A stretch of DNA of 64,000 nucleotides from an uncultured Planctomycetales bacterium (GTDB taxonomy: Bacteria; Omnitrophota; Gorgyraeia; Zapsychrales; JANLHA01): positions 7,616 to 71,615 of the forward strand of contig CAZAXH010000009.1 of NCBI GenBank assembly GCA_964489065.1, given 5' to 3'. Below the pieces are notes generated by a model. It was not told the origin of the DNA. It did no database searches and saw nothing but the letters and a program-made list of their open reading frames with translations. The stretch's first letter is position 1; each line of letters starts with the position of its first letter. Positions 1 to 64,000 of this stretch are shown here, piece after piece. A program made the position numbers and the translations under genes.

Positions 1-1090
1 GCGGACTTTTGGCCGTTGAAACATGGTCCAGTTTTTCCGGATAAAAATGTTCAACAAATTTCACCCATCCCGGGGAACACGATGTAAACTGCGGCAACTT
101 AACAGACGCATCCTTGTCCACCAAGACTTTTTTCAGGCGCAAAAGGAGCTCGGTCCCTTCCTCCATAATCGTAAGGTCGGCCGTGAAATTCGTGTCAAAG
201 ACCTTATCAAATCCCATGCGCTTGAGGGCGGTATTAAGTTTTCTGGTTACCGAAGTCCCGGCGGGAAGGCCGAATTCTTCCCCGATGGCCGCCCGGGGAG
301 CGGGCGCCGTCTGGATAATGACGTGCTTATCCGGATCGTCTATCGCTTCCCAGACTTTTTCTACATCGGTCTTCTCACGCAACGCCCCGGTCGGACAGCG
401 GTTAATACATTGGCCGCAGTTGATGCATATGACCTCTTTCATTGGCTTATCGAGGTACGTGGCGATCTTGGTCTCGGCACCTCTGTGCACAGATTCCAGG
501 ACACCGACTTCCTGCAAATCAATGCACGTGCGGACACAGCGTTTGCAAAGAATGCACTTGTCCATATCACGCACAACGGAATAACTCGAATCATCTATGC
601 GGTACCGGGGCTGGGTGGCGTGCCCGAATTTATACTCCTCAACGCCATATTCATCCGCCAAATCCTGCAATTCGCAGTTCCCGTTCTTTTTACAGGTATA
701 ACACTCTCCATAATGGTTCTTTAATAAAAGATGAATAATGTTTTTACGCGCTCTTCGAACCCGGGGAGAATAGGTCCGGACTTTTATCGAGTTGAAAATG
801 GGATAGCTACAGGCCGCCTGCAGGGTCCGCTGGCCTTCGACCTCCACGACACAAACGCGGCAGACGCCGGCCAGACACAGGTCATCGTGATGACACAGTG
901 TGGGTATTCTTATATTCACCTTTTTCGCAGCCTGGAGGATCGTGGCCCCGACAGGGACGGTCACCTCAATATCATCAATGACGACTTTTATGGTCCCGCC
1001 GATCGCTGTTTCATCTATAGCGCCAATATCCCGGGAACGCTGGCTGATGGGCGCTCTTGATGTTTCTTTTGAAAATGGTTCTTTATCCAT
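1..1090 (-). CDS. hydA: [FeFe]-hydrogenase catalytic subunit HydA, partial (N-terminal 363 aa; the C-terminus runs off the window start)
   Basis: Manual minus-strand translation from ATG at 1090 gives MDKEPFSKETSRAPISQ...IKVVIDDIEVTVPVGATILQAAKKVNIRIPTLCHHDDLCLAGVCRCVVEVEG, a 2Fe-2S ferredoxin-like N-domain. It continues through KCILCKRCVRTC and CINCGQCINRCPTGAL 4Fe-4S motifs, then VIIQTAPAPRAAIGEEFG and FTSCSPGWV, which aligns to the H-cluster L1 region of CpI-type HydA. The six-frame track shows only plus-strand antisense ORFs here. An RBS-like GGGGA lies 9 nt upstream of the ATG. Confidence 0.85.
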   Translation of the reverse strand, partial: MDKEPFSKETSRAPISQRSRDIGAIDETAIGGTIKVVIDDIEVTVPVGATILQAAKKVNIRIPTLCHHDDLCLAGVCRVCVVEVEGQRTLQAACSYPIFNSIKVRTYSPRVRRARKNIIHLLLKNHYGECYTCKKNGNCELQDLADEYGVEEYKFGHATQPRYRIDDSSYSVVRDMDKCILCKRCVRTCIDLQEVGVLESVHRGAETKIATYLDKPMKEVICINCGQCINRCPTGALREKTDVEKVWEAIDDPDKHVIIQTAPAPRAAIGEEFGLPAGTSVTRKLNTALKRMGFDKVFDTNFTADLTIMEEGTELLLRLKKVLVDKDASVKLPQFTSCSPGWVKFVEHFYPEKLDHVSTAKSP

Positions 1091-1111
1091 ATAAAATTCC
1101 CCTTTTCTGTT

Positions 1112-2287
1112 TTACTCTTTTATTGAGTAATCCTCTTTAAAAGTATCCATAACAGCCAGAAAAGCGTTAGGCGCGGATTGGCCCAGACCGCATTTTGAAG
1201 CGCATTGCATGGTTTCCGATAAGGAAAATAGATCTTTCAAATAATCGGCAGAACATTCCCCTTTTTTAACCTTCCTCACGCCATCTATAAGGACAGGAAT
1301 TCCCTCCCGGCAGGGAGTACATTGTCCGCAAGATTCCTCCTGAAAAAATTCCAGGAAGTTTTCGACAGTCTCGACCATGTTCCTGGTCTTATTAAAAATA
1401 ATAACAGATCCGCCGGTGGGGATGTCCTCAAAGGCGATCTTCCGGTTAAAATCCTTCTTCCCGACACACGTTCCCGAAGCCCCGCCTATTTGAACGGCTT
1501 TTGTTTCTTCGGCGCCGGCCAAATCCAGTATTTCCTTCACCGAGGTGCCAAAGGGGACTTCATAGACCCCGGGTTTTTTGCAATCACCCGAAACACTCAA
1601 TATTTTTGAACCGGACGACTTTTCCGTGCCTATTTTCTTAAACCAATCGGCTCCTTTCGCGATGATGTGAGGGATGACCGCCAGAGTTTCCACGTTATTA
1701 ACGACCGTAGGATAACCTAAAAATCCCGTATTCACCGGGAACGGCGGCCTGTTACGCGGCTCGCCCCTTTGTCCTTCCATAGACTCAATAAGCGCAGTTT
1801 CTTCACCGCAGACATACGCACCCGCGCCGATCTTAATTTCAATATCCAAGTTGAAATTTCCTTTTCCCTGTATTTTCTCTCCGAGATAACCATGTTTTCT
1901 CAAATCCGTGATTTGATCTTCCATGTCTTTTTTGAAACTTACATATTCCCCTCTTAAATATATATACGCCTTCCGGACCCCGATAGCGTATCCGGCAATG
2001 ATGATTCCCTCTAAAACTAAAGGGAGGTATTCTGTCAGCAAAATCCTGTCCTTGAACGTTCCGGGTTCCCCTTCATCGGCATTGCACACTATATATTTTT
2101 GCTCCGACTGGGCGGCCGCCGCGAGATTCCATTTTACTCCGGTCGGGAAACCTGCACCGCCCCGCCCCTTCAGGTTTGAGTCTCTTACTTCTTCGATGAC
2201 ATCCGTCCTTGACATTTTTAAGGCCTTATTTAAACCCTCCCAAGGATTAATGTCGCTAAAAATCACCGGGCCTTGTCTTTTACCCAT
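1112..2287 (-). CDS. NuoF-like NADH-binding flavoprotein subunit of the hydrogenase (HydB/HndC-type, 51 kDa family)
   Basis: The GRGGAGFPTGVKW FMN/NADH motif and C-terminal ESCGQCTPCREG 4Fe-4S motif are present. RBS AAGGAG lies 9 nt before the ATG. It sits 20 nt downstream of the hydC-like gene and 21 nt upstream of hydA. Confidence 0.9.
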   Translation of the reverse strand: MGKRQGPVIFSDINPWEGLNKALKMSRTDVIEEVRDSNLKGRGGAGFPTGVKWNLAAAAQSEQKYIVCNADEGEPGTFKDRILLTEYLPLVLEGIIIAGYAIGVRKAYIYLRGEYVSFKKDMEDQITDLRKHGYLGEKIQGKGNFNLDIEIKIGAGAYVCGEETALIESMEGQRGEPRNRPPFPVNTGFLGYPTVVNNVETLAVIPHIIAKGADWFKKIGTEKSSGSKILSVSGDCKKPGVYEVPFGTSVKEILDLAGAEETKAVQIGGASGTCVGKKDFNRKIAFEDIPTGGSVIIFNKTRNMVETVENFLEFFQEESCGQCTPCREGIPVLIDGVRKVKKGECSADYLKDLFSLSETMQCASKCGLGQSAPNAFLAVMDTFKEDYSIKE

Positions 2288-2306
2288 AGTTGAAGACTCC
2301 TTCTTC

Positions 2307-2786
2307 TTAAGCGTTTATCTGATTTAAAATATTCTTTATATCTTGCACGGCCACAGGGCCCAACAAGTTCCCGTCAACCATTATCGCCGGAGCTTTGTCG
2401 CACATCCCTATGCAACTGGTTTTCTCAAGGGTATATTTGCCGTCAGGGGTGGTTTCTCCACATTTGATACCCAGGACTTTTTCAAATGCCTGCACGATCT
2501 CATCGCTGCCTTTCATCTTACAGGGCTGACAGTTGCTGATACGGATAACATGCGCCCCCTTCTTCTTCGTGGAAAGGAAGGAGTAAAACGAAACCACGGA
2601 ATAAACTTCAACGGGGTGGAGATTAAATTCCTGGGCGAGCTTCTGCATATTTTCATCCGAAATGTATCCCTCCCTTTCCTGAATGTCTTGCAAAGCCTCC
2701 AAAAGGTAGGACCTCACATCATCGCAGATCACGATTTCTTTTCCGTTTTTCTTGATTATCTTCTTTAAAGAACAAAAAGGTTCCAT
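2307..2786 (-). CDS. NuoE-like thioredoxin-fold [2Fe-2S] subunit of the hydrogenase (HydC/HndA-type, 24 kDa family)
   Basis: 159 aa with CQPC...CIGMCDKAP cysteine pattern typical of NuoE/HydC. It is the first gene of the hydC-hydB-hydA arrangement. Confidence 0.8.
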   Translation of the reverse strand: MEPFCSLKKIIKKNGKEIVICDDVRSYLLEALQDIQEREGYISDENMQKLAQEFNLHPVEVYSVVSFYSFLSTKKKGAHVIRISNCQPCKMKGSDEIVQAFEKVLGIKCGETTPDGKYTLEKTSCIGMCDKAPAIMVDGNLLGPVAVQDIKNILNQINA

Positions 2787-2810
2787 AATAATTTCCCCCC
2801 TTCAGTAATT

Positions 2811-3179
2811 CTATTTTGCCAACGCTTCTTTGACTTTCTTCAATAACAAGTCCGGCGTGATAGGCTTTTCAATAAAATCCAGACACGGCAACATTTCGCT
2901 GCATTTATACTCGTAACCTGTTATTTTACTGACCCCGCTCAACATAAGTATTGGGATATCCGCGTTGGTTTTTTTTAATTTGTGCGCCAGCGATATACCG
3001 TCATCCGGGTTTTCCATCATAACATCAAGCAAAACTAAATTGAATTTCGTTTTACTGATCACCCGCTCCGCTTCAGCGACACAAGAAGCCTTTTGGACCT
3101 CGTATCCCTCCTGCAAAAGGACGGCTTCACAGGCCTGCAAAAAATCATTATCATCATCCACAATTAAAATTTTTGACAT
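2811..3179 (-). CDS. single-domain response regulator (CheY-like receiver)
   Basis: KILIVDDD...LVLLDVMM...ILMLSG receiver signature in 122 aa with no output domain. It lies 24 nt upstream of the hydC-like gene. Confidence 0.85.
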   Translation of the reverse strand: MSKILIVDDDNDFLQACEAVLLQEGYEVQKASCVAEAERVISKTKFNLVLLDVMMENPDDGISLAHKLKKTNADIPILMLSGVSKITGYEYKCSEMLPCLDFIEKPITPDLLLKKVKEALAK

Positions 3180-3194
3180 AGGATCCCCCGGTTA

Positions 3195-3401
3195 TTAAAT
3201 TGTTTTACGGTTACTAAAATTTAAGCGGGTCCGAGTTGCAAATTGCGGGTAGGGCTTCTTTGTGAATTTTTTTCTCTCAAGCGCCCACAGACACGAAAAG
3301 CCCGGGAGATGATCTTCCCGGGCTTTTCGTCTGACCATATATAAAGGAATTTTTAAATATTCCGCTACGTCTTTGACGGCAAGGATATGTTGGGGTAGCA
3401 T
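3195..3401 (-). CDS. small helix-turn-helix DNA-binding protein (excisionase/MerR-like HTH)
   Basis: ILAVKDVAEYLKIPLYMVRRKAREDHLPGF resembles the excisionase-family HTH. The start is taken at the internal ATG (MLPQH...) preceded by GAGAGG; the upstream 16 codons of the tracked ORF lack an RBS. Confidence 0.45.
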   Translation of the reverse strand: MLPQHILAVKDVAEYLKIPLYMVRRKAREDHLPGFSCLWALERKKFTKKPYPQFATRTRLNFSNRKTI

Positions 3402-3439
3402 GAGTCTACCTCTCAGGAAATAGTTCACAAATTTTAAAT

Positions 3440-3468
3440 ATTGTAACACCTCCTTCCCTGATTGCCAA
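3440..3468 (-). promoter_or_regulatory. sigma70-like promoter (TTGGCA-N17-TACAAT) reading into HTH - response regulator - hydC - hydB - hydA
   Basis: Minus-strand sequence TTGGCAatcagggaaggaggtgtTACAAT lies about 40 nt upstream of the HTH start codon in the 89-nt gap after the preceding gene. Confidence 0.35.
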
Positions 3469-3538
3469 CCCTTTTTTCCCTCTCCTTCCAGAAGTCCCCT
3501 TTTTTATCGAATCCGGGGGCTCTCGGTTGCCTGGCTTT

Positions 3539-3886
3539 TTATGGGATCTTAATATTCTTTGTTAAATTACCGCTGAGATTACAATATCCCTCAACAGAAA
3601 GAGTATCCCCTGCCTTGGCATCGGGGATAAGATAACTTACTGTCTGGGTCAGGTTGTTATCTTCTCGGCTGATCGTCTGGCCGAGGATTTCCTTCCCATT
3701 GAGACCGATATCCACCTTCTTAATATAGTGTTTTATGGGATCGCTGACATTATGATAAATAATCGCCGTCACTACCTTTGTAGTAGGGTCATAAGTTATT
3801 TTTATGTCAGACGGGGGGTGCGCGAAAGCCGAAGACATAAAAACCAAGCCAAAAAATAAGGTTAATATAACAATCTTTTTATGCAC
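3539..3886 (-). CDS. small secreted protein (signal peptide), unknown function
   Basis: N-terminal MHKKIVILTLFFGLVFMSSAFA signal peptide followed by a hydrophilic ~90-aa domain. Its start is 2 nt after the stop of the upstream membrane protein, suggesting co-transcription. Confidence 0.5.
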   Translation of the reverse strand: MHKKIVILTLFFGLVFMSSAFAHPPSDIKITYDPTTKVVTAIIYHNVSDPIKHYIKKVDIGLNGKEILGQTISREDNNLTQTVSYLIPDAKAGDTLSVEGYCNLSGNLTKNIKIP

Positions 3887-3887
3887 G

Positions 3888-4640
3888 CTAATCTCCCTTC
3901 TTTTTGTGTTTTAATCTATTCATCAAAGGCACAGTTACGTTGCCGATAAGCAAACCACAGAGTTCGACATCAAATCCCACCCCCATTCCCGTCAGGAGAA
4001 AAATACTCAAGGCCACAACGCTGCCAAATAAAATCTTTCCCCAATAAGTCACCGGCGTCGTTCTCGGTTCAATCAACATAATGAAAATAAAGAAATAACT
4101 GAAATAGCCAAATATAGACACAACATTCACGTGCTGAAGCCAAGCCTGAATGCCCCATAGACTTAAGGCAACCAAGAAATAACCGAGGAGCAATTCTATT
4201 TTGCGTATCTGATAAGTAAAATACAAACCCGCCGGGAGAAGAATGTGCCAACGGTATGTCCCCTGCCATTGGGTTGTCGCTGACAATATTAATATGGCCG
4301 AGAATACCCCTAAAGCGGCCGGGTTAAAAATATGCCTCTTTTGAATACGGAGGAATCTCTTGGAGACTATTGCCAACAGTGTCGCCCCGGAATATATATA
4401 CCAACGTTGACCGCCCCCCAACACGAATCCGATTATCAAACCTGTTATGACCGCACTCGATGGAAAAACGGGTTTCTCCCTCTGTATTAAACGTAAGCCG
4501 TATTCTATCCCAACAGCAGGAGCAACGCATAATAATAGCGACAGCAGCAAGCCGGCATCCTTGTCGGATATGCCAAGATATCCGGCAAAAACGATTAAAA
4601 AAATTATAATCTGAGTTTTTATCGACCTAAGCTTCAACAT
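3888..4640 (-). CDS. polytopic membrane protein, possibly a minimal NqrB/RnfD-family-like protein
   Basis: 250 aa with 6-7 predicted TM helices. It contains HIFNPAALG and YIYSGATLL; from memory, FNPAL-type and SGAT (covalent FMN threonine) motifs are conserved in NqrB/RnfD. The family assignment is tentative. Confidence 0.35.
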   Translation of the reverse strand: MLKLRSIKTQIIIFLIVFAGYLGISDKDAGLLLSLLLCVAPAVGIEYGLRLIQREKPVFPSSAVITGLIIGFVLGGGQRWYIYSGATLLAIVSKRFLRIQKRHIFNPAALGVFSAILILSATTQWQGTYRWHILLPAGLYFTYQIRKIELLLGYFLVALSLWGIQAWLQHVNVVSIFGYFSYFFIFIMLIEPRTTPVTYWGKILFGSVVALSIFLLTGMGVGFDVELCGLLIGNVTVPLMNRLKHKKKGD

Positions 4641-4662
4641 GAACTTGTCTTCTTTTCAAACG

Positions 4663-5112
4663 TCATTTCTTATCTGTTTCTTCCTGTGAAGCAGAATCAG
4701 GGGGCATAATATCAGGTTGCTCGGCGTCCATCTTCATGCCCCCTTGCATCATAGGACAATTTTTCATCATCTCTTCCATGAATTTTTTCATGGCCTCTGT
4801 ATCGATTTTTATCTCAACTTCCTTAACGAAATTCAAATCTTTGTCATATTTTATTAGCTTATTGCCCACTAAAACAATGACACCACCATCTTCGGTTGCG
4901 ACAATAGACTTTTGCATCATGGCTGGCATCATCATTCCACCCATAGGATGCATGCCCATTTTTTTCCCCTGCATCATCATCCCCTTGCCTTCCATCATAC
5001 TGTTTTTCATCATCCCTTTATCAGCCACTCTGCCAACATTCTCTTGAGCGTATGCAAAAGAACAAAACACCACTAACAAACCCATGGAAAGAACAGCAGA
5101 CATCTTTTTCAT
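4663..5112 (-). CDS. methionine-rich secreted protein (putative periplasmic Cu(I)/Ag(I)-binding protein)
   Basis: Signal peptide MKKMSAVLSMGLLVVFCSFAYA, then Met-rich tracts GMMKNSMMEGKGMMMQGKKMGMHPMGGMMMPAMMQ and FMEEMMKNCPMMQGGMKM flanking a ~50-aa core. Confidence 0.55.
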   Translation of the reverse strand: MKKMSAVLSMGLLVVFCSFAYAQENVGRVADKGMMKNSMMEGKGMMMQGKKMGMHPMGGMMMPAMMQKSIVATEDGGVIVLVGNKLIKYDKDLNFVKEVEIKIDTEAMKKFMEEMMKNCPMMQGGMKMDAEQPDIMPPDSASQEETDKK

Positions 5113-5127
5113 TTCACACCTCCAGTT

Positions 5128-5736
5128 TTACCCGAGTTTTTTCGCAATCTGGGCGATCCGCTTGCCCAGTTCATTCGCGATTTTTAGTTCCGTTGCATTC
5201 GGAGTTTTATCCGACATGGCGCCGACAACGGCTGTCGGGCCATACGGCGTACCTCCGCTTTCCGTCTCGGCTAATTCTTTTACGCTATACGGCACACCGA
5301 CGATAACGGCGCCATGGTGAAGTAACGTCACCATCATGGAAACAAGCGTGGTTTCCTGGCCTCCGTGCAAAGAAGCCGTGCAGCAGAAAACTCCCGCCGG
5401 CTTGCCGCTCAAAGCTCCTTTCCCCCATAAACCGCCTGTCTGATCCAAAAAATTCCTTAACTGTGCACACATATTCCCGAATCTGGTCGGCGATCCCAGA
5501 ATGATGCCGTCTATATTCTCCAGGTCTTCCAGCCGCGCGACAGGAACCTCTTTCTGCAGTTGTTTGGCTTTTTTAATGCGCTCATCCTCCATGACATTTT
5601 TGGGCAACAACTCCGGAACCGTACGGAAAACGGCTTCCCCCTCGCCTTCCCTGATCCCTTCACAAACCGACTTGGCCATCATGAACGTATTACCGTACAT
5701 ACTATAGTACAAAACAAGTATCTTGGGCTTCATCAC
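5128..5736 (-). CDS. wrbA: NAD(P)H:quinone oxidoreductase WrbA (flavodoxin-like)
   Basis: ILVLYYSMYGNT...GSPTRFGNMCAQLRNFLDQTGGLWGKGALSGKPAGVF...HHGAVIVGVPY...GGTPYGPT is near-collinear with E. coli WrbA. Confidence 0.9.
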   Translation of the reverse strand: MMKPKILVLYYSMYGNTFMMAKSVCEGIREGEGEAVFRTVPELLPKNVMEDERIKKAKQLQKEVPVARLEDLENIDGIILGSPTRFGNMCAQLRNFLDQTGGLWGKGALSGKPAGVFCCTASLHGGQETTLVSMMVTLLHHGAVIVGVPYSVKELAETESGGTPYGPTAVVGAMSDKTPNATELKIANELGKRIAQIAKKLG

Positions 5737-5807
5737 ACACCACCTCCCGTCCTAATTATTTTGAGCCCTTCAGGACTCGGTGAACTTTCCCGACGACTCC
5801 CCAGGAC

Positions 5808-5837
5808 AAAAAAGGCTACAGGATAAATCCTGTAGCC
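5808..5837 (-). terminator. rho-independent terminator downstream of the 42-aa Cys-rich ORF
   Basis: Minus-strand RNA: perfect 10-bp stem GGCUACAGGA / UCCUGUAGCC with a 4-nt loop followed by UUUUUU. It lies 15 nt after the ORF stop. Confidence 0.7.
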
Positions 5838-5852
5838 TCCCGCGACACGGCC

Positions 5853-5981
5853 TTATTTCACTTTTTTCATCGGTTTCCCGCAACAGTCTTTCGGCTTATC
5901 CGCCGTTGCGCCACAAGGCTCGCATTTATACTGGTCTTTCTTTTTGTCTTCTTTTTTCTTGTTCGATCCACAGCAACCCAT
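5853..5981 (-). CDS. 42-aa cysteine-rich micro-protein (MGCCGSNKKKEDKKKDQYKCEPCGATADKPKDCCGKPMKKVK)
   Basis: Not in the ORF track because it is under 60 aa. Strong RBS AAGGAGGTG lies 6 nt upstream of the ATG, and a textbook intrinsic terminator lies 15 nt downstream. It has 7 Cys in CC / CxxC / CC arrangement with a Lys-rich background. Confidence 0.6.
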   Translation of the reverse strand: MGCCGSNKKKEDKKKDQYKCEPCGATADKPKDCCGKPMKKVK

Positions 5982-6420
5982 GGAACTCACCTCCTTTTGC
6001 CTTTTTCTTAGTTTTTATTCACACCCTTAAGATATCCAGACAAAGCCCAACAACGGTGATCCTTCATGCGGGCGCCCTCCTCAAATTCATAAATTCATAT
6101 ATTAAGGCGAATACCCCTATGACCGTTTCCTATCATAGATCATAGAACCGCTCCTCCGCAATTTATTTCTTCGCAAGGGACAAAACAGGAAGCCCCCTCG
6201 CCCATGGGCATATGAAACATTAACAATTCGCTTCAAGGAATGATCTGACTTCTTAACATCCGTGCGAACATCCCCGAGCCAGAAGACTGTGTTAACCTCT
6301 CGCCTTCCCCCACAGATAGGCCCGGGGTCTTCTGCGCAGGCGGACAAACCCATAAACGTCTCCTACACCATCGGGAGGGACGGCCTGTTGAATCGGAGAA
6401 ATCTACGCAAAATTTTTATA

Positions 6421-6446
6421 TTGATTTGCCATTTTTGCGGTATAAT
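6421..6446 (+). promoter_or_regulatory. possible promoter for opgG (-10 TATAAT at 6441-6446)
   Basis: TTGATT...TATAAT with a short 14-nt spacer; an alternative -35 TTTATA is at 6414-6419. RBS AGGAGG at 6465-6470 lies 5 nt before the ATG at 6476. Weak evidence. Confidence 0.2.
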
Positions 6447-6475
6447 TCCTAAACTCGGTATTTTAGGAGGTCTTC

Positions 6476-8068
6476 ATGGCGGGTAAAAAACTGACTTCCC
6501 GTTTGGGAATTGGAATCTTTCTAAGAATCAACACGGTCCTTATTCCCGGAGCGTTCCTTCTGTTTTATGGCACCCTAACTGACGCAAAAGAGAAACCTGG
6601 CCGGTTTTTTAAAACCATTATTGGACAGGCCGAGCAATTGGCTCAAGAACCGTTTCAGGACCCCCTGGAGCACAAACTCCCCCCCTCACTGGATACCATG
6701 GGCTACAATCAATGGCGGGATATCCGGTTCAAACCAGAAACTGCTCTTTGGAAAGACAGCGAAACGCCTTTTCAAATTCAACTCTTTCATATGGGTTTTC
6801 TTTTTAAATGGCCTGTAAAGGTCAATATCATTGACCATAAAAGGACCCAGGCCGTGCCGTTTTCACCCAAATTGTTTAATTATGACAACAGCGAAATAAA
6901 GGAAGAGGACTTGCAGGGGCTTTCCTTCTCCGGTTTCCGCGTGCACTACCCGCTCAATAAACCCGATTACTGGGATGAAGTGGTTTCGTTTCTGGGTGCC
7001 AGTTATTTCCGGGGACTCCCGAAAGACCTGGTCTATGGAATTTCGGCACGCGGGCTGGCGGTCGATACAGGACTGCCCTCAGGCGAAGAGTTCCCTTATT
7101 TTAAAGAGTTTTGGATTAAACGCCCCCCCAAAGGCAAGGACACGCTCGTCATTTATGGCCTTCTGGACAGCCCGAGCGTGACCGGGGCCTATCAGTTCAC
7201 CTTACAGCCGGGATCAGAAACCAACATAACGGTCCATTGTGTGCTCTTCGCCCGCCACAGCATCGAAAAACTCTGTCTCGCGCCTCTCACCAGCATGTAT
7301 TATTTTGGGGAAAATCAACCCCAACCCGACCGCAAGGACTTTCGTCCCGAGGTGCATGATTCAGACGGCCTTTTGATCCAAACAGAATCCGGGGAATGGA
7401 CATGGCGGCCCTTCATTAATCCAAAACGGCTGCTCATTGACACGTTTAACGCGGACAACGCCTGCGGCTTTGCGCTGCTTCAACGCGACACAAATTTTGA
7501 TCATTACCAGGATTTGGAGACGCGTTCGGATTTACGGCCCAGCGTGTGGGTGCAACCGCTGAACAACTGGGGCAAAGGCCATGTTGAACTCCTGCAGATT
7601 CCAACCACCAACGAATATAACGACAATATCAACGCCTTCTGGGTGCCGGCCCAACCCTTGAAAGACGGAGAGCGCGCGGAATATGAATATGCCCTGCGCT
7701 GGTTTAAGGCCTCACCCTCATGGCCCCCGATAGGGTACGTCACGGACACGCGCATCGTCCAGGAAAAAGATAATGACGAGATAATGTTTTTGCTGGAATT
7801 TAACAACGGAGAATTGCCCTCCCTGCCTGATGATGCGGGACTGACAGCCCAGATTGATGTGGCCGGAGAGTATAATCTCCTCAATTACCAAATCATCAGA
7901 AACAAGGCCACGCAAGGCTGGCGCCTGGTCTTCCGGCTCCACCGGGGGCAAAGGGATCCTCTCAAAGATATGATTCCAAGCCAAAGGCCAACGCTTAATC
8001 TTCGCGCCGTCTTAATGAAAGGCACCGCCCCGGTGTCGGAAACGTGGGACTATTCCTTCCTCCCCTGA
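6476..8068 (+). CDS. opgG: periplasmic glucan biosynthesis protein OpgG/MdoG
   Basis: 530 aa with an N-terminal signal/anchor. Length and conserved blocks (FRG...YFRGLPKD, WVPAQPL, beta-sandwich glucan-binding fold) are typical of MdoG, and it directly precedes an MdoH-like gene. Confidence 0.8.
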   Translation: MAGKKLTSRLGIGIFLRINTVLIPGAFLLFYGTLTDAKEKPGRFFKTIIGQAEQLAQEPFQDPLEHKLPPSLDTMGYNQWRDIRFKPETALWKDSETPFQIQLFHMGFLFKWPVKVNIIDHKRTQAVPFSPKLFNYDNSEIKEEDLQGLSFSGFRVHYPLNKPDYWDEVVSFLGASYFRGLPKDLVYGISARGLAVDTGLPSGEEFPYFKEFWIKRPPKGKDTLVIYGLLDSPSVTGAYQFTLQPGSETNITVHCVLFARHSIEKLCLAPLTSMYYFGENQPQPDRKDFRPEVHDSDGLLIQTESGEWTWRPFINPKRLLIDTFNADNACGFALLQRDTNFDHYQDLETRSDLRPSVWVQPLNNWGKGHVELLQIPTTNEYNDNINAFWVPAQPLKDGERAEYEYALRWFKASPSWPPIGYVTDTRIVQEKDNDEIMFLLEFNNGELPSLPDDAGLTAQIDVAGEYNLLNYQIIRNKATQGWRLVFRLHRGQRDPLKDMIPSQRPTLNLRAVLMKGTAPVSETWDYSFLP

Positions 8069-8081
8069 AACGCGACAACGC

Positions 8082-10541
8082 ATGCGCGACTTCACAAACC
8101 GTGAAGACAGGTCTAAACTCATGAATCAACAAACAAATTCAAAAAACAAATTCGATCCGATGCCTGAAGTTCTCCGCCGGGTGCAGGGATACCTGCGTGC
8201 ACTCCGTTTGCCGGAAATCCTGGTTTCCCGCTACGCAAAAGAAATCATCCAACGCTTAAGCCCGCTCCCGGGGAATCCCGACCCTACAGACCTTCTGAAC
8301 CAGGCGATCAATGAAGTCGTCGCCCTCACCCAACGGGAAAATCTCAGCGCCAAAGCCCAAATTGATGCCCTCGCCCTCAGCAACCCCATGCCGCCTCTCC
8401 ACCGTGTTTCCATGGCCTTTCGCCGCACGATTACGCCCGCCCGAAAAGGAGCTTCACCCTGGAAACGTTCCCGTCTCTTACGCCGGACGGTATTGTTTTC
8501 CATGACCGGGCTTTCCGTAGGGATAGCAGGGTACCTCCTGTTCACAATCCTGCTCCCTCAAGGGATAAGCCGGATCGAACTCGTCATCTTCGCTGTCTCA
8601 ACGATATTATTTAGTTGGATCGCGCTGAATTTCTGGACAGTAACATTCGGTTTTATCTCACTCATCCGGGGCGGCGATAAAATAGGCCCGCGCTTCCCCA
8701 TAGAAGACGGGGCAGCTACACTCCCCCAGAATGTCCGTGCCGCCCTTGTTATGCCTATCCATAATGAAAACGTATCCCGGATCTTCGCCAGCCTGCAGGC
8801 CATCTATGAATCCCTAACCAAAGCCGGACAATTAAAACCTTTCGATTTCTTCATCCTGAGCGACACCACGGAACCCTCAAAACAAGTGGAAGAAAAAATA
8901 AACTGGATGGAATTTTGCCACCGGGTAGACGGATTCGGAAGAATTTTCTACCGTCGCCGGAGGAACCGCATCCACAAAAAAAGCGGGAATATCGCCGACT
9001 TTTGCCGACGCTGGGGGCGTTCTTACAAATATATAATTACTTTAGACGCAGACAGTTTGTTAAGCGGGACGGCCGTCCTGCAGATGGTTCAGGCGATGGA
9101 ACAGCGGCCCGACATCGGCATCCTGCAAACAGCGCCCAAAGGCATGAATCAAAAAACACTGTTCTCCCGCATCAACCAGTTTACAAGCCACGTATACAGC
9201 CCCCTCGCGATGGCAGGAATGCAATTCTGTCAGCTAGACGATGCTAGCTACTGGGGACATAACGCCATCATCCGCCTTGAACCGTTTATTAAATTTTGCG
9301 CCCTGCCGGGGCTCAAAGGTCACACCCCCTTCGGAGGAGAAATTTTAAGCCACGATTTTGTGGAAAGCGCGCTGATGCGCCGGTCCGGTTACGGCGTATG
9401 GCTGACTGACCAACTGGCCGATAGTTATGAGGAATTGCCGCCCAATCTGCTGACAGAGTTCGAACGCGATATACGCTGGTGCCGCGGGAATCTGCAGCAT
9501 TTAAGGATTCTGAAGCTCCCCGGATTTTCCTTCGGGCACAGGATTCTTTTCATCTTAGGCAACATGTTTTACTTCTCATCCTTTTTCTGGTTTTTGTCTT
9601 TGCTCCTTATCACGGCTTACGCTGTTATCGACGCGTTCCACACGCCCGTGTATTTTACCGACCAACCCAGTCTTTTCCCATACTGGCCCGAACAAAAATG
9701 GAACCTGTCGATATGGCTCCTGGGAATGACGACCGTGTTTCTTTTCCTTCCTAAAATTTTTAGCATTCTCTGGTTAATCATTTCCCGCCAGGAACTGCGC
9801 TTGTTCGGCGGATTCATAAGACTGATGTTCAGCGTCCTGCTGGAAACGTTATTTTCCGTGTTTCTCGCTCCCATCCGCATGTTGTCCCACACATGGTTTA
9901 TCATTCTCACCTTGCGCGGGAGAAAAATAGACTGGAAACACCAAAACAGATATGAAAAAAAGATCGGGGTATTCACCTCCCTCAAAGCTCACTGGCCGGG
10001 GCTTTTGGTTGGGCTCGCGTTGGCGGTCATGACCTACGCGGTCAATCCTTCCTTGTTCTTATGGTTATTAACTATCGTGATTCCGCTTGTGGTAGCGGCC
10101 CCCCTGTCTCTCTTCTTGAGTTATGAAGAAAGCGGGAGCCTTTTCAGGAAATGGGGTCTTTTTCTCGTGCCCACGGAAACCGAGCCCCCGGTGGAACTCA
10201 AACGCCTTAACCAATTGGCAGATTCGGCGGCGCGGTCGTCAGCCATCACCAACCCCGAAAGGGACGATTTTCTCTCTGCGATAGCGGATCCTTTGATACA
10301 TACTTTATGCGTCAAACTGCTACGGCCCAAGACACCGACCCCTGTCCGCCAACGTGAACGCGAGCGCATCAAGAAACAAATTCTGGGAAGCCGTCATCCC
10401 GAAAAAATCACTGCCAAAGATGCGGATATGATCTTGAATGATCCCCTGCTTCTCGAAGATCTGCACAACACTCTCTGGCGAACGCCGGACAAACAACTTG
10501 CTCAAGGATGGCTGAAGTACTGGGGATCAGACCTCGTGTAA
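8082..10541 (+). CDS. opgH: glucan biosynthesis glucosyltransferase OpgH/MdoH (GT2 with multiple TM helices)
   Basis: 819 aa. GT2 core (YIITLDADSLL, QTAPKG, QLDDASYWGHNAIIR) is flanked by N- and C-terminal TM helices, the MdoH architecture. The true start may be the internal ATG at about 8112. Confidence 0.8.
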   Translation: MRDFTNREDRSKLMNQQTNSKNKFDPMPEVLRRVQGYLRALRLPEILVSRYAKEIIQRLSPLPGNPDPTDLLNQAINEVVALTQRENLSAKAQIDALALSNPMPPLHRVSMAFRRTITPARKGASPWKRSRLLRRTVLFSMTGLSVGIAGYLLFTILLPQGISRIELVIFAVSTILFSWIALNFWTVTFGFISLIRGGDKIGPRFPIEDGAATLPQNVRAALVMPIHNENVSRIFASLQAIYESLTKAGQLKPFDFFILSDTTEPSKQVEEKINWMEFCHRVDGFGRIFYRRRRNRIHKKSGNIADFCRRWGRSYKYIITLDADSLLSGTAVLQMVQAMEQRPDIGILQTAPKGMNQKTLFSRINQFTSHVYSPLAMAGMQFCQLDDASYWGHNAIIRLEPFIKFCALPGLKGHTPFGGEILSHDFVESALMRRSGYGVWLTDQLADSYEELPPNLLTEFERDIRWCRGNLQHLRILKLPGFSFGHRILFILGNMFYFSSFFWFLSLLLITAYAVIDAFHTPVYFTDQPSLFPYWPEQKWNLSIWLLGMTTVFLFLPKIFSILWLIISRQELRLFGGFIRLMFSVLLETLFSVFLAPIRMLSHTWFIILTLRGRKIDWKHQNRYEKKIGVFTSLKAHWPGLLVGLALAVMTYAVNPSLFLWLLTIVIPLVVAAPLSLFLSYEESGSLFRKWGLFLVPTETEPPVELKRLNQLADSAARSSAITNPERDDFLSAIADPLIHTLCVKLLRPKTPTPVRQRERERIKKQILGSRHPEKITAKDADMILNDPLLLEDLHNTLWRTPDKQLAQGWLKYWGSDLV

Positions 10542-10649
10542 CCGGCCTGCCGCCCACCCAGCGCTGTTTTACAACCTACTTAATATCAAGAATTTACAAT
10601 AACTATCCAGCGTTTCCCGATCTAAAAAAATAAAACTTTATTACCCCTT

Positions 10650-12782
10650 CTAACGCCGGTTTTTAAACCGGATACCTTCTCCAGAGACATCTTCCCTTTC
10701 CCCATCATAAACATCATCCGGCTTAGCTACTCGCCGGTCAAGCTGCTCGGCCTGACGCACCAAATCCAGAAATTCCTGCCGGTATCCATAGGCGTCCTGG
10801 CCCAAAGACTCCTTACCTTGCTGAATCACCTGCTGGTAAGAGGCCTGCCCTTTGTACTGGGAATCCCGCAAGAGAAGGCCAAATTCCGCAACCGCGGCGG
10901 CAAACTGAAAATCTCCTCTCGGAACCGCCGCAACTTCATCAGCCGAAATCGCCTGCTGAATCAGCCGGCTTGTGTTTCCATCCAGCTCTTTATACCGCAG
11001 CTTGACCGTCATCATGTCCGCGCTGTCTACCGGCTGCGTCTTCTGATAAACCAACGCATCCACCCCGGGGAAAGACTCCTGCGAACCCGCCGGAACAATT
11101 TCGTACAGGGCCGTCACCGTGTGCCCGGCGCCCAACTCCCCGGCATCTTTGGTATCGTCATTAAAATCCTCCTTGGCCAGGATACGGTTCTCATACCCGA
11201 TCAGCCGGTAGGCCTTCACTTGTCCGGGGTTAAACTCCACCTGAATCTTTACGTCCTTGGCAATGGTAAACAGCGTGGACCCCAGTTCATGGACAAGCAC
11301 TTTTTGGGCTTCCTTTTCGGTATCGATATAGTAATAATTGCCATTGCCTTTGTCAGCCAGCTGCTCCATCTTGGAGTCTTTGTAATTACCCATCCCAAAG
11401 CCTAGAACTGTCAAGAAAATACCGTCTTGGCGTTTCTCTTCTATCATCCGGACAAGCTCGGCGTTGCTGCTGACCCCGACGTTAAAATCGCCGTCGGTCG
11501 CCAAAATCACCCGGTTATTGCCTCCTTGAATATAATTCTTCCGGGCGATCTCGTAAGCGAGTTGAATGCCCGCCCCGCCCGCCGTCGACCCGCCGGCTTG
11601 CAGGCGGTCAAGAGCGGAAAGGATTTCCCCTTTATGGCTCCCGGGGGTGGAATCCAGAACCATGCCGGCCGCGCCGGCATAAACCACGATCGCAACCCGC
11701 TCATCCTGGCCCAACTGCCGGACCAGCATCTTAAACGATGATTTTAACAACGGCAGTTTATTCGGATGGTCCATAGACCCCGACACATCCACCAGAAACA
11801 CAAGGTTGCTGGGCGGCAGTTGGGCGGAATCATAGGTCTTGCCCTGCAGCCCGATCCCGACCAGTTGATGAGCAGCATTCCACGGGCAGGCCGCGCCCTT
11901 AATCGTAATCGAGAACGGGACCTCTCCTGGAGGCTGAGGATAATCGTAGGAAAAATAATTCACCATTTCTTCAATACGCACCGCGTCCGCCGGAGGGAAC
12001 TGCCGTTTGGTTAAAAACCGGCGGATATTGCTGTAAGAGGCCGTATCCACGTCAATGGAAAATGTCGACAAAGGATTTTCCGTAACCGTGAGGAAAGGAT
12101 TCTCATAAATACGATCATATTCTTCGGTATGAAAATCCGGATTATACCGCCAAGATTCCTCCGGGGGCGCGTCCTCTTTTTTATCCTCACCCCAGAATTC
12201 TTCCTGTTCAGACAGCCTCATCCCCGCTGCGCTGGACGGCAAGCTCTCCCCGGGGGCCCCGGAAACCCTACTCCCGTCCGCCGCACTCATGTTGTAATCG
12301 GTATCCAGATAATATGGCTCATACTGCTGAGACTTGCTTAGAGCCAGCTGTTGGGGCTGGCCCGTATACGACCGCACCGATGTGTTCCCTGGGCTATACT
12401 GGTCTCCGATATCATCAGTCGCACTCCGGATACGGCCCTGAATGCTGCGCTGTGCATACGTCTGCAAAGCAATAAGACCGGCAATCAACATAACCGCCAC
12501 CCCGCCGCCGATACTAGCTTTATAAAATGGACTCCATTTCATCTCCGATCCCTCCTTCATCCCTCTGGCAATAGCGCTCACGATCTCCCGCTCCATGTCG
12601 CCGGACAAATCCTCTTCAGGCAGCACATTCAGCACCTGCTTGAGCTTCAATAATTCTTTATAGTAAGCGGCCCCGGACGCGGATTCTTGCAGCAACGTCT
12701 CCACCTCAGCCCTTTCCTGCGCGCTGACTTCGCCATCTATATATCGGGATATTAATTCTTTTAACCGTTCTTGATCGTTCAT
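10650..12782 (-). CDS. anti-sigma factor fused to a periplasmic von Willebrand factor A (vWA, YfbK-like) domain
   Basis: N-terminal anti-sigma domain (LISRYIDGEVSAQERAEVETLL), one TM helix (IGGGVAVMLIAGLIAL), then a vWA MIDAS (VFLVDVSGSMD...VVYAGAAG...LATDGDFNVG) and a C-terminal beta domain. Its start overlaps the ECF sigma stop (ATGA). Confidence 0.75.
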   Translation of the reverse strand: MNDQERLKELISRYIDGEVSAQERAEVETLLQESASGAAYYKELLKLKQVLNVLPEEDLSGDMEREIVSAIARGMKEGSEMKWSPFYKASIGGGVAVMLIAGLIALQTYAQRSIQGRIRSATDDIGDQYSPGNTSVRSYTGQPQQLALSKSQQYEPYYLDTDYNMSAADGSRVSGAPGESLPSSAAGMRLSEQEEFWGEDKKEDAPPEESWRYNPDFHTEEYDRIYENPFLTVTENPLSTFSIDVDTASYSNIRRFLTKRQFPPADAVRIEEMVNYFSYDYPQPPGEVPFSITIKGAACPWNAAHQLVGIGLQGKTYDSAQLPPSNLVFLVDVSGSMDHPNKLPLLKSSFKMLVRQLGQDERVAIVVYAGAAGMVLDSTPGSHKGEILSALDRLQAGGSTAGGAGIQLAYEIARKNYIQGGNNRVILATDGDFNVGVSSNAELVRMIEEKRQDGIFLTVLGFGMGNYKDSKMEQLADKGNGNYYYIDTEKEAQKVLVHELGSTLFTIAKDVKIQVEFNPGQVKAYRLIGYENRILAKEDFNDDTKDAGELGAGHTVTALYEIVPAGSQESFPGVDALVYQKTQPVDSADMMTVKLRYKELDGNTSRLIQQAISADEVAAVPRGDFQFAAAVAEFGLLLRDSQYKGQASYQQVIQQGKESLGQDAYGYRQEFLDLVRQAEQLDRRVAKPDDVYDGEREDVSGEGIRFKNRR

Positions 12783-13360
12783 ATTCGCTCCTCCTTTACG
12801 AAGGGAGCCAATTGTACTCTTAACTGCTCCTTGGCCCGGAAAATCAAAATCTTCACTTTTGCCAAGGAGCAGTTAAGAATCACGCTGATTTGTTCGTAAC
12901 TCATCCCATGGTATTGCCGCAGAACCATCGCCTCCTTGTACTCAAAAGGAAGCGTGTCCAGTGCCTTAAGCACCAGAACACTTAACTCCCTTTCCGCCAG
13001 CTCCTCCCGGGACAGTTCCCGGCCATCTGGGGGATCCCATTCCTGAAAGCCGTCCTGCCTGGTCGGGCCGTGCCAAAAAGGGGTTAAATATTTTCGCTTA
13101 CGCATCCGGCTGACGCTTTTATTACGCGCCACCGTGTATATCCAGGTTGAAAACCGTATGTTTTTTTCCGGATCATAGGTACAATCGGTCATAAGAGTCA
13201 TAAAAACATCCCCGGTCACTTCTTCCGCATCGGCCCGGTTACCCAATAAGCGCAGGCAAAAGTTGAAAAGACGGGTTTTATATCGCACATAAATCATACG
13301 AATGGCCTCGCTGTCACCGGAAATATACTCGGTTAGAATCTGTTCGTCGGTCTTTTCCAT
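12779..13360 (-). CDS. ECF (RpoE-like) RNA polymerase sigma factor
   Basis: 193 aa with sigma-70 region 2 (VFMTLMTDCTYDPEKNIRFSTWIYTVARNKSVSRMRK) and region 4 (YKEAMVLRQYHGMSYEQISVILNCSLAKVKILIFRAKEQL). It is translationally coupled to the downstream anti-sigma gene. Confidence 0.85.
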   Translation of the reverse strand: MEKTDEQILTEYISGDSEAIRMIYVRYKTRLFNFCLRLLGNRADAEEVTGDVFMTLMTDCTYDPEKNIRFSTWIYTVARNKSVSRMRKRKYLTPFWHGPTRQDGFQEWDPPDGRELSREELAERELSVLVLKALDTLPFEYKEAMVLRQYHGMSYEQISVILNCSLAKVKILIFRAKEQLRVQLAPFVKEERI

Positions 13361-13675
13361 GGGCTGGTTGAACCTCTCATTCCATTATTCGCAGACATCA
13401 AGGGAAAGTTACAAAAAAACTCCGGCCAAACGAAACGCATTATTCCTCTCTATGAGCCGTCTGCCGAAAAACCCGAAGTTTGCTACTCGGAAGCCTAAAG
13501 GGCCCAAGAACATCGACGAAGAAATTTGGGCCATGCCTGTGGCCGGGGCAAAAAGAGACTTTTTCAGCAGACTGTTCGTTGCATTAACGGTTGGGTTGGT
13601 GTCGCCATATGGGTTGAATCGTTTGCGGGAGGCAGGGATATTCCTCCTCCCGAGGACCTATCGAGGATCGCATCA

Positions 13676-14809
13676 TCAGGCGGTCTTTCGGCGAAGGAAA
13701 GCCCCTGCCAAACCTATTCCCAAAAGCAATACCGTTCCAGGTTCCGGCACCGCATGAGTATAGGCCTCATCCAGGAGAGGAGAAAAGCTTGGCTTGTTAT
13801 TATTTCCGCTGAACGTAAGCTGCAAGATTTCAGAATTATTAATATCAAGCCGGAATATCTGATGAAAATAATCCTCATCTTCGGCTAAAAAAACCATATA
13901 CTTTTGATCCGGGGACCAGTCCAGACTCCCGCCTATCCGCATAAAGTCGGAAACCCGCGTTAAGTTGGCCCCCGTTGAGTCCATGAGATAGATCGCCTGC
14001 AACATCACATCCGTCGACTCGTGGCCGGAAACAAACGCGATCTTAGACCCGTCGGGTGACCACTGAAGACTCCAGGGGTAAAAATCATCTCCGACGCCGA
14101 GAAGCAACCGGGCGTTACTGCCGTCGTCATCAATGGCCCATATTCCTTCTTGGACATAGATCAGTTGTGTCCCCGTGGGCGACCAGTCAAATTCCCTTCC
14201 TGCGCCGGGCAATTCAACTTTATCTGTCCCGTCTATATCGATCATCACAACTTTGCCCGGTGTTTCAGGAGAACTAAATGTGTAAGCGGCGATCCGGTTG
14301 CCGCCCGGTGACCATTGCGGGTAAGCCGGGCCATTGGCCAGGTTTTCAATCTTCGAGAGATTTGTGCCGTCCCGACGAATCGTATACAAATCAGCCCCTG
14401 CCCCTGGACTCGACACACTCCCGCGCATGACGAGACTCTGGCCATCCGGGGACCAGTCGGCCTCATAATACTCCTTATTGGGATCATGGGTCACGTTGAA
14501 TTCATTGCTCCCGTCATATCTCATTGTGTAAATGTCCCCTCTCCCGGCGCCGCTTCGGCTCGAGTAAAAGGCGAGAGACATCCCATCCGGGGACCAAATC
14601 GGATCGCCGTCAAAGAAGCCATTATTCGTCAGACGCCGAAGGTTAGAACCATCGTTATTCATGACATAGATTTCATATTGGGAATCCGAGTCCATGCCCA
14701 AAACAGGCTTCCTGATAAATGAAATCAGAGCCTCAGCATTGCCTTGGGAAAGAATCAAAGTGAAAATAAAAAAACAACACGAAACAATAGCCGGCCTGAT
14801 CATTCTCAT
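13676..14809 (-). CDS. TolB-like beta-propeller (PD40/WD40-like repeats) protein with C-terminal PEP-CTERM sorting signal
   Basis: Repeated DxxPxWSPDG blades. The C-terminus is VPEPGTVLLLGIGLAGAFLRRKTA (PEP motif, TM helix, basic tail). The start is taken at MRMIRPAIVSCCFFIF (signal peptide); the tracked ORF extends 25 codons further upstream. Confidence 0.7.
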   Translation of the reverse strand: MRMIRPAIVSCCFFIFTLILSQGNAEALISFIRKPVLGMDSDSQYEIYVMNNDGSNLRRLTNNGFFDGDPIWSPDGMSLAFYSSRSGAGRGDIYTMRYDGSNEFNVTHDPNKEYYEADWSPDGQSLVMRGSVSSPGAGADLYTIRRDGTNLSKIENLANGPAYPQWSPGGNRIAAYTFSSPETPGKVVMIDIDGTDKVELPGAGREFDWSPTGTQLIYVQEGIWAIDDDGSNARLLLGVGDDFYPWSLQWSPDGSKIAFVSGHESTDVMLQAIYLMDSTGANLTRVSDFMRIGGSLDWSPDQKYMVFLAEDEDYFHQIFRLDINNSEILQLTFSGNNNKPSFSPLLDEAYTHAVPEPGTVLLLGIGLAGAFLRRKTA

Positions 14810-15032
14810 TCCTCTCAAAGACATATCTGCGCTCCTTTTCTTATCATGCATATCTGATAATTTTAAAATCCCGCGGCACCACAAATTTCAAACACCGGCA
14901 TGAACATGCAGGCTTAATGTCCCATACTCTTTCAATGATTTGCTGAGAAATATTATACTACAAGGCGGTGGACATTTACCGCCATAAAAAACATTCCTAA
15001 TTCTTAAGGATATGACACATCGGGCATCTCCC

Positions 15033-16067
15033 TTAAGACACCCCTGTTTTAATCAAAACTGCCGACAAAAAACTTTCCTTCATCAAACCGCTCCCGCGGA
15101 AATCAACATCCTGGCTCAGCCGCTTCACCTCAAGAATCTTTCGTTCAGACTTCCCGGCCGCCCCACAAGCCCATTCTTCCAGCTTGGCATGGGGAATCGA
15201 ACTTAAATTCGTCGAGACAAAAAGCATGCCCTCCCGGCCCAACACGCGGAACGCCTTCTCAATTAACACGGGCATATCCTTCTTGACGCTGAAGACCTTT
15301 GCTTCAAACCGCGAAAACGATGGGGGGTCGAGAATAACGATATCGAAACAATTGTTCCGTTTGGCGGTCCTTTCTAAATAACGGATAACGTCTTCCCGGA
15401 CAAATTCGCCCCGGGCCTCCGGCAATCGATTCAGGCGATAATTCTCTTTCCCCTTTTGTAAAAATTTAGAACTGATATCCACATTGATCACGCGGGAAGC
15501 GCCGGATTTCCGGCCATACATACCGAAAGAACACGTGTACGCAAAACAGTTTAAAACCGCGCGTCCCCGGCTGCAGGATGCCACGAGGCTCCGGTTCCTG
15601 CGCATATCCATGAACAGCCCCTGATGAAGATGATCATTCAAATCCACATGAAAAAGCAAACCGTTCTCTTCAATGATCGTCTTAGAATCCTCTTTATCGA
15701 TAAGCACCTCAATGGCGATACGGGACGCGTCACGCGCTGAATGCTCCTTGAACACAAGATATAAAACTTCAAAATGTTCGCACAAGATTTCAAGGATCGT
15801 TTTTTGATACCTCTGCCAGCGGGCATCCAGCATATAAACCACGAAATGTTTATTAAAACGATCAATGATCAGCCCCTTCAGGCCGTCTCCCTGACTATTA
15901 ACCAAACGCATGGCGTTCGTGTTCAAGGCCAGGGACTCGCGGTAATGGAACGCGCGTGTCAGATGACGTTTAATATCTTGGGAAGAACAAACGCGGAAGG
16001 CGCAAGCCTTCTGATGATTTCCTGCTCTCCCTCCGGGCTCGTTCTTTTGTTTATATCCTGTCATCAA
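15033..16067 (-). CDS. class I SAM-dependent RNA methyltransferase (RlmI/YccW-like)
   Basis: Central VLNCFAYTCSFG...VINVD...DIVILDPPSF Rossmann-fold methyltransferase motifs. Start codon uncertain. Confidence 0.6.
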   Translation of the reverse strand: MMTGYKQKNEPGGRAGNHQKACAFRVCSSQDIKRHLTRAFHYRESLALNTNAMRLVNSQGDGLKGLIIDRFNKHFVVYMLDARWQRYQKTILEILCEHFEVLYLVFKEHSARDASRIAIEVLIDKEDSKTIIEENGLLFHVDLNDHLHQGLFMDMRRNRSLVASCSRGRAVLNCFAYTCSFGMYGRKSGASRVINVDISSKFLQKGKENYRLNRLPEARGEFVREDVIRYLERTAKRNNCFDIVILDPPSFSRFEAKVFSVKKDMPVLIEKAFRVLGREGMLFVSTNLSSIPHAKLEEWACGAAGKSERKILEVKRLSQDVDFRGSGLMKESFLSAVLIKTGVS

Positions 16068-16278
16068 AACATTCCTTTATAACACCAGAGGCCTCTTGCC
16101 CCCCGGCTTGAAGGCCCGGCCATACGGAAATTCCGCTCCGACGGTTTCCAACGCCACGCTAACCTCCGGGCAAAAGCCAAAAAAAACCCGCCATAAGTCG
16201 GCGACTCACAACGGGTTCATGTCATAACGGGCGACAGGATCAGTTTAAATTTCTTGAGCGGCCGTTCCCTGTCCCCTT

Positions 16279-16704
16279 TTAGCGTTTCATCCTTAAAGCA
16301 TCACGGATTTCAGTTAATAATATTTCTTCTTTTGACGGCGCAGGCGGGGCGGCAGGAGCGGTTTTTTCTTTATTTTTCAATGTATTCATAGCCTTAACCA
16401 TGATAAAAATCGCAAAAGCCAGGATAATAAAATCAACCGTTGTCTGCAAAAATTGGCCGTAGTTAAGCGTAACGGCTTCTTTTAAAACATCCCCTGTCAC
16501 CGCATCTAATTGGGCTGATTTTAAGGGGATTTTTAAATCCGTAAAATTAACTCCGCCCAATAAAAGTCCAATGGGGGGCATAATAACATCATTCACCATC
16601 GATGAAACTATTTTCCCAAACGCGCCACCGATGATAATACCAACGGCCATGTCCACAACGTTGCCCTTCATGGCAAACTCTTTAAACTCTTTTACAAAAT
16701 TCAT
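16279..16704 (-). CDS. mscL: large-conductance mechanosensitive channel MscL
   Basis: [51 protein letters not shown]... is near-collinear with E. coli MscL over 141 aa. Confidence 0.95.
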
Positions 16705-16859
16705 TTTCCCCTCCTTTTTAACGTCCCTGTTTTTGTGAAACCCAATGGCTCTGACAAAAACACAATCCCTGCCTTTATCCCAACTTGTTAAGTGTTTTAT
16801 AATACCATGATTTCATATTATTATCGAAATATTAAACTTTTACAACCAGCAAAAGAACA

Positions 16860-16892
16860 TCCTGCAAAGGAACTGGCCCCTCACCTTTGCAG
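16860..16892 (-). terminator. possible intrinsic terminator after the TPR/ankyrin gene
   Basis: Perfect 10-bp inverted repeat CCTGCAAAGG / CCTTTGCAGG with a 13-nt loop, 35 nt downstream of the stop. It is followed on the minus-strand RNA by a U-rich AUGUUCUUUUG tract. Confidence 0.35.
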
Positions 16893-16926
16893 GGCATCCC
16901 AAAGGCAGTCCCGGCGATTCAGAAAT

Positions 16927-19635
16927 TTATTTATCCTGCAAATCCCCCAACAACTGCTTACGCCTTCGCACAAGATCTTCTTCCTGACTTGATATCGCTT
17001 CAACAGAATGCCTGCGTTGCAGATCACTCATACGGTCTTTATTGGAATGGATTATGGTTTTTTGCATATCGGCGGATGTCTTTCGAAGAGAATATATCTG
17101 ATCCTGAACCTGATTCCACCTCGATTGAACCATGACTTTTTGCATATCGTTCATTTTTGACATTCTTTCTTGTGCCCGCAATTCCTGCGTTTTTCTTTTT
17201 GAAAGGGAATTCGAATGTTTTTGTTGAACCTTTTCTTCGTTCTCTTGAAATTGGGGGACAAAACATACCATTAAAATGGCTCCAAACATCAATAACAGTC
17301 CCACATTATATTTTTGGACCAAACTTTCATTCGGCGTTTGGCGGAACTTATTTGAAATTGTTTCGCCCAGCTTCTCAAAAAAGATACTCCGCAAAAATTT
17401 GAAAACCGTAACAGCCCGGCCAAGGCCCCAGGAAAAAACATAACCTGTCACGATTAACAAGATAACCTGCTCTCCCCATATTATCTGCTGGGCCCTCGAA
17501 TGAACAAGAAGCTGCCAAATTTCCTTATATATTCCGGCATTTTCCCCCTTCGTGACCAGTTTTTCCCGAAACAGCCATGGCCAATGTATCCAACTGACAG
17601 TGGCACCCTTCTCAAGCAATAGTTTCACGGTCGCTGGATGCCTTAACCGGATGGCTAATCCTAGCGGGGTTTCGATATCACGCGAAAAAATCGCGCCCCA
17701 AGATGTTAATCCCCTCTTAGCCCTGACATTGACATCAGCCCCCTTTTCTATCAAAACTTTCATCATATTTAAATCTTCCTCGCGAGGGGAATACGTTGAT
17801 AACACATGTAAAACCGTGGCTCCGGTTCTGTTTTTATTTTTGAAATTCGCGTTGGCCCCTTTATCAAGTAAAATTTCTACCGTTTCCTTATCCTTGCCAA
17901 AAATAGCGGCCTGGAATAAAACAGCCTCCCCGTTCGGGGCAACCGTGTTGGGGTCCGCGCCTTTTTCAAGCAATAACTTCACGACCGCAAAATTGCCATC
18001 ACGCGCCGCCTGGTTCAAAGCCGTTTCCCCGGAAGAATCAACCGCCTTGATATCGGCCCCATGGTCAAGCAACAACTTCACCACATCAGGATAAACAACG
18101 TTATCCAAAACCATGTCGGGGGCATTCACCTCCGCCCCCTTTTCAAGTAAAAACTGAACCACATCGTAATGGTCATTTTGCGCCGCCAAGGATAAAGCGG
18201 TTTGCCCATTTTTTGTCTTATAGTCTTTCTCGGCCCCGGCATCAAGCAACAACCTCACGATATCAAGGTGTCCCTTCTGCGCCGCTAAAACGAGTGGGGT
18301 TGCTCCCGCAGTGTTCATACTTTCCACAGACGGGTCGCCGCCCTGGACAGTTTTAGCGCAAAGAATTTCGCCCCCACAAGTTGTTATATCCACCTCTGCG
18401 CCGCTCGCAAGCAATAGTTTTACGATGTCAGCATGACCGTAAAAAGACGCCCTCGTTAAAGCTGTCCAGCCATTAGAAACACGCACGTTCACGGATACCC
18501 CTTCTTCTAAAAGCCTCTCAACCTCTGATAAATCACCTTTAGCAGCAGAGGCCGCGAAGAGATTATAGCGGGCATCGCGAAAGTCCGGGCTAAGCGCAAC
18601 AGTTTCTTTATACTCCCCCATGGCCTCATCCCACATTTCCTCACGCTCATACATGCGCCCCAGGGATTCGCGGGCCGAAACAAAATCGGGATCAATATCA
18701 ACGGCTTTTTTATACTCGGCTCTGGCTTCATCCCACATTTCCTCACGCTCATACATGCGCCCCAGGGCCTCGCGCGCCAAAACAAAATTGGGATCAATGG
18801 CAAGGGCTTTCTTATATTCGGCTATTGCCGCATCCCACATCCCTTTATGCTCATAAACACCCCCCAGGGCCTCATACCCCAGAACAAAATCGGGATCAAT
18901 ATCAACGGCTTTTTTATACTCGGCTATCGCCGCATCCCACATCCCTTTACGCTCATAAACTCCCCCCAGGGATTCGCGGGCCAAAACAAAATTGGGATCA
19001 ACATCAATAGCTTTTTTATACTCGGCTATTGCCGCATCCCACATCCCTTTACGCTCATAAACATCCCCCAGGGCCTCACGGGCCAAAACAAATTTAAAAT
19101 CAATATCAATGGCTTTTTTATATTCGGCTATTGCTGCATCCCACATCCCTTTATGCCCATAAGCACGCCCGAGGGTCTCGTGGGCCAAGACAAACTCGAA
19201 ATTCAGAGCACTGACTTTTTTACTTTCAGCTATAAATTCACCCCACATTTCTTTACGCTTATAATCATCCCTTTGGGTTCTGTATTCCAAAGCAATCTGG
19301 GAAGTAACGGCAAGAGCTTTTTCACATTCAAGAATCGCATCATCCCACATCCCTTTGGTCAAATGAGCCATGCCGGTGAACAAATGAACACCAACCTCTT
19401 TCTTAACTCTTTGCAGCATGACATCCTCTATTAATTTTATCCCACTTCTTGCCGGGTAATAAAAGCGGTCGGCTGTCAAGGCCCCCCGAAATTCTCTATA
19501 AGCCTCCCGGAATTTTTCTTGACTGCCATAGCCGACTCCCCTTTTAAAATGCTCCTCAGGCATTTGAGAATAGGACATATCCACCATCAGAAACAGAATG
19601 ATTAAACCTAACCCCAACGTTCTTTTAATTCTCAC
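16927..19635 (-). CDS. large secreted/membrane-anchored repeat protein: signal peptide, ~9 TPR repeats, ~8 ankyrin repeats, TM helix, C-terminal coiled coil
   Basis: N-terminal MRIKRTLGLGLIILFLMVDMSYSQ (GTG start). Repeated 34-aa units (WDAAIAEYKKAIDIDPNFVLARE(A/S)LGxVYERKGM) are TPR-like. Ankyrin units follow (GWTALTRASFYGHADIVKLLLASGAEVD, GATPLVLAAQKGHLDIVRLLLDAGAE and others). A hydrophobic helix and a Q/E/K-rich C-terminal coiled coil complete the protein. Confidence 0.75.
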   Translation of the reverse strand: MRIKRTLGLGLIILFLMVDMSYSQMPEEHFKRGVGYGSQEKFREAYREFRGALTADRFYYPARSGIKLIEDVMLQRVKKEVGVHLFTGMAHLTKGMWDDAILECEKALAVTSQIALEYRTQRDDYKRKEMWGEFIAESKKVSALNFEFVLAHETLGRAYGHKGMWDAAIAEYKKAIDIDFKFVLAREALGDVYERKGMWDAAIAEYKKAIDVDPNFVLARESLGGVYERKGMWDAAIAEYKKAVDIDPDFVLGYEALGGVYEHKGMWDAAIAEYKKALAIDPNFVLAREALGRMYEREEMWDEARAEYKKAVDIDPDFVSARESLGRMYEREEMWDEAMGEYKETVALSPDFRDARYNLFAASAAKGDLSEVERLLEEGVSVNVRVSNGWTALTRASFYGHADIVKLLLASGAEVDITTCGGEILCAKTVQGGDPSVESMNTAGATPLVLAAQKGHLDIVRLLLDAGAEKDYKTKNGQTALSLAAQNDHYDVVQFLLEKGAEVNAPDMVLDNVVYPDVVKLLLDHGADIKAVDSSGETALNQAARDGNFAVVKLLLEKGADPNTVAPNGEAVLFQAAIFGKDKETVEILLDKGANANFKNKNRTGATVLHVLSTYSPREEDLNMMKVLIEKGADVNVRAKRGLTSWGAIFSRDIETPLGLAIRLRHPATVKLLLEKGATVSWIHWPWLFREKLVTKGENAGIYKEIWQLLVHSRAQQIIWGEQVILLIVTGYVFSWGLGRAVTVFKFLRSIFFEKLGETISNKFRQTPNESLVQKYNVGLLLMFGAILMVCFVPQFQENEEKVQQKHSNSLSKRKTQELRAQERMSKMNDMQKVMVQSRWNQVQDQIYSLRKTSADMQKTIIHSNKDRMSDLQRRHSVEAISSQEEDLVRRRKQLLGDLQDK
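18590..19300. repeat. about seven near-identical 102-bp tandem DNA repeats encoding the TPR units
   Basis: Recurring ...ATCCCACATCCCTTTACGCTCATAAAC(A/T)CCCCCCAGGG(C/A)(C/T)TC(G/A)CGGGCCAAAACAAAATTGGGATCAA(T/C)ATCAA(C/T)GGCTTTTTTATACTCGGCTATTGCCGC... is visible by eye across lines 18601-19320. Confidence 0.8.
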
Positions 19636-19931
19636 AATTTTGCCTCCAAAACTACGGCCCTCGAATAACTTGCCCGCCCTTATGACCTTGCCGAATTAAA
19701 AAATTTTCAGCGACATACCGGATGAAATAATATTGACCTGCCCCTCAAGAGAATACCCGGGATGACTATAGATTTATGGTAGCAGAAAGGGATAGCCACT
19801 GGCAAGACAAAGATAGAAAGCAGAAGGGACGGGGAGAAAAAATCCTGCCAGGGGAAGGGCTTCAGCGGGTTATTACGAAGACCGTCAGGTCAAACAAATC
19901 AAAACCATTTTTACTAACAGGGAACAAATCG

Positions 19932-21017
19932 TTACTCACCCCCTGCGAACTCTTTATTAATCTGTTCTGCTAATACAGTTGCCATGGAAAGATTGCCGGA
20001 TGCGGAAAAATGATGATAAGGAGAATCTTTAACATACAATTTATAAAACTCTTCGGGATTATCTCGCTTTAATTGAATGAGTGCCGGGACATGATTAACA
20101 ATTCTCAACCTTGGCAAACGCACCTGAATTTTCTTAATTATATGTTCTATAAATCCTTTCTCTACCTCATCCACCTTAATTCCGGCGGTAATAAATACTA
20201 TAATTCGCGGCGTTTCCCTATTTCCGGCTAACTTTTCTAATAAAAGTTCCACAATTTTAGGCACGTCTCCTGCATTCTTCAAATAACGAAAATCTTCATT
20301 CTGCGTGCCTGCCCACCAATAAGAAGGGAAAAAGCGGCTCATAATTTTATGGAATAAATAACTATATCCGAAAAATTGCCTAAACCAATCCAACCTTGTG
20401 CCTTGTATAAATGGAACAGGCTGATTTTGAACAACTAATAAACCGTTTTTGAGTAAAAAGTAGGGTTTGGGAACGCCGTGTCTTACATATTGGACACACC
20501 GTTCCAGATCATCATATACGAAGCTGAGGACAACAATATCCGGTTTATATTTAGGTATTAACCCTTCCGCACGTAAAACAATTTGGTCGAATCCAAAACT
20601 CGAAACACCTGCATTCAAAACTTCATAGTTGGTCAAAAGCTCAAGTTGAGCCGGCCATGTTTCATTATCAGCGACTTCATCTCCAAACGCATAGGAATCT
20701 CCCACGATAAGAATTCTTAGCTTCTTATCTAAAGGCTTCTGATGCCCGTTCGAACGAATACCGTCGTCCAACGTTGAGACCGTGGCGCCCCATTTTTCTA
20801 TGGAAACGTTCGACCTTGGGACCCAGCCTAACAGGGGATCATAAGCATACAATCCTCTGAAATGATGCTCGACAAGATTACCGCCTTTTTCAGTAATTAA
20901 ATTTCTAAAACCCGCCCTGTAATCTCTTACAATCAATTCGCCCGCAAGGAGAGAAATGGATACACTTGTTAAAACCAAAATTGCTCTTAAAACAGTTTCG
21001 TTTTTCTGCACTTTCAC
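19932..21017 (-). CDS. SGNH/GDSL-family hydrolase or acyltransferase-like protein with N-terminal membrane anchor
   Basis: N-terminal TM (AILVLTSVSISLLAG), then ILIVGDSYAFGDEV (GDS(x) block I) and a later DxxH-like region. The architecture resembles AlgX/AlgJ-type polysaccharide O-acetylation proteins. Confidence 0.55.
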   Translation of the reverse strand: MKVQKNETVLRAILVLTSVSISLLAGELIVRDYRAGFRNLITEKGGNLVEHHFRGLYAYDPLLGWVPRSNVSIEKWGATVSTLDDGIRSNGHQKPLDKKLRILIVGDSYAFGDEVADNETWPAQLELLTNYEVLNAGVSSFGFDQIVLRAEGLIPKYKPDIVVLSFVYDDLERCVQYVRHGVPKPYFLLKNGLLVVQNQPVPFIQGTRLDWFRQFFGYSYLFHKIMSRFFPSYWWAGTQNEDFRYLKNAGDVPKIVELLLEKLAGNRETPRIIVFITAGIKVDEVEKGFIEHIIKKIQVRLPRLRIVNHVPALIQLKRDNPEEFYKLYVKDSPYHHFSASGNLSMATVLAEQINKEFAGGE

Positions 21018-21542
21018 CCGCTCCGTTCAGAATTTAGACGCACGTTAATTTTTGATGCAAGACCTCCCGCTTTCTTCCATTAATCCACGTTACAATCTCT
21101 TCGCTCATCCCGGAATTTCTTAATTTTCTCTGTAATCAATTTTATTTCTGACATAGATACCTCCGCATATCGCTTCCCGGTTGCCACAATGTCCTGTTGA
21201 TACTTCAACTCAACCGCCTCGTTCACTTACCAACCGCATAATCCTCTCAAACGCATCCTGCCGGATATTGCGGATAAAGTAATCGGTCCCAACCTCTTTT
21301 TCTATCGATACTGGCCCTTTGGCGTCTTGATGGCCAAAGGATATACTGACGCAAACTCTTTATAACTGTGTAAAATGGGAATTCCCACCAATATGTCCTA
21401 GGCTTAACATCATCATATTTCTGCAAAAATCTCGTAAAATTAGCCATTTCCGAAGAGTTAAAAGCATTTTCTCCCTCTGATAATGAAAAACCCCATGCTC
21501 TTGTGGCTCGCAAGAGCCTCGGTTCGCATGAGGGTAACATAA

Positions 21543-21620
21543 TGGGGTGGGTGACCGGATTTGAACCGGCGACCTTCTGAGCCACAGTCAGACGCTCTAA
21601 CCAACTGAGCTACACCCACC
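21543..21620 (-). tRNA. tRNA-His (anticodon GTG), with the extra 5' G(-1) and encoded CCA
   Basis: Minus strand reads G-GTGGGTG-TA-GCTC-AGTTGGTTA-GAGC-G-TCTGA-CTGTGGC-TCAGA-AGGTC-GCCGG-TTCAAAT-CCGGT-CACCCAC-C-CCA. The 7-bp acceptor stem is complementary, the anticodon loop is CT-GTG-GC, and the G-1 opposite discriminator C is the tRNA-His hallmark. Confidence 0.85.
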
Positions 21621-21737
21621 ACGAGATATCGTAATAAAAATTGCCGCATTCTAAAGCGGTTTTTCTTCGGGAAGGAATTTTTATTTTAGCAGAATTCCTT
21701 TAATCGGCAAGCATTTATTATCCGGCCGGGAACTCCC

Positions 21738-22718
21738 TCACTGGGACGACGGAACATCCGAGGGGAACAGGTCTTTCACCTCGAGATTACCGCTAAAGCT
21801 CATTTTATCGAATTGAATATCGTTCATCTGCGTCTTAATTTCAAAATCAACGAGGAGCTCCAGCCCGGACGACCGCAACGACCCCATAACCATATCACTC
21901 AAAGAAACGGCATCAACGGGTTTGTGTTCGAGGTTTTGCCCCAGCAGTCCTAAATTCATTTTCCCGTTTATTGTCATGTCATTATTCACCGACTTCACCT
22001 GGGCCGTCACCCCTTCTTCCCCTGCTCGTTGCAGAATCGTCACCTGGGCGTCCATATTAAGCGCCGGATAATCAAGCCACCCCCACAAACGCACCAAATT
22101 TTCGGAAAACGGCAGCCGGGAACTCACCAGCCGGCCTTTCAGATCAAACCGCATTTTCTGGTCACCGGGAGGATAGGTGACATTGGCGGCCTTGAGTTCC
22201 ATCTCCCGGATCTCAAATTGAAAAGGACGCTCGGACTTGGCCCGCTGATATAAAAAATGGCCGTTATGCAGCAATAAATTTCTCACCCAGATACGCCAGG
22301 CAGGAGACACCCGGCTGAACACAGGCGCCGGGGACAAACCTGCCTGCCCGGGAGAAAATCCGGACATATTCTGTGTCCCGACAGGGGCAGACACCTTCTC
22401 CCCCGAGAGGTAATAAATAACGGCATCTTGGAGGATAACGTCCGAAAGGACAATCTGGGGAGAGGACGAAAAAAGGAATCCCATATTAAAGGAAACATGC
22501 TTGGCAGAAAAAACTTTGGGGATAATAAGATCATCCACCTGCAGTCGTAACGGCCAGCTGAGGTGGATCCGTTCAATCGTCACGGGCTTATTAAACAGTT
22601 TGGAAAACCGCTCTTCCGCCAGAGGCTTGCCCCGGGCATGGATAAAAAAAATCAGTCCAAGGCAGGAGATCAGAAAGACCGCAAAAAAAACCGTAAAAAA
22701 AATCCGTAAAAAGCGCAT
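21738..22718 (-). CDS. hypothetical membrane-anchored protein
   Basis: 326 aa with an N-terminal TM (IFFTVFFAVFLISCLGLIFFI) and no recognisable catalytic motif. It is flanked by tRNA-Arg upstream and tRNA-His downstream on the same strand. Confidence 0.5.
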   Translation of the reverse strand: MRFLRIFFTVFFAVFLISCLGLIFFIHARGKPLAEERFSKLFNKPVTIERIHLSWPLRLQVDDLIIPKVFSAKHVSFNMGFLFSSSPQIVLSDVILQDAVIYYLSGEKVSAPVGTQNMSGFSPGQAGLSPAPVFSRVSPAWRIWVRNLLLHNGHFLYQRAKSERPFQFEIREMELKAANVTYPPGDQKMRFDLKGRLVSSRLPFSENLVRLWGWLDYPALNMDAQVTILQRAGEEGVTAQVKSVNNDMTINGKMNLGLLGQNLEHKPVDAVSLSDMVMGSLRSSGLELLVDFEIKTQMNDIQFDKMSFSGNLEVKDLFPSDVPSSQ

Positions 22719-22756
22719 GGGCTTTCCTAATATTTCTGCCTGCGGGCATAAAAATA

Positions 22757-22830
22757 CGACCCCGGCACGACTCGAACGTGCGACCCTCTGCTTAGAAGGC
22801 AGATGCTCTATCCACCTGAGCTACGGGGCC
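22757..22830 (-). tRNA. tRNA-Arg (anticodon TCT); CCA not encoded
   Basis: Minus strand reads GGCCCCG-TA-GCTC-AGGTGGATA-GAGC-A-TCTGC-CTTCTAA-GCAGA-GGGTC-GCACG-TTCGAGT-CGTGC-CGGGGTC-G. Anticodon loop is CT-TCT-AA; the acceptor stem pairs with one G-U. Confidence 0.8.
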
Positions 22831-23462
22831 TGAATCCCGATTTTTTTAAATTTCCCTGCCCCGGCCCGCGAAAACATTTCAGGCCGGAAACCGCTGGAAA
22901 AACTACAAATAAACGGTTTAGGAACAATAGATTGATTTATTATACCAGCGATTTTAAAATGTGCAATAGTTCCCTGCGGCGGATATCCCTAAAAAACCAC
23001 CTCCGTGTACGTTATTTGGCCCTTGCTAAAAAACATAAAAAAGAGCTGTTTTCTTTTTAATATCCGATCTGCAAGTGATATTCCCTCTGGGGGGCCATCC
23101 AGAAGGAAAAAAATCCGGATATTGAAAACAGCTCTTTAGGATGTGTATAACACAACCAGCACTCACACACGTTCAGGTTTACCTTATACTCCTGCTTCTC
23201 TGTATCCTGCCCTCCTCCCCTGCTTGTTGACTCGTTGCCAAAAAAAATGACCTCTCCCGATATGGAATAGGTCTGTACACGCTTAATCTCTTGTTTGGCG
23301 GTCAGGCTATCCTTTTTCAGGATCCTATGACTTTGCGTCCCCACCTTACGATGGGTTTGCCTTTTCATCAAGAACTTCTATTTCTACCAGAAGTATAAAA
23401 CATTCCAAACGCAAAAGTCAAATCGATTTCAGAAGGAGGAAAACATGTCGTCCGGCAAAGAG

Positions 23463-25145
23463 TTACGGTACTTGCTGGGTCAAGTCATACAAGTAGACCG
23501 CCGCGCCTTTCCCTTCATACGTTTTTAAACGTTCCCCCTGCCTGTCCAGGGAAAATAACAGGAAGTCCTTGGCAACGGGGTTCATGCTGGAAAAGAAAAA
23601 CCAAGCTCTCTGCCGGTTGGGGAGAGCCAGCGGCGTGTTGATAAAAATCTTTTGCGGCTGACCGATGGTGTCATTGCTTAACAGCTCCCGGAAAAACCCC
23701 GCCTCGTTAAACACATAGACCACATAGCGAAAAAGCGCGTAAGGCTGCGGCGGCTCCATCAAAAGGTGATCCAAAAACTGCCCGGCCACATAACCCTGCT
23801 TACGCTCTCCTCCGGCTGATACCGGTATGGCCGGCGACATAAAACGTTCACAACCGAAACGCTGGCTGTAATACCAGAACGGAAACTGGGCCTCGCTATT
23901 GAGGACCAGCGCGTCCCCTTCCCGGGCCTCCCCGGACAGGAAAGCGATCGCTTCCCGGTTACTCTGGCGGTCAAAACCCTCCCGAACAGACAGGCACGCC
24001 TGCCGTAAAGAAGGAGACAAAATCAGGGCCGGCAAAAGAACAGCGAAAACCCGGAATGGCGGTTTGAGAAAAGAATTGATGAATATGACACCCTCGGCCA
24101 AGATAATCAGAATCAGAGGGACCAGAAACAGGGTCAGGCGTCCGCCGAAAGGGTACACGTGAAGCGCCGTGGCCAGCAGCGTGAAGAGAAATGGAAAAAT
24201 AAGAACCCCGCACATCTTAATATCCTTCCGCGCCCAAGCCGCCGCCCCGCAAACAAACACCGCCATCGTAACCGCAGCGCTGCCCTGCCCCACGGGATCC
24301 ACGAAAAACGCGGACACCGACTCTTTCAACCAGCGAAGGCTGGCCACAGACCATAAAGGCCACGGCATAAAAGAATTCTTCCACATATTAAACAGCACCG
24401 CGTCCTGCGCCATGCCGGAGAAAGAAACCCGGTATAAAACCGCGAAGCTGACGGCCCAGAGCGCCCAGGACAGGCCCAAGCGCTTCAGCTCCCCCCATTG
24501 CCTCGTTATAATCACCGGGATTCCCTGACAAAAGGCGACCGCGGCCAGAATAAACACCGACGGATTCGACGCCCACACACAGGCAGCGCCCGCGGCGCCC
24601 ATCCCGGCGGCCCGGCGCCACGTTAAAGACCCGGACGGGAACGGCACCGCCATTAAAACCAACAGGATTGTCGCCAGGACATCCATGGAATACGGCTTCA
24701 ATTCCGCCGCATAATAAATCAACGAAGAGCTGAACACAAACAAGGCCAAAGCCAGACTCCGGGCCGCCGGCGCGCAGATTCTTTGCACCAGCACATAAAA
24801 CGCGAACACTCCGGCGATACCGGCGCAGAACGGCCAGAACCGCAAAACGAGTTCCTGGTTCCCGAACCAGGACACCATCGTTTTTTCCAGGAACATAAAA
24901 AGATAAGGTTGTTGCGCGGAATTATCGGCTAAAGGGATACGCCGCAGGATTTCCAGCCAGGAACGGTTCACAACCAGCACGGCGGTCACGGTTTCATCCA
25001 GCCAGAAAGACCTGTTTCCGAAATAATGAACCGTCCGCAAGACAACACCAACGGTCATAAGACATACAGCGAAGAAACTCGAAGAAACAAAATCCCCTGT
25101 CTTCTTTATGATCTGCGGAATTTTCGAACCAGGCACAGGGATCAT
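23463..25145 (-). CDS. polytopic membrane protein, probable GT-C fold glycosyltransferase (ArnT/PMT-like)
   Basis: 560 aa with about 12 TM helices. The N-terminal first-loop region carries an acidic DE motif (RSFWLDETVTAVLV), the pattern typical of GT39/GT83-like lipid-linked sugar transferases. Confidence 0.4.
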   Translation of the reverse strand: MIPVPGSKIPQIIKKTGDFVSSSFFAVCLMTVGVVLRTVHYFGNRSFWLDETVTAVLVVNRSWLEILRRIPLADNSAQQPYLFMFLEKTMVSWFGNQELVLRFWPFCAGIAGVFAFYVLVQRICAPAARSLALALFVFSSSLIYYAAELKPYSMDVLATILLVLMAVPFPSGSLTWRRAAGMGAAGAACVWASNPSVFILAAVAFCQGIPVIITRQWGELKRLGLSWALWAVSFAVLYRVSFSGMAQDAVLFNMWKNSFMPWPLWSVASLRWLKESVSAFFVDPVGQGSAAVTMAVFVCGAAAWARKDIKMCGVLIFPFLFTLLATALHVYPFGGRLTLFLVPLILIILAEGVIFINSFLKPPFRVFAVLLPALILSPSLRQACLSVREGFDRQSNREAIAFLSGEAREGDALVLNSEAQFPFWYYSQRFGCERFMSPAIPVSAGGERKQGYVAGQFLDHLLMEPPQPYALFRYVVYVFNEAGFFRELLSNDTIGQPQKIFINTPLALPNRQRAWFFFSSMNPVAKDFLLFSLDRQGERLKTYEGKGAAVYLYDLTQQVP

Positions 25146-25175
25146 AGCACGCCAGCGTCGGGAGAGAAAGTGGCT

Positions 25176-25403
25176 TCAGGAGTTTGGGACAGGTTCATGG
25201 GCTTTACGGCCATAGACGCGTTCATAAGCCCGGCAAAATGGGCAAATCCGGTTTTCAATGGTCTTAACGAACCAAAAACTGAACCCTTTTTGTGTTTTCC
25301 TCGCGTTTTGGCATACCGGGCATTCCACGCACTTTTGCGCCATTTGACGATCCCGTTCGGTGATGGGCTGGTTTGAAGACATCTCGCCCTCCTTGTCTAT
25401 CAT
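25176..25403 (-). CDS. small zinc-ribbon protein (CxxC...CxxC)
   Basis: CVECPVCQ ...(26 aa)... CPFCRAYE in under 75 aa. Start codon uncertain. Confidence 0.35.
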   Translation of the reverse strand: MIDKEGEMSSNQPITERDRQMAQKCVECPVCQNARKTQKGFSFWFVKTIENRICPFCRAYERVYGRKAHEPVPNS

Positions 25404-25442
25404 GTTATGCGCCTGCGCCTCTTTTCAGCCTCCCAAAAAAGG

Positions 25443-25865
25443 TCAACTGCCCTCAACAGGAGACGGGTTCCCATGCAGGCGGCGATTAATGGATTTTCTG
25501 ATCTCGCTCAGGAGTTTTTGGGGATGAAGCGGCTTGGCAAAAATCCGGTACAGGCGGCCGTCCACATCTACGGTTTCATCTCCCTTATCCTGCTCAACCC
25601 CCATGGTCACCGTTATAAAAAAAACAGGGATCGCGCTCGTTAAAGAATCCCGCCGGAGCGCCCGTACCACATCCATGCCGCCGATATCCGGCAGCATGAC
25701 ATCCAGCAGAATAAGGTCTGGCAGTTCTTCCCGGGCTTTTACAATCCCTTCCTGGCCGTTGAAAGCCCCGATCACACTTTTCCCGGCGTTCTCGCACCAC
25801 TTTTGCAGCAAACGGACCGTGTTAGGATCATCATCAACAACAAGAATTTTGGAAGAGTTCCTCAT
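25443..25865 (-). CDS. single-domain response regulator (receiver only)
   Basis: KILVVDDDPNTVRLL...LILLDVMLPDIGGMDV...IPVFFITV receiver signature in 140 aa. Confidence 0.8.
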   Translation of the reverse strand: MRNSSKILVVDDDPNTVRLLQKWCENAGKSVIGAFNGQEGIVKAREELPDLILLDVMLPDIGGMDVVRALRRDSLTSAIPVFFITVTMGVEQDKGDETVDVDGRLYRIFAKPLHPQKLLSEIRKSINRRLHGNPSPVEGS

Positions 25866-25871
25866 CTCAAG

Positions 25872-26030
25872 TTAAAAAAGAGTGTAAATAAACGGGGCCA
25901 CCGCCGAACTCTCCGCAAAAATGATCAGCAGGCTCAACAGACCCAAAATAATAACGATAGGGGCCAGCCAATACCGTTTGCGGACACGAAGAAACATCCA
26001 TAATTCTTTCAGGATCGTAATTTTCGACAT
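25872..26030 (-). CDS. SxtK-like small membrane protein (DUF5989-type), 52 aa
   Basis: Manual translation gives MSKITILKELWMFLRVRKRYWLAPIVIILGLLSLLIIFAESSAVAPFIYTLF. The ...LRVRKRxWLxPI...SAVAPFIYTLF pattern is the one I recall for the small proteins encoded after sxtJ and NodU-type carbamoyltransferases. It is under 60 aa, so absent from the ORF track. Confidence 0.55.
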   Translation of the reverse strand: MSKITILKELWMFLRVRKRYWLAPIVIILGLLSLLIIFAESSAVAPFIYTLF

Positions 26031-26042
26031 AAACAAACCTCG

Positions 26043-26441
26043 CTAAAATTGTCTCTTATAATCTTCCTGGGTCGTCGGTTCTGCAGGACGCCGGCTCCAG
26101 TAACTTTTCCTGCCCGGATACATCGCCCGGTCTAAGGGGTCTTTACGCAACAGGCGCAACACACAGCCCACCGGGCCAAACACGACATAAAACATCACGG
26201 TCAAAATCAGCGTGGACACAACCGCACCGATCAACCGGACCCCGGCCATCCAGTACCGGTAAACCCCCTTCAGCCGGTCAGGGGCCAGCCAGGTCAGCCA
26301 CCCCAAAAACGCGGCCGCTAAAAATAACACGCCCTGCTGCAGCCCGAACCCGTGTCTGTACCCCCAGCGCAGGCCCGCCACCGACAGGATGACCGCCAAC
26401 CCGTAACCGAACACCAGAAGTTTTTTCCGTTCCTGCTCCAT
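26043..26441 (-). CDS. SxtJ-like small membrane protein
   Basis: 132 aa with 3-4 TM helices, positioned between the carbamoyltransferase and the SxtK-like gene, the arrangement seen in sxtI-sxtJ-sxtK-type triads. Confidence 0.45.
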   Translation of the reverse strand: MEQERKKLLVFGYGLAVILSVAGLRWGYRHGFGLQQGVLFLAAAFLGWLTWLAPDRLKGVYRYWMAGVRLIGAVVSTLILTVMFYVVFGPVGCVLRLLRKDPLDRAMYPGRKSYWSRRPAEPTTQEDYKRQF

Positions 26442-26447
26442 TGTATT

Positions 26448-28310
26448 TTAATCTAAAATTCGCGAAATGTCTTCTTTTTGATATTTATCTTTATCCGGCT
26501 GATCTTCTTTCTTCAGCAAAAAATGCCCCAGGACCAAATTATCCATGTTTGTGCACATAAAACAGCGATAAGCGTCTTCCAGCGAACAGACAATCGGTTC
26601 CCCCCGGATATTAAAGGATGTGTTAATAATCACCGCGCAGCCGGTCAGGCGCTCAAACTCCCGGATAATGGCGTAAAAGACCGGGTTCGTTTCCGGAGAC
26701 ACCGTCTGGATCCGCGCGGAATAATCCACATGCGTGACCGCCGGGATATCCGACCGCAACACTTTGAGCTTTTGTATCCCCGCGCAATCACAATGCCGGC
26801 TGTCCGCTTTCACCTTGCTCTCCTGGACGTCCGCTACCAGCAGCATATACGGGCTCTTCCCGTCCAGTTGAAAATATTCCCGCGCCTTTTCCTCCAGCAC
26901 GCTCGGCGCGAACGGCCGGAACGACTCCCGGAATTTAATTTTCAAATTCAACAGTTCCTGCATGCGGGGGGACCGGGCGTCGGCGATAATGCTGCGGGCA
27001 CCCAAAGCGCGCGGGCCGAATTCCATCCGTCCGGAAAAAAGCCCCGCCACGCGCTGGTCGGCGACCAAAGCGGCCACCCGGCCGGGCAAGGCGTCCAGGC
27101 TGACGTCCTCATAGGGGATATGCCGCGCCTCCAGGAACTCCCGGATCTGCCCATCGTTGAACTCCGGGCCGAGAAACGACCCCTTCTGTGCGTCATGCGT
27201 TTCATCCGTAACCCGGGGGTTATCCAGGATCTGATACCAGACGAACAAAGCCGCGCCCAGCGCGCCGCCCGCGTCCCCGGCCGCCGGCTGAATCCAGACC
27301 TCTTTAAACGGCGTTTCCCTGAGCAAACGGCCATTACCCACGCAGTTCAGGGCCACGCCTCCGGCGAGGCACAGGGACTCACACCCGGTTTCCTTATGAA
27401 CATGCCGGGCCATTTTCAGCATAATTTCTTCCGTGACCTCCTGAATGGAGCGGGCGCAGTCCATGTCCCGCTGGGTGATTTCCGATTCCGGCCTGCGCGG
27501 AGGGCCGCCGAACAGCCGGTGAAAACGGCTGTTTGTCATGGTCAAACCGGCGCCGTAATTAAAGTAATCCATATTCAGCCGGAAAGAGCCGTCGTCTTTG
27601 ATATCAATCAGCTCCCGCCGGATTATCTCGGCATATTTTGGCTCGCCGTACGGGGCCAAACCCATGAGTTTATATTCCCCGGAATTCACCCGGAACCCGG
27701 CGTAATATGTGAAAGCCGAATACAACAACCCCAGCGAATGAGGGAAACGGATCTCCGCATCAAGTCTAATGCGCGCGCCGTCCCCCCTTCCGTAACTGGC
27801 CGTGGCCCATTCGCCCACCCCGTCCATCGTGAGGATCGCCGCCCTGCGGTAGGGCGACGGGAAAAAAGCCGCGGCGGCGTGGGATTCGTGGTGTTCGGGA
27901 AAAAAAATATCCCCCGCAAACCCGAGTTCCTGCCGGAGATAGTCTTTCATAAAAAGCTTCTGTTTAAGCCACAGCGGCATGGCTTTCAGAAACGAGCGGA
28001 TCCCCCAAGGCGCGTATGTCAGGTAAGTCATCAGAATGCGCTCGAATTTAACAAACGGTTTCTCGTAGAATGCAAGGCACGAAAGGTTTTTCACCGTGAT
28101 TCCGGCTTCCGCCAGGCAGAACCGGACGGCATGGGACGGGAAAGAAAAATCATGTTTCCTGCGGGTAAAACGCTCTTCCTGGGCCGCGGCGATAATTTCA
28201 CCGTTCTTCACCAGGCAAGCGGCGCTGTCGTGATAAAAAGCGGAAATACCCAAAATAAAAACATCTTTTTCTGCAGGCATATCGACTAAAATAACAAGGC
28301 CAGAATCCAA
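26448..28310 (-). CDS. NodU/CmcH-family carbamoyltransferase
   Basis: 620 aa. N-terminal ILGISAFYHDSAACLVKNGEIIAAAQEERFTRRKHDFSFP is the ASKHA-like start of the NodU/CmcH family. YRDM-like C-domain motifs appear later. Confidence 0.8.
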   Translation of the reverse strand: MDSGLVILVDMPAEKDVFILGISAFYHDSAACLVKNGEIIAAAQEERFTRRKHDFSFPSHAVRFCLAEAGITVKNLSCLAFYEKPFVKFERILMTYLTYAPWGIRSFLKAMPLWLKQKLFMKDYLRQELGFAGDIFFPEHHESHAAAAFFPSPYRRAAILTMDGVGEWATASYGRGDGARIRLDAEIRFPHSLGLLYSAFTYYAGFRVNSGEYKLMGLAPYGEPKYAEIIRRELIDIKDDGSFRLNMDYFNYGAGLTMTNSRFHRLFGGPPRRPESEITQRDMDCARSIQEVTEEIMLKMARHVHKETGCESLCLAGGVALNCVGNGRLLRETPFKEVWIQPAAGDAGGALGAALFVWYQILDNPRVTDETHDAQKGSFLGPEFNDGQIREFLEARHIPYEDVSLDALPGRVAALVADQRVAGLFSGRMEFGPRALGARSIIADARSPRMQELLNLKIKFRESFRPFAPSVLEEKAREYFQLDGKSPYMLLVADVQESKVKADSRHCDCAGIQKLKVLRSDIPAVTHVDYSARIQTVSPETNPVFYAIIREFERLTGCAVIINTSFNIRGEPIVCSLEDAYRCFMCTNMDNLVLGHFLLKKEDQPDKDKYQKEDISRILD

Positions 28311-28313
28311 CGT

Positions 28314-29882
28314 TCAGATGGATTGAAGTTCGGACATCTCTTTTAAAACCGTCATGGACGGGCTGTCTTCGCTCTCCAAAAGGCGCCTTTTTAACGGAGT
28401 CGCCAACATCCGTAAAATATGGGCCTTTGTTTCCGCGCCGAATCGGCTTTCAATCATTTGCAGATACTCCGGCCGGCTGTGATAACGGACGAAGGCTTCG
28501 TCCCGGAACCGCAAGACGTCCCGGGCGGGAACGTGTTTCGTCGGCATCGGGCAGCATTCGTACCCGTAAAGAGAATATCCCGTCCAGGTTTCCGGCTCTT
28601 CAATATAATCATATAATTTCGTCCCCGGATAAGGGAACACCGGATACATATTGACCCACTCAAAATTATACCGCAATAGAAACGCGTACGTGCGCTGCAT
28701 GGACGCGATATCCTCTTCCCAGAGCCCGAACATCACGTCCGCGCAGATATTCACGCCTTCGTCCTGCGTCATGCGGATGACCTGGTCGACATCGGGCGTT
28801 CGGCAGCCTTTTTCCGCCTGCAGGAGAATTTCGTTCGTCGCTGATTCAAACCCGTAAGAAATCCAGTTCAAACCCACTTCCTTCAGGCGGCGCAGGAGCC
28901 GGCGGTTGATCGTGTCAACCCGGGAATAGGCCCACATGTTAAGGTCGTATTTCTTCGCTTCCAGCTTATCGCAGAATTCCTCAATCCGTTTGGGCTTCAC
29001 CACAAAAAGCTCATCCAGGATTTTGATATGCCTCACACCGTAGCGTTCAACCAAAAGGCTGATCTCGTTGACCACGCTGTCCACGCTGCGGAACCGCTGG
29101 GTCCGCTTCCCGAACAGATTATTGATGCAACAAAAATTACATTTAAACGGGCAGCCAAAACTCGTCCAGATAATCGCATACGGGGAACGGGTGAACACGT
29201 CCCCGAAACAGTGCCAATTGTGCGCCCGGTACCGCGCCGGGTTCATGGTTTTCCAGTCCACGGTCGGAAGGACATCCAGGTCTTTCACTAAAGGGGCCTC
29301 TGCGGTCTGAATATAGATTTCCTCCCCTCCGCAGTCTTCGTGATAAGCCAGCCCGGGGATATCCGCCAGGGATCCCCCGCTGTGAAGGACATGATATAAA
29401 TTGACAATGGTCTCATACCCTTCGCCCCGGACAACAAAATCCGCACCGGTTTCTTTAAGCGAACGCTCCGGCAAAACCGTGGGGTGCGGCCCCCAAATAA
29501 ACATTTTAACTCCCGCCAACTCTCCTCTACGGCTGCGGACCTTCTTAAAAAATTCCACAATCCCCGCCATCGTCATTGTGGAGGAAGAAGGGTTCGCTCC
29601 CGTGCTGATGACTCCGAACAACAGGGGCTTTTCCGAAGCCACGCGGTCGATCAGTTCGTCCATCGAAATCTGATCCACGTCCGACTCAATCATGCAGCAG
29701 TCAATCTCTTTGGCTTTTACGTAAGCCACCAGAAGCCCCATCTGGATATTCGGGGCCACGGCCGAAAATTCGTCCGCGGTCGTGGAATACAACTGTTTTT
29801 TGCAATTCACCGTGGCCAGGATAATTTTATCACGCACATCCGCCCCCATTTTTGCCTTATTATAACCCAACAAACGTGACAC
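28314..29882 (-). CDS. B12-binding (class B) radical SAM enzyme
   Basis: N-terminal cobalamin-binding Rossmann domain, then radical SAM core with TSFGCPFKCNFCC (CxxxCxxC). Confidence 0.75.
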   Translation of the reverse strand: MSRLLGYNKAKMGADVRDKIILATVNCKKQLYSTTADEFSAVAPNIQMGLLVAYVKAKEIDCCMIESDVDQISMDELIDRVASEKPLLFGVISTGANPSSSTMTMAGIVEFFKKVRSRRGELAGVKMFIWGPHPTVLPERSLKETGADFVVRGEGYETIVNLYHVLHSGGSLADIPGLAYHEDCGGEEIYIQTAEAPLVKDLDVLPTVDWKTMNPARYRAHNWHCFGDVFTRSPYAIIWTSFGCPFKCNFCCINNLFGKRTQRFRSVDSVVNEISLLVERYGVRHIKILDELFVVKPKRIEEFCDKLEAKKYDLNMWAYSRVDTINRRLLRRLKEVGLNWISYGFESATNEILLQAEKGCRTPDVDQVIRMTQDEGVNICADVMFGLWEEDIASMQRTYAFLLRYNFEWVNMYPVFPYPGTKLYDYIEEPETWTGYSLYGYECCPMPTKHVPARDVLRFRDEAFVRYHSRPEYLQMIESRFGAETKAHILRMLATPLKRRLLESEDSPSMTVLKEMSELQSI

Positions 29883-29925
29883 GCCTTACGATAAAATATT
29901 TTTTTAATAGAACCAGATTCACCCC

Positions 29926-30894
29926 TCACGCCCGGACAGGATGGGCCTTATACCAGGCGATCGTTTTACGGATGCCTTCCTGAATGCCGGTCCCGGGGCT
30001 AAAGCCGATCAACTGCCGGGCCAGCCCAATATCAACAAGCCGGACAGGGATCATGCTCGGCTTAGCCGGGTCAAAAACAAGACGGGCGTTACGGAACCCG
30101 TCACACGCCAGCATCATGTTCAGCAGTTCTTTAACGCTGTGTCCCTCGCCCGAACCGATGTTCATCGCGCAATAGGAATCCATTTTCTCCATGGCGGCCA
30201 GCATCGCTTCCACAAAGTCCTGCACATAAATCAGATCTCGGACATCTTCCCCCGTCCCCCAGACTTCCAGGGGGTCATGCCGCTCCACCACCCGGCGGAC
30301 AAGGGCGGCGAACACATGAGACGTTTCAAAATAAAAATCATCATACTCCCCGTAAATGTTCGTCGGCCGCAAGACAATCGTCACCAGGGATGGATACAGC
30401 TTCTGGGAGTACATTCGACAAAGAATTTCCGTGTAACGCTTCATCCATCCCACGCCGAAATATTTCTCATAGGGCTCCCCCAGAAACATCTCCTCTTCCC
30501 GGACGGGCCTGTCCCCTGTCACAGGATACCCGGTCGAACTGCTGAGCCACAAAAATTTTTTCACCCCAGCTGTGTACGCCGCCTCCAGCAGCCGGGCGTT
30601 CATCACAATATTGGGGGTCACATGAACCAACGGGGTTTTGGAAATCACCGCCGCGCCGGACGTGCTGGCTGCGCAATGGAACACATAATCTATGTCCCGG
30701 ACCACTTGCTGGCAGTCTTCCTGACGGGTCAGGTCACCGGGGACATAATCAATCCGGACATCCTTGATCACGGGTGGACGATGATGCACAACGGCCCGGA
30801 TGCGGGCCCCTGTCCCCAGAAGCTTCAAAAGAAGATTACTGCCGACAAACCCGGTCGCGCCCGTCACCAAAACATTTTTATCCTTAAAAAACAT
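29926..30894 (-). CDS. NAD-dependent sugar-nucleotide epimerase/dehydratase (extended SDR)
   Basis: VLVTGATGFVGSNLLLKLL Rossmann motif at the N-terminus, 322 aa. Confidence 0.75.
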   Translation of the reverse strand: MFFKDKNVLVTGATGFVGSNLLLKLLGTGARIRAVVHHRPPVIKDVRIDYVPGDLTRQEDCQQVVRDIDYVFHCAASTSGAAVISKTPLVHVTPNIVMNARLLEAAYTAGVKKFLWLSSSTGYPVTGDRPVREEEMFLGEPYEKYFGVGWMKRYTEILCRMYSQKLYPSLVTIVLRPTNIYGEYDDFYFETSHVFAALVRRVVERHDPLEVWGTGEDVRDLIYVQDFVEAMLAAMEKMDSYCAMNIGSGEGHSVKELLNMMLACDGFRNARLVFDPAKPSMIPVRLVDIGLARQLIGFSPGTGIQEGIRKTIAWYKAHPVRA

Positions 30895-30895
30895 G

Positions 30896-31621
30896 CTACG
30901 CTGTTCTCCGGAAAAATTCTGTAAAAATCATGCCCAGCTCGCTGACCCCGTTTTTAAGCGGATGCATTTTACGCACACCGCCGATGCGCGGGGGCTCATC
31001 ACCGGGGATTTCCCCTATCCGTACTTTCTTTCTGGCCGCCCTCGCCAGGATTTGTGTCCCCCAGGACACCACTTCCGCGCTCACACCCAATTTCTTGACG
31101 ATATCCCGCCGGTACGCCCGGTACATGACAAGAGCGTCGGTGATGCGCAATCCGAAACAAAAATTGATGAGCCGGGTAAACATCCAGTTTCCGAATGCGG
31201 TCACGAAATCGTCGTCCTCGCTCCGGGCGCCATCGCGATAACGGGACACGATGACAATATCATAGCCTTCTTTCATCTTGGCGATCAGTTCGGGTATCTT
31301 TTCCGGGATAGAGTTCCCGTCAGGGCTGAACACGATTACAATATCCCCTGTCGCCCGGTTCAGCGCCTCCAGAAACGCCGCTCCCGCGCCTTTCCTTTCC
31401 TGCACAAAAACGTTGTAACCGTGCTCCCGCGCGTACTCAAGGGTGCCGTCCACCGATCCGCCGTCCACGATCAAAAGCTGGTCAACCCATTCCGGTTTAA
31501 TCCGCGGCATAATAACTTTCATACCGTCGATCTCATTGAGGCTGAAAACAATCAGCGTGACGGTTTCGGCCCGGAGGGGCCCTGCTAGGCCCTTTTTTTT
31601 ATCCTGGCTTTCTTTTTTCAT
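30896..31621 (-). CDS. family 2 glycosyltransferase (DPM1/polyprenyl-phosphate sugar synthase-like)
   Basis: VIMPRIKPEW...LIVDGGSVDGT...IVIVFSPDGN...VSRYRDG GT-A motifs in 241 aa. Confidence 0.7.
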   Translation of the reverse strand: MKKESQDKKKGLAGPLRAETVTLIVFSLNEIDGMKVIMPRIKPEWVDQLLIVDGGSVDGTLEYAREHGYNVFVQERKGAGAAFLEALNRATGDIVIVFSPDGNSIPEKIPELIAKMKEGYDIVIVSRYRDGARSEDDDFVTAFGNWMFTRLINFCFGLRITDALVMYRAYRRDIVKKLGVSAEVVSWGTQILARAARKKVRIGEIPGDEPPRIGGVRKMHPLKNGVSELGMIFTEFFRRTA

Positions 31622-31693
31622 AAATATTCTCTAAAAATTATCTACCACGGGAACCTGCGGCTTACGTATCAAGAAAGGGGCAACAAACCGTCC

Positions 31694-32479
31694 TCAGATC
31701 ATGCTTTTGCCTTGCCCGCCGTCAACCGGGATTGACGCGCCGTTCAGCAGGCTGGCGGGCCCAGAACAGACAAACGTCACCACGGAGGCCACTTCTTCCG
31801 GCGTGCCAAAGCGGCCCAGAGGCAGCTCGCGCTGAATAAAATCTTCCGTCTCCCGGGTCCTCTCCTTTTGTTCTTTCTCCCATCCCGTCCCAGGGATCAT
31901 GATGGCCCCGGGCGCAATGCTGTTAAAAGTGATCCCGTCCTGCGCCAACGAACAATTTTTCGCCATCGCTTTCATGAAGCTTGTCTGCGCGCTTTTCGCC
32001 ATACAAAACCACGGCCTCCCGCCGGATTCCCGCCCGTAAATAGAGGTGATCGTGACCACGCGTCCCCATTTCTGTTTGCGCATGAAAGGGATCGCCATCC
32101 GGGTCAAACGGATGGCAGACACGACATTTTTCTCGTAAACCTCCCTCCAGACGGACTCCTCGGTCTCTTCATAAATCTCCCGGCCCCAGCGCCCGCCTCC
32201 TCCGACATTGTTGACCAGGATATGAACCGTTCCCCAGCGCTGGGTCACGGCGTCCATGAACCGGGCGAGGTCCTCCTGGTGTGTGACGTCCGCCTGCTGG
32301 CACAAAAAATCCGCCTGGCTCTCTTTCAGTTCCCTTTCCATAGCCGTGACGCGCTCTGGAGTGCGGGAACACACGGCCACCCGGCACCCTTCCCCGGACA
32401 AAGACAAGGCGATCGCCCGGCCAATCCCGTGCGTCCCTCCGGATATAACGGCAACTTTATCTTTTAACTGCAGGTCCAT
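31694..32479 (-). CDS. short-chain dehydrogenase/reductase (FabG-like)
   Basis: KVAVISGGTHGIGRAIALSL...NNVG; catalytic YxxxK region present. Confidence 0.75.
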   Translation of the reverse strand: MDLQLKDKVAVISGGTHGIGRAIALSLSGEGCRVAVCSRTPERVTAMERELKESQADFLCQQADVTHQEDLARFMDAVTQRWGTVHILVNNVGGGGRWGREIYEETEESVWREVYEKNVVSAIRLTRMAIPFMRKQKWGRVVTITSIYGRESGGRPWFCMAKSAQTSFMKAMAKNCSLAQDGITFNSIAPGAIMIPGTGWEKEQKERTRETEDFIQRELPLGRFGTPEEVASVVTFVCSGPASLLNGASIPVDGGQGKSMI

Positions 32480-32500
32480 TTTTCTCCCGTTCCTTCTGAA

Positions 32501-33469
32501 TCACGTGTTTCTCGTCCAGGCTAATATTCTTTCCGCCACGCTCCGCGCGTCCATCTGATAATGCCGATGAATGTGCTCCCGACCGCAGAATTCACGGCAG
32601 TCCCCGTCCGGCCAGGCCATCCTAAAAAAAGGAACCCGGCATCCCGCATCCGCGCACACTTCGATTAAAGAAGTCCCCAGCCCGCCAATCCGGGAGTTCT
32701 CTTCCAAAGACACAATCCGGGGAGAATGAAGCATTACGTCCAGCAAGGCCTGTTCATTCAGCGGCTTGAGGCGGTAAACATCAAAAACGCCGACGGAAAG
32801 CCCGACACGGGATAAAATTTCCTTCGCCGCGATGGCCTGGTGAACCATAAGGCCGGTCGCCAGGATCGAAAGGTCTTTTCCCGCCCGGAGCTGCGCGAGC
32901 CCCTCCCGAAAACCTCCGGCGGCTTCTTCATAAAGCACCGGCAGGCAGCCTTTCTCCAGCCGGATATACACCGGGCCCAGGTGTTCATACGCAAGGCGAA
33001 CACTCGCCTGGGTCAGGAGCGCGTCAGAAGGGTTGTAAATCGTCATGCCCGGTAACGTCCGCATCACCGCGATATCATGCAGAGCGTGGTGCGTCGGCCC
33101 GTCCCCGCCGTACATAACCCCGGCGCCGATCCCCACCACTTTGACCGGGAGGTTCATGCAGCAAAGGTCGATTTTAATCTGCTCAAGGCAGCGCAAAGTC
33201 ACAAACGGCACGATGCTGTAAATAAAAACCGTCTTGCCGGCCATCGCCAGCCCGGCAGCGACACTCACCATATTTTGCTCGGCGACGCCGACGTTAAAAT
33301 ACTGCTTTGGAAAATCCTGTTTAAACCGCTGAAGGCTGAACGCCCCCATATCCGCGGTCATAAAAATCACGTTTCGATCCTCGCCGGCCAAGCGGTACAG
33401 CTCGTCAAAAAATGCGTCCCGGACATCCACCCCGGCCGAAATTTTATTTTCAAGCCCTTTCGTCAACAT
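32501..33469 (-). CDS. transketolase, C-terminal (pyrimidine-binding) subunit of a split transketolase
   Basis: 322 aa with the Pyr domain and transketolase C-domain. It overlaps the N-terminal subunit gene by 7 nt. Confidence 0.8.
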   Translation of the reverse strand: MLTKGLENKISAGVDVRDAFFDELYRLAGEDRNVIFMTADMGAFSLQRFKQDFPKQYFNVGVAEQNMVSVAAGLAMAGKTVFIYSIVPFVTLRCLEQIKIDLCCMNLPVKVVGIGAGVMYGGDGPTHHALHDIAVMRTLPGMTIYNPSDALLTQASVRLAYEHLGPVYIRLEKGCLPVLYEEAAGGFREGLAQLRAGKDLSILATGLMVHQAIAAKEILSRVGLSVGVFDVYRLKPLNEQALLDVMLHSPRIVSLEENSRIGGLGTSLIEVCADAGCRVPFFRMAWPDGDCREFCGREHIHRHYQMDARSVAERILAWTRNT

Positions 33470-34299
33470 GACATCCCCTTTAACGCGTCAAACGCCCGCG
33501 CCGCCTGTTCCCCCTTCGGCACGCCGTGGTGCCATTCCAGACAACTCTCCATAAAAGGGACGCCTTTACCTTTAACGGTTTTGGCGATAATCATCAAGGG
33601 CCTTACGGACGTTCGTTCCCTGTTCCCCGTCAAAGCAGACAATAAAGAGTTAAAGTTATGTCCATCGACCTCGCTGACGTCCCACCCGAAGGCCTTCCAT
33701 TTTTCAGCCAAAGGGTCAAGCGCCGTACAATCTTCCAACCTGGCCGTGACACACATACCGTTATTATCCACGACCGCAATAAGGTTCCGGAGTTGATGCT
33801 GGGCGGCGAACATGGCAGATTCCCAGACCGCCCCTTCACAACATTCCCCGTCCCCCATAAGGACAAATGTCAGATAATCCGCGCCATCCAGCCGCGCCGC
33901 CAACGCCAGTCCGCAACCGACCCCCAGTCCGTGCCCCAGAGAACCGGTGTCCGCCTCTATCCCGGGAATGGAACGGTCCGGATGCCCACCCAGGATACAG
34001 CCGGGCTGCTGGTATCGCATCAGTTCCGTTTGCGGGAAAAAACCCTGATCAGCGAGAATACAATAAAGCGCTTCGCAGGAATGCCCCTTGCTTAAAATAA
34101 ACCGGTCCCGGCCGGGCCAATCCGGCTGATGAGGGTTAAGCCGCAACACCCCGCCGTAATAAAGCGCGACCAAAATATCCGTGCAGGAAAACGCCCCGCC
34201 GATGTGGCCTTTGCCGGCGCGCGCAATCATCTCAAGCGTCTGAATCCGGACATCCATGGCTTTTCGGGACAAGAATAAAATAGTGCTATCCGTCGGCAT
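33463..34299 (-). CDS. transketolase, N-terminal (ThDP-binding) subunit of a split transketolase
   Basis: GHIGGAFSCTDILVALYYG and GDGECCEGAVWESAMFAAQHQLRNLIAVVDNNG (the GDG...NN ThDP motif). Confidence 0.8.
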   Translation of the reverse strand: MPTDSTILFLSRKAMDVRIQTLEMIARAGKGHIGGAFSCTDILVALYYGGVLRLNPHQPDWPGRDRFILSKGHSCEALYCILADQGFFPQTELMRYQQPGCILGGHPDRSIPGIEADTGSLGHGLGVGCGLALAARLDGADYLTFVLMGDGECCEGAVWESAMFAAQHQLRNLIAVVDNNGMCVTARLEDCTALDPLAEKWKAFGWDVSEVDGHNFNSLLSALTGNRERTSVRPLMIIAKTVKGKGVPFMESCLEWHHGVPKGEQAARAFDALKGMSC

Positions 34300-35815
34300 G
34301 CTCGTGCTTTCTCTTAAAAGAAATTTTTATATTCCGTAAAATCCGGGCCAGCACGCCTTCCAACTTCGTGGTCGTTCTTCCATGAAAGGCGTTGCACGCC
34401 AGACGCCATACCCGCCGGGGATGGGTTAAAAGCATCAGACTGTAGAAATGGCTTAGCAGCGCGAATCTCATCACGCTCAATGTGCGCGGGCCGAAATGCT
34501 CCGACCAGGACACGGCTTTGCTGAGGTCGGCGTAGCCGAATAAGTTCAGAAAATAATCATCGGATAATATCAATTTCTTCCGCCGCAAAAAATCATTGAA
34601 CAATTCCGAGCCGGGGTAAGGGATAAACGGAAACACATTGAGCTCCTGTAACCCCGTCAACGCCAAACGCGACACCATCCGGAACGTTTGGAAAAAAGCC
34701 TTCCAGCCTTCCTGGGGTAACCCGATAATGATGTTCGTACTCAAGTTCATCCCCACCTCAAGGCCATCCCGAATCAGTTGAAACATCTTTTCCGGATCGA
34801 TCTTCTTACGGACGCTTTCTAAAACATCCCGGGAGCCCGATTCCATGGCAAAGTCCAGATCCCGGCAACCGGCCTGCCGCATCCGTTCCAGCACAAAACG
34901 GTCAACCGCCTCGGTGCGCAGCGTGGGCAGCTGCCAAGTCACCCTGATTTTACGCTGTATTATTTCCTCACACAAGCCTATTATATTTTCTTTTTTGATG
35001 ACAGCCGTCAAATCGGAAAACACAAAATTGTCCGCATGATATTCCTTTATACAATGCTCCATCTCATCCACGATGTCCCGCGCGTTCCGGGGGACCCACG
35101 GACGGCCCCACATATGCGTGTTGGAACAAAAGGTACATTGGTAGGGACAGCCGCGCGTGGCCAGGATCGGGATCGTCCGCCCTCTCCGGATATGATAGGT
35201 ATACCCACGGGATAAATAATTCTCCAAAGGCACCAGGTCCCATGCCGGCCAGGGCAGGGCATCAATATCATGGATCCTCGGCGCGCGGGGTGTCTGGCGA
35301 AGCGCTCCCCCTTGAGGAAGGCGGATGACCAGACCGGCAACTTCGGTAAGAGGCGTCTTTTGTTGGAGCGCCTGTAAAAATTGTTCCGCCACCCTTTCCC
35401 CTTCGCCCACGACGCAAATATCCAAAGCCGGGCAATCCTTGAGGCAATACTCGGGCAGCGCGCTCACGTGTTCCCCACCGGCAAAAAACACGCTTCCGGG
35501 GTGCCACTCCCGCACCTGGCCTATCAATTCCCGATGGAAAGGCCAATCCTGGGAAAACATGCAGGTAAAACCAAATACATCCGAAGGTTTAAGCCGGGTA
35601 CGCAGCGCAGAAACGGGCATTCCGTGCCGGATAAAGGATCCCCGGACGATCTCGGCCCGGGAAATATCTTCCCCGCACATGTCAACGATGTCTACGTCAT
35701 GGCCGGCCATGCGCAAGGCAGCCCCGAGATAAACAACGCCTAAATAAGGGACAAGTTGCGCGCCCATGAACCCCCGGCTGCTGTAAGCAGGGGGACGGAT
35801 AAGGGTTACTTTCAT
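34286..35815 (-). CDS. B12-binding (class B) radical SAM enzyme
   Basis: N-terminal B12-binding domain (MKVTLIRPPAY...DIVDM), then ATRGCPYQCTFCSN CxxxCxxC. Confidence 0.75.
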   Translation of the reverse strand: MKVTLIRPPAYSSRGFMGAQLVPYLGVVYLGAALRMAGHDVDIVDMCGEDISRAEIVRGSFIRHGMPVSALRTRLKPSDVFGFTCMFSQDWPFHRELIGQVREWHPGSVFFAGGEHVSALPEYCLKDCPALDICVVGEGERVAEQFLQALQQKTPLTEVAGLVIRLPQGGALRQTPRAPRIHDIDALPWPAWDLVPLENYLSRGYTYHIRRGRTIPILATRGCPYQCTFCSNTHMWGRPWVPRNARDIVDEMEHCIKEYHADNFVFSDLTAVIKKENIIGLCEEIIQRKIRVTWQLPTLRTEAVDRFVLERMRQAGCRDLDFAMESGSRDVLESVRKKIDPEKMFQLIRDGLEVGMNLSTNIIIGLPQEGWKAFFQTFRMVSRLALTGLQELNVFPFIPYPGSELFNDFLRRKKLILSDDYFLNLFGYADLSKAVSWSEHFGPRTLSVMRFALLSHFYSLMLLTHPRRVWRLACNAFHGRTTTKLEGVLARILRNIKISFKRKHEHADG

Positions 35816-35822
35816 AGTGACG

Positions 35823-36860
35823 TCATGTTTTTAAATCTTCCGTGCTACAACAGCTGGTTCCTTTATTTTTCTTGTAAATCGGATGGGCCCACATGCTGGA
35901 GATGAGGTAACGAAGGCCTTTGTCCTTCACATTTCCGAAGGAATGCGGGAACGTGACGCAGAGCTGAATATCACCGTAAGGAGAGATATTAAGTATCCGC
36001 CCTCTTAACGCCTGGCACACCTTGGTTTTGCCCTTTACGGAATACGCTCCTTCAATAAACGCGAACGAAGGGTCCATATTTTCTATCACCAGCCTCTTTT
36101 CCGACTCCGACAGCTCTATCTCTTTCTTCTTGACCCATTCTCCCGAGATGATCGGGAATAATATCCTGATGCCCGCGGCCCGGAGTGATTTCGAAAATTG
36201 AATAACCGCGGTCAAAGCGCTGTCATCACGGGGGGTCGCGAAACTTTTAATCCTCCTCCGGGTGACGTATGTGGACACAATACAGGGGATGTTCTCCTCA
36301 TGGCAGCCCCGCACCGCCTCCACCGCCCGGCGGTACACCCCCGGCAGGCCGCGCAGGCAGTCATGCTCCTTTTCCTCCACGCTGTCCAGGCTGACATTAA
36401 TGCAACTGATCCCCGCGTCTTTAAGATTTTTGATCATCGGACGGCTCAAAAACCAGGCGTTGGTCGTCAAAGAGATATACAGCCCCAAACTTTCCCCGTA
36501 GCGGACCAGCTCAACGATGTCTTTGCGCAAAAGCGGCTCCCCTCCGAAATAATCCACCTTGGGGATTCCCATCGCAACAGCCTCCTCCAGGATTTTTTTG
36601 ATCTCTTCGGTCTTTAATTCCCGATTCAAGTCAGCGTCGCTGAAATAATTGGATACCGAACAATGCTTGCAGCAGCAGTTACACCGGTACGTCACGGACA
36701 ACTCGATAAGCCAGGGAATTTTTCGGCGGAATATTTGTGTTAAAACCCAGTACCGGGACATCACGTACGCTTTCCGGGGTGTCATGCGGCTTAAGCCAAC
36801 CCGGGCGTAGAGCCGCATCATCCCGAGGAAACGTTTAAAATCTTTCCATAAACTTTTCAT
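35823..36860 (-). CDS. radical SAM enzyme with C-terminal SPASM/twitch-type auxiliary cluster domain
   Basis: VTYRCNCCCKHC (CxxxCxxC), GGEPLL, and a C-terminal Cys cluster (CQALRGRILNISPYGDIQLCVTFPH...GTSCCS). The start is taken at ATG (MKSLWKD) with GAGGGA 7 nt upstream; the track start is an upstream TTG. Confidence 0.7.
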   Translation of the reverse strand: MKSLWKDFKRFLGMMRLYARVGLSRMTPRKAYVMSRYWVLTQIFRRKIPWLIELSVTYRCNCCCKHCSVSNYFSDADLNRELKTEEIKKILEEAVAMGIPKVDYFGGEPLLRKDIVELVRYGESLGLYISLTTNAWFLSRPMIKNLKDAGISCINVSLDSVEEKEHDCLRGLPGVYRRAVEAVRGCHEENIPCIVSTYVTRRRIKSFATPRDDSALTAVIQFSKSLRAAGIRILFPIISGEWVKKKEIELSESEKRLVIENMDPSFAFIEGAYSVKGKTKVCQALRGRILNISPYGDIQLCVTFPHSFGNVKDKGLRYLISSMWAHPIYKKNKGTSCCSTEDLKT

Positions 36861-36926
36861 GTTAAATCCCTCATGATAACGACGTCGATTCAAGGATATA
36901 TATAAGCTCCCATGATTTGCCCGTGT

Positions 36927-36992
36927 TCAAGCGAGCCCTATTTCTCCGCAAAAAACTGTGGTGTCGGGCTCTAATTCACTCTGGCAACCCAT
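36927..36992 (-). CDS. candidate 21-aa peptide (MGCQSELEPDTTVFCGEIGLA) immediately upstream of a SPASM radical SAM gene; speculative
   Basis: ATG with AAGGGG 5 nt upstream. It lies on the same strand in the 177-nt gap between the PHP gene stop and the radical SAM start. It is a short ORF only, with no homology claim. Confidence 0.15.
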   Translation of the reverse strand: MGCQSELEPDTTVFCGEIGLA

Positions 36993-37037
36993 GGGAGCCC
37001 CTTGTGAATCCACCTCCCCATCCTATACAATTCCCGC

Positions 37038-37937
37038 TCACAGGCAATCTTTACCGACAAAAAAGGCTCCTCTATCGGGTTCCAGGAAAACCTTGTTTTC
37101 TTCTTCATAACGGCTGATATCATCCCTCGCGTGCAGGCGCCGCGTCGCGCAGTCCCAGCACAGATAGTGCCCGTTACAGCAGGCCACGCGCGCCACCTCG
37201 ATCTTGCCGCACTCGCTACAACGAAATCTTTTCTTAAAAACCCGAACCCGCATCGATTTGCCACACACCAGGCACAACGTAGCATGAAGAGCACACGGTT
37301 CCAGGTCTCGGTATTTCAAAAAATTCTTCATGATAAACTTAAACGGCAAAGGGAGCGGTTTTCCGGAAACCCTGGTCCGGCCCCTCCGGATCGCGTCCAG
37401 GATTTCCTCCGGGCGATCGGCCAGGACTTCCGTGTACCCCTGTCCGATAAACGACGCGTCCGTTGTGTCCGTTCCCCCGACATGAGCCAAAGGCAGCCCC
37501 CGCGCCAGGTAACGGGCCAGCAGGTTATAAACGCCCACGGAACCAAGCGCCGCGTTGTAAACCTCCACCGCGTCAAAAGGCAGACGACGGATTCTCCCAC
37601 CCAATCCAAGATGCAAATACGGGTGAACCGCGACCGCGAGCCCCCCCTGGGCATGGATTTGAGCGAGGGTCTCTTCCACACTCAGGAAGTCCTGAATCTT
37701 CCTTTTTATCCCCAAGGCGATCACGTGCCCGGCTGCCGTCCATATTTCCTGCCCAACAAGGATGACAAATTCCGGGAGCTTTTCCTGCAGCCAAACGGCG
37801 TGCGTGACGTTAAAAAAATTCGTGACTGCGAGCCCGTCCATGCCGCTCCGCCGCAGGCTCTCTTTGAGCTGAAACTCGTTCATAAACGTACGGCCGAACG
37901 ATTGGGTGTGTGTATGCAAATCGAGTTTAAAAGACAT
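37038..37937 (-). CDS. PHP-domain metal-dependent phosphoesterase with C-terminal zinc-ribbon
   Basis: N-terminal LDLHTHTQSF...GLAVTNF (PHP motif I/II). C-terminal CLVCGKS...CSECGK...CCNGHYLCWDC Cys cluster. Confidence 0.65.
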   Translation of the reverse strand: MSFKLDLHTHTQSFGRTFMNEFQLKESLRRSGMDGLAVTNFFNVTHAVWLQEKLPEFVILVGQEIWTAAGHVIALGIKRKIQDFLSVEETLAQIHAQGGLAVAVHPYLHLGLGGRIRRLPFDAVEVYNAALGSVGVYNLLARYLARGLPLAHVGGTDTTDASFIGQGYTEVLADRPEEILDAIRRGRTRVSGKPLPLPFKFIMKNFLKYRDLEPCALHATLCLVCGKSMRVRVFKKRFRCSECGKIEVARVACCNGHYLCWDCATRRLHARDDISRYEEENKVFLEPDRGAFFVGKDCL

Positions 37938-39043
37938 TAATCCTCTTTCTCCCGGGGATCCGCCTTACGGCTCCGCCAGGCAATCTGCGCCATTTCCCAA
38001 AAAATTTTCGGATAAGACCGAGGCGAAAGCATGAGCGTGTTGGACATGGGCAGGCCCCAGTGACAGGTACAGTCCTCCCTCTTCATCCTCCGACGGAACT
38101 GTTTCATCTCCTCCGAAGCAAGGATTTGTTTCAGGTCATAGCCGTTAGACCTCAACTGCCCGACGGGCTCCCACAAGGGTTCGCACGGGAACACGGTTCC
38201 GGTCTCGTTGATGACAACGACCGCCCGGCCCGCCCGGCAGATTTTATGCATATCTTTGCGTTCCAAAATATCCTTCAGCAAATCATTCTTGGCGGCCCGC
38301 AACGCCATGGTGAAAATGGAATGAACATCCGTCACCCGGCGGGCTCGGGCCCGCGACCGCAGCCGCCCGCAAAAACGGAAATACTTCTCCCAGCCAAAAC
38401 GCATCGCCTCGGCGTTACAGACGCTCCCGTGGGCGACAGAAAAAACGACCCGGTCGAATTCGGGAAAATCATTCCGGAGGATTTCAAACAGCGGCTCCAT
38501 GTGGTCCTGGTTATAGGCGGAATAGACCACACACGCCTTCAAGCGGAAATTCCGGTACCGTTTTCTTAACGGCACCAGCATCCGGTATGTCTCCCGCACC
38601 TTCTTAAACCCATCTTTAAGGCCACGGATTTCATCATGAATCTCCGGCGGGCCATCAATGGAAAGCTGTGTGTCCACGATCATATTCGGACAGGCCCGCG
38701 CAATTTTTTCAATCTGGGACGCCACCCGGTCCGGGAAAAAGGCGTTGGTCGGCAGATCAACGACGGCCGGAGAACAATGACGGTATAAAATTTCAACAAT
38801 ATGGTACAAGTCCGGCCGGAGGAACGGTTCCCCTCCGGAGATCCCCAGCACGTTGATCAAAGGGATCCTGCGGGCAATCTTTTCATATTCGTCAAGAGTC
38901 AGTTCATCTTTAGCGGCGTTGCTGTCCATGTTCTCTCTGTAAAAACACATTTTGCACGCCGCGTTGCAGCGGGCCGTGACAAAAAAGATCATGTAAGAAG
39001 GCCAGCGGCCGGTTTTTAAAAGACGGGTCAACAGAGACGGCAT
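37937..39043 (-). CDS. radical SAM enzyme (SPASM/twitch-type C-terminal domain)
   Basis: FFVTARCNAACKMCFY (CxxxCxxC), GISGGEPFL, and a C-terminal FPCEP...CTCHWG Cys cluster. Its stop overlaps the PHP start. Confidence 0.7.
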   Translation of the reverse strand: MPSLLTRLLKTGRWPSYMIFFVTARCNAACKMCFYRENMDSNAAKDELTLDEYEKIARRIPLINVLGISGGEPFLRPDLYHIVEILYRHCSPAVVDLPTNAFFPDRVASQIEKIARACPNMIVDTQLSIDGPPEIHDEIRGLKDGFKKVRETYRMLVPLRKRYRNFRLKACVVYSAYNQDHMEPLFEILRNDFPEFDRVVFSVAHGSVCNAEAMRFGWEKYFRFCGRLRSRARARRVTDVHSIFTMALRAAKNDLLKDILERKDMHKICRAGRAVVVINETGTVFPCEPLWEPVGQLRSNGYDLKQILASEEMKQFRRRMKREDCTCHWGLPMSNTLMLSPRSYPKIFWEMAQIAWRSRKADPREKED

Positions 39044-39044
39044 G

Positions 39045-39863
39045 TCATTTCTCCTTCGGAACCGCCCGGTAAGCCGCAGTCTTCAAGAAGAAACGGATCG
39101 GGAGCAGCCGGGCCACGAAAGCTTTGGCGGCATTGGGCCAGTCGGTCAGGACCCGGACCTTGTTTTCCGTTAAGCCTTTTAACCCGATCCGGGCGACATC
39201 CTTGGGGTCGGACGCGCTATGCCAGTGCTGCACTGCCCCGCCGGTCGCCCGGGATAAAAACCGGCTATGCGTCCGGCCGGGGTAAAGCCCGGTGACATGG
39301 ACGCCGTGCGGCAGCATTTCCTGGTGCAGGGCGTCGGTCAGCCCGATGATAAAATGTTTCGTCGCCGCGTACACGGCCGAGCCGGGGATCGTGTAAAACG
39401 AAACGACCGACCCGACGTTTAAGACCCCGGTTCCGGAACGACCTTTCATCACAGGCAAAAAACTCCGGCACAGGAGGACCACGGCGTCTATATTGACCTT
39501 TAACATGGACAGCCCGGTTTCCTCCGGCATGGAAATAAAGTCCCCCATATATCCGAATCCGGCGTTATTGATGAGAATATCCACCTGATGGCGGCTCTGG
39601 ACGGCCCGGCACATCTCGCGGACTTTCTGTTCCTCTCCCAAATCAAAACAACAGGTCTCCATAACCGTCTGCCGCGCCGGCTGGTCCAGTTCGGATTTCA
39701 GGGACGACAGCGCCTCCTGACTGCGTCCGCAAAGAATCAAACGGCTGCCGCAGGCCGCCAGAATGCAGGCCATCTCCCTCCCGATCCCCGCTGTCGCACC
39801 GGTCAAGAGCACTGTTTTACCCCTGTACCATTCTTTCCAGTTATGGTTTTGAGTTCGAGCCAT
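39045..39863 (-). CDS. short-chain dehydrogenase/reductase
   Basis: KTVLLTGATAGIGREMA...NNAG...YAATKHF (TGxxxGIG, NNAG, YxxxK). RBS AAGGAGAA lies 5 nt before the ATG. Confidence 0.8.
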   Translation of the reverse strand: MARTQNHNWKEWYRGKTVLLTGATAGIGREMACILAACGSRLILCGRSQEALSSLKSELDQPARQTVMETCCFDLGEEQKVREMCRAVQSRHQVDILINNAGFGYMGDFISMPEETGLSMLKVNIDAVVLLCRSFLPVMKGRSGTGVLNVGSVVSFYTIPGSAVYAATKHFIIGLTDALHQEMLPHGVHVTGLYPGRTHSRFLSRATGGAVQHWHSASDPKDVARIGLKGLTENKVRVLTDWPNAAKAFVARLLPIRFFLKTAAYRAVPKEK

Positions 39864-40158
39864 TGTGTTCTCCTTGAATTTTCCTCTTTCCCCATTCCTT
39901 GTTAAAACCGTTGCGTTACCCTTTTATTCGAAAACCCGCCTGGCCGCCATTATTCCGTTGCCCGGAGAAAGGAGACAAAACGCGGGGTCCGGGCAGCAAC
40001 GCCGTCCCAACAAAGTCATTCCACAAAATTCCCCGGTAAACCCGAATCGATATAAAAAAATCCCGCTCCTTCCCGATTTCCCGAATAAGCGGCTCAAGAA
40101 AAAAACAGGCCATAATACAAAAGACCAGCGACAGGAATAAAATTTTAAACAAGGTTGA

Positions 40159-41100
40159 TTAGGACAACCCCTTCTTCTTGCGATAGTGCATAATAAAAAG
40201 CATCAAATCTTGATTCAGATGAAGACGCAACTCTTCCTCATAATATTTTTTTGGCCTAAGGCCTTTTTCCCGCATTAAAGTCATAATGGCAGAATCCCGG
40301 GCGGCATTCTGCCCGTGACCCAACCCCTGCCAGCAGAGACTCCGGTAAGAATAGGCTTCCAAGTTTTCTGGATCCGCCAAAATGGTTTGGCTGAAATACT
40401 TCACCGCCTCAACGTATTCCTTATTTAAATGATGAATCAATCCGGCATAATACAGAAAGCCCGGACTCCGGGGATAATTTTCCAACCCCATCATCACCAC
40501 TCGCTTCGCGAAGGGATACTGGCCAAGCTGATAATAACTTTTGACTAACGCAAAGACAAGCCGTTCTTCATCATACCGGGCCCGGGAAATCACCCTCTGC
40601 AAAAGCTGGGACAGGACCGCATCCCCGTTGGTATTCAATTTCCCCTCCGCGGCCATGATCGTGGGCATCAATTCCGTCATCAGGCGAAGGCTGTGGTTAA
40701 GACTTTTAATGGCTTCGGCATACCGGCCCTGCTCATACAAAATCATGCCCTGATCCCAGTATAAAGAATAATTAAAAGGATCCGCCTGAATCGCGCGAGC
40801 ATAAGACGACAAAGCCCCGGCATAATTTTCCTGATAATAGTAACAAAACCCCAGGGAGCCGTGCAAAAGGCCGCTTTCCGGGGATAAATGCGTTAGCCAG
40901 GAATAATAATGAACCGCCAGCCGGAACATCCGGGAGTCATAATCCGCCTTTCGGGTTTCAAACTTCATCAAATACGGCTCAACTATGTTCTTTTCGTAGT
41001 TGATACAATTGATCAAAAACTGCTCCTGGTCGACAGACATCGCCGCCAGCAATATACCCCCCAGGCAGGGGACAATCATACGCTGATAGAATATCCTCAT
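40159..41100 (-). CDS. TPR-repeat protein
   Basis: Multiple 34-aa W-LG-Y-A-F-P type helical repeats (AIQADPFNYSLYWDQGMILYEQGRYAEA and others) in 313 aa. Confidence 0.6.
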   Translation of the reverse strand: MRIFYQRMIVPCLGGILLAAMSVDQEQFLINCINYEKNIVEPYLMKFETRKADYDSRMFRLAVHYYSWLTHLSPESGLLHGSLGFCYYYQENYAGALSSYARAIQADPFNYSLYWDQGMILYEQGRYAEAIKSLNHSLRLMTELMPTIMAAEGKLNTNGDAVLSQLLQRVISRARYDEERLVFALVKSYYQLGQYPFAKRVVMMGLENYPRSPGFLYYAGLIHHLNKEYVEAVKYFSQTILADPENLEAYSYRSLCWQGLGHGQNAARDSAIMTLMREKGLRPKKYYEEELRLHLNQDLMLFIMHYRKKKGLS

Positions 41101-41159
41101 GGTTTTTATTATATAAAACCTGCTTAATTCCTGGTTTCACGCGAGAGGGCCTAAAACCT

Positions 41160-42233
41160 TTAAATGAAATTCACATGATCATCGTTGAGATCAAGATAAT
41201 CATTGATCAGCTTATTCCTCTGGTCAAAAACACAATGATGGCGGCATTCTGACGCGGCGTCGAATGTCTGGAACCGTTTGCGCGCAGCTTCACTGAACCA
41301 TATCTCCTTAAACCGCTGCGTGTTCAGGTCACCGAGTTCTCCGCCGGGCGTATAAGCTTTGTCATGGCACAGGTAAACGTTCGCGTCCGCCGCCACCACG
41401 GTCACGATTTGCTGGATGGGACAGCGGCTGTACCCGCGCCGACATAACGTGTTCATTTCAAAATCATGTTCGTATTTGTTGATGACTTTAAAACTTCCGT
41501 CCTCCAGCTCATCTTGGGCTCTCTGAATATCACGGATGACCTGTGCCTTAAAAGGCTCGTGCACAGTGTCCAGATTATCAGCCACCATGGCCGTCACTTT
41601 AATATGGTTCGCGCCCAGGTCCTTAACCAGCCGGGCCATTGCGGTTACCTGCCCGGCGTTAACCGGCGTCACCACAAAATTGACCCCCAGCTCACACTTT
41701 GGATTCTTAATCCGGGAAAAATTTCTGATGTTGTCACAAATCTCATGGAAGCAGGATGCGGGAATACCCCGGATCTTGGCGTAAAGCGACGCCTCACAGC
41801 TGTCCATCGAGATCCGAACCCATTTCGCCTGAGCCAGGACACAGGCACTCTGGTCTTTCAGGAGTTGTCCATTGGTGATGACCGACAGGTCTACGCCACC
41901 ATCCAGCAGCATGGCCATGGCCTCGTTGATGCGCGGGTACAACAAGGGCTCCCCGCCGCCGCTGAACGTGATCGCCTTGACTCCCATCTGAAGGATATCT
42001 TCCACCAGGGCCATCATAATCTCATACGGGAGTTTGTCCTGATAATTAAAACGTGTACGCAGCTTGAGGTCCTGGTCATGATAACTGCAGTACGAGCAGT
42101 GGTGATTACACGCGTTAATGGGTTTAATGCGCATATAGACCGGCGGCGTGACCATGTTATTGCGGATCGCTTCCAGCTTTTCGGCATGCCGGAAAATTTT
42201 CAGATAACTGTATGGGCTGATTTTCTGACTCAT
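41160..42233 (-). CDS. radical SAM enzyme with SPASM-type C-terminal domain
   Basis: INACNHHCSYCSY (CxxxCxxC), FSGGGEPLL, and a C-terminal CRRGYSRCP...YLCHDKAY...CRHHC Cys pattern. Confidence 0.7.
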   Translation of the reverse strand: MSQKISPYSYLKIFRHAEKLEAIRNNMVTPPVYMRIKPINACNHHCSYCSYHDQDLKLRTRFNYQDKLPYEIMMALVEDILQMGVKAITFSGGGEPLLYPRINEAMAMLLDGGVDLSVITNGQLLKDQSACVLAQAKWVRISMDSCEASLYAKIRGIPASCFHEICDNIRNFSRIKNPKCELGVNFVVTPVNAGQVTAMARLVKDLGANHIKVTAMVADNLDTVHEPFKAQVIRDIQRAQDELEDGSFKVINKYEHDFEMNTLCRRGYSRCPIQQIVTVVAADANVYLCHDKAYTPGGELGDLNTQRFKEIWFSEAARKRFQTFDAASECRHHCVFDQRNKLINDYLDLNDDHVNFI

Positions 42234-42377
42234 AGGAAGACCTCTTGTGACCCGTTGCGCTGTGTCACCCCGAGTTTATCCGGGAGCCCCCTTCTTGTCA
42301 ATGTTTGTTTACCAAGGGCTGAATAAAAAACGCCTCCGGGGCTGATCAGCTGAATTCGATTCCCCTGATTTTTGTTC

Positions 42378-44516
42378 TCATTTTCTCCGCCGCAGGGCAA
42401 CCAGGTATTTCCCTGTCACGACCGGCGTATAATGCTTGCGCAGATACTGCACGACTAAATACAAATCCGGATAGTGCGTGTAATAAATGGCCGGGAGCCC
42501 CCCCGCGAACAATTTCTTCTCGATAAAAACAAGCGGCGGCTTCTCTTCGTCAAGCTGACGTAAAACTTTCTGCAGGCGCTCCAAGGTAATGAGATCCGTC
42601 CCGCCGAAATCCAGCTGATCCATGGCCCGGGGCGTAATCAGCCGGAAATAATAAAAAAACGGCTTGCGGTCAGCCTGGATCAGGGTGGCCGTATCCCAGG
42701 CGCTGATCAGGCAGACTTTGTCATCAGGGCCGGTCATCCGGCGGATCAGGTCAACGTCTTTAGGCGAGATAAAATGCGCCTTTTGCGCCGCGGCAAAGGT
42801 TTCTCGCCGCTCGCTATAAGAAATCCCGGATATGTTCCATAACCGGGGATAATTGATAAACCCCTGATCCGTGACCATGAGCAGGGTCCAGACAAGCAGG
42901 CCGCCGGCCGCGATCACCCGCCGCCGGGGCGGTGGCAACAGGGACAGGGCCACATAAAACCAATACCCCGACACCATGACAAAAGGCACGATAACCGCGT
43001 AAAAGCTCGTCGGCCCCGAACGGCAGACATAATAATGATACACCCCCAGCCCGTAGACACTCCAGACGACAGCCAAAATGTTGCGCGGATGCGCGGCCCG
43101 CAGGAAAACCAGAACGGCCACAAAAGCACAGGTCAGGATATACACCAAAGGCACCAGCAGGCCGAGAAAGAAGTTAAAAAACTGCCGGTCCTGTAATGCG
43201 GTGCTGATCGGCAAAGGCCCGAACCCGCCGGTAAAGAGACGAATCATCTCTCCCGTGTTCTGCCAGAATTCGGGCTGGAACGCCTGCTTCCCGATTAATA
43301 AATACAGGCCGGACGCCAAGACAAGCCACGGGACAAAAATAAGACTCAGTCCGAACATCCATGCCGCGCGGGAGGGGAACAGCCTTTCCCGGCACGCTGG
43401 GACAAGCATGGTCAGGAAAAGATACGCGTAGAATGCAAGCAGCAGGTATAACCCGGTATCGCTGAGATAACACAAAGCCACGCCGGAAAACAGCGCCGCG
43501 GCGGCAAGAAATTTTTTGCCGCCGGTTTGAACATGCCGGACCAGCATCAGAAAAAAGATGCTGTCCCAGAAATAGCGGATGATCGTCGCGCTGGGGGTCT
43601 GCCATATAAAATGCTGCGGCCCGTGCGAAAATAAATGCAGCTTGAGCATGACCAAGACCGCTCCAAATGCCAAAAGGGGATTCCGGAACCACAGGCAAAG
43701 CGCCCCGTAACTGATCGCGAAATACACAACAGCCACCCCCATCAAAACACCCAGGACCGAAGTATACTCAAACCCGCCGCAGGCCCGCGCCAAGATGGCC
43801 AGCACCGCCGGCATGCCCACCCCGTAAGCGCTGATCGTGTCCACGTTTAAAACATTGCCCTTCAGAAAAGCCCAACCCGGCGACATAACAAAAGAGTCCA
43901 GGTGGATGTAATTATCCGTGATGCACGTTAACGCCACGTCCGGCGGGACATACACAATAAGGAAAATTATCGACACGGCCAGGGCATGCCCCCAAACGCG
44001 GAAGGCCGGAGAGATACGGCCAAGCATTCGCTCCATTCCCCCGCAGGAAAAGCTCCGCTTGCAGAAAGGCCAGCAGACTTTAATCCCGATACAACACAGC
44101 AATACAAGAATAAAGAAAACCTGCAGAAAACGGACCGGTCCGTACACCGTCAGTTTGAAGGCGAACAGCAACAGGACAGCCAGCAGCGCGGTTTCCGTGC
44201 AAGCGTAACGGCGCAGAGATGAGCCCAGGTCTCCAGAAGACAATTTCCGGCGGAACAGGAACACCCCCGCCGCTTGAAGGCCGAGCACAGCCAAGACAAA
44301 CATCCGGTAAAAAAACATTTCCCGCTCCGGGGAAAAAAGGTTTTTATACGGGCCCAAAACCGTGAAAGTGGCGTCCTCAGGCACCGGGACAAAATGGAAA
44401 GCGAACGTGAGCAGCGCCAGCGCCTGACATCCCAGCGCAACCGCGATCATGGTAATATAAAAAACATTCCTGATCTGCGGCGTGCACTGCTTCTTTATGT
44501 CGTCTTTAAAAAGCAT
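42378..44516 (-). CDS. large polytopic membrane protein (about 15 TM) with C-terminal soluble domain; possible glycan polymerase/GT-C-like
   Basis: 712 aa, hydrophobic throughout except the last ~170 aa. No diagnostic motif recognised. Confidence 0.4.
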   Translation of the reverse strand: MLFKDDIKKQCTPQIRNVFYITMIAVALGCQALALLTFAFHFVPVPEDATFTVLGPYKNLFSPEREMFFYRMFVLAVLGLQAAGVFLFRRKLSSGDLGSSLRRYACTETALLAVLLLFAFKLTVYGPVRFLQVFFILVLLCCIGIKVCWPFCKRSFSCGGMERMLGRISPAFRVWGHALAVSIIFLIVYVPPDVALTCITDNYIHLDSFVMSPGWAFLKGNVLNVDTISAYGVGMPAVLAILARACGGFEYTSVLGVLMGVAVVYFAISYGALCLWFRNPLLAFGAVLVMLKLHLFSHGPQHFIWQTPSATIIRYFWDSIFFLMLVRHVQTGGKKFLAAAALFSGVALCYLSDTGLYLLLAFYAYLFLTMLVPACRERLFPSRAAWMFGLSLIFVPWLVLASGLYLLIGKQAFQPEFWQNTGEMIRLFTGGFGPLPISTALQDRQFFNFFLGLLVPLVYILTCAFVAVLVFLRAAHPRNILAVVWSVYGLGVYHYYVCRSGPTSFYAVIVPFVMVSGYWFYVALSLLPPPRRRVIAAGGLLVWTLLMVTDQGFINYPRLWNISGISYSERRETFAAAQKAHFISPKDVDLIRRMTGPDDKVCLISAWDTATLIQADRKPFFYYFRLITPRAMDQLDFGGTDLITLERLQKVLRQLDEEKPPLVFIEKKLFAGGLPAIYYTHYPDLYLVVQYLRKHYTPVVTGKYLVALRRRK

Positions 44517-44657
44517 TTCGTTTCGTTCTATTAAAAATTTTTCCGCTTTTTGTTCTTATTATATTTTTCATGTCTTTTTATGACCGGAAGTTAAGAAAGA
44601 AACCTGAATGGCTTCTTTCTTTTAATTTTCATTAACTCAAACCTACATTCCTTCCTG

Positions 44658-46880
44658 TCAACACATCTCTTCCCGGCACGACATAAAAACAAGACCGATA
44701 AAAAACCCCCAAAAAACAACCAAAACAAGAAACAAACTCCCCTGCCCCAGCGGCGGATGAAACTCAAAACGCACGTCATTGTTTCCGGCCAGGAGCCATA
44801 TCCCCTTAAAGGCGTAATTGCTGCGGAACACCCGGACGCGGACGCCGTTGACATACGCCCTCCACCAGGGATGATAACTGTCGTTATACACAAGAAATTT
44901 ATCTTTGCCAAACGCCGTCGTGAGCCGGATCCTGTCGGAGCCAAATCCCGTCACCCGGAAACTTTCCGACCCGCTTGTTACGGCCCGCGCGGGAGCGACT
45001 TCCTCAGGTCGCTCCCACCCGCGGACATCCTGCATAGTGTCGGTCATGATCACGGCGCGATTGCGCAAACCCGAAAGATCATCCCCCAGACGGTTAAAAT
45101 CGGTTTGTGCCTCCGTAGCGGCATACACATGGTCATACAAAACGAATTTGTACCGGGCATAAGAGTGCAGCCGTTCTCCCACCCGTTGGAAAAGCTTCTT
45201 GCTCCAGACCGTCGGATAACCGTACAGAGAGGAAGAATAGCCCGGGGCGTCTTTCTGTTCGATCATGTGCCTGTAAAATGTCTGATAAAAACCATGGTCA
45301 TCCAGGGATGATCCCGTTCCCTTGTTTCCCAAAGGGCGCAAAAAAACAAAGTTCGGGGAGCTCGGCCTGTCCTCCCGGCTCTGTTCCGCAACAGGGGCCT
45401 CCACCCGGCGGGCGCTGTCCATATACTGGGAATAAACCGTAACAGGCTGCAAAAGCGAAAGACACGCCACGAGCCCGCAGGCCAGGCCAGGACGGTTTTT
45501 GAACAGTCCCCAACCCCAAGCAATCATAAAAAACAAACTGGCGGCAACCGTCATAAGGCCAACACCCCCTCCCTCCGGCAACCGGAACAGGAACATCCCG
45601 CAGCAGAGATGCACAAAAAGAATCCATGCCCATGTCCATTTCTTAACTTTAGAAAACGCCCCTTCCTCGACAAAGAAACTCCGGACCTGCGCCAGTGTCC
45701 AGAGGATATACGCCGCCAATAAAAAAGGAAGAAATAAAAAAACATTACGGAACAGATTAAAACCCGGAACGACCTTGAATAAAACACCATAAACAAAAAC
45801 GGTATCCGGGATGCAAATCAAAAAAAGCAAAAAAGTAATCAGAAAAAGGGCTAAAACTTTTTTCTGCCCCCGGGTTGCCAGGGACGCCAAAGAAAGAATA
45901 TGGGTAACCAGCGGCACGTAAAAAATCCTCTGATTAAAGAAATCAAATCCCAGGAAGGCGGCGCAGCCCTGGATATAAAGAAACAGCCGGGGGACACTGA
46001 ACAACAGGAATATATTAAAAAAGGAGAAATCCCGCGCGAATTCAACGAGGGGGACTCCTGACCCTTTCACGTCGGTGAAAGAAAGTGCTGTCGCCCGCAC
46101 CTGCGCGGTCAGGCCGTCCCGGAAAAACAGCCATGTTGTGACCGGGCCCCAGGCCGCTATCGCAAGCCCGGCTAACCCGACGACACCCAGCCCTTTATGA
46201 CGCCGGATAAACGTCATCATCCGGGACGCCCGAGGGAAAACCTCGCGCGGATATATCAACCCTATAATCAGGACCACCAATGCCATGACGGTCAAAAAAT
46301 AAAAAGGAATATATGTGGTCATGATGATCATCAGGGCAAAGACGGAGCCCAGGAAAGACTTCGGGGACCATGTTTTAAGCCAATCCGACACAAAGAAAAA
46401 AAACCAGACCGCCGGGACAAAAATGAGGATATAGGTCAACTGGACAAACAGCGTCATCCCGAGGGAAGAAAACATAAGGAAAACAAAAGCGCAGTAAGCC
46501 AGGCAGGAGTCCCCCAACACGCTTTTCGCAAGATGGTAAAAGCCGAGCAGTCCGACCCCCCAGTAGAAAACAACCGTCGCGACAAAGGCATGATACGTCC
46601 CCCAGCCCAAATGACTTAACAGCAAAACAAGAAACCAGACCGGGTTAAACTCCCCCGCCTGATGAACATGCCCCATCCCCGACAGCAAATAAGGATTCCA
46701 GGACGGAAAAACGCCGGAAGCCAGATGGTCCAAATAATACTTAACGACCGCATAAATAGCAAACGTATCCTCGCTTAAAAACGTTTTATTCAGGATAAAA
46801 TCACGGACCAGAAACAGCCACCCGCTAAAAGGCAAAATAAATTTCAAGAAAACACAATAACGGGATGATGACAATGTCAT
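44658..46880 (-). CDS. large polytopic membrane protein, YfhO-like/GT-C-superfamily candidate
   Basis: 740 aa with about 13 TM helices followed by a ~230-aa C-terminal extracytoplasmic domain. The architecture resembles YfhO-type glycosylation proteins. Low-specificity call. Confidence 0.35.
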   Translation of the reverse strand: MTLSSSRYCVFLKFILPFSGWLFLVRDFILNKTFLSEDTFAIYAVVKYYLDHLASGVFPSWNPYLLSGMGHVHQAGEFNPVWFLVLLLSHLGWGTYHAFVATVVFYWGVGLLGFYHLAKSVLGDSCLAYCAFVFLMFSSLGMTLFVQLTYILIFVPAVWFFFFVSDWLKTWSPKSFLGSVFALMIIMTTYIPFYFLTVMALVVLIIGLIYPREVFPRASRMMTFIRRHKGLGVVGLAGLAIAAWGPVTTWLFFRDGLTAQVRATALSFTDVKGSGVPLVEFARDFSFFNIFLLFSVPRLFLYIQGCAAFLGFDFFNQRIFYVPLVTHILSLASLATRGQKKVLALFLITFLLFLICIPDTVFVYGVLFKVVPGFNLFRNVFLFLPFLLAAYILWTLAQVRSFFVEEGAFSKVKKWTWAWILFVHLCCGMFLFRLPEGGGVGLMTVAASLFFMIAWGWGLFKNRPGLACGLVACLSLLQPVTVYSQYMDSARRVEAPVAEQSREDRPSSPNFVFLRPLGNKGTGSSLDDHGFYQTFYRHMIEQKDAPGYSSSLYGYPTVWSKKLFQRVGERLHSYARYKFVLYDHVYAATEAQTDFNRLGDDLSGLRNRAVIMTDTMQDVRGWERPEEVAPARAVTSGSESFRVTGFGSDRIRLTTAFGKDKFLVYNDSYHPWWRAYVNGVRVRVFRSNYAFKGIWLLAGNNDVRFEFHPPLGQGSLFLVLVVFWGFFIGLVFMSCREEMC

Positions 46881-46909
46881 ACCACACCCTCACGGGAACA
46901 AAAGCAAGG

Positions 46910-47485
46910 TTAAATTTTCTGCGTGCACCGGGAAATCACCCGGGCCAAAGCATCCGCAACCATAAAAAAACTCGGGCGGTTGGTGACCCGATATTTTCCC
47001 CCGCACACCGTAATACTGCGCGCAGCCAGCAACCGGGCGATGCGGCGGTTCAGGATGACGCGGTTATTATACCGCTCATAAAGCTCACCCAGGGTTAATC
47101 CCTGCGGATACCGCCGGTATAATTCCCTGATCAACCTTAAGCGGATTGAAGATTCGTACGGGCCGAAAACACACAAGACATAAAGAAAACTTAACAACGC
47201 ATAAATACCCCAAGACAGCAAAAGCAAAAGCGCGTGATAGGCCCACGTTTGGAAAAACATATTTCCCGAGAAGACCACAAACAAGCCCGCGTTCACAAAG
47301 CTGCCCAAGATAAAAAGCGCCATAATCCATTTCAGCACGCCTCCTTCGCTAATAAAACGGAACCAAACGAACTGAATCACCAAAAAAACGGTAAAACTGA
47401 TAAAAGCCGTCAGGCAAATTGTGATATCAGGATTCATGAATACGCCCCCCTTTTTCAGTTTCTTATCCGCCCCACCCACGGCCAT
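46910..47485 (-). CDS. small membrane protein with C-terminal winged-helix-like domain (paralog 1)
   Basis: Four N-terminal TM helices, then GLTLGELYERYNNRVILNRRIARLLAARSITVCGGKYRVTNR, a wHTH-like segment. Confidence 0.4.
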   Translation of the reverse strand: MAVGGADKKLKKGGVFMNPDITICLTAFISFTVFLVIQFVWFRFISEGGVLKWIMALFILGSFVNAGLFVVFSGNMFFQTWAYHALLLLLSWGIYALLSFLYVLCVFGPYESSIRLRLIRELYRRYPQGLTLGELYERYNNRVILNRRIARLLAARSITVCGGKYRVTNRPSFFMVADALARVISRCTQKI

Positions 47486-47969
47486 TCAGTTTTTGATACA
47501 ATTCCAGACAGCGGGCAAGGCGCGCGCCCCTGCCGGTTAAAATAAAGCAGCCGTTTTCTTCCCGGATATACCCGGTCTTCAAAAGGTCCTCCAGACGGGG
47601 ACGGATTAAGCGGTCATTATCCAGAACCTGGGACAGCTCTTCAAACGTAAGCAAACCCCGTTCCCGTAGTAAAACCGTCAACAGCCGTGAAGGACTTTCC
47701 ACTTGCGTGCCAAAATAAAAAATCAGATAGACAGGGACCAGCAAGACATACAGAAGAATCGCGCTCATCCCTAAAGGGGCGACGGCAACCCCGCCCGAGA
47801 GAGGAGCCGTAGGAACATCCACCCGCAGCACCAGAGCTATCAATCCGGCCGCGGCTATACCCAAAAATGATTTGATATGCAGGCAGACCCGCTTCTGCGC
47901 CCGGCACCAGATCCAATGAACCAAGATCGCCCCTAAAAAAACCAGCAAACTCTCACTTACAACCGCCAT
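47463..47969 (-). CDS. small membrane protein with C-terminal winged-helix-like domain (paralog 2)
   Basis: Same architecture as the neighbouring gene: TM helices, then LTFEELSQVLDNDRLIRPRLEDLLKTGYIREENGCFILTGRG. It overlaps its paralog by 23 nt. Confidence 0.4.
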   Translation of the reverse strand: MAVVSESLLVFLGAILVHWIWCRAQKRVCLHIKSFLGIAAAGLIALVLRVDVPTAPLSGGVAVAPLGMSAILLYVLLVPVYLIFYFGTQVESPSRLLTVLLRERGLLTFEELSQVLDNDRLIRPRLEDLLKTGYIREENGCFILTGRGARLARCLELYQKLNGRGWGG

Positions 47970-47989
47970 AATCGCGTTCTATCCTTTGT

Positions 47990-48712
47990 TCAGGGAATAA
48001 ACCAATAATAATCCCCTTGATACCCCGCCTCCGCGAAAAACTGTTTCCATTCTTCCACGTGCATATACGTCTGTGCGGTCAGATTCCAAGCATCCATACG
48101 CCGCTGGTCCTCTTCATTCCGGTAGGCATCCACGGTAATGAAAGCATACCGCCGGGACACGCGCTGAATTTCCTGCAGGGCTTTCCGGCAGGCCTCCCGT
48201 TCAAGATTGTGAATCGTGTTGATGGAGATGACAAGGTCGAATGAGGCGTCCGGGAAAGGCAACTCCCGAGCGTCGGCTTTCCGTAAAAACGGTTTTACTT
48301 CCGCCTTCGCGTTTTCCAAAGCATAATCCGAAATATCGACACCGGCGACCACGATTCCCGGGATCAACGTCATGAAATCATACAGCATAAAACCTTTACC
48401 GCACCCGATGTCCAGAATACGGGTTCCGGACGCAATCCCATACTGCTCCTGAAAAGCAGGGACCACCGGCTGCCAGAAACGGGGCTGATAGCTGTAACCG
48501 CCGTAACCGTATCGCCGGTCGCCGTCAAAGAAATCCCGGCCAAAAAGACGGGCGATCTTTTTCTCCTCCTCCGTCTTGGTACGCAGGCGTTCGTTTAAGT
48601 CCCGACGTGTCTGCGGATAGCGGGCTAATAAATTAATCTCTCCCATAAATATAGAAACCACGGATCTAGAAAAATTATTTCGAGCCGCACCGGATATTGG
48701 CCGTGCCCTCAT
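47990..48712 (-). CDS. class I SAM-dependent methyltransferase
   Basis: ILDIGCGKGFMLYDF (motif I), later DLVISINTIHNL. Start uncertain (alternative ATG at 48646). Confidence 0.7.
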   Translation of the reverse strand: MRARPISGAARNNFSRSVVSIFMGEINLLARYPQTRRDLNERLRTKTEEEKKIARLFGRDFFDGDRRYGYGGYSYQPRFWQPVVPAFQEQYGIASGTRILDIGCGKGFMLYDFMTLIPGIVVAGVDISDYALENAKAEVKPFLRKADARELPFPDASFDLVISINTIHNLEREACRKALQEIQRVSRRYAFITVDAYRNEEDQRRMDAWNLTAQTYMHVEEWKQFFAEAGYQGDYYWFIP

Positions 48713-49499
48713 CCTGTTTGCCCGCCGGAAACCCGCAGCATCGCATCACGTCCGCGGACCGGTGTAAGGCAGCGGAACTGATCCTTATCGGCTTTTTATT
48801 AAACTCCAGGTTATGGCTCAGTTTGATTTCCCTGACCAGTTTAAAAAACGTGGACACCACGTCCAGGAAACTTTTCAGCCCCAGGGACGAACTCCCTTCC
48901 ACCCCCGTCTGCATATATCCAGGGATCTCATGAAACGTGCACCCGGAGCGCAGGCATTTAATGGTCAATTCGGCGACGATGCTGAAGCGTTTCGACCGGA
49001 TACGGAAGCCGCGGATCTTGTCGGTTGGATAAATGCACGGGCTGTTAATATACTGGATAAAAACGTTAAACACGCACATATACACCAGCCCGTACAGGGC
49101 GGAGATCACGTTGCGCAGGCGGCCGCGGTCTTCCTTATTGATGAAATAAGCCAGAATTAAATCCGCTTTATCGTAATTCCTAAACAGGCTCGTGATCAGG
49201 TCCGGCGCCATGTCGTTATCTCCAGGCACGATCATGAATTTAGGGTACCGCGCCTGGGCCAGGGCGTCTTTAATGCACACCCCCAAGCCCGAATTCTCCG
49301 CATGGTGAATCCCTCGCACGCAGGGAAATTCTTTTTCCAATTCCGTGATAATCTGCCCCGTGCGGTCGCGGCTCCCATCATTGACGATAATAATCTCGAT
49401 CGTGAGCGCCCCCGCCGCTTCGGCGGACCGCACGATGTTCTTCACCGTTTCACGGAGAAGATCCTCCTCGTTATAAGCCGGTACGACAACCGATATCAT
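48675..49499 (-). CDS. family 2 glycosyltransferase
   Basis: MISVVVPAYNEEDLL...IIIVNDGSRDRT...MIVPGDND (GT-A DxD). Confidence 0.8.
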   Translation of the reverse strand: MISVVVPAYNEEDLLRETVKNIVRSAEAAGALTIEIIIVNDGSRDRTGQIITELEKEFPCVRGIHHAENSGLGVCIKDALAQARYPKFMIVPGDNDMAPDLITSLFRNYDKADLILAYFINKEDRGRLRNVISALYGLVYMCVFNVFIQYINSPCIYPTDKIRGFRIRSKRFSIVAELTIKCLRSGCTFHEIPGYMQTGVEGSSSLGLKSFLDVVSTFFKLVREIKLSHNLEFNKKPIRISSAALHRSADVMRCCGFPAGKQDEGTANIRCGSK

Positions 49500-51255
49500 C
49501 CGACACCCCCATAATTTGCCGCAGTTCTTCCGCCGGGAGTTTGGGATCGAGATCCTCCAACCCGGCCCCGAACTTCAGCATGGGAACAATTTTCTGGTCT
49601 TTGACAATCTCCGCCACGCAAAGCACGGGCCCGGGCGTTTTGAAAATTCGCTCGAGCGCGGGCTTTATGTCCGCGTGGTCTTTAATATTCACGTACGGCA
49701 GGTTAAAACCGGCGGCGATAGCCTGAAAATCCGGGAAATACAAACCGCTGGCCTCATCAACCGCCGTATAACGGGAGTTCAGCCATGTGTCAATGGTCTG
49801 CCGTTGAATCCCGTGCCCCTGGTTAAACATGATAAAAATCTTAACCGGCAAATCGTAGCGCCGCACCGTGCCCAGTTCTTCCAGGCTCATCATAATACCC
49901 CCGTCGCCGGTGACGCACGCCACCTCGCCTCCGCCCGCGCACGCCGCCCCCACGCTCGCCGGCAGCGCATAGCCCATCGGCGTGTGGTTCCAGGCGGAGA
50001 TGATCCGCTGCTGCGGCTTCACCCGGAACGTCTGCATGGTCCAGGCGAGATTGGCGCCGGTATCCGCGACGACCACGCTCCCTTCCGGCAGCGCCGCGGA
50101 CAACTCGTTAATAAACACAACGCCGTCCACCCGTTCCTGTCTCTGATAACGCTCCGGCGTGCAGACCGGATAGGTCTTTTGCCAGGTTTTGATATGCTCC
50201 CGCCACGGGGAGAAAGGATCGCCGGAACCCGGCGCCGGACGGGCGTCTGCCAAAGCGGCAAAAAAGTCACGCAGATCCGCTTCAATGGCCAGGTCAAGAC
50301 ACAATTCATCCGGGGTGAATTTCATCAATTCTTCCCGGTCAATATCAACCATCACTTTTTTCGCGCCGGGAGCGAAAAGAGACGGCTTCCCTCCCGTGAT
50401 CATCTGGCACAACCGGGTGCCCAGGGCGATGACGAGATCAGCGTTCTGCACGGCAAAATTTCCCGCCCGGGGCCCGCACACGCCCAGGCCGCCCATGTTA
50501 AGCGGATGATCCACCGGCACGATATCCTTCCCCCCCCAGGTCAACAGAACCGGTAAGCCGAAATTCTCCAAAAACCGCACGGCCTGCCCTGCCGTCCGGG
50601 AGATCGACACCCCAGCGCCCATAATGACGATCGGCCGCCGGGATTCCCGCAACAGAGCCAGGAGTTCATCCGCCGGCCCCCGCAGGTCCGCAGCCCCGGC
50701 ACCGGGAGGGACAAAAGCCTTCAAAGTGTCCGGCGCAATATCGGCCCGCTGCAGGTCGTCCGGGATATCCAATAGCACCGGGCCCGGCCGTCCCTCCTGG
50801 GCCAGGAAAGCCGCTTTTTCCAATTCGTAACGGATATCCTCCGGCCGCCGCACCTGCACGACGTATTTCGTGATGGATTTAAAAACGGCCACCACGTCGG
50901 TTTCCTGAAAGCCTTTCTGGCGCAGGGCCGCGCTTTTTTTGATGCGGAACGTGGCGACCTGGCCGCAAATAAAAATCACGGGGATCGAATCAAAGAACGC
51001 GTTGGCCACGCTAGTCGTCAGGTTCGTCGCGCCGGGGCCGCTTGTCACCATGGCCACCCCCGGGCACCGGGCGATACGGGCGTACCCGTCGGCCGCCGCG
51101 CCCGCCCCCTGCTCATGCTGGGTGCACACAACCCGCAAAGACGGATGCCGGGCGGCCGAATCGACCGAATGAATGATCGCCCCGCCGGAAACAAGGAACA
51201 CGTGCGTGATCCCCTGCCGGGCCAGAAAATCCGCCACATAATCGGAAAGCTTCAC
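49471..51255 (-). CDS. thiamine-diphosphate enzyme of the acetolactate-synthase (IlvB) superfamily
   Basis: VKLSDYVADFLARQGITHVFLVSGGA... N-terminal Pyr domain and C-terminal GDGGIMMSLEELGTVRRYDLPVKIFIMFNQGHG ThDP motif. The start is assigned to GTG at 51255, whose GTGA overlaps the stop of the upstream methyltransferase. The tracked ORF extends 83 codons further, wholly inside that gene. Confidence 0.75.
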   Translation of the reverse strand: MKLSDYVADFLARQGITHVFLVSGGAIIHSVDSAARHPSLRVVCTQHEQGAGAAADGYARIARCPGVAMVTSGPGATNLTTSVANAFFDSIPVIFICGQVATFRIKKSAALRQKGFQETDVVAVFKSITKYVVQVRRPEDIRYELEKAAFLAQEGRPGPVLLDIPDDLQRADIAPDTLKAFVPPGAGAADLRGPADELLALLRESRRPIVIMGAGVSISRTAGQAVRFLENFGLPVLLTWGGKDIVPVDHPLNMGGLGVCGPRAGNFAVQNADLVIALGTRLCQMITGGKPSLFAPGAKKVMVDIDREELMKFTPDELCLDLAIEADLRDFFAALADARPAPGSGDPFSPWREHIKTWQKTYPVCTPERYQRQERVDGVVFINELSAALPEGSVVVADTGANLAWTMQTFRVKPQQRIISAWNHTPMGYALPASVGAACAGGGEVACVTGDGGIMMSLEELGTVRRYDLPVKIFIMFNQGHGIQRQTIDTWLNSRYTAVDEASGLYFPDFQAIAAGFNLPYVNIKDHADIKPALERIFKTPGPVLCVAEIVKDQKIVPMLKFGAGLEDLDPKLPAEELRQIMGVSDDIGCRTGL

Positions 51256-51947
51256 GGGCTTTTCCTCTCTTTCAGGCCGACCCCCATGCCGAAAATATAA
51301 TGCGCCATCGGCCCATAGCCGGTGTGCAGGACCTCGTCGTTCATCCCGAACATAAAAACATTGCGGAAATATTTTTCCATAAGCCCGCGCAAGGTCTTCT
51401 GGCTCATCAAATTGATATGCTGAATTTTGCTGCGGTACGTGGCGTACCGGTTGGCGGTGATATTCGGCGTACCGATCAGACACACGCCGTCGGGGGTCAG
51501 GCACCGCGCCTGGTTTTCCATAAACGCCCGGTTTAAATGCGGGTCCAGATGCTCGATCACGTCGATGGAATAAACGCCGTCAAACCTTTCCTCCGGAACC
51601 TGCCGGCAGATGTCCATCTGGCGGAAAACCACGTTCTTGATCTTTTTAAGCCGCTGCCGGTTCCCCCGGATAAGCCGCGCCACCGGATCGACCCCAACCA
51701 CGCGGGGCACCTGCTGGGCCACAATCGGGATGCCCATGCCGTCGCCGCAGCCCACTTCCAGAACGGCTTTTTTCCCCTCCAGCATTTTAGCGCAAAATTT
51801 ATACCGCGCCAAGACAAAGCCCAGGTGTTTAGGGTCGTGAAGCAGGCTGTAGGATGACCACGGCCCCAGTTTCAGGGACGGGATAAACTGATGATCCGTT
51901 CCCAGTTTAAGCGCTTCAGCTTGCGAAAGTGTCTTATTTTTTTTCAT
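51252..51947 (-). CDS. class I SAM-dependent methyltransferase
   Basis: VLEVGCGDGMGIPIV (motif I), VYSIDVIEHL (motif II/III region). Confidence 0.75.
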   Translation of the reverse strand: MKKNKTLSQAEALKLGTDHQFIPSLKLGPWSSYSLLHDPKHLGFVLARYKFCAKMLEGKKAVLEVGCGDGMGIPIVAQQVPRVVGVDPVARLIRGNRQRLKKIKNVVFRQMDICRQVPEERFDGVYSIDVIEHLDPHLNRAFMENQARCLTPDGVCLIGTPNITANRYATYRSKIQHINLMSQKTLRGLMEKYFRNVFMFGMNDEVLHTGYGPMAHYIFGMGVGLKERKSP

Positions 51948-52836
51948 GGCACCTTTTCTTTCTCGTTAAGAATTCATGCGACCCGCGCGTCTCCAAAGAG
52001 CTCTCCGGCAAACTCCCGTGCCGCCGCAATTTATAAAGATGCGGATTCTGTGCAAGCCGCTTCATAAGCTCCCGGCCCCCGTCGGCTTTCCAGGGATCAT
52101 GGACAACGGAAAAATTACGTCCCGAGGCCACGGTCTTCCCGGCCCGGATAAAGCGTTCGATGCAGTCATAAATATCCTGGTACGGCGTGCCGTCTTCCGT
52201 TTTCAAATACCGCACGGTCGCGCGGTATTTGTCCTTCGGGACATGCGGGTCATTTAAAACAGCCTGGTGAATCTTCGTCCTGGTCCATCCCGGCCCGACG
52301 ATGAACACATTCATATCCTGGTTTTCGGCATCCAGATATTCGCACATCTTGATGAGCATCAATTTGGACACCGTGTAAGCGGAAAAATTCCTGACCGGCT
52401 TGTTCACCCCTCCTCCGGCGAAGAAAACCACGTGCGTCCGGACGCGGGCCTTTCTCAAAGGATATAATGCGTGCAGCGCCCGCAGCTGCGCCAGGGCGTT
52501 GACTTCGACGGACTCTCTCCATCGCCCGAAGTCAGCCGCGAAAAACGCCTGGACCGGACAGGGGTCGCCCGCGCAGGAGATAAAAATATCCCACGGCGCC
52601 TTGAGCCCTTGATACCGCTTCAGGCAGCGTGACAGGCTGGCGGGTTTGGCGATGTCACAGCGGAGCATTTCACAATTCGGATACGCAGAAAGAGCGCTGA
52701 CCCCGGAAGAAGGCGTGCGGTATGTTCCGATCACCCGGTAGCCTTTTTTCAGATATTGCCCGGCGATGAATAAGCCGATGTCACTACTAGCCGCCAACAT
52801 AAAAACGGTTTTAGAACATTTCCCCACGGATCCCAT
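51934..52836 (-). CDS. short-chain dehydrogenase/reductase
   Basis: KTVFMLAASSDIGLFIAGQYLKKGYRVIGTYRT (TGxxxGIG-like), YTVSKLM (YxxxK). Start taken at the ATG giving MGSVGKCSKTVF. Confidence 0.65.
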   Translation of the reverse strand: MGSVGKCSKTVFMLAASSDIGLFIAGQYLKKGYRVIGTYRTPSSGVSALSAYPNCEMLRCDIAKPASLSRCLKRYQGLKAPWDIFISCAGDPCPVQAFFAADFGRWRESVEVNALAQLRALHALYPLRKARVRTHVVFFAGGGVNKPVRNFSAYTVSKLMLIKMCEYLDAENQDMNVFIVGPGWTRTKIHQAVLNDPHVPKDKYRATVRYLKTEDGTPYQDIYDCIERFIRAGKTVASGRNFSVVHDPWKADGGRELMKRLAQNPHLYKLRRHGSLPESSLETRGSHEFLTRKKRCHEKK

Positions 52837-52916
52837 CCTCCGGCACCGGGCTTCCTGACGCCTCTCCACCGCAAACTTCTCCTATTATTATATGAGCACG
52901 GCTCCCAGCTCCAACA

Positions 52917-53951
52917 TCAATACGGCCCCAAAAACGGTGCATCTTCCTTAATCTGTTTCTTATTGTAAAAAATATCCCGGGCCAGGAGCTCCAGCGCGAT
53001 TTCAATAATCGTATGGCAGGACGGGTAAAAACAGTCTTCCAACGGTTTGGAAACCGGGCAGGGGCTGAACGCCCAGCCCACGCGCTTCACCGGCGCTTTC
53101 AGCGCCGGGAACGCCCGGTCCGCAACCAGCGCCGCCACCTCAGCGGAAAATCCGCAGGGCAGCCAGTCATTATCGACGCACATCAGCCGGCCGGTTTTCC
53201 GCACGGACGCGCAGATGGTTTCCCCGTCAACCGGCTGCAGGCACACCGGATCAATGACTTCGATCTCGATGCCCTGGCCGGATAAAATTTCCGCCGCCTT
53301 CAGCGCTTCCGAAACCATGAGCGAGGTGGCCACGACCGTCAGATCCCGCCCCTCCCGATGCACGCGTGCTTTCCCGAAAGGAACCTCATAGGGGTCTTCC
53401 GGTACCGGACCTTCCGCATCGTACAGGGCCCGGGACTCAAAAACCAGGACCGGACCGTCTGTCCTCAGCCCCCGCAAAATAAGCCCCTTTACCAAATAGG
53501 GAGAACTCGGGACAACCACGTGCAGGCCGGGATAATGCGCGCAAAGCGCCTGGATGTTCTGGGAATGCGTGACGCCCTGGCCCCAGCCTTTTCCCACAAT
53601 CGCCCGGACCAGACAAGGGACGGAGCTTTTCCCGGCATACACGTATTTCCACTTCGCCGCATTATTAAGCAGCTGATCCAAAGCCAGAAACATAAAATCA
53701 TGCCGGGCATGCACCAGAACCGGCCTTTTCCCGTTCAAAGCGGCCCCCAGCATGATCCCCGTCAGAGCGTTCTCGCTGGCGGGCGTGTCAAAAACCCTCT
53801 CGGGGCCGAACTTCAAAAAAGCGGCGTGGGTTGTTCCGAATATCCCCTTGTAATCATCCACGCCGAGCCCGAAAATAAACACATCCGGGTCCCGGAGCAT
53901 CCCCTGAACCAAGGCCTCGCTGATCGCCTCTTTATATGTTAACGTTCGCAT
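52917..53951 (-). CDS. 2-oxoacid/acetoin dehydrogenase E1 component beta subunit-like (transketolase-like Pyr and C domains)
   Basis: MRTLTYKEAISEAL...FGLGVDD...FDTPASENALTGIMLGAALNGKRPV is collinear with E1-beta. RBS GGGAGAA lies 4 nt upstream. Confidence 0.8.
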   Translation of the reverse strand: MRTLTYKEAISEALVQGMLRDPDVFIFGLGVDDYKGIFGTTHAAFLKFGPERVFDTPASENALTGIMLGAALNGKRPVLVHARHDFMFLALDQLLNNAAKWKYVYAGKSSVPCLVRAIVGKGWGQGVTHSQNIQALCAHYPGLHVVVPSSPYLVKGLILRGLRTDGPVLVFESRALYDAEGPVPEDPYEVPFGKARVHREGRDLTVVATSLMVSEALKAAEILSGQGIEIEVIDPVCLQPVDGETICASVRKTGRLMCVDNDWLPCGFSAEVAALVADRAFPALKAPVKRVGWAFSPCPVSKPLEDCFYPSCHTIIEIALELLARDIFYNKKQIKEDAPFLGPY

Positions 53952-53967
53952 CCGTTCTCCCGGAGTT

Positions 53968-54924
53968 TCAATAAATATTCTGCGGCAGGTCTTCCGCCGC
54001 CGGCCAATCACTCTTGAGCGCGGCCGCATACGCCGCGTCCGCTTGCGCCTGGAAGTCCCGGCGCAAAAGCGCGACGTCCTCAGGCGTTAAGACCCCCTGA
54101 TCCCCCAAATACCTCTCCATCCGTTTTAAAGGGCAGCGTTTCATCCAGGACTCCACCTCTTCCCGGCTCCGGTAACCCCGGTCATAATCATACAGCGGAC
54201 CGACATGCTCGCGGATACGGTAGGTCAGGCATTCCACAAAGACCGGGCCTGATCCCTGCCGCACGCCGGGGATCAGGTCCGAAACCGTTTCATAAATACC
54301 GGCAGCGTCATTCCCGTCAATTTGAAACGCAGGCAGTTCCGGGGTACGCACCCGCTCATATATCGGCGAAGGCGGCTGCCGCGCACTTAACGGAGAATGA
54401 GTGGAATACGTATTGTTCTCGCAAATAAACAATACCGGCAGCTTCTTCAACACCGCGAAATTCACACTCTCGGCAAAAACCCCCTCCTCAACTGCCGCGT
54501 CACCGAACAGGGCCACCGCAACCCCGTCCTTCCGGTCCATAACAAAAGACATGGCCGCGCCCACCGCCACCGGAATCATCGATCCGAGGATCGGAGATGC
54601 GAACACGTGTCTGTCCACGCAGGACAGATGCGCGGACCCGGCCCGGCCCCGGCTGGTGCCGGCCACCCGGCCGCAAAGCTCCGCGAAAAAAGCCTCCAGG
54701 TCTCCACCCCGGGCCAGGTAAGCGGCATGGCAACGGTGAGAAACAAAAACCTGATCGTCGGAACGCAGGGCCTGACAGACAGCGGCGGCCACGGCCTCCT
54801 GCCCGATAGAAAGGTGGGTCGGCGTACGCATCGTCTGGTCGGCATAAACCTCGGTGATTTTTTCTTCCGCCGTTCGGATGCGCAGCATGGACATATAAAT
54901 CTGTTTTAAAACGGAGTCGCTCAT
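53968..54924 (-). CDS. 2-oxoacid/acetoin dehydrogenase E1 component alpha subunit-like (ThDP-binding)
   Basis: YMSMLRIRTAEEKI..., then FGDAAVEEGVFAESVNFAVLKKLPVLFICENNTYS (GDG-type ThDP motif ...NN). Confidence 0.8.
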   Translation of the reverse strand: MSDSVLKQIYMSMLRIRTAEEKITEVYADQTMRTPTHLSIGQEAVAAAVCQALRSDDQVFVSHRCHAAYLARGGDLEAFFAELCGRVAGTSRGRAGSAHLSCVDRHVFASPILGSMIPVAVGAAMSFVMDRKDGVAVALFGDAAVEEGVFAESVNFAVLKKLPVLFICENNTYSTHSPLSARQPPSPIYERVRTPELPAFQIDGNDAAGIYETVSDLIPGVRQGSGPVFVECLTYRIREHVGPLYDYDRGYRSREEVESWMKRCPLKRMERYLGDQGVLTPEDVALLRRDFQAQADAAYAAALKSDWPAAEDLPQNIY

Positions 54925-55913
54925 TTCAAGGATAACGCCTGCATCGTGCGTATGTTGTAATAACGGTTGTCCTCCATTGAACGGGGGATAAGCCCTTTTT
55001 CAAAGGCCTGCTTCAAATCGGCGCACGCCCGCTCGATACTGTGCCGCGGGGCGAACCCCAGTTCGGATAAAATTTTCTTCGACGAAATCCGATACGAACG
55101 ATTATCATCCGTAGGAACACGCTCAATCTCGACCCGGTCGTTACCAACGGTGTTCTTGACGATCTCTGCGATTTCATTCACGGTATGGTTCTGATAGCCC
55201 GCGTTATAGATTTTTCCGGCAATCTCCTTGGCAGGGCACTCCAAAACGCGGACATAAAGATCGGTGATGTCTTCCATATGGATGTTCGGCCGCTGCTGCT
55301 CTCCGCCAAAAACCTTGATCCGTCCGGTATTGACCGCATGGTTCGTCAGGATATTCACGGTCAAATCCAGTCTTAACCGGGGTGAAAAACCGCAGACAGT
55401 CGCCGGCCTTAAAATAAGCGCCGTGAAATCCTTGTCCTGTTCTTTGAGCAAGACCTCTTCACAGAGGGCCTTATACCGGGAATAATCGGTCAACGGATAC
55501 AGCGGGAGGTCTTCCGTGACCTCCGGTTCCTCTTTGATGCCGTACACACTTGAACTCGAAGCAAAAATAAAACGCCGGACGCGGGCCTCTTTGGCGATTC
55601 TGACAAGAGGCAAAAATGCGTCGTAATTCACCGATTTGCCCAGCGCCGGATTAAGCTCATAACTCGGATCGTTTGAAATACAGGCGAGGTGAATCACGGC
55701 GTCCATTCCAGGCATTTCACGCTCAAGAAGAGCCCGGTCACGGATATCGCCTTTGACCTGAGTCAAACCCGGATGCCCTTCCACAGCGCGCAGGACGTCT
55801 TCCCCGTAAATATACCAATCAAGGACTTTAACGTGATACCCGCCCGCCAGGAGCTTGGGGACAAGCACCGCTCCGACATACCCTGCCCCACCCGTCACTA
55901 AAATATTTTTCAT
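54921..55913 (-). CDS. NAD-dependent sugar-nucleotide epimerase/dehydratase (extended SDR)
   Basis: MKNILVTGGAGYVGAVLVPKLL and YSRYKAL (YxxxK). The ATG at 55913 overlaps the TGA of the upstream GT9 gene (ATGA). The 125-codon upstream extension in the track is rejected. Confidence 0.8.
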   Translation of the reverse strand: MKNILVTGGAGYVGAVLVPKLLAGGYHVKVLDWYIYGEDVLRAVEGHPGLTQVKGDIRDRALLEREMPGMDAVIHLACISNDPSYELNPALGKSVNYDAFLPLVRIAKEARVRRFIFASSSSVYGIKEEPEVTEDLPLYPLTDYSRYKALCEEVLLKEQDKDFTALILRPATVCGFSPRLRLDLTVNILTNHAVNTGRIKVFGGEQQRPNIHMEDITDLYVRVLECPAKEIAGKIYNAGYQNHTVNEIAEIVKNTVGNDRVEIERVPTDDNRSYRISSKKILSELGFAPRHSIERACADLKQAFEKGLIPRSMEDNRYYNIRTMQALSLK

Positions 55914-56839
55914 GATAAAAGCCTTTCGCAAATAGCGGCCACCTTGGCCGGGGAGATATCCTCCATGCAGAAACGGCTGTTTTGACAGTATGGAAGATAA
56001 CACGGGCGGAGAGGACAATCCAGCGGGGACGCGACCACGGTCACGTTCCCGACGCCCTGCATGCGCCGGTGATGCGTGGGGCCGTACAAAGAAACAACCT
56101 GTTTCCCGAGGGCCTGGCCGAGGGCCTGCCCCAGCGAATCCGACGTAACCACCAGACGGCACTGCCCGATCCATTCCGTGTAACGCCTCAAATCCCGGTG
56201 TCCCTTCTGCCAGGACACCCGGTATTTTTTTCCCAGCAAACGCTCCAGCTTTTTCCAGTGTTTTTCCGGCCAAGCCTTTGTCGGCCACTTTATCCCCACC
56301 GCATAATTAAATCCCACGTCGTACCGTATCGATCCAGGAGAGGCGATGGAAAGCACCGGGCCTTGCCCCTCCCATTTTTCATCGACTGTTTCCGCGAGTA
56401 TCTCCAGAAAAGACTTATCAATATGCCGATGATTCTCCTGCCCGGCCAAAAGATATTGGTCTGTCCGGCGGTGCGTCGCAATGGCATGGGCCCGGTCATC
56501 AAAATAAAAACCGTACTTCTTTTTGGCCTTGACCTGGCTTAAGAAAGCACATATCCCGGCATCTTTTTCCAGGTTAATGAGGAGATCGTACTTTTTCTGC
56601 GCGATGGTGTTCAACGCCCGGGGTCCGAAAAGCAGCAGATCTTTAATATACGGGTTCCCGGCCAATAACCACCGGGCTTCCCAGGACGTCACCCACGTCA
56701 CTTCATCTTCCTTATAAAAATGCAAAAGAGCCGTGCACATCAGGACATCGCCCAGGCTGACCGTAATCGAAATCCCCCGATCAAGCAACTCGGAAAATCC
56801 GGTCTTGATCACCAGAATTTTTCTGTTACGCTTTTTCAT
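55910..56839 (-). CDS. family 9 glycosyltransferase (heptosyltransferase-like)
   Basis: KILVIKTGFSELLDRGISITVSLGDVLMCTALL... and a C-terminal GQCRLVVTSDSLGQALGQALGKQVVSLYGPT are typical of GT9 (RfaF/RfaC-like). Start taken at MKKRNRK. Confidence 0.65.
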   Translation of the reverse strand: MKKRNRKILVIKTGFSELLDRGISITVSLGDVLMCTALLHFYKEDEVTWVTSWEARWLLAGNPYIKDLLLFGPRALNTIAQKKYDLLINLEKDAGICAFLSQVKAKKKYGFYFDDRAHAIATHRRTDQYLLAGQENHRHIDKSFLEILAETVDEKWEGQGPVLSIASPGSIRYDVGFNYAVGIKWPTKAWPEKHWKKLERLLGKKYRVSWQKGHRDLRRYTEWIGQCRLVVTSDSLGQALGQALGKQVVSLYGPTHHRRMQGVGNVTVVASPLDCPLRPCYLPYCQNSRFCMEDISPAKVAAICERLLS

Positions 56840-57743
56840 CAAACCGGATATCCACCGATGTATAACCAAATTGCTGCAGGTGATTGGTCTTGACCTTGAT
56901 ATCACAAGGGCTGCAAAGGCCATAAAAAGAACAAGGGCGATACTTCTGCTCCAGGCGCAGCGTTTCATCCCGGATGTTTCCCAAGGCGAGATGCGAACGG
57001 CCCGCGTACAAATCCGCATGGCATTTATAAATATTCCCATCCGGGCCTATCGGGAAGACCGTGTTCCGGCACCAGACTTTGTCCCGCGACACACCTTTTC
57101 CCAGACAAGCGTCAGGATATTTATATTCGCCGTACATCTTCCCGTCATGTTCTCCCAGAAAAATTTTTGTGCGGAACTCAACGCCTTCAGCGCGCGCCTC
57201 CGCCCTCACCGCTTCAATCAGTTCCGGGTAGGCCGGGTGACTAATATGATAAAGGCCTATACTCAAACCGCATTCTTCCTGAAGTTCCTTAATACGCCGG
57301 ATCAGGACCCGGAAATCGTTCTGCCCCCGGTGAAAACTCACCCGAATAGTCGGATAAGGGGCCACCCGATGATTCCACGCCAGCGATTCCAAAGCTTTAA
57401 ACCGCTCCACCGTAACATGAGATGGCAGCGCAGTCAAAATATCCACTTTATGCCGGATATTTTCCAACAACTCCCATATCCCGGGATAAAGAAACGGCTC
57501 CCCCCCCTGCAACGTTATCGGCACGCCTTCCGGAAGATGAAAGCGGTTCAGCCCCTGAATCCAGGAAAAGGGATCCAGCTCAACACCTCCCGGGCGGTTG
57601 ATAAACGGCTCGTTAATATTCGTCACACAATAGGGGCATTTCAAAAAACAACGGTTTGTCAAATAAACCCCCACGTAATCTGTCTGAAGCGGAACAGGGA
57701 TTCTGATGTCAGATACTATTGGGTTACTTAATGGCACTATCAT
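56826..57743 (-). CDS. radical SAM enzyme with C-terminal Cys-rich (SPASM/twitch-like) region
   Basis: YLTNRCFLKCPYC (CxxxCxxC), LQGGEPFL, and C-terminal CRNTVFPIGPDGNIYKC...CSFYGLCSPC. Start uncertain (ATG 57743 versus GTG 57815). Confidence 0.65.
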   Translation of the reverse strand: MIVPLSNPIVSDIRIPVPLQTDYVGVYLTNRCFLKCPYCVTNINEPFINRPGGVELDPFSWIQGLNRFHLPEGVPITLQGGEPFLYPGIWELLENIRHKVDILTALPSHVTVERFKALESLAWNHRVAPYPTIRVSFHRGQNDFRVLIRRIKELQEECGLSIGLYHISHPAYPELIEAVRAEARAEGVEFRTKIFLGEHDGKMYGEYKYPDACLGKGVSRDKVWCRNTVFPIGPDGNIYKCHADLYAGRSHLALGNIRDETLRLEQKYRPCSFYGLCSPCDIKVKTNHLQQFGYTSVDIRFDEKA

Positions 57744-57991
57744 TATGAATCCAGATTGTTTTATTGGAACATTTTTCTCTGTTAACCGATTTTTAAGGCA
57801 AGGGCACAAACACACTCATTAGGACGAAATTTATTATATAGAAGAAAAAGAGCCAAAGCAATAAAGGAAAAGGGTATTTAACGCTAAAGTAAATATCTAC
57901 AGCCTTATGGCTACAGTTTTATACTGCAGGGACAAAAAAACGGCCGGGGGCAAAGTCCCCGGCCGCTAAAGCGAATCAAAAATCCTGTCTT

Positions 57992-59953
57992 TTACTGCCG
58001 CTGTTTGATAAGCACCTTAAGTTCCTGCTGGCGCTTCTGGTATTCCTCAATACGCTGATTCAATATCTCTTCTTCTTGCCTGTAAAAATCCAGAAGCCGT
58101 TTGCCAAAATCCTCTTTCTCTTTATCCAACTGCTCTTTTAATTTCTTATTCTCCCGCTCCTGTTCATTCGCTAAAGATTCCAGATCGGTTTGCTCTTTCT
58201 GCAGGCTCAAGAATTCTTCCTTAAGATTGTCGTTCAATTCCTTGAGTTCATCCATGCGACCCTGTTTGGTGTCTTTTTCCTGTTCCATCGTGGCGATCTG
58301 TTCGGTTACCTGCCGATTCTCATCCTGTTGCTGCTTAAAAAGGGTCTCTAAATTAGCATAATCCGCCTTGGCTTGTTCAAACTCTTTGATCAGGCCCTGC
58401 AATTTTTTGTTCTCTTCTTCCTGGGCTTTGGACATGCTTTCCAACTCTACTTTTTCCTGCTGAAGATAAGAATACTCCCCTTTTAACATTTTGTTCAAAT
58501 TTTTAAGTTCATCCATCTTGGCCTGTTTTTCATTTCTTTCTTTCTCCAAGACCCCCAGCTCTTCTTTAACTCTTTTATTTTCAGCCTCTTGTTGAATAAA
58601 CAACTTCTCCAGACCGTCATATTCTTTTTTAACTTTATCAAACTCTTTGATCATTTTCTGGAGTTTTTGATTTTCTTCTTCCTGGGCCTTGGCCATGGTT
58701 TCCAGTTCTCCCTGTTCTTTATGCAGGGAATCATATTCTTCCTTCAACATTTTATTAACTTCTTTAAGCTCTCCCATACGCCCTTCTTTTTCGTTCTTTT
58801 CTTTCTCGAGTTCAGACAACTGCTGTTGCAAACGTTTATTATCCGCCTGCTGCTGCTCATACAGGACCTCCATTTCGTCATAGTCTGCCTGGGCGCTCTC
58901 AAATTCCTTGATCAGTTTCTTTAACTTCCGGCTTTCTTCCTCCTGCGCTTTGGTTAAAGACTCCAGTTCCACATTCTCCTGAGTTAAACTATCATACTCC
59001 TGTTTCAGCATTTTATTGCTTTCCGTCAACTCTTCGGTCCGCTTTTGTTTTTCCGTTCTCTCGGCTTCCAAAACTCCCAACTTCTCAGACAAGGCCGCCG
59101 TTTCCTTCTGCTGCTCCTGAAAAAGGGCCTCCATCTGGTTATAATCCGCCTGGACTTTTTCAAATTCAGCGATCAACCGCTCATAACGCTGCTTTTCATC
59201 TTCTTTATTTTTCGCCAAAGTTTCTATTTCCACATTCTCGCTCTGCAGGCTCTCATACTGTTCCTTAAGCTGCTTGTTAATCGCCGTCAATTCATCCACC
59301 CGCGCCTGCGTTTTAGTTTTCTCCGCATCCATTTCTTCCGTCTTTTTGCGGAGGTCTTCATTTTCCGCCTGCTGGCTTTGATAAAGAGTTCCCAGCTCTT
59401 TATAATCTTTCTCCGCCTGGTCATATTGTTTGACCAATTCAAGATTAGTCTCTTCTAACTGGGTGTTCTTTTCTTCCTGGACACGGTTTTCCTCTTCCTG
59501 TCGGACAATCTGCTCCCGCAGCAGGTCGTTTTCCTGCTGCTGCTGAACAAACATATCCTGCAGTTCATCATATTCATCCTGGCGTTTCCTGAAATCAACC
59601 AAGATCTGCTTATTCAAATGTTTTAATTCAATGATCTTTTTCTTTAACTCGTCATTCACCTGCTCCTGGCTTTTCAGCTTATCCTGCAAGACTTCATACT
59701 CCTCTTTCAACATCTGCTTGCTCTTCTTTAACTTCTGATTCTCCTCCGCCTGTTTCTTGTTTTCTTCGCTTCTCTTTTCATTATATTCCTGATGCACATG
59801 ACTATACGGCCGCAACTGCCACTCATACAGGCCCGCCTCCTGCGCCTCCTCCTTTTCCTGCCCCAAAAGGATTTCCGCCCCTCCCAACGAAAAAACCGCG
59901 ATAACCACAAAAATAATCATTGCTTTTAGCTGCCGTAAGGTGATTTTTTGCAT
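57992..59953 (-). CDS. secreted/anchored repetitive coiled-coil protein
   Basis: Start at ATG (MQKITLRQLKAMIIFVVIAVFSLGG) with GAGGAG 6 nt upstream. The remaining ~620 aa is E/K/Q-rich heptad-like sequence with ~87-aa periodic repeats (LKEEYDSL.KEQ.ELE..AKAQEEEN.KL...IKEFE.A.ADY..LE.L). Confidence 0.65.
   Translation of the reverse strand: MQKITLRQLKAMIIFVVIAVFSLGGAEILLGQEKEEAQEAGLYEWQLRPYSHVHQEYNEKRSEENKKQAEENQKLKKSKQMLKEEYEVLQDKLKSQEQVNDELKKKIIELKHLNKQILVDFRKRQDEYDELQDMFVQQQQENDLLREQIVRQEEENRVQEEKNTQLEETNLELVKQYDQAEKDYKELGTLYQSQQAENEDLRKKTEEMDAEKTKTQARVDELTAINKQLKEQYESLQSENVEIETLAKNKEDEKQRYERLIAEFEKVQADYNQMEALFQEQQKETAALSEKLGVLEAERTEKQKRTEELTESNKMLKQEYDSLTQENVELESLTKAQEEESRKLKKLIKEFESAQADYDEMEVLYEQQQADNKRLQQQLSELEKEKNEKEGRMGELKEVNKMLKEEYDSLHKEQGELETMAKAQEEENQKLQKMIKEFDKVKKEYDGLEKLFIQQEAENKRVKEELGVLEKERNEKQAKMDELKNLNKMLKGEYSYLQQEKVELESMSKAQEEENKKLQGLIKEFEQAKADYANLETLFKQQQDENRQVTEQIATMEQEKDTKQGRMDELKELNDNLKEEFLSLQKEQTDLESLANEQERENKKLKEQLDKEKEDFGKRLLDFYRQEEEILNQRIEEYQKRQQELKVLIKQRQ
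58050..59700. repeat. approximately 260-bp tandem repeats inside the coiled-coil gene
   Basis: Recurring DNA and protein blocks (e.g. GAATACTC.CCTTTTAACATTTTGTT.AA.TTTTTAAG.TCATCCAT..GGCC) are visible across lines 58200-59500. Confidence 0.55.
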
Positions 59954-60105
59954 GTATTTCTCCTCAAGTTGGTAATTATATATAATACTAATATTCAATA
60001 AAAACGGGGGTATTGTCAAGAGGACACACCAGGACGACCTAGGACAAGGGAAAGACGAAAAAACAAGCCCTCGCAGGCTTTGTAAAACTTAAGAATAATT
60101 ATCTT

Positions 60106-60133
60106 CTTTACAAAACAGCGAATGAGCCGATAA
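60106..60133 (+). promoter_or_regulatory. sigma70-like promoter TTTACA-N16-GATAAT upstream of the only plus-strand gene in this region
   Basis: tctTTTACAaaacagcgaatgagccGATAATatat lies about 50 nt upstream of the ATG at 60186. Confidence 0.3.
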
Positions 60134-60185
60134 TATATAACTATCTGAAAAATTTTGAATTTAAGAGAATCTATTTTTGAAAATA

Positions 60186-60794
60186 ATGCGGGTTTCGACC
60201 TACCAAACTATTATTAATACTATAGAAAACGACCCGGCGACCTTTGAATGGCTCAATTACTTTATCTGGCAACCGCGGGTTAGACCTGTGTGGCAGCAAA
60301 AACCCGAGCTCCAGGCCCTGACGGCTCCCCTAAAAAGAACCGAAGCTCTTGAAATAATTCATAAAATATTAATTTTAGTTTTACTGGGAGGATATATTGC
60401 GCATCATCTTCCTGTTTTTCTCATGACAATCCTTCTGTTCGGCGGCTCGCTTATCATAAACCAACGGGCTAAAAAGCAGATCATTGTTAGAATCGGAGCC
60501 GCTTTGCTGAAAGAAGAATTTGAGGAGCATTTTTTTGAAAAAAAAACCTTGTATCACCTGACAGAAATTTTAAGCAAAAAATATCACACGTTGTCCCTGC
60601 CCGATTCCATTTTCTTTACCGAGAACATTTTAAGGGCCCTTTTAATCAGTTTGTTTTTGCTGTTTATTTCGCCCTTTTCCCCCAATAACATATTCGATGG
60701 TCTGTTGTCTTTCGGGCTGCTTTTTCTTGCGGGCCGGTGGGTTTTGACCAATCGCCATATTTACCGCGTCTCCAGAATCCTGCAGGCTGTTTAA
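60186..60794 (+). CDS. hypothetical membrane protein
   Basis: ATG start (MRVSTYQ...) and two hydrophobic segments (ILILVLLGGYIAHHLPVFLMTILLFGGSLII; LLISLFLLFISPF...LLSFGLLFLAG). No recognisable domain. Confidence 0.4.
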   Translation: MRVSTYQTIINTIENDPATFEWLNYFIWQPRVRPVWQQKPELQALTAPLKRTEALEIIHKILILVLLGGYIAHHLPVFLMTILLFGGSLIINQRAKKQIIVRIGAALLKEEFEEHFFEKKTLYHLTEILSKKYHTLSLPDSIFFTENILRALLISLFLLFISPFSPNNIFDGLLSFGLLFLAGRWVLTNRHIYRVSRILQAV

Positions 60795-60936
60795 TACACA
60801 ACGCTGTTCATAGTCAGCATTTTAACGATACTACGGCCGCCAGCATATGAGGGACAACCATCCCTGGATGAGGGCCCGCCTGAAACCGGCCTGGCCGTTT
60901 CAAACGGCGATAAACGTAGTCCTTGGCGGGCGCGAT

Positions 60937-62877
60937 TCAAGGCGACACAAAACCGGGGCTCAGCACCGTCCAAAAAATTTTCAAAATCAGAAAAACGGCT
61001 ATCATCAAAAGCCAGCCGTTTTGAGACGTTGTGAAAAAGAAAAATATTTTCACAAAGGGGTATACCGTCTTCAGGATAACATAGTTCATCCGGCGCGGCT
61101 GTAAAAGCAACTGGAAGGTCGTATACCGCTTCCAGTTCGCGTTCATGACCCGCCCTTCGGACAGCATATCCTGATAAAGAAGCGTTCCCGGGAGGGGTGT
61201 GACAATGCTGAGGACAGTCCACGACGGAAAAATGGACAGGCAAAACCGCCATAAGGCCGGGATGTCCCGAAGACGGTCGGAATCGAATCCGAACATAAAG
61301 TGTCCTTTCACGCTGATGCCCGCTTTTTTGATTTTTCGCGTGTATTCAAGATAGCGGTCCGCCATCTTCAGTTTGCCCCCTTGTTTTTTCTCGGCGGAGC
61401 TCGGGGCAATTTCATACCCGACCAAAAGCCCTATACAGCCGCTGGCTCTGGCCAGCCGCAAGCAATCCTCATGCGCGGCGATATCAAGGCTGCTGCTCCC
61501 GGTCCAGATAATTTTTAAAGGGACCAACGCTTCAAACAGCTCCCTGGCATACGCCGGGTCGGAAAAAATATTACTGTCTATAAAACGGAAACACCAGTGC
61601 CGGGGCCGGAGTTTTTTTATAAGCTCAACGACTTCCGGTACCGGTTTTTGCCTCATCCGGCCCTCATAAATATTGTAAACCGAACAAAAATGACAATGGA
61701 ATTTGCACCCGCGGGTGGTTTCCATATACGCCATGACCTCGTGCGCAGGGGCGCGCACAAGGTATTGATGCACCTGATTATAATGGTTTTCGGAAGGGAT
61801 GCCATGATACACGGGTTTAAGTCCGCCGGCCGCATAATCAGCCAGGACTTCCGCCCACACGCCTTCCACTTCGCCCACCACCACGCTGTCACAAAACGCC
61901 AACGCCTCCTCAGGCAGACTGGTCACATGCGGCCCCCCCATGACAACCCGGGCTCCCTGTCTCCGGAATTCCTTGGCGATTTTATAAGCCTCAAAACTAT
62001 TGCACGTGTAGCATGTTATTGCGACCAGCACACCCGGTTTGTAATAACGTTTACGCCAAAGAATCCGGGAGAAAGTTCTGACCGCATACGCCGACGGGGT
62101 GAGCGCCTTGATAACCGTAAAAACCGGCGGATGAGATCTTAAAACAAGCGAGGCCAAGCTCTCCCATATTGTTCCTCCTCCCAAAGGATTAACGAGGAAC
62201 AATTCTGGCCGGGCAGAATAAAAATCCCTGATAGCCGGCAGGCCGTCTAAAATAAATTTTGTAATGAGGATAAAAAGAAGGACATAGAGATACTTGGAGA
62301 TAAAAACCGCCAGCAGGGCTCCCTCCTTGACCGGGGAAGACGATTGCAAAAACAAGACAGCCGTCTGGGCCGCAAAAACCAGGACAATCGGCCCCATGGC
62401 CCTGACCGGGAATGTTCCGGAGCGCCAATAAAAACCGGATTGAGCATGATATTTTTTGTGGAGGATTATCCCGCTCAGGAAAAAAAGCAAGGGCAGATCC
62501 AGACAGGCCCCCAACAGCGCCAGTTGCGCGGTCTGATCCAAAAAATACACGAAAAAAAGGAGCCCAACTTTCAAGACATGCATCAGCATCGTCAGAAGCC
62601 AGAAATCCCGGACATTCCTCCAGAAGTCATGAATTGTGACGCTGTATTTCTCTCCGGACAATAATTCGGCTAAGGTTCCGCAGGCCCCGCTGCCAATAAC
62701 CAGTTTGCCGATATAACACAAAACCGCCAGGAAAAACTTCTGTGATGCCACAATCCCGGGAGGGATATATGCCGTGACAACGGCTTCGTCAAAAAAAAAC
62801 AACAGGAAAACCGGAGAAATATAAGTGTGGAGCAGTTGAACCGCCGAAGTCAATGAGGGAGGGCCTTTTTTCATCAA
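60937..62877 (-). CDS. fusion protein: N-terminal polytopic membrane domain (~270 aa) plus B12-binding domain plus radical SAM domain
   Basis: About 6 TM helices in the first 270 aa, then VLVAITCYTCNSFEAYKIAKEFRRQGARVVMGGPHVT (B12-binding Rossmann), then ETTRGCKFHCHFCSV (CxxxCxxC). Confidence 0.7.
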   Translation of the reverse strand: MMKKGPPSLTSAVQLLHTYISPVFLLFFFDEAVVTAYIPPGIVASQKFFLAVLCYIGKLVIGSGACGTLAELLSGEKYSVTIHDFWRNVRDFWLLTMLMHVLKVGLLFFVYFLDQTAQLALLGACLDLPLLFFLSGIILHKKYHAQSGFYWRSGTFPVRAMGPIVLVFAAQTAVLFLQSSSPVKEGALLAVFISKYLYVLLFILITKFILDGLPAIRDFYSARPELFLVNPLGGGTIWESLASLVLRSHPPVFTVIKALTPSAYAVRTFSRILWRKRYYKPGVLVAITCYTCNSFEAYKIAKEFRRQGARVVMGGPHVTSLPEEALAFCDSVVVGEVEGVWAEVLADYAAGGLKPVYHGIPSENHYNQVHQYLVRAPAHEVMAYMETTRGCKFHCHFCSVYNIYEGRMRQKPVPEVVELIKKLRPRHWCFRFIDSNIFSDPAYARELFEALVPLKIIWTGSSSLDIAAHEDCLRLARASGCIGLLVGYEIAPSSAEKKQGGKLKMADRYLEYTRKIKKAGISVKGHFMFGFDSDRLRDIPALWRFCLSIFPSWTVLSIVTPLPGTLLYQDMLSEGRVMNANWKRYTTFQLLLQPRRMNYVILKTVYPFVKIFFFFTTSQNGWLLMIAVFLILKIFWTVLSPGFVSP

Positions 62878-62946
62878 TCAGTTTTTCACCCGAATGGAAG
62901 TCCCCCGGGAAAGCCATAGGGCGTCACCCCCAATTTTTTGTAACCG

Positions 62947-63327
62947 TTAAGACTTTCCTGTGAGTAATTCCTGAATTTTACGCAACAGCTCTTTCTGATC
63001 AAACGGTTTGGTCATATAAACATCCGCTTTAACCGCCCGTCCGATATCCTTGTCGTAATCCCGGTTTCGGGCCGTCAACAAAAGGATAGGAATCCTATAA
63101 TATTTTTCATCCGTTTTCAACTGTGCGCACACGCTGGAGCCCTGAATATCCGGCAGCATCATGTCAAGGACAATGCAATGCGGCATACACGTTTTGGCTA
63201 ACCGCAAGGCCTCTGCGCCGTTATAAGCGCATATCACGTCATACCCTGCCCGCACCAGCCTGGCCTGGATCAATTCAACGATATCGGGCTCATCGTCAAC
63301 CACAAGGATCTTTTTCTTAACCATCAA
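62947..63327 (-). CDS. single-domain response regulator (receiver only)
   Basis: KILVVDDEPDIVELI...CIVLDMMLPDIQG...IPILLLTA in 126 aa. Confidence 0.85.
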   Translation of the reverse strand: MMVKKKILVVDDEPDIVELIQARLVRAGYDVICAYNGAEALRLAKTCMPHCIVLDMMLPDIQGSSVCAQLKTDEKYYRIPILLLTARNRDYDKDIGRAVKADVYMTKPFDQKELLRKIQELLTGKS

Positions 63328-63380
63328 ACCTTCTTTATGGGGTGCGGCGGGGCATCAAATCTCCGCGGTCCTTCTCGATG

Positions 63381-63998
63381 TTAAGGGCGGGCACCGCTGT
63401 TTTGCCCTGTATAATCGTATTCTATCTCCAGATTCCCTTCCCCGGCGTAAATCTGTCTCTTATACATGAAACCATCCTGATAAAAGTCAACCTGGCGCAA
63501 GACCCCCTGTTTGTAATATTTGCACTCCCCACTCAACTGATTTTGCAGATAACTTTCTTCTGCGAGGATCTTCCCGTCCGGCTCATAAATGCTCTTGGTC
63601 CCTGTCAGCAAACCGTTGTCCAAAGTGTATGTCTCTTTCAGTTTACCGCTTTTGTAAAACACCTGCACGGTTCCGGTCGATTTGCCCTCGACCCAGGAAG
63701 AGACTCGAGACACTTCCCCGCTTGGATAATACTCCCGGTAAACCCCGTCTTTCTTTCCCTGTTTATATTCCTGTTCGGAAAAAAGCGTGCCGTTATCATA
63801 TATTTTAATAAGGCCCTGCAAATCGCCTTCCGCGTACTGCCCCTCTTCCAGAAGTTCCCCCTTAGGGTTCAATTTCTTATAAGGCCCTTGCGGCAGACCA
63901 TTTTTATAAACATATTCTTTGCTTATGGTTCCAACCTCAAAAAAAGTCTGGTTAAGCCCGTCCGGCCGGCCGTTTTTATACTGCACTCTGCTTTCCAC
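63381..63998 (-). CDS. MORN-repeat protein (YwqK-like); may continue beyond the window end
   Basis: Repeated YKNGLPQGPYKKLNPKGELLEEGQYAEGDLQG...YKQGKKDGVYREYYPSGEV... units. The ATG is at 63998, only 2 nt from the window edge, so the true N-terminus is not assured. Confidence 0.6.
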   Translation of the reverse strand: MESRVQYKNGRPDGLNQTFFEVGTISKEYVYKNGLPQGPYKKLNPKGELLEEGQYAEGDLQGLIKIYDNGTLFSEQEYKQGKKDGVYREYYPSGEVSRVSSWVEGKSTGTVQVFYKSGKLKETYTLDNGLLTGTKSIYEPDGKILAEESYLQNQLSGECKYYKQGVLRQVDFYQDGFMYKRQIYAGEGNLEIEYDYTGQNSGARP

Positions 63999-64000
63999 CT

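Follow-up and report, generated by a model that had tools for sequence, protein, structure and literature searches.

Three radical SAM (rSAM) enzymes with SPASM- or twitch-type C termini, encoded beside a PHP phosphoesterase, a short-chain dehydrogenase (SDR), and a TPR protein, could act on a ribosomal peptide or on a sugar: which of the two does their locus indicate? We analyzed a window of 64,000 nucleotides from a Candidatus Omnitrophota genome that holds these genes. They probably form the center of a cell surface glycan locus of ~32 kb (26043 to 57743, minus strand), in which the rSAMs tailor a nucleotide- or polyprenyl-phosphate-linked sugar and not a peptide. Most likely, this large and widely conserved gene set builds and exports an unusual cell surface sugar in this Omnitrophota bacterium, rather than being a peptide antibiotic cluster.

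Table 1. Features of the locus, by position in the window
Feature	Coordinates	Strand	Description and evidence
54-aa ORF	25872-26036	-	small hydrophobic membrane ORF; ORF search
SxtJ-like protein	26043-26441	-	Pfam SxtJ
Carbamoyltransferase	26448-28310	-	Pfam Carbam_trans_N/C, 335 and 235 bits
B12_2	28314-29882	-	second rSAM with B12-binding domain; Pfam
Epim1	29926-30894	-	extended SDR, NDP-sugar epimerase/reductase type; Pfam Epimerase 164 bits
GT2a	30896-31621	-	polyprenyl-phosphate glycosyltransferase-like GT2; core cassette
SDR1	31694-32479	-	FabG-like SDR; Pfam adh_short_C2 161.7 bits; core cassette, 60-85% identity
Split transketolase	32501-34299 (TK-N 33463-34299, TK-C 32501-33469)	-	Pfam Transketolase_N, Transket_pyr, Transketolase_C; core cassette
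B12_1	34286-35815	-	rSAM with B12-binding domain; Pfam B12-binding, Radical_SAM
rSAM_A	35823-36860	-	AhbD/NirJ/BlsE-like rSAM, twitch-like C terminus; Pfam Radical_SAM 78.5 bits
PHP protein	37038-37937	-	PHP-family metal-dependent phosphoesterase, C-terminal Cys/His-rich zinc-ribbon-like domain; Pfam PHP_C
rSAM_B	37937-39043	-	twitch-like rSAM, marker of core cassette; Pfam Radical_SAM 46.6 bits, SPASM 29.9 bits
SDR2	39045-39863	-	classical SDR, first core-cassette gene; Pfam adh_short 146.5 bits
TPR protein	40159-41100	-	accessory component; several Pfam TPR families
rSAM_C	41160-42233	-	twitch-like rSAM, very widespread family, outside core cassette; Pfam Radical_SAM 66.2 bits, SPASM 33.8 bits
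mem712	42378-44516	-	polytopic membrane protein, candidate GT-C glycosyltransferase
YfhO-like protein	44658-46880	-	polytopic membrane protein, candidate GT-C glycosyltransferase
u191, u168	46910-47969	-	two small membrane proteins, 3-4 TM segments, weak wHTH-like tail
Variable module	47990-57743	-	methyltransferase, GT2b, ALS/YerE-like ThDP enzyme, SDR3, E1beta, E1alpha, Epim2, GT9, rSAM_D; Pfam, NCBIfam
Epim2	54921-55913	-	variable module
GT9	55910-56839	-	variable module
rSAM_D	56826-57743	-	twitch-like rSAM in variable module; Pfam Radical_SAM 30.6 bits, SPASM subthreshold, 19.6 bits
B12_3	60937-62877	-	rSAM with B12-binding domain, N-terminal six-helix membrane domain; Pfam, TM prediction

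All six ORFs of the cluster proposed in the first-pass annotation are present, on the minus strand throughout, as is the fourth rSAM gene that it listed apart from them. The genes are real, but they do not make up the single unit of 6.4 kb proposed there: SDR2, rSAM_B, PHP, and rSAM_A are members of a conserved core, but rSAM_C and the TPR protein are not and fall in the variable part of what we now delimit as ~32 kb. The locus is two modules joined. Module 1, which is conserved, consists of SDR2, rSAM_B, PHP, rSAM_A, B12_1, the split transketolase, SDR1, GT2a, Epim1, and B12_2, followed by the carbamoyltransferase; module 2 sits in a variable interval. Overlooked earlier were three cobalamin-type rSAMs (B12_1 to B12_3, found with Pfam), three ThDP enzyme systems, two polyprenyl-phosphate-type GT2s, and two membrane proteins with 11 to 12 TM-like segments. 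The genes overlap or are tightly packed in an operon-like fashion, and a precursor-like ORF is absent.

The four rSAMs outside the cobalamin type (rSAM_A to rSAM_D) all carry a CX3CX2C motif near the N terminus. Only rSAM_B and rSAM_C passed the Pfam SPASM threshold of 21.5 bits; rSAM_A (20.1 bits) and rSAM_D fell just below it, with matches covering only the first 40 to 50 of 67 model positions. Their C termini hold 4 to 5 conserved Cys in the pattern C-x15-18-C ... C(x0-5)C, not the seven-Cys SPASM motif, and because only these are kept we regard all four as twitch-like rather than full SPASM enzymes. In fold class, the earlier description as SPASM/twitch was right. No curated NCBIfam family cutoff was reached by any of the four, and since their cores are only 25 to 29% identical to one another, they are four distinct enzymes.

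The relatives of these enzymes point mainly toward sugars. A profile search with rSAM_B against a library clustered at 50% returned 1,210 representatives at E ≤ 1e-30; 17 of the best 150 are 618 to 785 aa long, and all seven tested whose rSAM occupies the C-terminal half have an N-terminal GT2 domain. Relatives of rSAM_B are therefore often fused to GT2 glycosyltransferases, which supports action on a sugar. Invariant Cys in rSAM_B are 26/30/33 plus 171, 225, 269, 287, 325, and 327, and its AF2 model (pLDDT 88.6) has a generic SPASM/twitch fold (TM 0.41 to 0.56 to SkfB, anSME, BlsE, DesII, and BtrN). For rSAM_A (conserved Cys 60/64/67, 153, 186, 193, 282, 301, 337, and 338), the top NCBIfam families were AhbD (115 bits) and NirJ2 (113 bits), far under cutoffs of 500; the best solved relative was BlsE, and MoaA also matched. 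The rSAM_C profile (invariant Cys 42/46/49 plus 180, 271, 289, 330, and 334) best matched MoaA, BlsE, SuiB, and DesII, and the closest folds to its AF2 model (pLDDT 84.3) were DesII (TMq 0.70) and BlsE. That the best solved relatives of rSAM_A and rSAM_C include nucleotide and nucleotide-sugar enzymes (BlsE, DesII, and MoaA) suggests, from profiles and models, a sugar substrate as well.

Among other core members, SDR2 has a good ribosome-binding site, lies behind a 295-nt gap with predicted promoter-like sites, and is the gene immediately preceding rSAM_B in most of the related loci (45 to 90% identity). The stop of rSAM_B and the start of PHP share 1 nt. The PHP product scored 71 bits against the NCBIfam CehA/McbA metallohydrolase (cutoff 80); in 20 homologues, the motifs HxH, GQE..GH, HP, E.YN, and DT are conserved and eight Cys/His are kept (C222, C225, C240, C243, C254, H257, C260, and C263). 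Action on a sugar phosphate is plausible; the protein may be accessory, because one cassette version, in the Delta1 symbiont of Olavius, has no PHP gene. B12_1 is present in the core cassette at 55 to 96% identity, and B12_2 (best NCBIfam matches BchE and HpnJ, ~146 bits, under cutoff) is kept at the cassette 3′ end in several loci. Epim1 best matched GDP-L-fucose synthase (152.6 bits; cutoff 500), and GT2a best matched AglJ, dolichyl-phosphate hexose transferase, and ArnC, each under its cutoff. At the downstream end, the 54-aa ORF may resemble SxtK.

The order SDR2-rSAM_B-PHP-rSAM_A-B12_1-TKN-TKC-SDR1-GT2a-Epim1(-B12_2) recurs at 45 to 70% identity in ~25 MAGs from Omnitrophota, Elusimicrobia, Firestonebacteria, “Planctomycetia,” and Brocadiaceae, as well as in the Delta1 symbiont (Desulfobacterota); the host labels Patescibacteria, Jorgensenbacteria, and Vicingus may be binning errors. 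In cassette-bearing MAGs, it is always inside glycan loci. Its neighbors are NeuB, NTP_transferase, GHMP kinase, DegT, and an MptE-like protein in L043; Wzi, a Wza-like exporter, a PMT_2 membrane protein, GHMP kinase, and NTP_transferase in L017; GT1, an ABC exporter, and GDP-mannose 4,6-dehydratase in L014; and PMT_2 and an ABC-2 transporter in L003. Homologues of rSAM_C (~55% identical) likewise adjoin genes for a split transketolase, an epimerase, and a methyltransferase. One such locus, in Lachnospiraceae, is next to fliD/fliS/flgN in a flagellar glycosylation island; another, in Riflebacteria, additionally encodes GT8, TPR-GT41, GT9, DegT, a formyltransferase, and methyltransferase domains of the Methyltransf_13/14 type. 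One Riflebacteria locus (L042) keeps the order rSAM_D-GT9-Epim2-rSAM_C-TK-N-TK-C-MT at 40 to 69% identity. The first-pass annotation had seen the rSAMs as embedded among sugar genes, and its sugar alternative is supported by neighborhoods conserved in ~30 loci from several phyla, by the GT2-rSAM fusions, and by the solved relatives.

The interval that holds rSAM_C and rSAM_D differs from that of the two closest relatives (L007 and L008), which have only ~6 kb between unk675 and SDR2, with only weak TPR-like and YfhO-like matches. Our TPR protein recurs in near relatives only, close to a YfhO-like polytopic membrane protein, and is not conserved with the rSAMs; hence it is no surrogate for a RiPP recognition element (RRE), a role that had been suggested for it. 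The topology of mem712 and the YfhO-like protein (11 and 12 TM-like segments) and a subthreshold Pfam YfhO match (21.4 bits; cutoff 28.5) make both candidate GT-C glycosyltransferases; in L003 and L017, this position is taken by PMT_2 membrane proteins. A flippase role for u191/u168 would be a guess, and membership of B12_3 in the locus is uncertain.

Gene content, synteny, domain identity, conserved Cys patterns, fusions, and glycan context are observed; from them a pathway can be proposed whose carrier, acceptor, and reactions are all inferred, with each step assigned by distant analogy. Epim1 would oxidize or epimerize an activated sugar, transketolase would add a two-carbon unit via ThDP chemistry, and SDR1 would reduce the product. 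The cobalamin-type rSAMs (GenK-, AprD4-, or HpnJ-like) may methylate, dehydrate, or rearrange unactivated carbons; rSAM_A may catalyze a BlsE/AhbD-like decarboxylation or oxidation; and rSAM_B could act on a secondary alcohol, by oxidation or epimerization, with reduction left to its partner SDR2. The PHP enzyme would then remove a phosphate, GT2a would load the sugar onto polyprenyl phosphate, and the carbamoyltransferase would supply an O-carbamoyl group. Module 2 (rSAM_D, GT9, Epim2, E1alpha/beta, SDR3, the ALS-like ThDP enzyme, GT2b, the methyltransferase, and rSAM_C) may produce or modify a second sugar that is branched or methylated, and the two 11- to 12-TM proteins, perhaps with the TPR protein, might pass the sugars from their lipid carrier to an acceptor at the surface. 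Against the sugar pathway as a whole counts that the scanned region of the window has no nucleotidyltransferase or sugar kinase; against the specific steps, that NCBIfam matches across the locus are far under cutoffs.

Could the rSAMs instead cross-link or epimerize a ribosomal peptide, possibly glycosylated by the sugar genes, with the TPR protein as scaffold? A SPASM-type C terminus is a typical feature of peptide maturases, weak NCBIfam matches include WgkB, PapB, and ScmE/F among many others, and Foldseek ranked SkfB, CteB, and anSME at the top for rSAM_B and SuiB first for rSAM_C; however, in the lists for both enzymes, sugar enzymes score about as well as such maturases, so the substrate class cannot be read from the fold. 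The gaps within the core, at most 177 nt, hold no credible precursor ORF, only ORFs of 26 to 28 aa with non-ATG starts. An RRE measures ~85 to 100 aa, and because CX3CX2C begins at residue 26 (rSAM_B), 42 (rSAM_C), 60 (rSAM_A), or 32 (rSAM_D), the N-terminal RRE envisaged earlier has no room. All Pfam scans lacked a PqqD-like protein, a peptidase, and a peptide (ABC) exporter. What stays with rSAM_A and rSAM_B across phyla is transketolase, SDRs, GT2, and epimerase rather than a small ORF or the TPR protein, and it is to GT2 that rSAM_B relatives are fused. With precursor, RRE, protease, and exporter all missing, the peptide alternative of the first-pass annotation is left without support, and we consider it very improbable.

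A nonglycan pathway to a membrane lipid or small molecule (a hopanoid-, polyprenyl-, or ladderane-like head group or a phosphonate), in which the sugar-type genes make only the head group or take no direct part, is unlikely, though it has more in its favor. The best curated matches of B12_1 and B12_2 include HpnJ, HpnR, “lipid biosynthesis B12-binding/radical SAM protein,” and P-methyltransferases (83 to 165 bits), rSAM_A and the rSAM_B profile match GDGT-MAS, a tetraether synthase, within the rSAM core, GT2a resembles polyprenyl-phosphate glycosyltransferases, B12_3 is predicted to be membrane anchored, and genome mining has reported “ladderane-like” clusters in Omnitrophota (PMC9902471). Yet these matches are all 3- to 7-fold under the family cutoffs; squalene/polyprenyl synthase, fatty acid synthase, PEP mutase, and glycerol-ether genes are missing from the window and annotated neighbor loci; the neighbors are genes for capsule export, NeuB, DegT, nucleotidyltransferase, and flagellar glycosylation; and a lipid-linked sugar intermediate is already part of the glycan pathway. 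Maturation of a protein residue, tetrapyrrole, or metal cofactor (anSME-, AhbD/NirJ-, or tungsten-enzyme maturase-like), beside sugar genes by chance, is suggested by top NCBIfam matches to AhbD, NirJ2, and AhbC (rSAM_A), a tungsten cofactor oxidoreductase maturase (rSAM_C), and BchE (cobalamin-type rSAMs), but these score 89 to 148 bits against cutoffs of 380 to 650. Neither the window nor related loci contain sulfatase, aldehyde oxidoreductase, heme/siroheme, or nitrogenase-like genes, and the rSAM-rich Elusimicrobia cluster with nitrogenase paralogues (10.1101/765248) is a different locus. Sugar genes keep their place beside these enzymes from phylum to phylum, which rules out chance adjacency, and we give this explanation little credence.

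The glycan cassette appears to be uncharacterized so far. The best solved relatives of GT2a are ArnC, DPMS, and GtrB, all of which have TM helices, whereas GT2a has no predicted TM segment, a difference that counts against the pathway proposed here. For B12_1, the best solved relative is AprD4 (62 bits), the diol-dehydratase of the apramycin sugar. By analogy, we propose that rSAM_B and SDR2 may do without oxygen what the DprE1/DprE2 or AprD4/AprD3 pairs do, as their counterpart.

The first-pass annotation had described radical SAM (rSAM) enzymes interleaved with PHP, SDR and TPR genes. All of the ORFs that it named are present on the minus strand with matching Pfam domains, and each of the four rSAMs carries a CX3CX2C motif and scores above the 29.5-bit cut-off for Radical_SAM (PF04055). 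The occurrence of these genes is far beyond chance, and good ribosome-binding sites precede the ATG starts proposed earlier for rSAM_A, PHP, rSAM_B and SDR2.

Features of the rSAM locus in transcript order (5' to 3'), followed by other features of the window. Conserved Cys are those outside the CX3CX2C motif, from homologue alignments unless noted.
Feature	Position	Strand	Assignment
rSAM_D	56826-57743	-	Radical_SAM 30.6 bits; CX3CX2C at C32/36/39; conserved Cys (alignment of two sequences only), all C-terminal: 225, 241, 271, 277, 280
GT9	55910-56839	-	GT9-like glycosyltransferase
Epim2	54921-55913	-	NDP-sugar epimerase
E1alpha, E1beta		-	ThDP enzyme subunits
SDR3		-	SDR
ALS-like		-	acetolactate-synthase/YerE-like ThDP enzyme
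GT2b		-	GT2
Methyltransferase		-	SAM methyltransferase
Small membrane proteins	46910-47969	-	two proteins (191 and 168 aa)
Large membrane proteins	42378-46880	-	12-TM YfhO-like protein, then 11-TM protein
rSAM_C	41160-42233	-	Radical_SAM 66.2 bits; CX3CX2C at C42/46/49; conserved Cys 180 and, C-terminal, 271, 289, 330, 334
TPR	40159-41100	-	several TPR families
SDR2	39045-39863	-	adh_short
rSAM_B	37937-39043	-	Radical_SAM 46.6 bits; CX3CX2C at C26/30/33; conserved Cys 171, 225 and, C-terminal, 269, 287, 325, 327
PHP	37038-37937	-	PHP_C, 31.4 bits (cut-off 21.3)
rSAM_A	35823-36860	-	Radical_SAM 78.5 bits; CX3CX2C at C60/64/67 (ATG numbering); conserved Cys 153, 186, 193 and, C-terminal, 282, 301, 337, 338
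B12_1	34286-35815	-	B12-domain rSAM
TKN/TKC	32501-34299	-	split transketolase
SDR1	31694-32479	-	SDR
GT2a	30896-31621	-	GT2
Epim1	29926-30894	-	extended SDR, closest to GDP-fucose synthase
B12_2	28314-29882	-	second B12-domain rSAM
Carbamoyltransferase		-	
SxtJ-like		-	
54-aa ORF	25872-26036	-	hydrophobic membrane ORF
Coiled-coil gene	57992-60019	-	675-aa protein
B12_3	60937-62877	-	B12-domain rSAM with N-terminal membrane domain
Riboswitch	23293-23370	-	c-di-GMP-I-GGC variant, 59.4 bits (Rfam gathering 59)
tRNA genes	21546-21619; 22757-22830		
Ankyrin/TPR protein	16927-19635	-	902 aa, TPR and ankyrin repeats; unrelated to rSAM locus
MdoG/MdoH-like pair	6476-10541	+	osmoregulated periplasmic glucan; unrelated to rSAM locus

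The genes noted at first are the middle part of a far larger minus-strand locus. Genes in its second half are closely packed (spacing of -14 to +72 nt, with one exception, a 177-nt gap); the rSAM_B stop is separated from, or overlaps, the neighboring starts by one nucleotide. A 295-nt gap separates the rSAM_C/TPR side from the start of SDR2. In a promoter and terminator scan, terminator-like sites were not above chance frequency and promoter-like sites were only suggestive, and an Rfam scan found no riboswitch (e.g., cobalamin) inside the locus; a c-di-GMP-I-GGC riboswitch variant and two tRNA genes lie elsewhere in the window. The 54-aa ORF lies directly downstream of the SxtJ-like and carbamoyltransferase genes, a trio that we take to recall SxtI/SxtJ/SxtK of saxitoxin clusters.

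Assignment of all four rSAMs to the SPASM/twitch type held in part. SPASM (PF13186, cut-off 21.5 bits) is exceeded by rSAM_B (29.9 bits) and rSAM_C (33.8 bits), while rSAM_A (20.1 bits) and rSAM_D (19.6 bits) fall below it and cover positions 5-50 and 5-40, respectively, of the 67-position model. The full SPASM motif, CX9-15GX4C-gap-CX2CX5CX3C-gap-C, binds two auxiliary [4Fe-4S] clusters. This seven-Cys motif is absent from the conserved C-terminal Cys of all four proteins, which keep four or five. Each has instead a C-x15-18-C pair around a predicted beta-hairpin, seen in AF2 models at E275-278/E283-285 in rSAM_B and E277-280/E285-287 in rSAM_C. Because only two or three further Cys follow this pair, a single auxiliary cluster (twitch-like) would fit the pattern better than the two-cluster SPASM arrangement. 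The four rSAMs are only 25-29% identical to one another, in the core region only. They do not fall into well-characterized families: their best NCBIfam scores are 34-115 bits against cut-offs of 380-650, and no curated cut-off is reached by any of them, by the three B12-domain rSAMs, or by 10 relatives of rSAM_B.

The part of the locus from SDR2 through B12_2 forms a conserved cassette of 9 to 11 genes. When window proteins were compared by tblastn with 32 fetched loci, the order SDR2-rSAM_B-PHP-rSAM_A-B12_1-TKN-TKC-SDR1-GT2a-Epim1(-B12_2) recurred at 45-70% identity in about 25 MAGs, labeled Omnitrophota, Elusimicrobia, Firestonebacteria, "Planctomycetia," and Brocadiaceae; rSAM_B itself shares 89% identity with a protein from a Candidatus Omnitrophota MAG. 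In the Olavius algarvensis Delta1 symbiont (Desulfobacterota), the gene order is the same but PHP is missing, and some versions add a further pair of a B12-rSAM and an rSAM_A-like protein. The cassette has four rSAMs in this genome and up to six in some relatives. The rSAM_A and rSAM_B families are each tightly knit, with >100 clusters at ≥47% identity and then a sharp drop. Fragments of the cassette also occur on contigs labeled Patescibacteria, Jorgensenbacteria, and Vicingus (L016, L028, and L012, respectively), reflecting either horizontal transfer or binning errors. Some versions of the cassette (L005, 6418-7506; L017, 11933-13054) encode, between PHP or the B12-rSAM and rSAM_A, a DUF362 protein that contains a 2x[4Fe-4S] ferredoxin domain and may supply the rSAMs specifically with electrons. 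Our full-text literature searches turned up no description of the cassette. An rSAM-rich Elusimicrobia cluster with nitrogenase paralogues (10.1101/765248) is a different locus; there are no Nif-like genes here.

The other two of the four rSAMs, rSAM_C and rSAM_D, lie in a stretch that differs between close relatives, because the corresponding interval is short and lacks these genes in the two closest loci, L007 and L008 (82-96% identity in the core). From the coiled-coil gene to SDR2, that interval spans about 6 kb in L007 and L008 against about 18 kb in the window; there, matches are limited to weak ones of the TPR type (30-34% identity) and the YfhO type (29-39%), and rSAM_C, rSAM_D and the ThDP genes have none. 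By tblastn against the fetched loci, rSAM_C and the TPR protein accompany the cassette only in the near relatives L002 and L009. Variation of this kind is common in surface-glycan loci. The coiled-coil protein is kept at 85-94% in the closest relatives, where it adjoins the cassette; it has one N-terminal TM helix and a long, highly repetitive Glu/Lys/Gln-rich body, and its gene lies where GC is low (0.42) and both GC skew and AT skew are strongly negative.

Outside the near relatives, the rSAM_C family (about 356 aa) is very widespread, with about 55% identity across phyla. A Lachnospiraceae homologue (54% identity; L041) adjoins fliD, fliS, and flgN and is present in 432 blocks of the assembly index. 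Besides this protein, its island (L041, 1-17071) encodes a large glycosyltransferase, two further SPASM rSAMs and a B12-rSAM, together with a split transketolase, epimerases, a methyltransferase, and a formyltransferase. In GenBank the rSAM_C homologue of the island (P0190, GFI30290.1) bears the annotation "AlbA," which is probably wrong. A Riflebacteria MAG has the order rSAM_D-like, GT9, Epim2-like (69% identity), rSAM_C-like, TK-N, TK-C, and methyltransferase. The flanking genes encode GT8, a TPR-GT41 protein, DegT, and a formyltransferase, as well as a protein whose Methyltransf_13/14 domains we take to mark sugar C-methyltransferases.

Of the two substrates that the first-pass annotation had weighed, peptide or sugar, the evidence favors the second: glycan genes are conserved neighbors, relatives of rSAM_B are fused to GT2 domains, and the nearest solved relatives include enzymes acting on nucleotide sugars. 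Neighbors of the cassette in L043 include NeuB, a nucleotidyltransferase, a PseB/LegB-type dehydratase, a GHMP kinase, DegT, and an MptE-like protein (PF01973, presumably the family of Maf flagellin glycosyltransferases). In L017, the genes directly upstream of rSAM_B encode Wzi, a Wza-like exporter, a PMT_2 membrane protein, a GHMP kinase, and a nucleotidyltransferase. Another locus (L014) has GT1, an ABC exporter, GDP-mannose 4,6-dehydratase, and a second split transketolase; L003 has PMT_2 and an ABC-2 transporter. A profile of rSAM_B retrieved 1,210 representatives at E ≤ 1e-30 from 1.84 billion cluster representatives. Among the best 150 matches, 17 are 618-785 aa long, and, of those whose rSAM lies in the C-terminal half, all seven tested (P0370, P0382, P0386, P0388, P0404, P0413, and P0439) have an N-terminal GT2 domain resembling EpsD, TuaG, AglG, or HfsG; none reaches an NCBIfam cut-off. 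These gene fusions link the rSAM_B clade to glycosyl transfer.

The solved relatives of rSAM_A are BlsE and MoaA, and that of B12_1 is AprD4, a sugar diol-dehydratase. The rSAM_C profile aligns to MoaA along almost its entire length, and BlsE, SuiB, DesII, and viperin come next; the AF2 model of rSAM_C (pLDDT 84.3) most resembles DesII (TMq 0.70), then BlsE (TM 0.62/0.66). The rSAM_B model (pLDDT 88.6) lies no nearer to sugar enzymes than to peptide enzymes (TM 0.41-0.56). Since the Foldseek lists against PDB for the rSAM_B and rSAM_C models mix peptide and sugar enzymes, fold alone does not decide the substrate of either. rSAM_A and rSAM_C score well below cut-off against the BlsE model (74 and 46 bits; cut-off 400) and the MoaA model (97 and 65 bits; cut-off 284); the likeness of these two proteins to BlsE, DesII, and MoaA is at the superfamily level only. 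Taken together, we consider it probable that the locus tailors glycan sugars and that sugars are the substrates of its rSAMs.

A RiPP product, to which the SPASM-like domains might have pointed, is extremely improbable: a precursor, space for a RiPP recognition element (RRE), a protease, and an exporter were all sought and not found. A small-ORF search revealed no credible precursor in any intergenic gap between 25 and 63 kb of the window, and no small ORF is conserved among the called genes of L002-L006 or L043. An RRE is about 85-100 aa long. The suggestion of an RRE fold in the rSAM N termini fails for want of space, as the rSAM motifs start at residues 60, 26, 42, and 32 of rSAM_A to rSAM_D, respectively. 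Pfam scans of the locus ORFs found no PqqD-like, peptidase, or peptide exporter (ABC transporter) domain, and the genes kept with the rSAMs across phyla encode sugar and ThDP enzymes. Nor does the TPR protein make a good RRE-like recognition element, since it is not conserved with the rSAMs and is found instead near the YfhO-like membrane protein (in the window, L002, L007, L008, and L029). In some GT-C transferases (TMTC family) and in GT41 enzymes, TPRs serve to bind protein acceptors; by analogy, a role as acceptor-binding partner of the membrane transferase is more likely for the TPR protein than an RRE-like one.

A lipid or other small molecule that is not a glycan would be consistent with sub-threshold matches of the B12-rSAMs to HpnJ, HpnR, and ladderane-type models, with the polyprenyl-phosphate-type GT2, and with the membrane-anchored B12_3, but there are no lipid-backbone genes and the neighbors are export and glycosylation genes; we regard this as unlikely. 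Maturation of a protein or cofactor is very improbable: what speaks for it are matches, all far below threshold, to AhbD, NirJ, BchE, and a tungsten-enzyme maturase (rSAM_A scores 115 and 113 bits against AhbD and NirJ, cut-off 500), and the locus has no matching target genes and no tetrapyrrole genes nearby.

Several other proteins deserve comment. PHP belongs to the PHP phosphoesterase superfamily: the metal-binding His/Asp/Glu motifs LDLHxH, GQE..GH, HP, E.YN, and DT are kept in 20 homologues, as are eight Cys/His (CxxC ... CxxC ... C..H..C..C) in residues 215-299 (window 37038-37700), a C-terminal domain that weakly matches the model of the metal-binding selenoprotein MbdU (32 bits); a sequence search of solved structures gave no match to PHP. 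All three B12-rSAMs have a B12-binding domain (PF02310) followed by an rSAM domain (PF04055), an architecture by which they are predicted to be cobalamin dependent. B12_3 has an unusual addition, an N-terminal membrane domain of about 270 aa with six helices, which hints at a lipid-embedded substrate. The best NCBIfam matches of GT2a are AglJ (98.5 bits), a Dol-P hexose transferase (81 bits), and ArnC (51 bits), all below equivalog cut-offs; its 241 aa contain no TM-like segment. The two large membrane proteins have 11-12 TM-like segments, with a YfhO match of 21.4 bits (cut-off 28.5) and, for mem712 (42378-44516), no Pfam match. Upstream of them in transcript order, after the methyltransferase, are the two small membrane proteins. 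Both have 3-4 TM segments and end in a tail that weakly resembles a winged helix; neither could be assigned to a family, and they share no BLASTP similarity at E ≤ 1e-3.

These assignments suggest a possible pathway, the individual steps of which deserve much less confidence than the general statement that the rSAMs act on sugars. The sugar would first be activated by a GHMP kinase and nucleotidyltransferase; these are supplied in related loci, and none was found in the scanned part of the window. Extended SDRs could then oxidize or epimerize the activated sugar, and ThDP chemistry could add two-carbon units (by the split transketolase and, in the variable module at 47990-57743, by the E1 pair and ALS-like enzyme), with classical SDRs reducing the resulting ketones. 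The B12-domain rSAMs may methylate, dehydrate, or rearrange unactivated carbons, and rSAM_A might catalyze a BlsE/AhbD-like oxidative decarboxylation or an oxidation. We propose that rSAM_B takes hydrogen from a secondary alcohol carbon and that SDR2 resets the ketone, in what would be an oxygen-free analogue of the pair logic of DprE1/DprE2 or AprD4/AprD3. PHP may act as a phosphatase, on a sugar bisphosphate or a phosphorylated lipid-linked intermediate, for instance; GT2a would put the sugar on polyprenyl phosphate; the carbamoyltransferase may O-carbamoylate it; and the two large membrane proteins could deliver it to LPS, capsule, or a surface protein. In its fullest form, which we advance tentatively and consider somewhat doubtful, the cassette would be a strictly anaerobic radical route to an undescribed surface sugar, ThDP extended or branched and C-methylated or deoxygenated at unactivated carbons, in which rSAM_B and its SDR form an oxygen-independent, oxidize-then-reduce epimerization pair and the rSAM_B clade is devoted to glycan tailoring.

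To our knowledge, sugar-directed rSAM chemistry has been described almost exclusively in antibiotic biosynthesis (aminoglycosides, blasticidin, and desosamine). Here, a conserved multi-rSAM cassette sits in cell-surface glycan loci of several mostly uncultured anaerobic phyla, and a related module lies in a Lachnospiraceae flagellar glycosylation island whose rSAM protein is found in hundreds of metagenome assemblies. The cross-phylum cassette, the GT2-rSAM fusions, and the tie to this common island are new and testable. If the rSAM substrates are indeed sugars, these bacteria would make unusual surface sugars by at least four new rSAM reaction types, and there would be a functional handle on an unnamed clade of at least 1,210 sequence clusters, GT2 fusions included. 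If the anaerobic route also holds, the rSAM_B clade would be a general class of glycan-tailoring rSAMs, whose substrates might be sugars linked to a lipid or bound to a polymer, also where gut Lachnospiraceae glycosylate flagellin. Genome-mining pipelines should not call SPASM-type rSAMs in such loci RiPP clusters.

The locus appears to combine sugar rSAMs, ThDP sugar enzymes, and polyprenyl-phosphate systems, and belongs to no defined family, because every family-level membership test was negative. For its membrane and transfer genes, the ArnC/ArnEF/ArnT, GtrB/GtrA/GtrC, and CsbB/GtcA/YfhO systems offer a likeness: GT2a is nearest to ArnC, DPMS, GtrB (its best PDB relatives), and AglJ, and, like these three-component systems, the locus has two 11-12-TM proteins (one a weak YfhO match) and two small membrane proteins; PMT_2-type GT-C proteins occupy the same place in L003 and L017. 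There are differences: GT2a lacks the C-terminal TM helices by which enzymes of the ArnC/GtrB/DPMS type are anchored in the membrane, the small membrane proteins lack a GtrA or ArnE/F signature, and the GT-C assignment is sub-threshold. The three ThDP systems (split transketolase, E1alpha/beta pair, and ALS/YerE-like enzyme) resemble transketolase/transaldolase extension, AviB1/AviB2-type E1 pairs, and YerE of yersiniose biosynthesis in enzyme type. Such enzymes attach two-carbon units to keto-sugars; we know of no pathway that combines them with four to seven rSAMs.

As for the rSAMs, those here share the rSAM plus C-terminal Fe-S domain fold of SkfB, CteB, SuiB, PqqE, and anSME, the top Foldseek group for rSAM_B, but differ from SPASM RiPP maturases in keeping only 4-5 of the seven SPASM Cys, in their glycan gene context, and in having none of the accompanying RiPP functions (RRE, precursor, protease, exporter). 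BtrN, SpeY, HygY, and NeoN act on secondary alcohols of sugars and consist of an rSAM core and a truncated SPASM ("twitch") with one auxiliary cluster, held by Cys on either side of a beta-hairpin and two Cys further on, an arrangement that the four-Cys hairpin pattern of rSAM_A, rSAM_B, and rSAM_C resembles. BtrN and SpeY appear in the fold lists (query-normalized TM 0.34-0.43) but without sequence-level family membership, and rSAM_B differs from the BtrN type in two further invariant Cys, 171 and 225; BtrN-type chemistry may nevertheless serve as a model for rSAM_B plus SDR2. The rSAM/SDR neighbors B12_1/SDR1 and rSAM_B/SDR2 match the logic of AprD4/AprD3, which dehydrate and then reduce in the 3'-deoxygenation of apramycin; AprD4 is the nearest solved relative of B12_1 (62 bits), which scores 75 bits against the NCBIfam AprD4 model (cut-off 500). 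The nearest solved relatives of rSAM_A and rSAM_C, BlsE (cytosylglucuronate decarboxylase) and DesII (TDP-4-amino-4,6-dideoxyglucose deaminase/dehydrogenase), both belong to sugar pathways; their identity to the two rSAMs is only 15-18%, and the pathways in question make antibiotics rather than surface glycans. For the rSAMs, such sugar-acting enzymes of antibiotic biosynthesis, AprD4 and GenK among them, are the nearest known kind: radical-SAM-assisted sugar tailoring is known, and its conserved multi-rSAM, surface-glycan setting is new.
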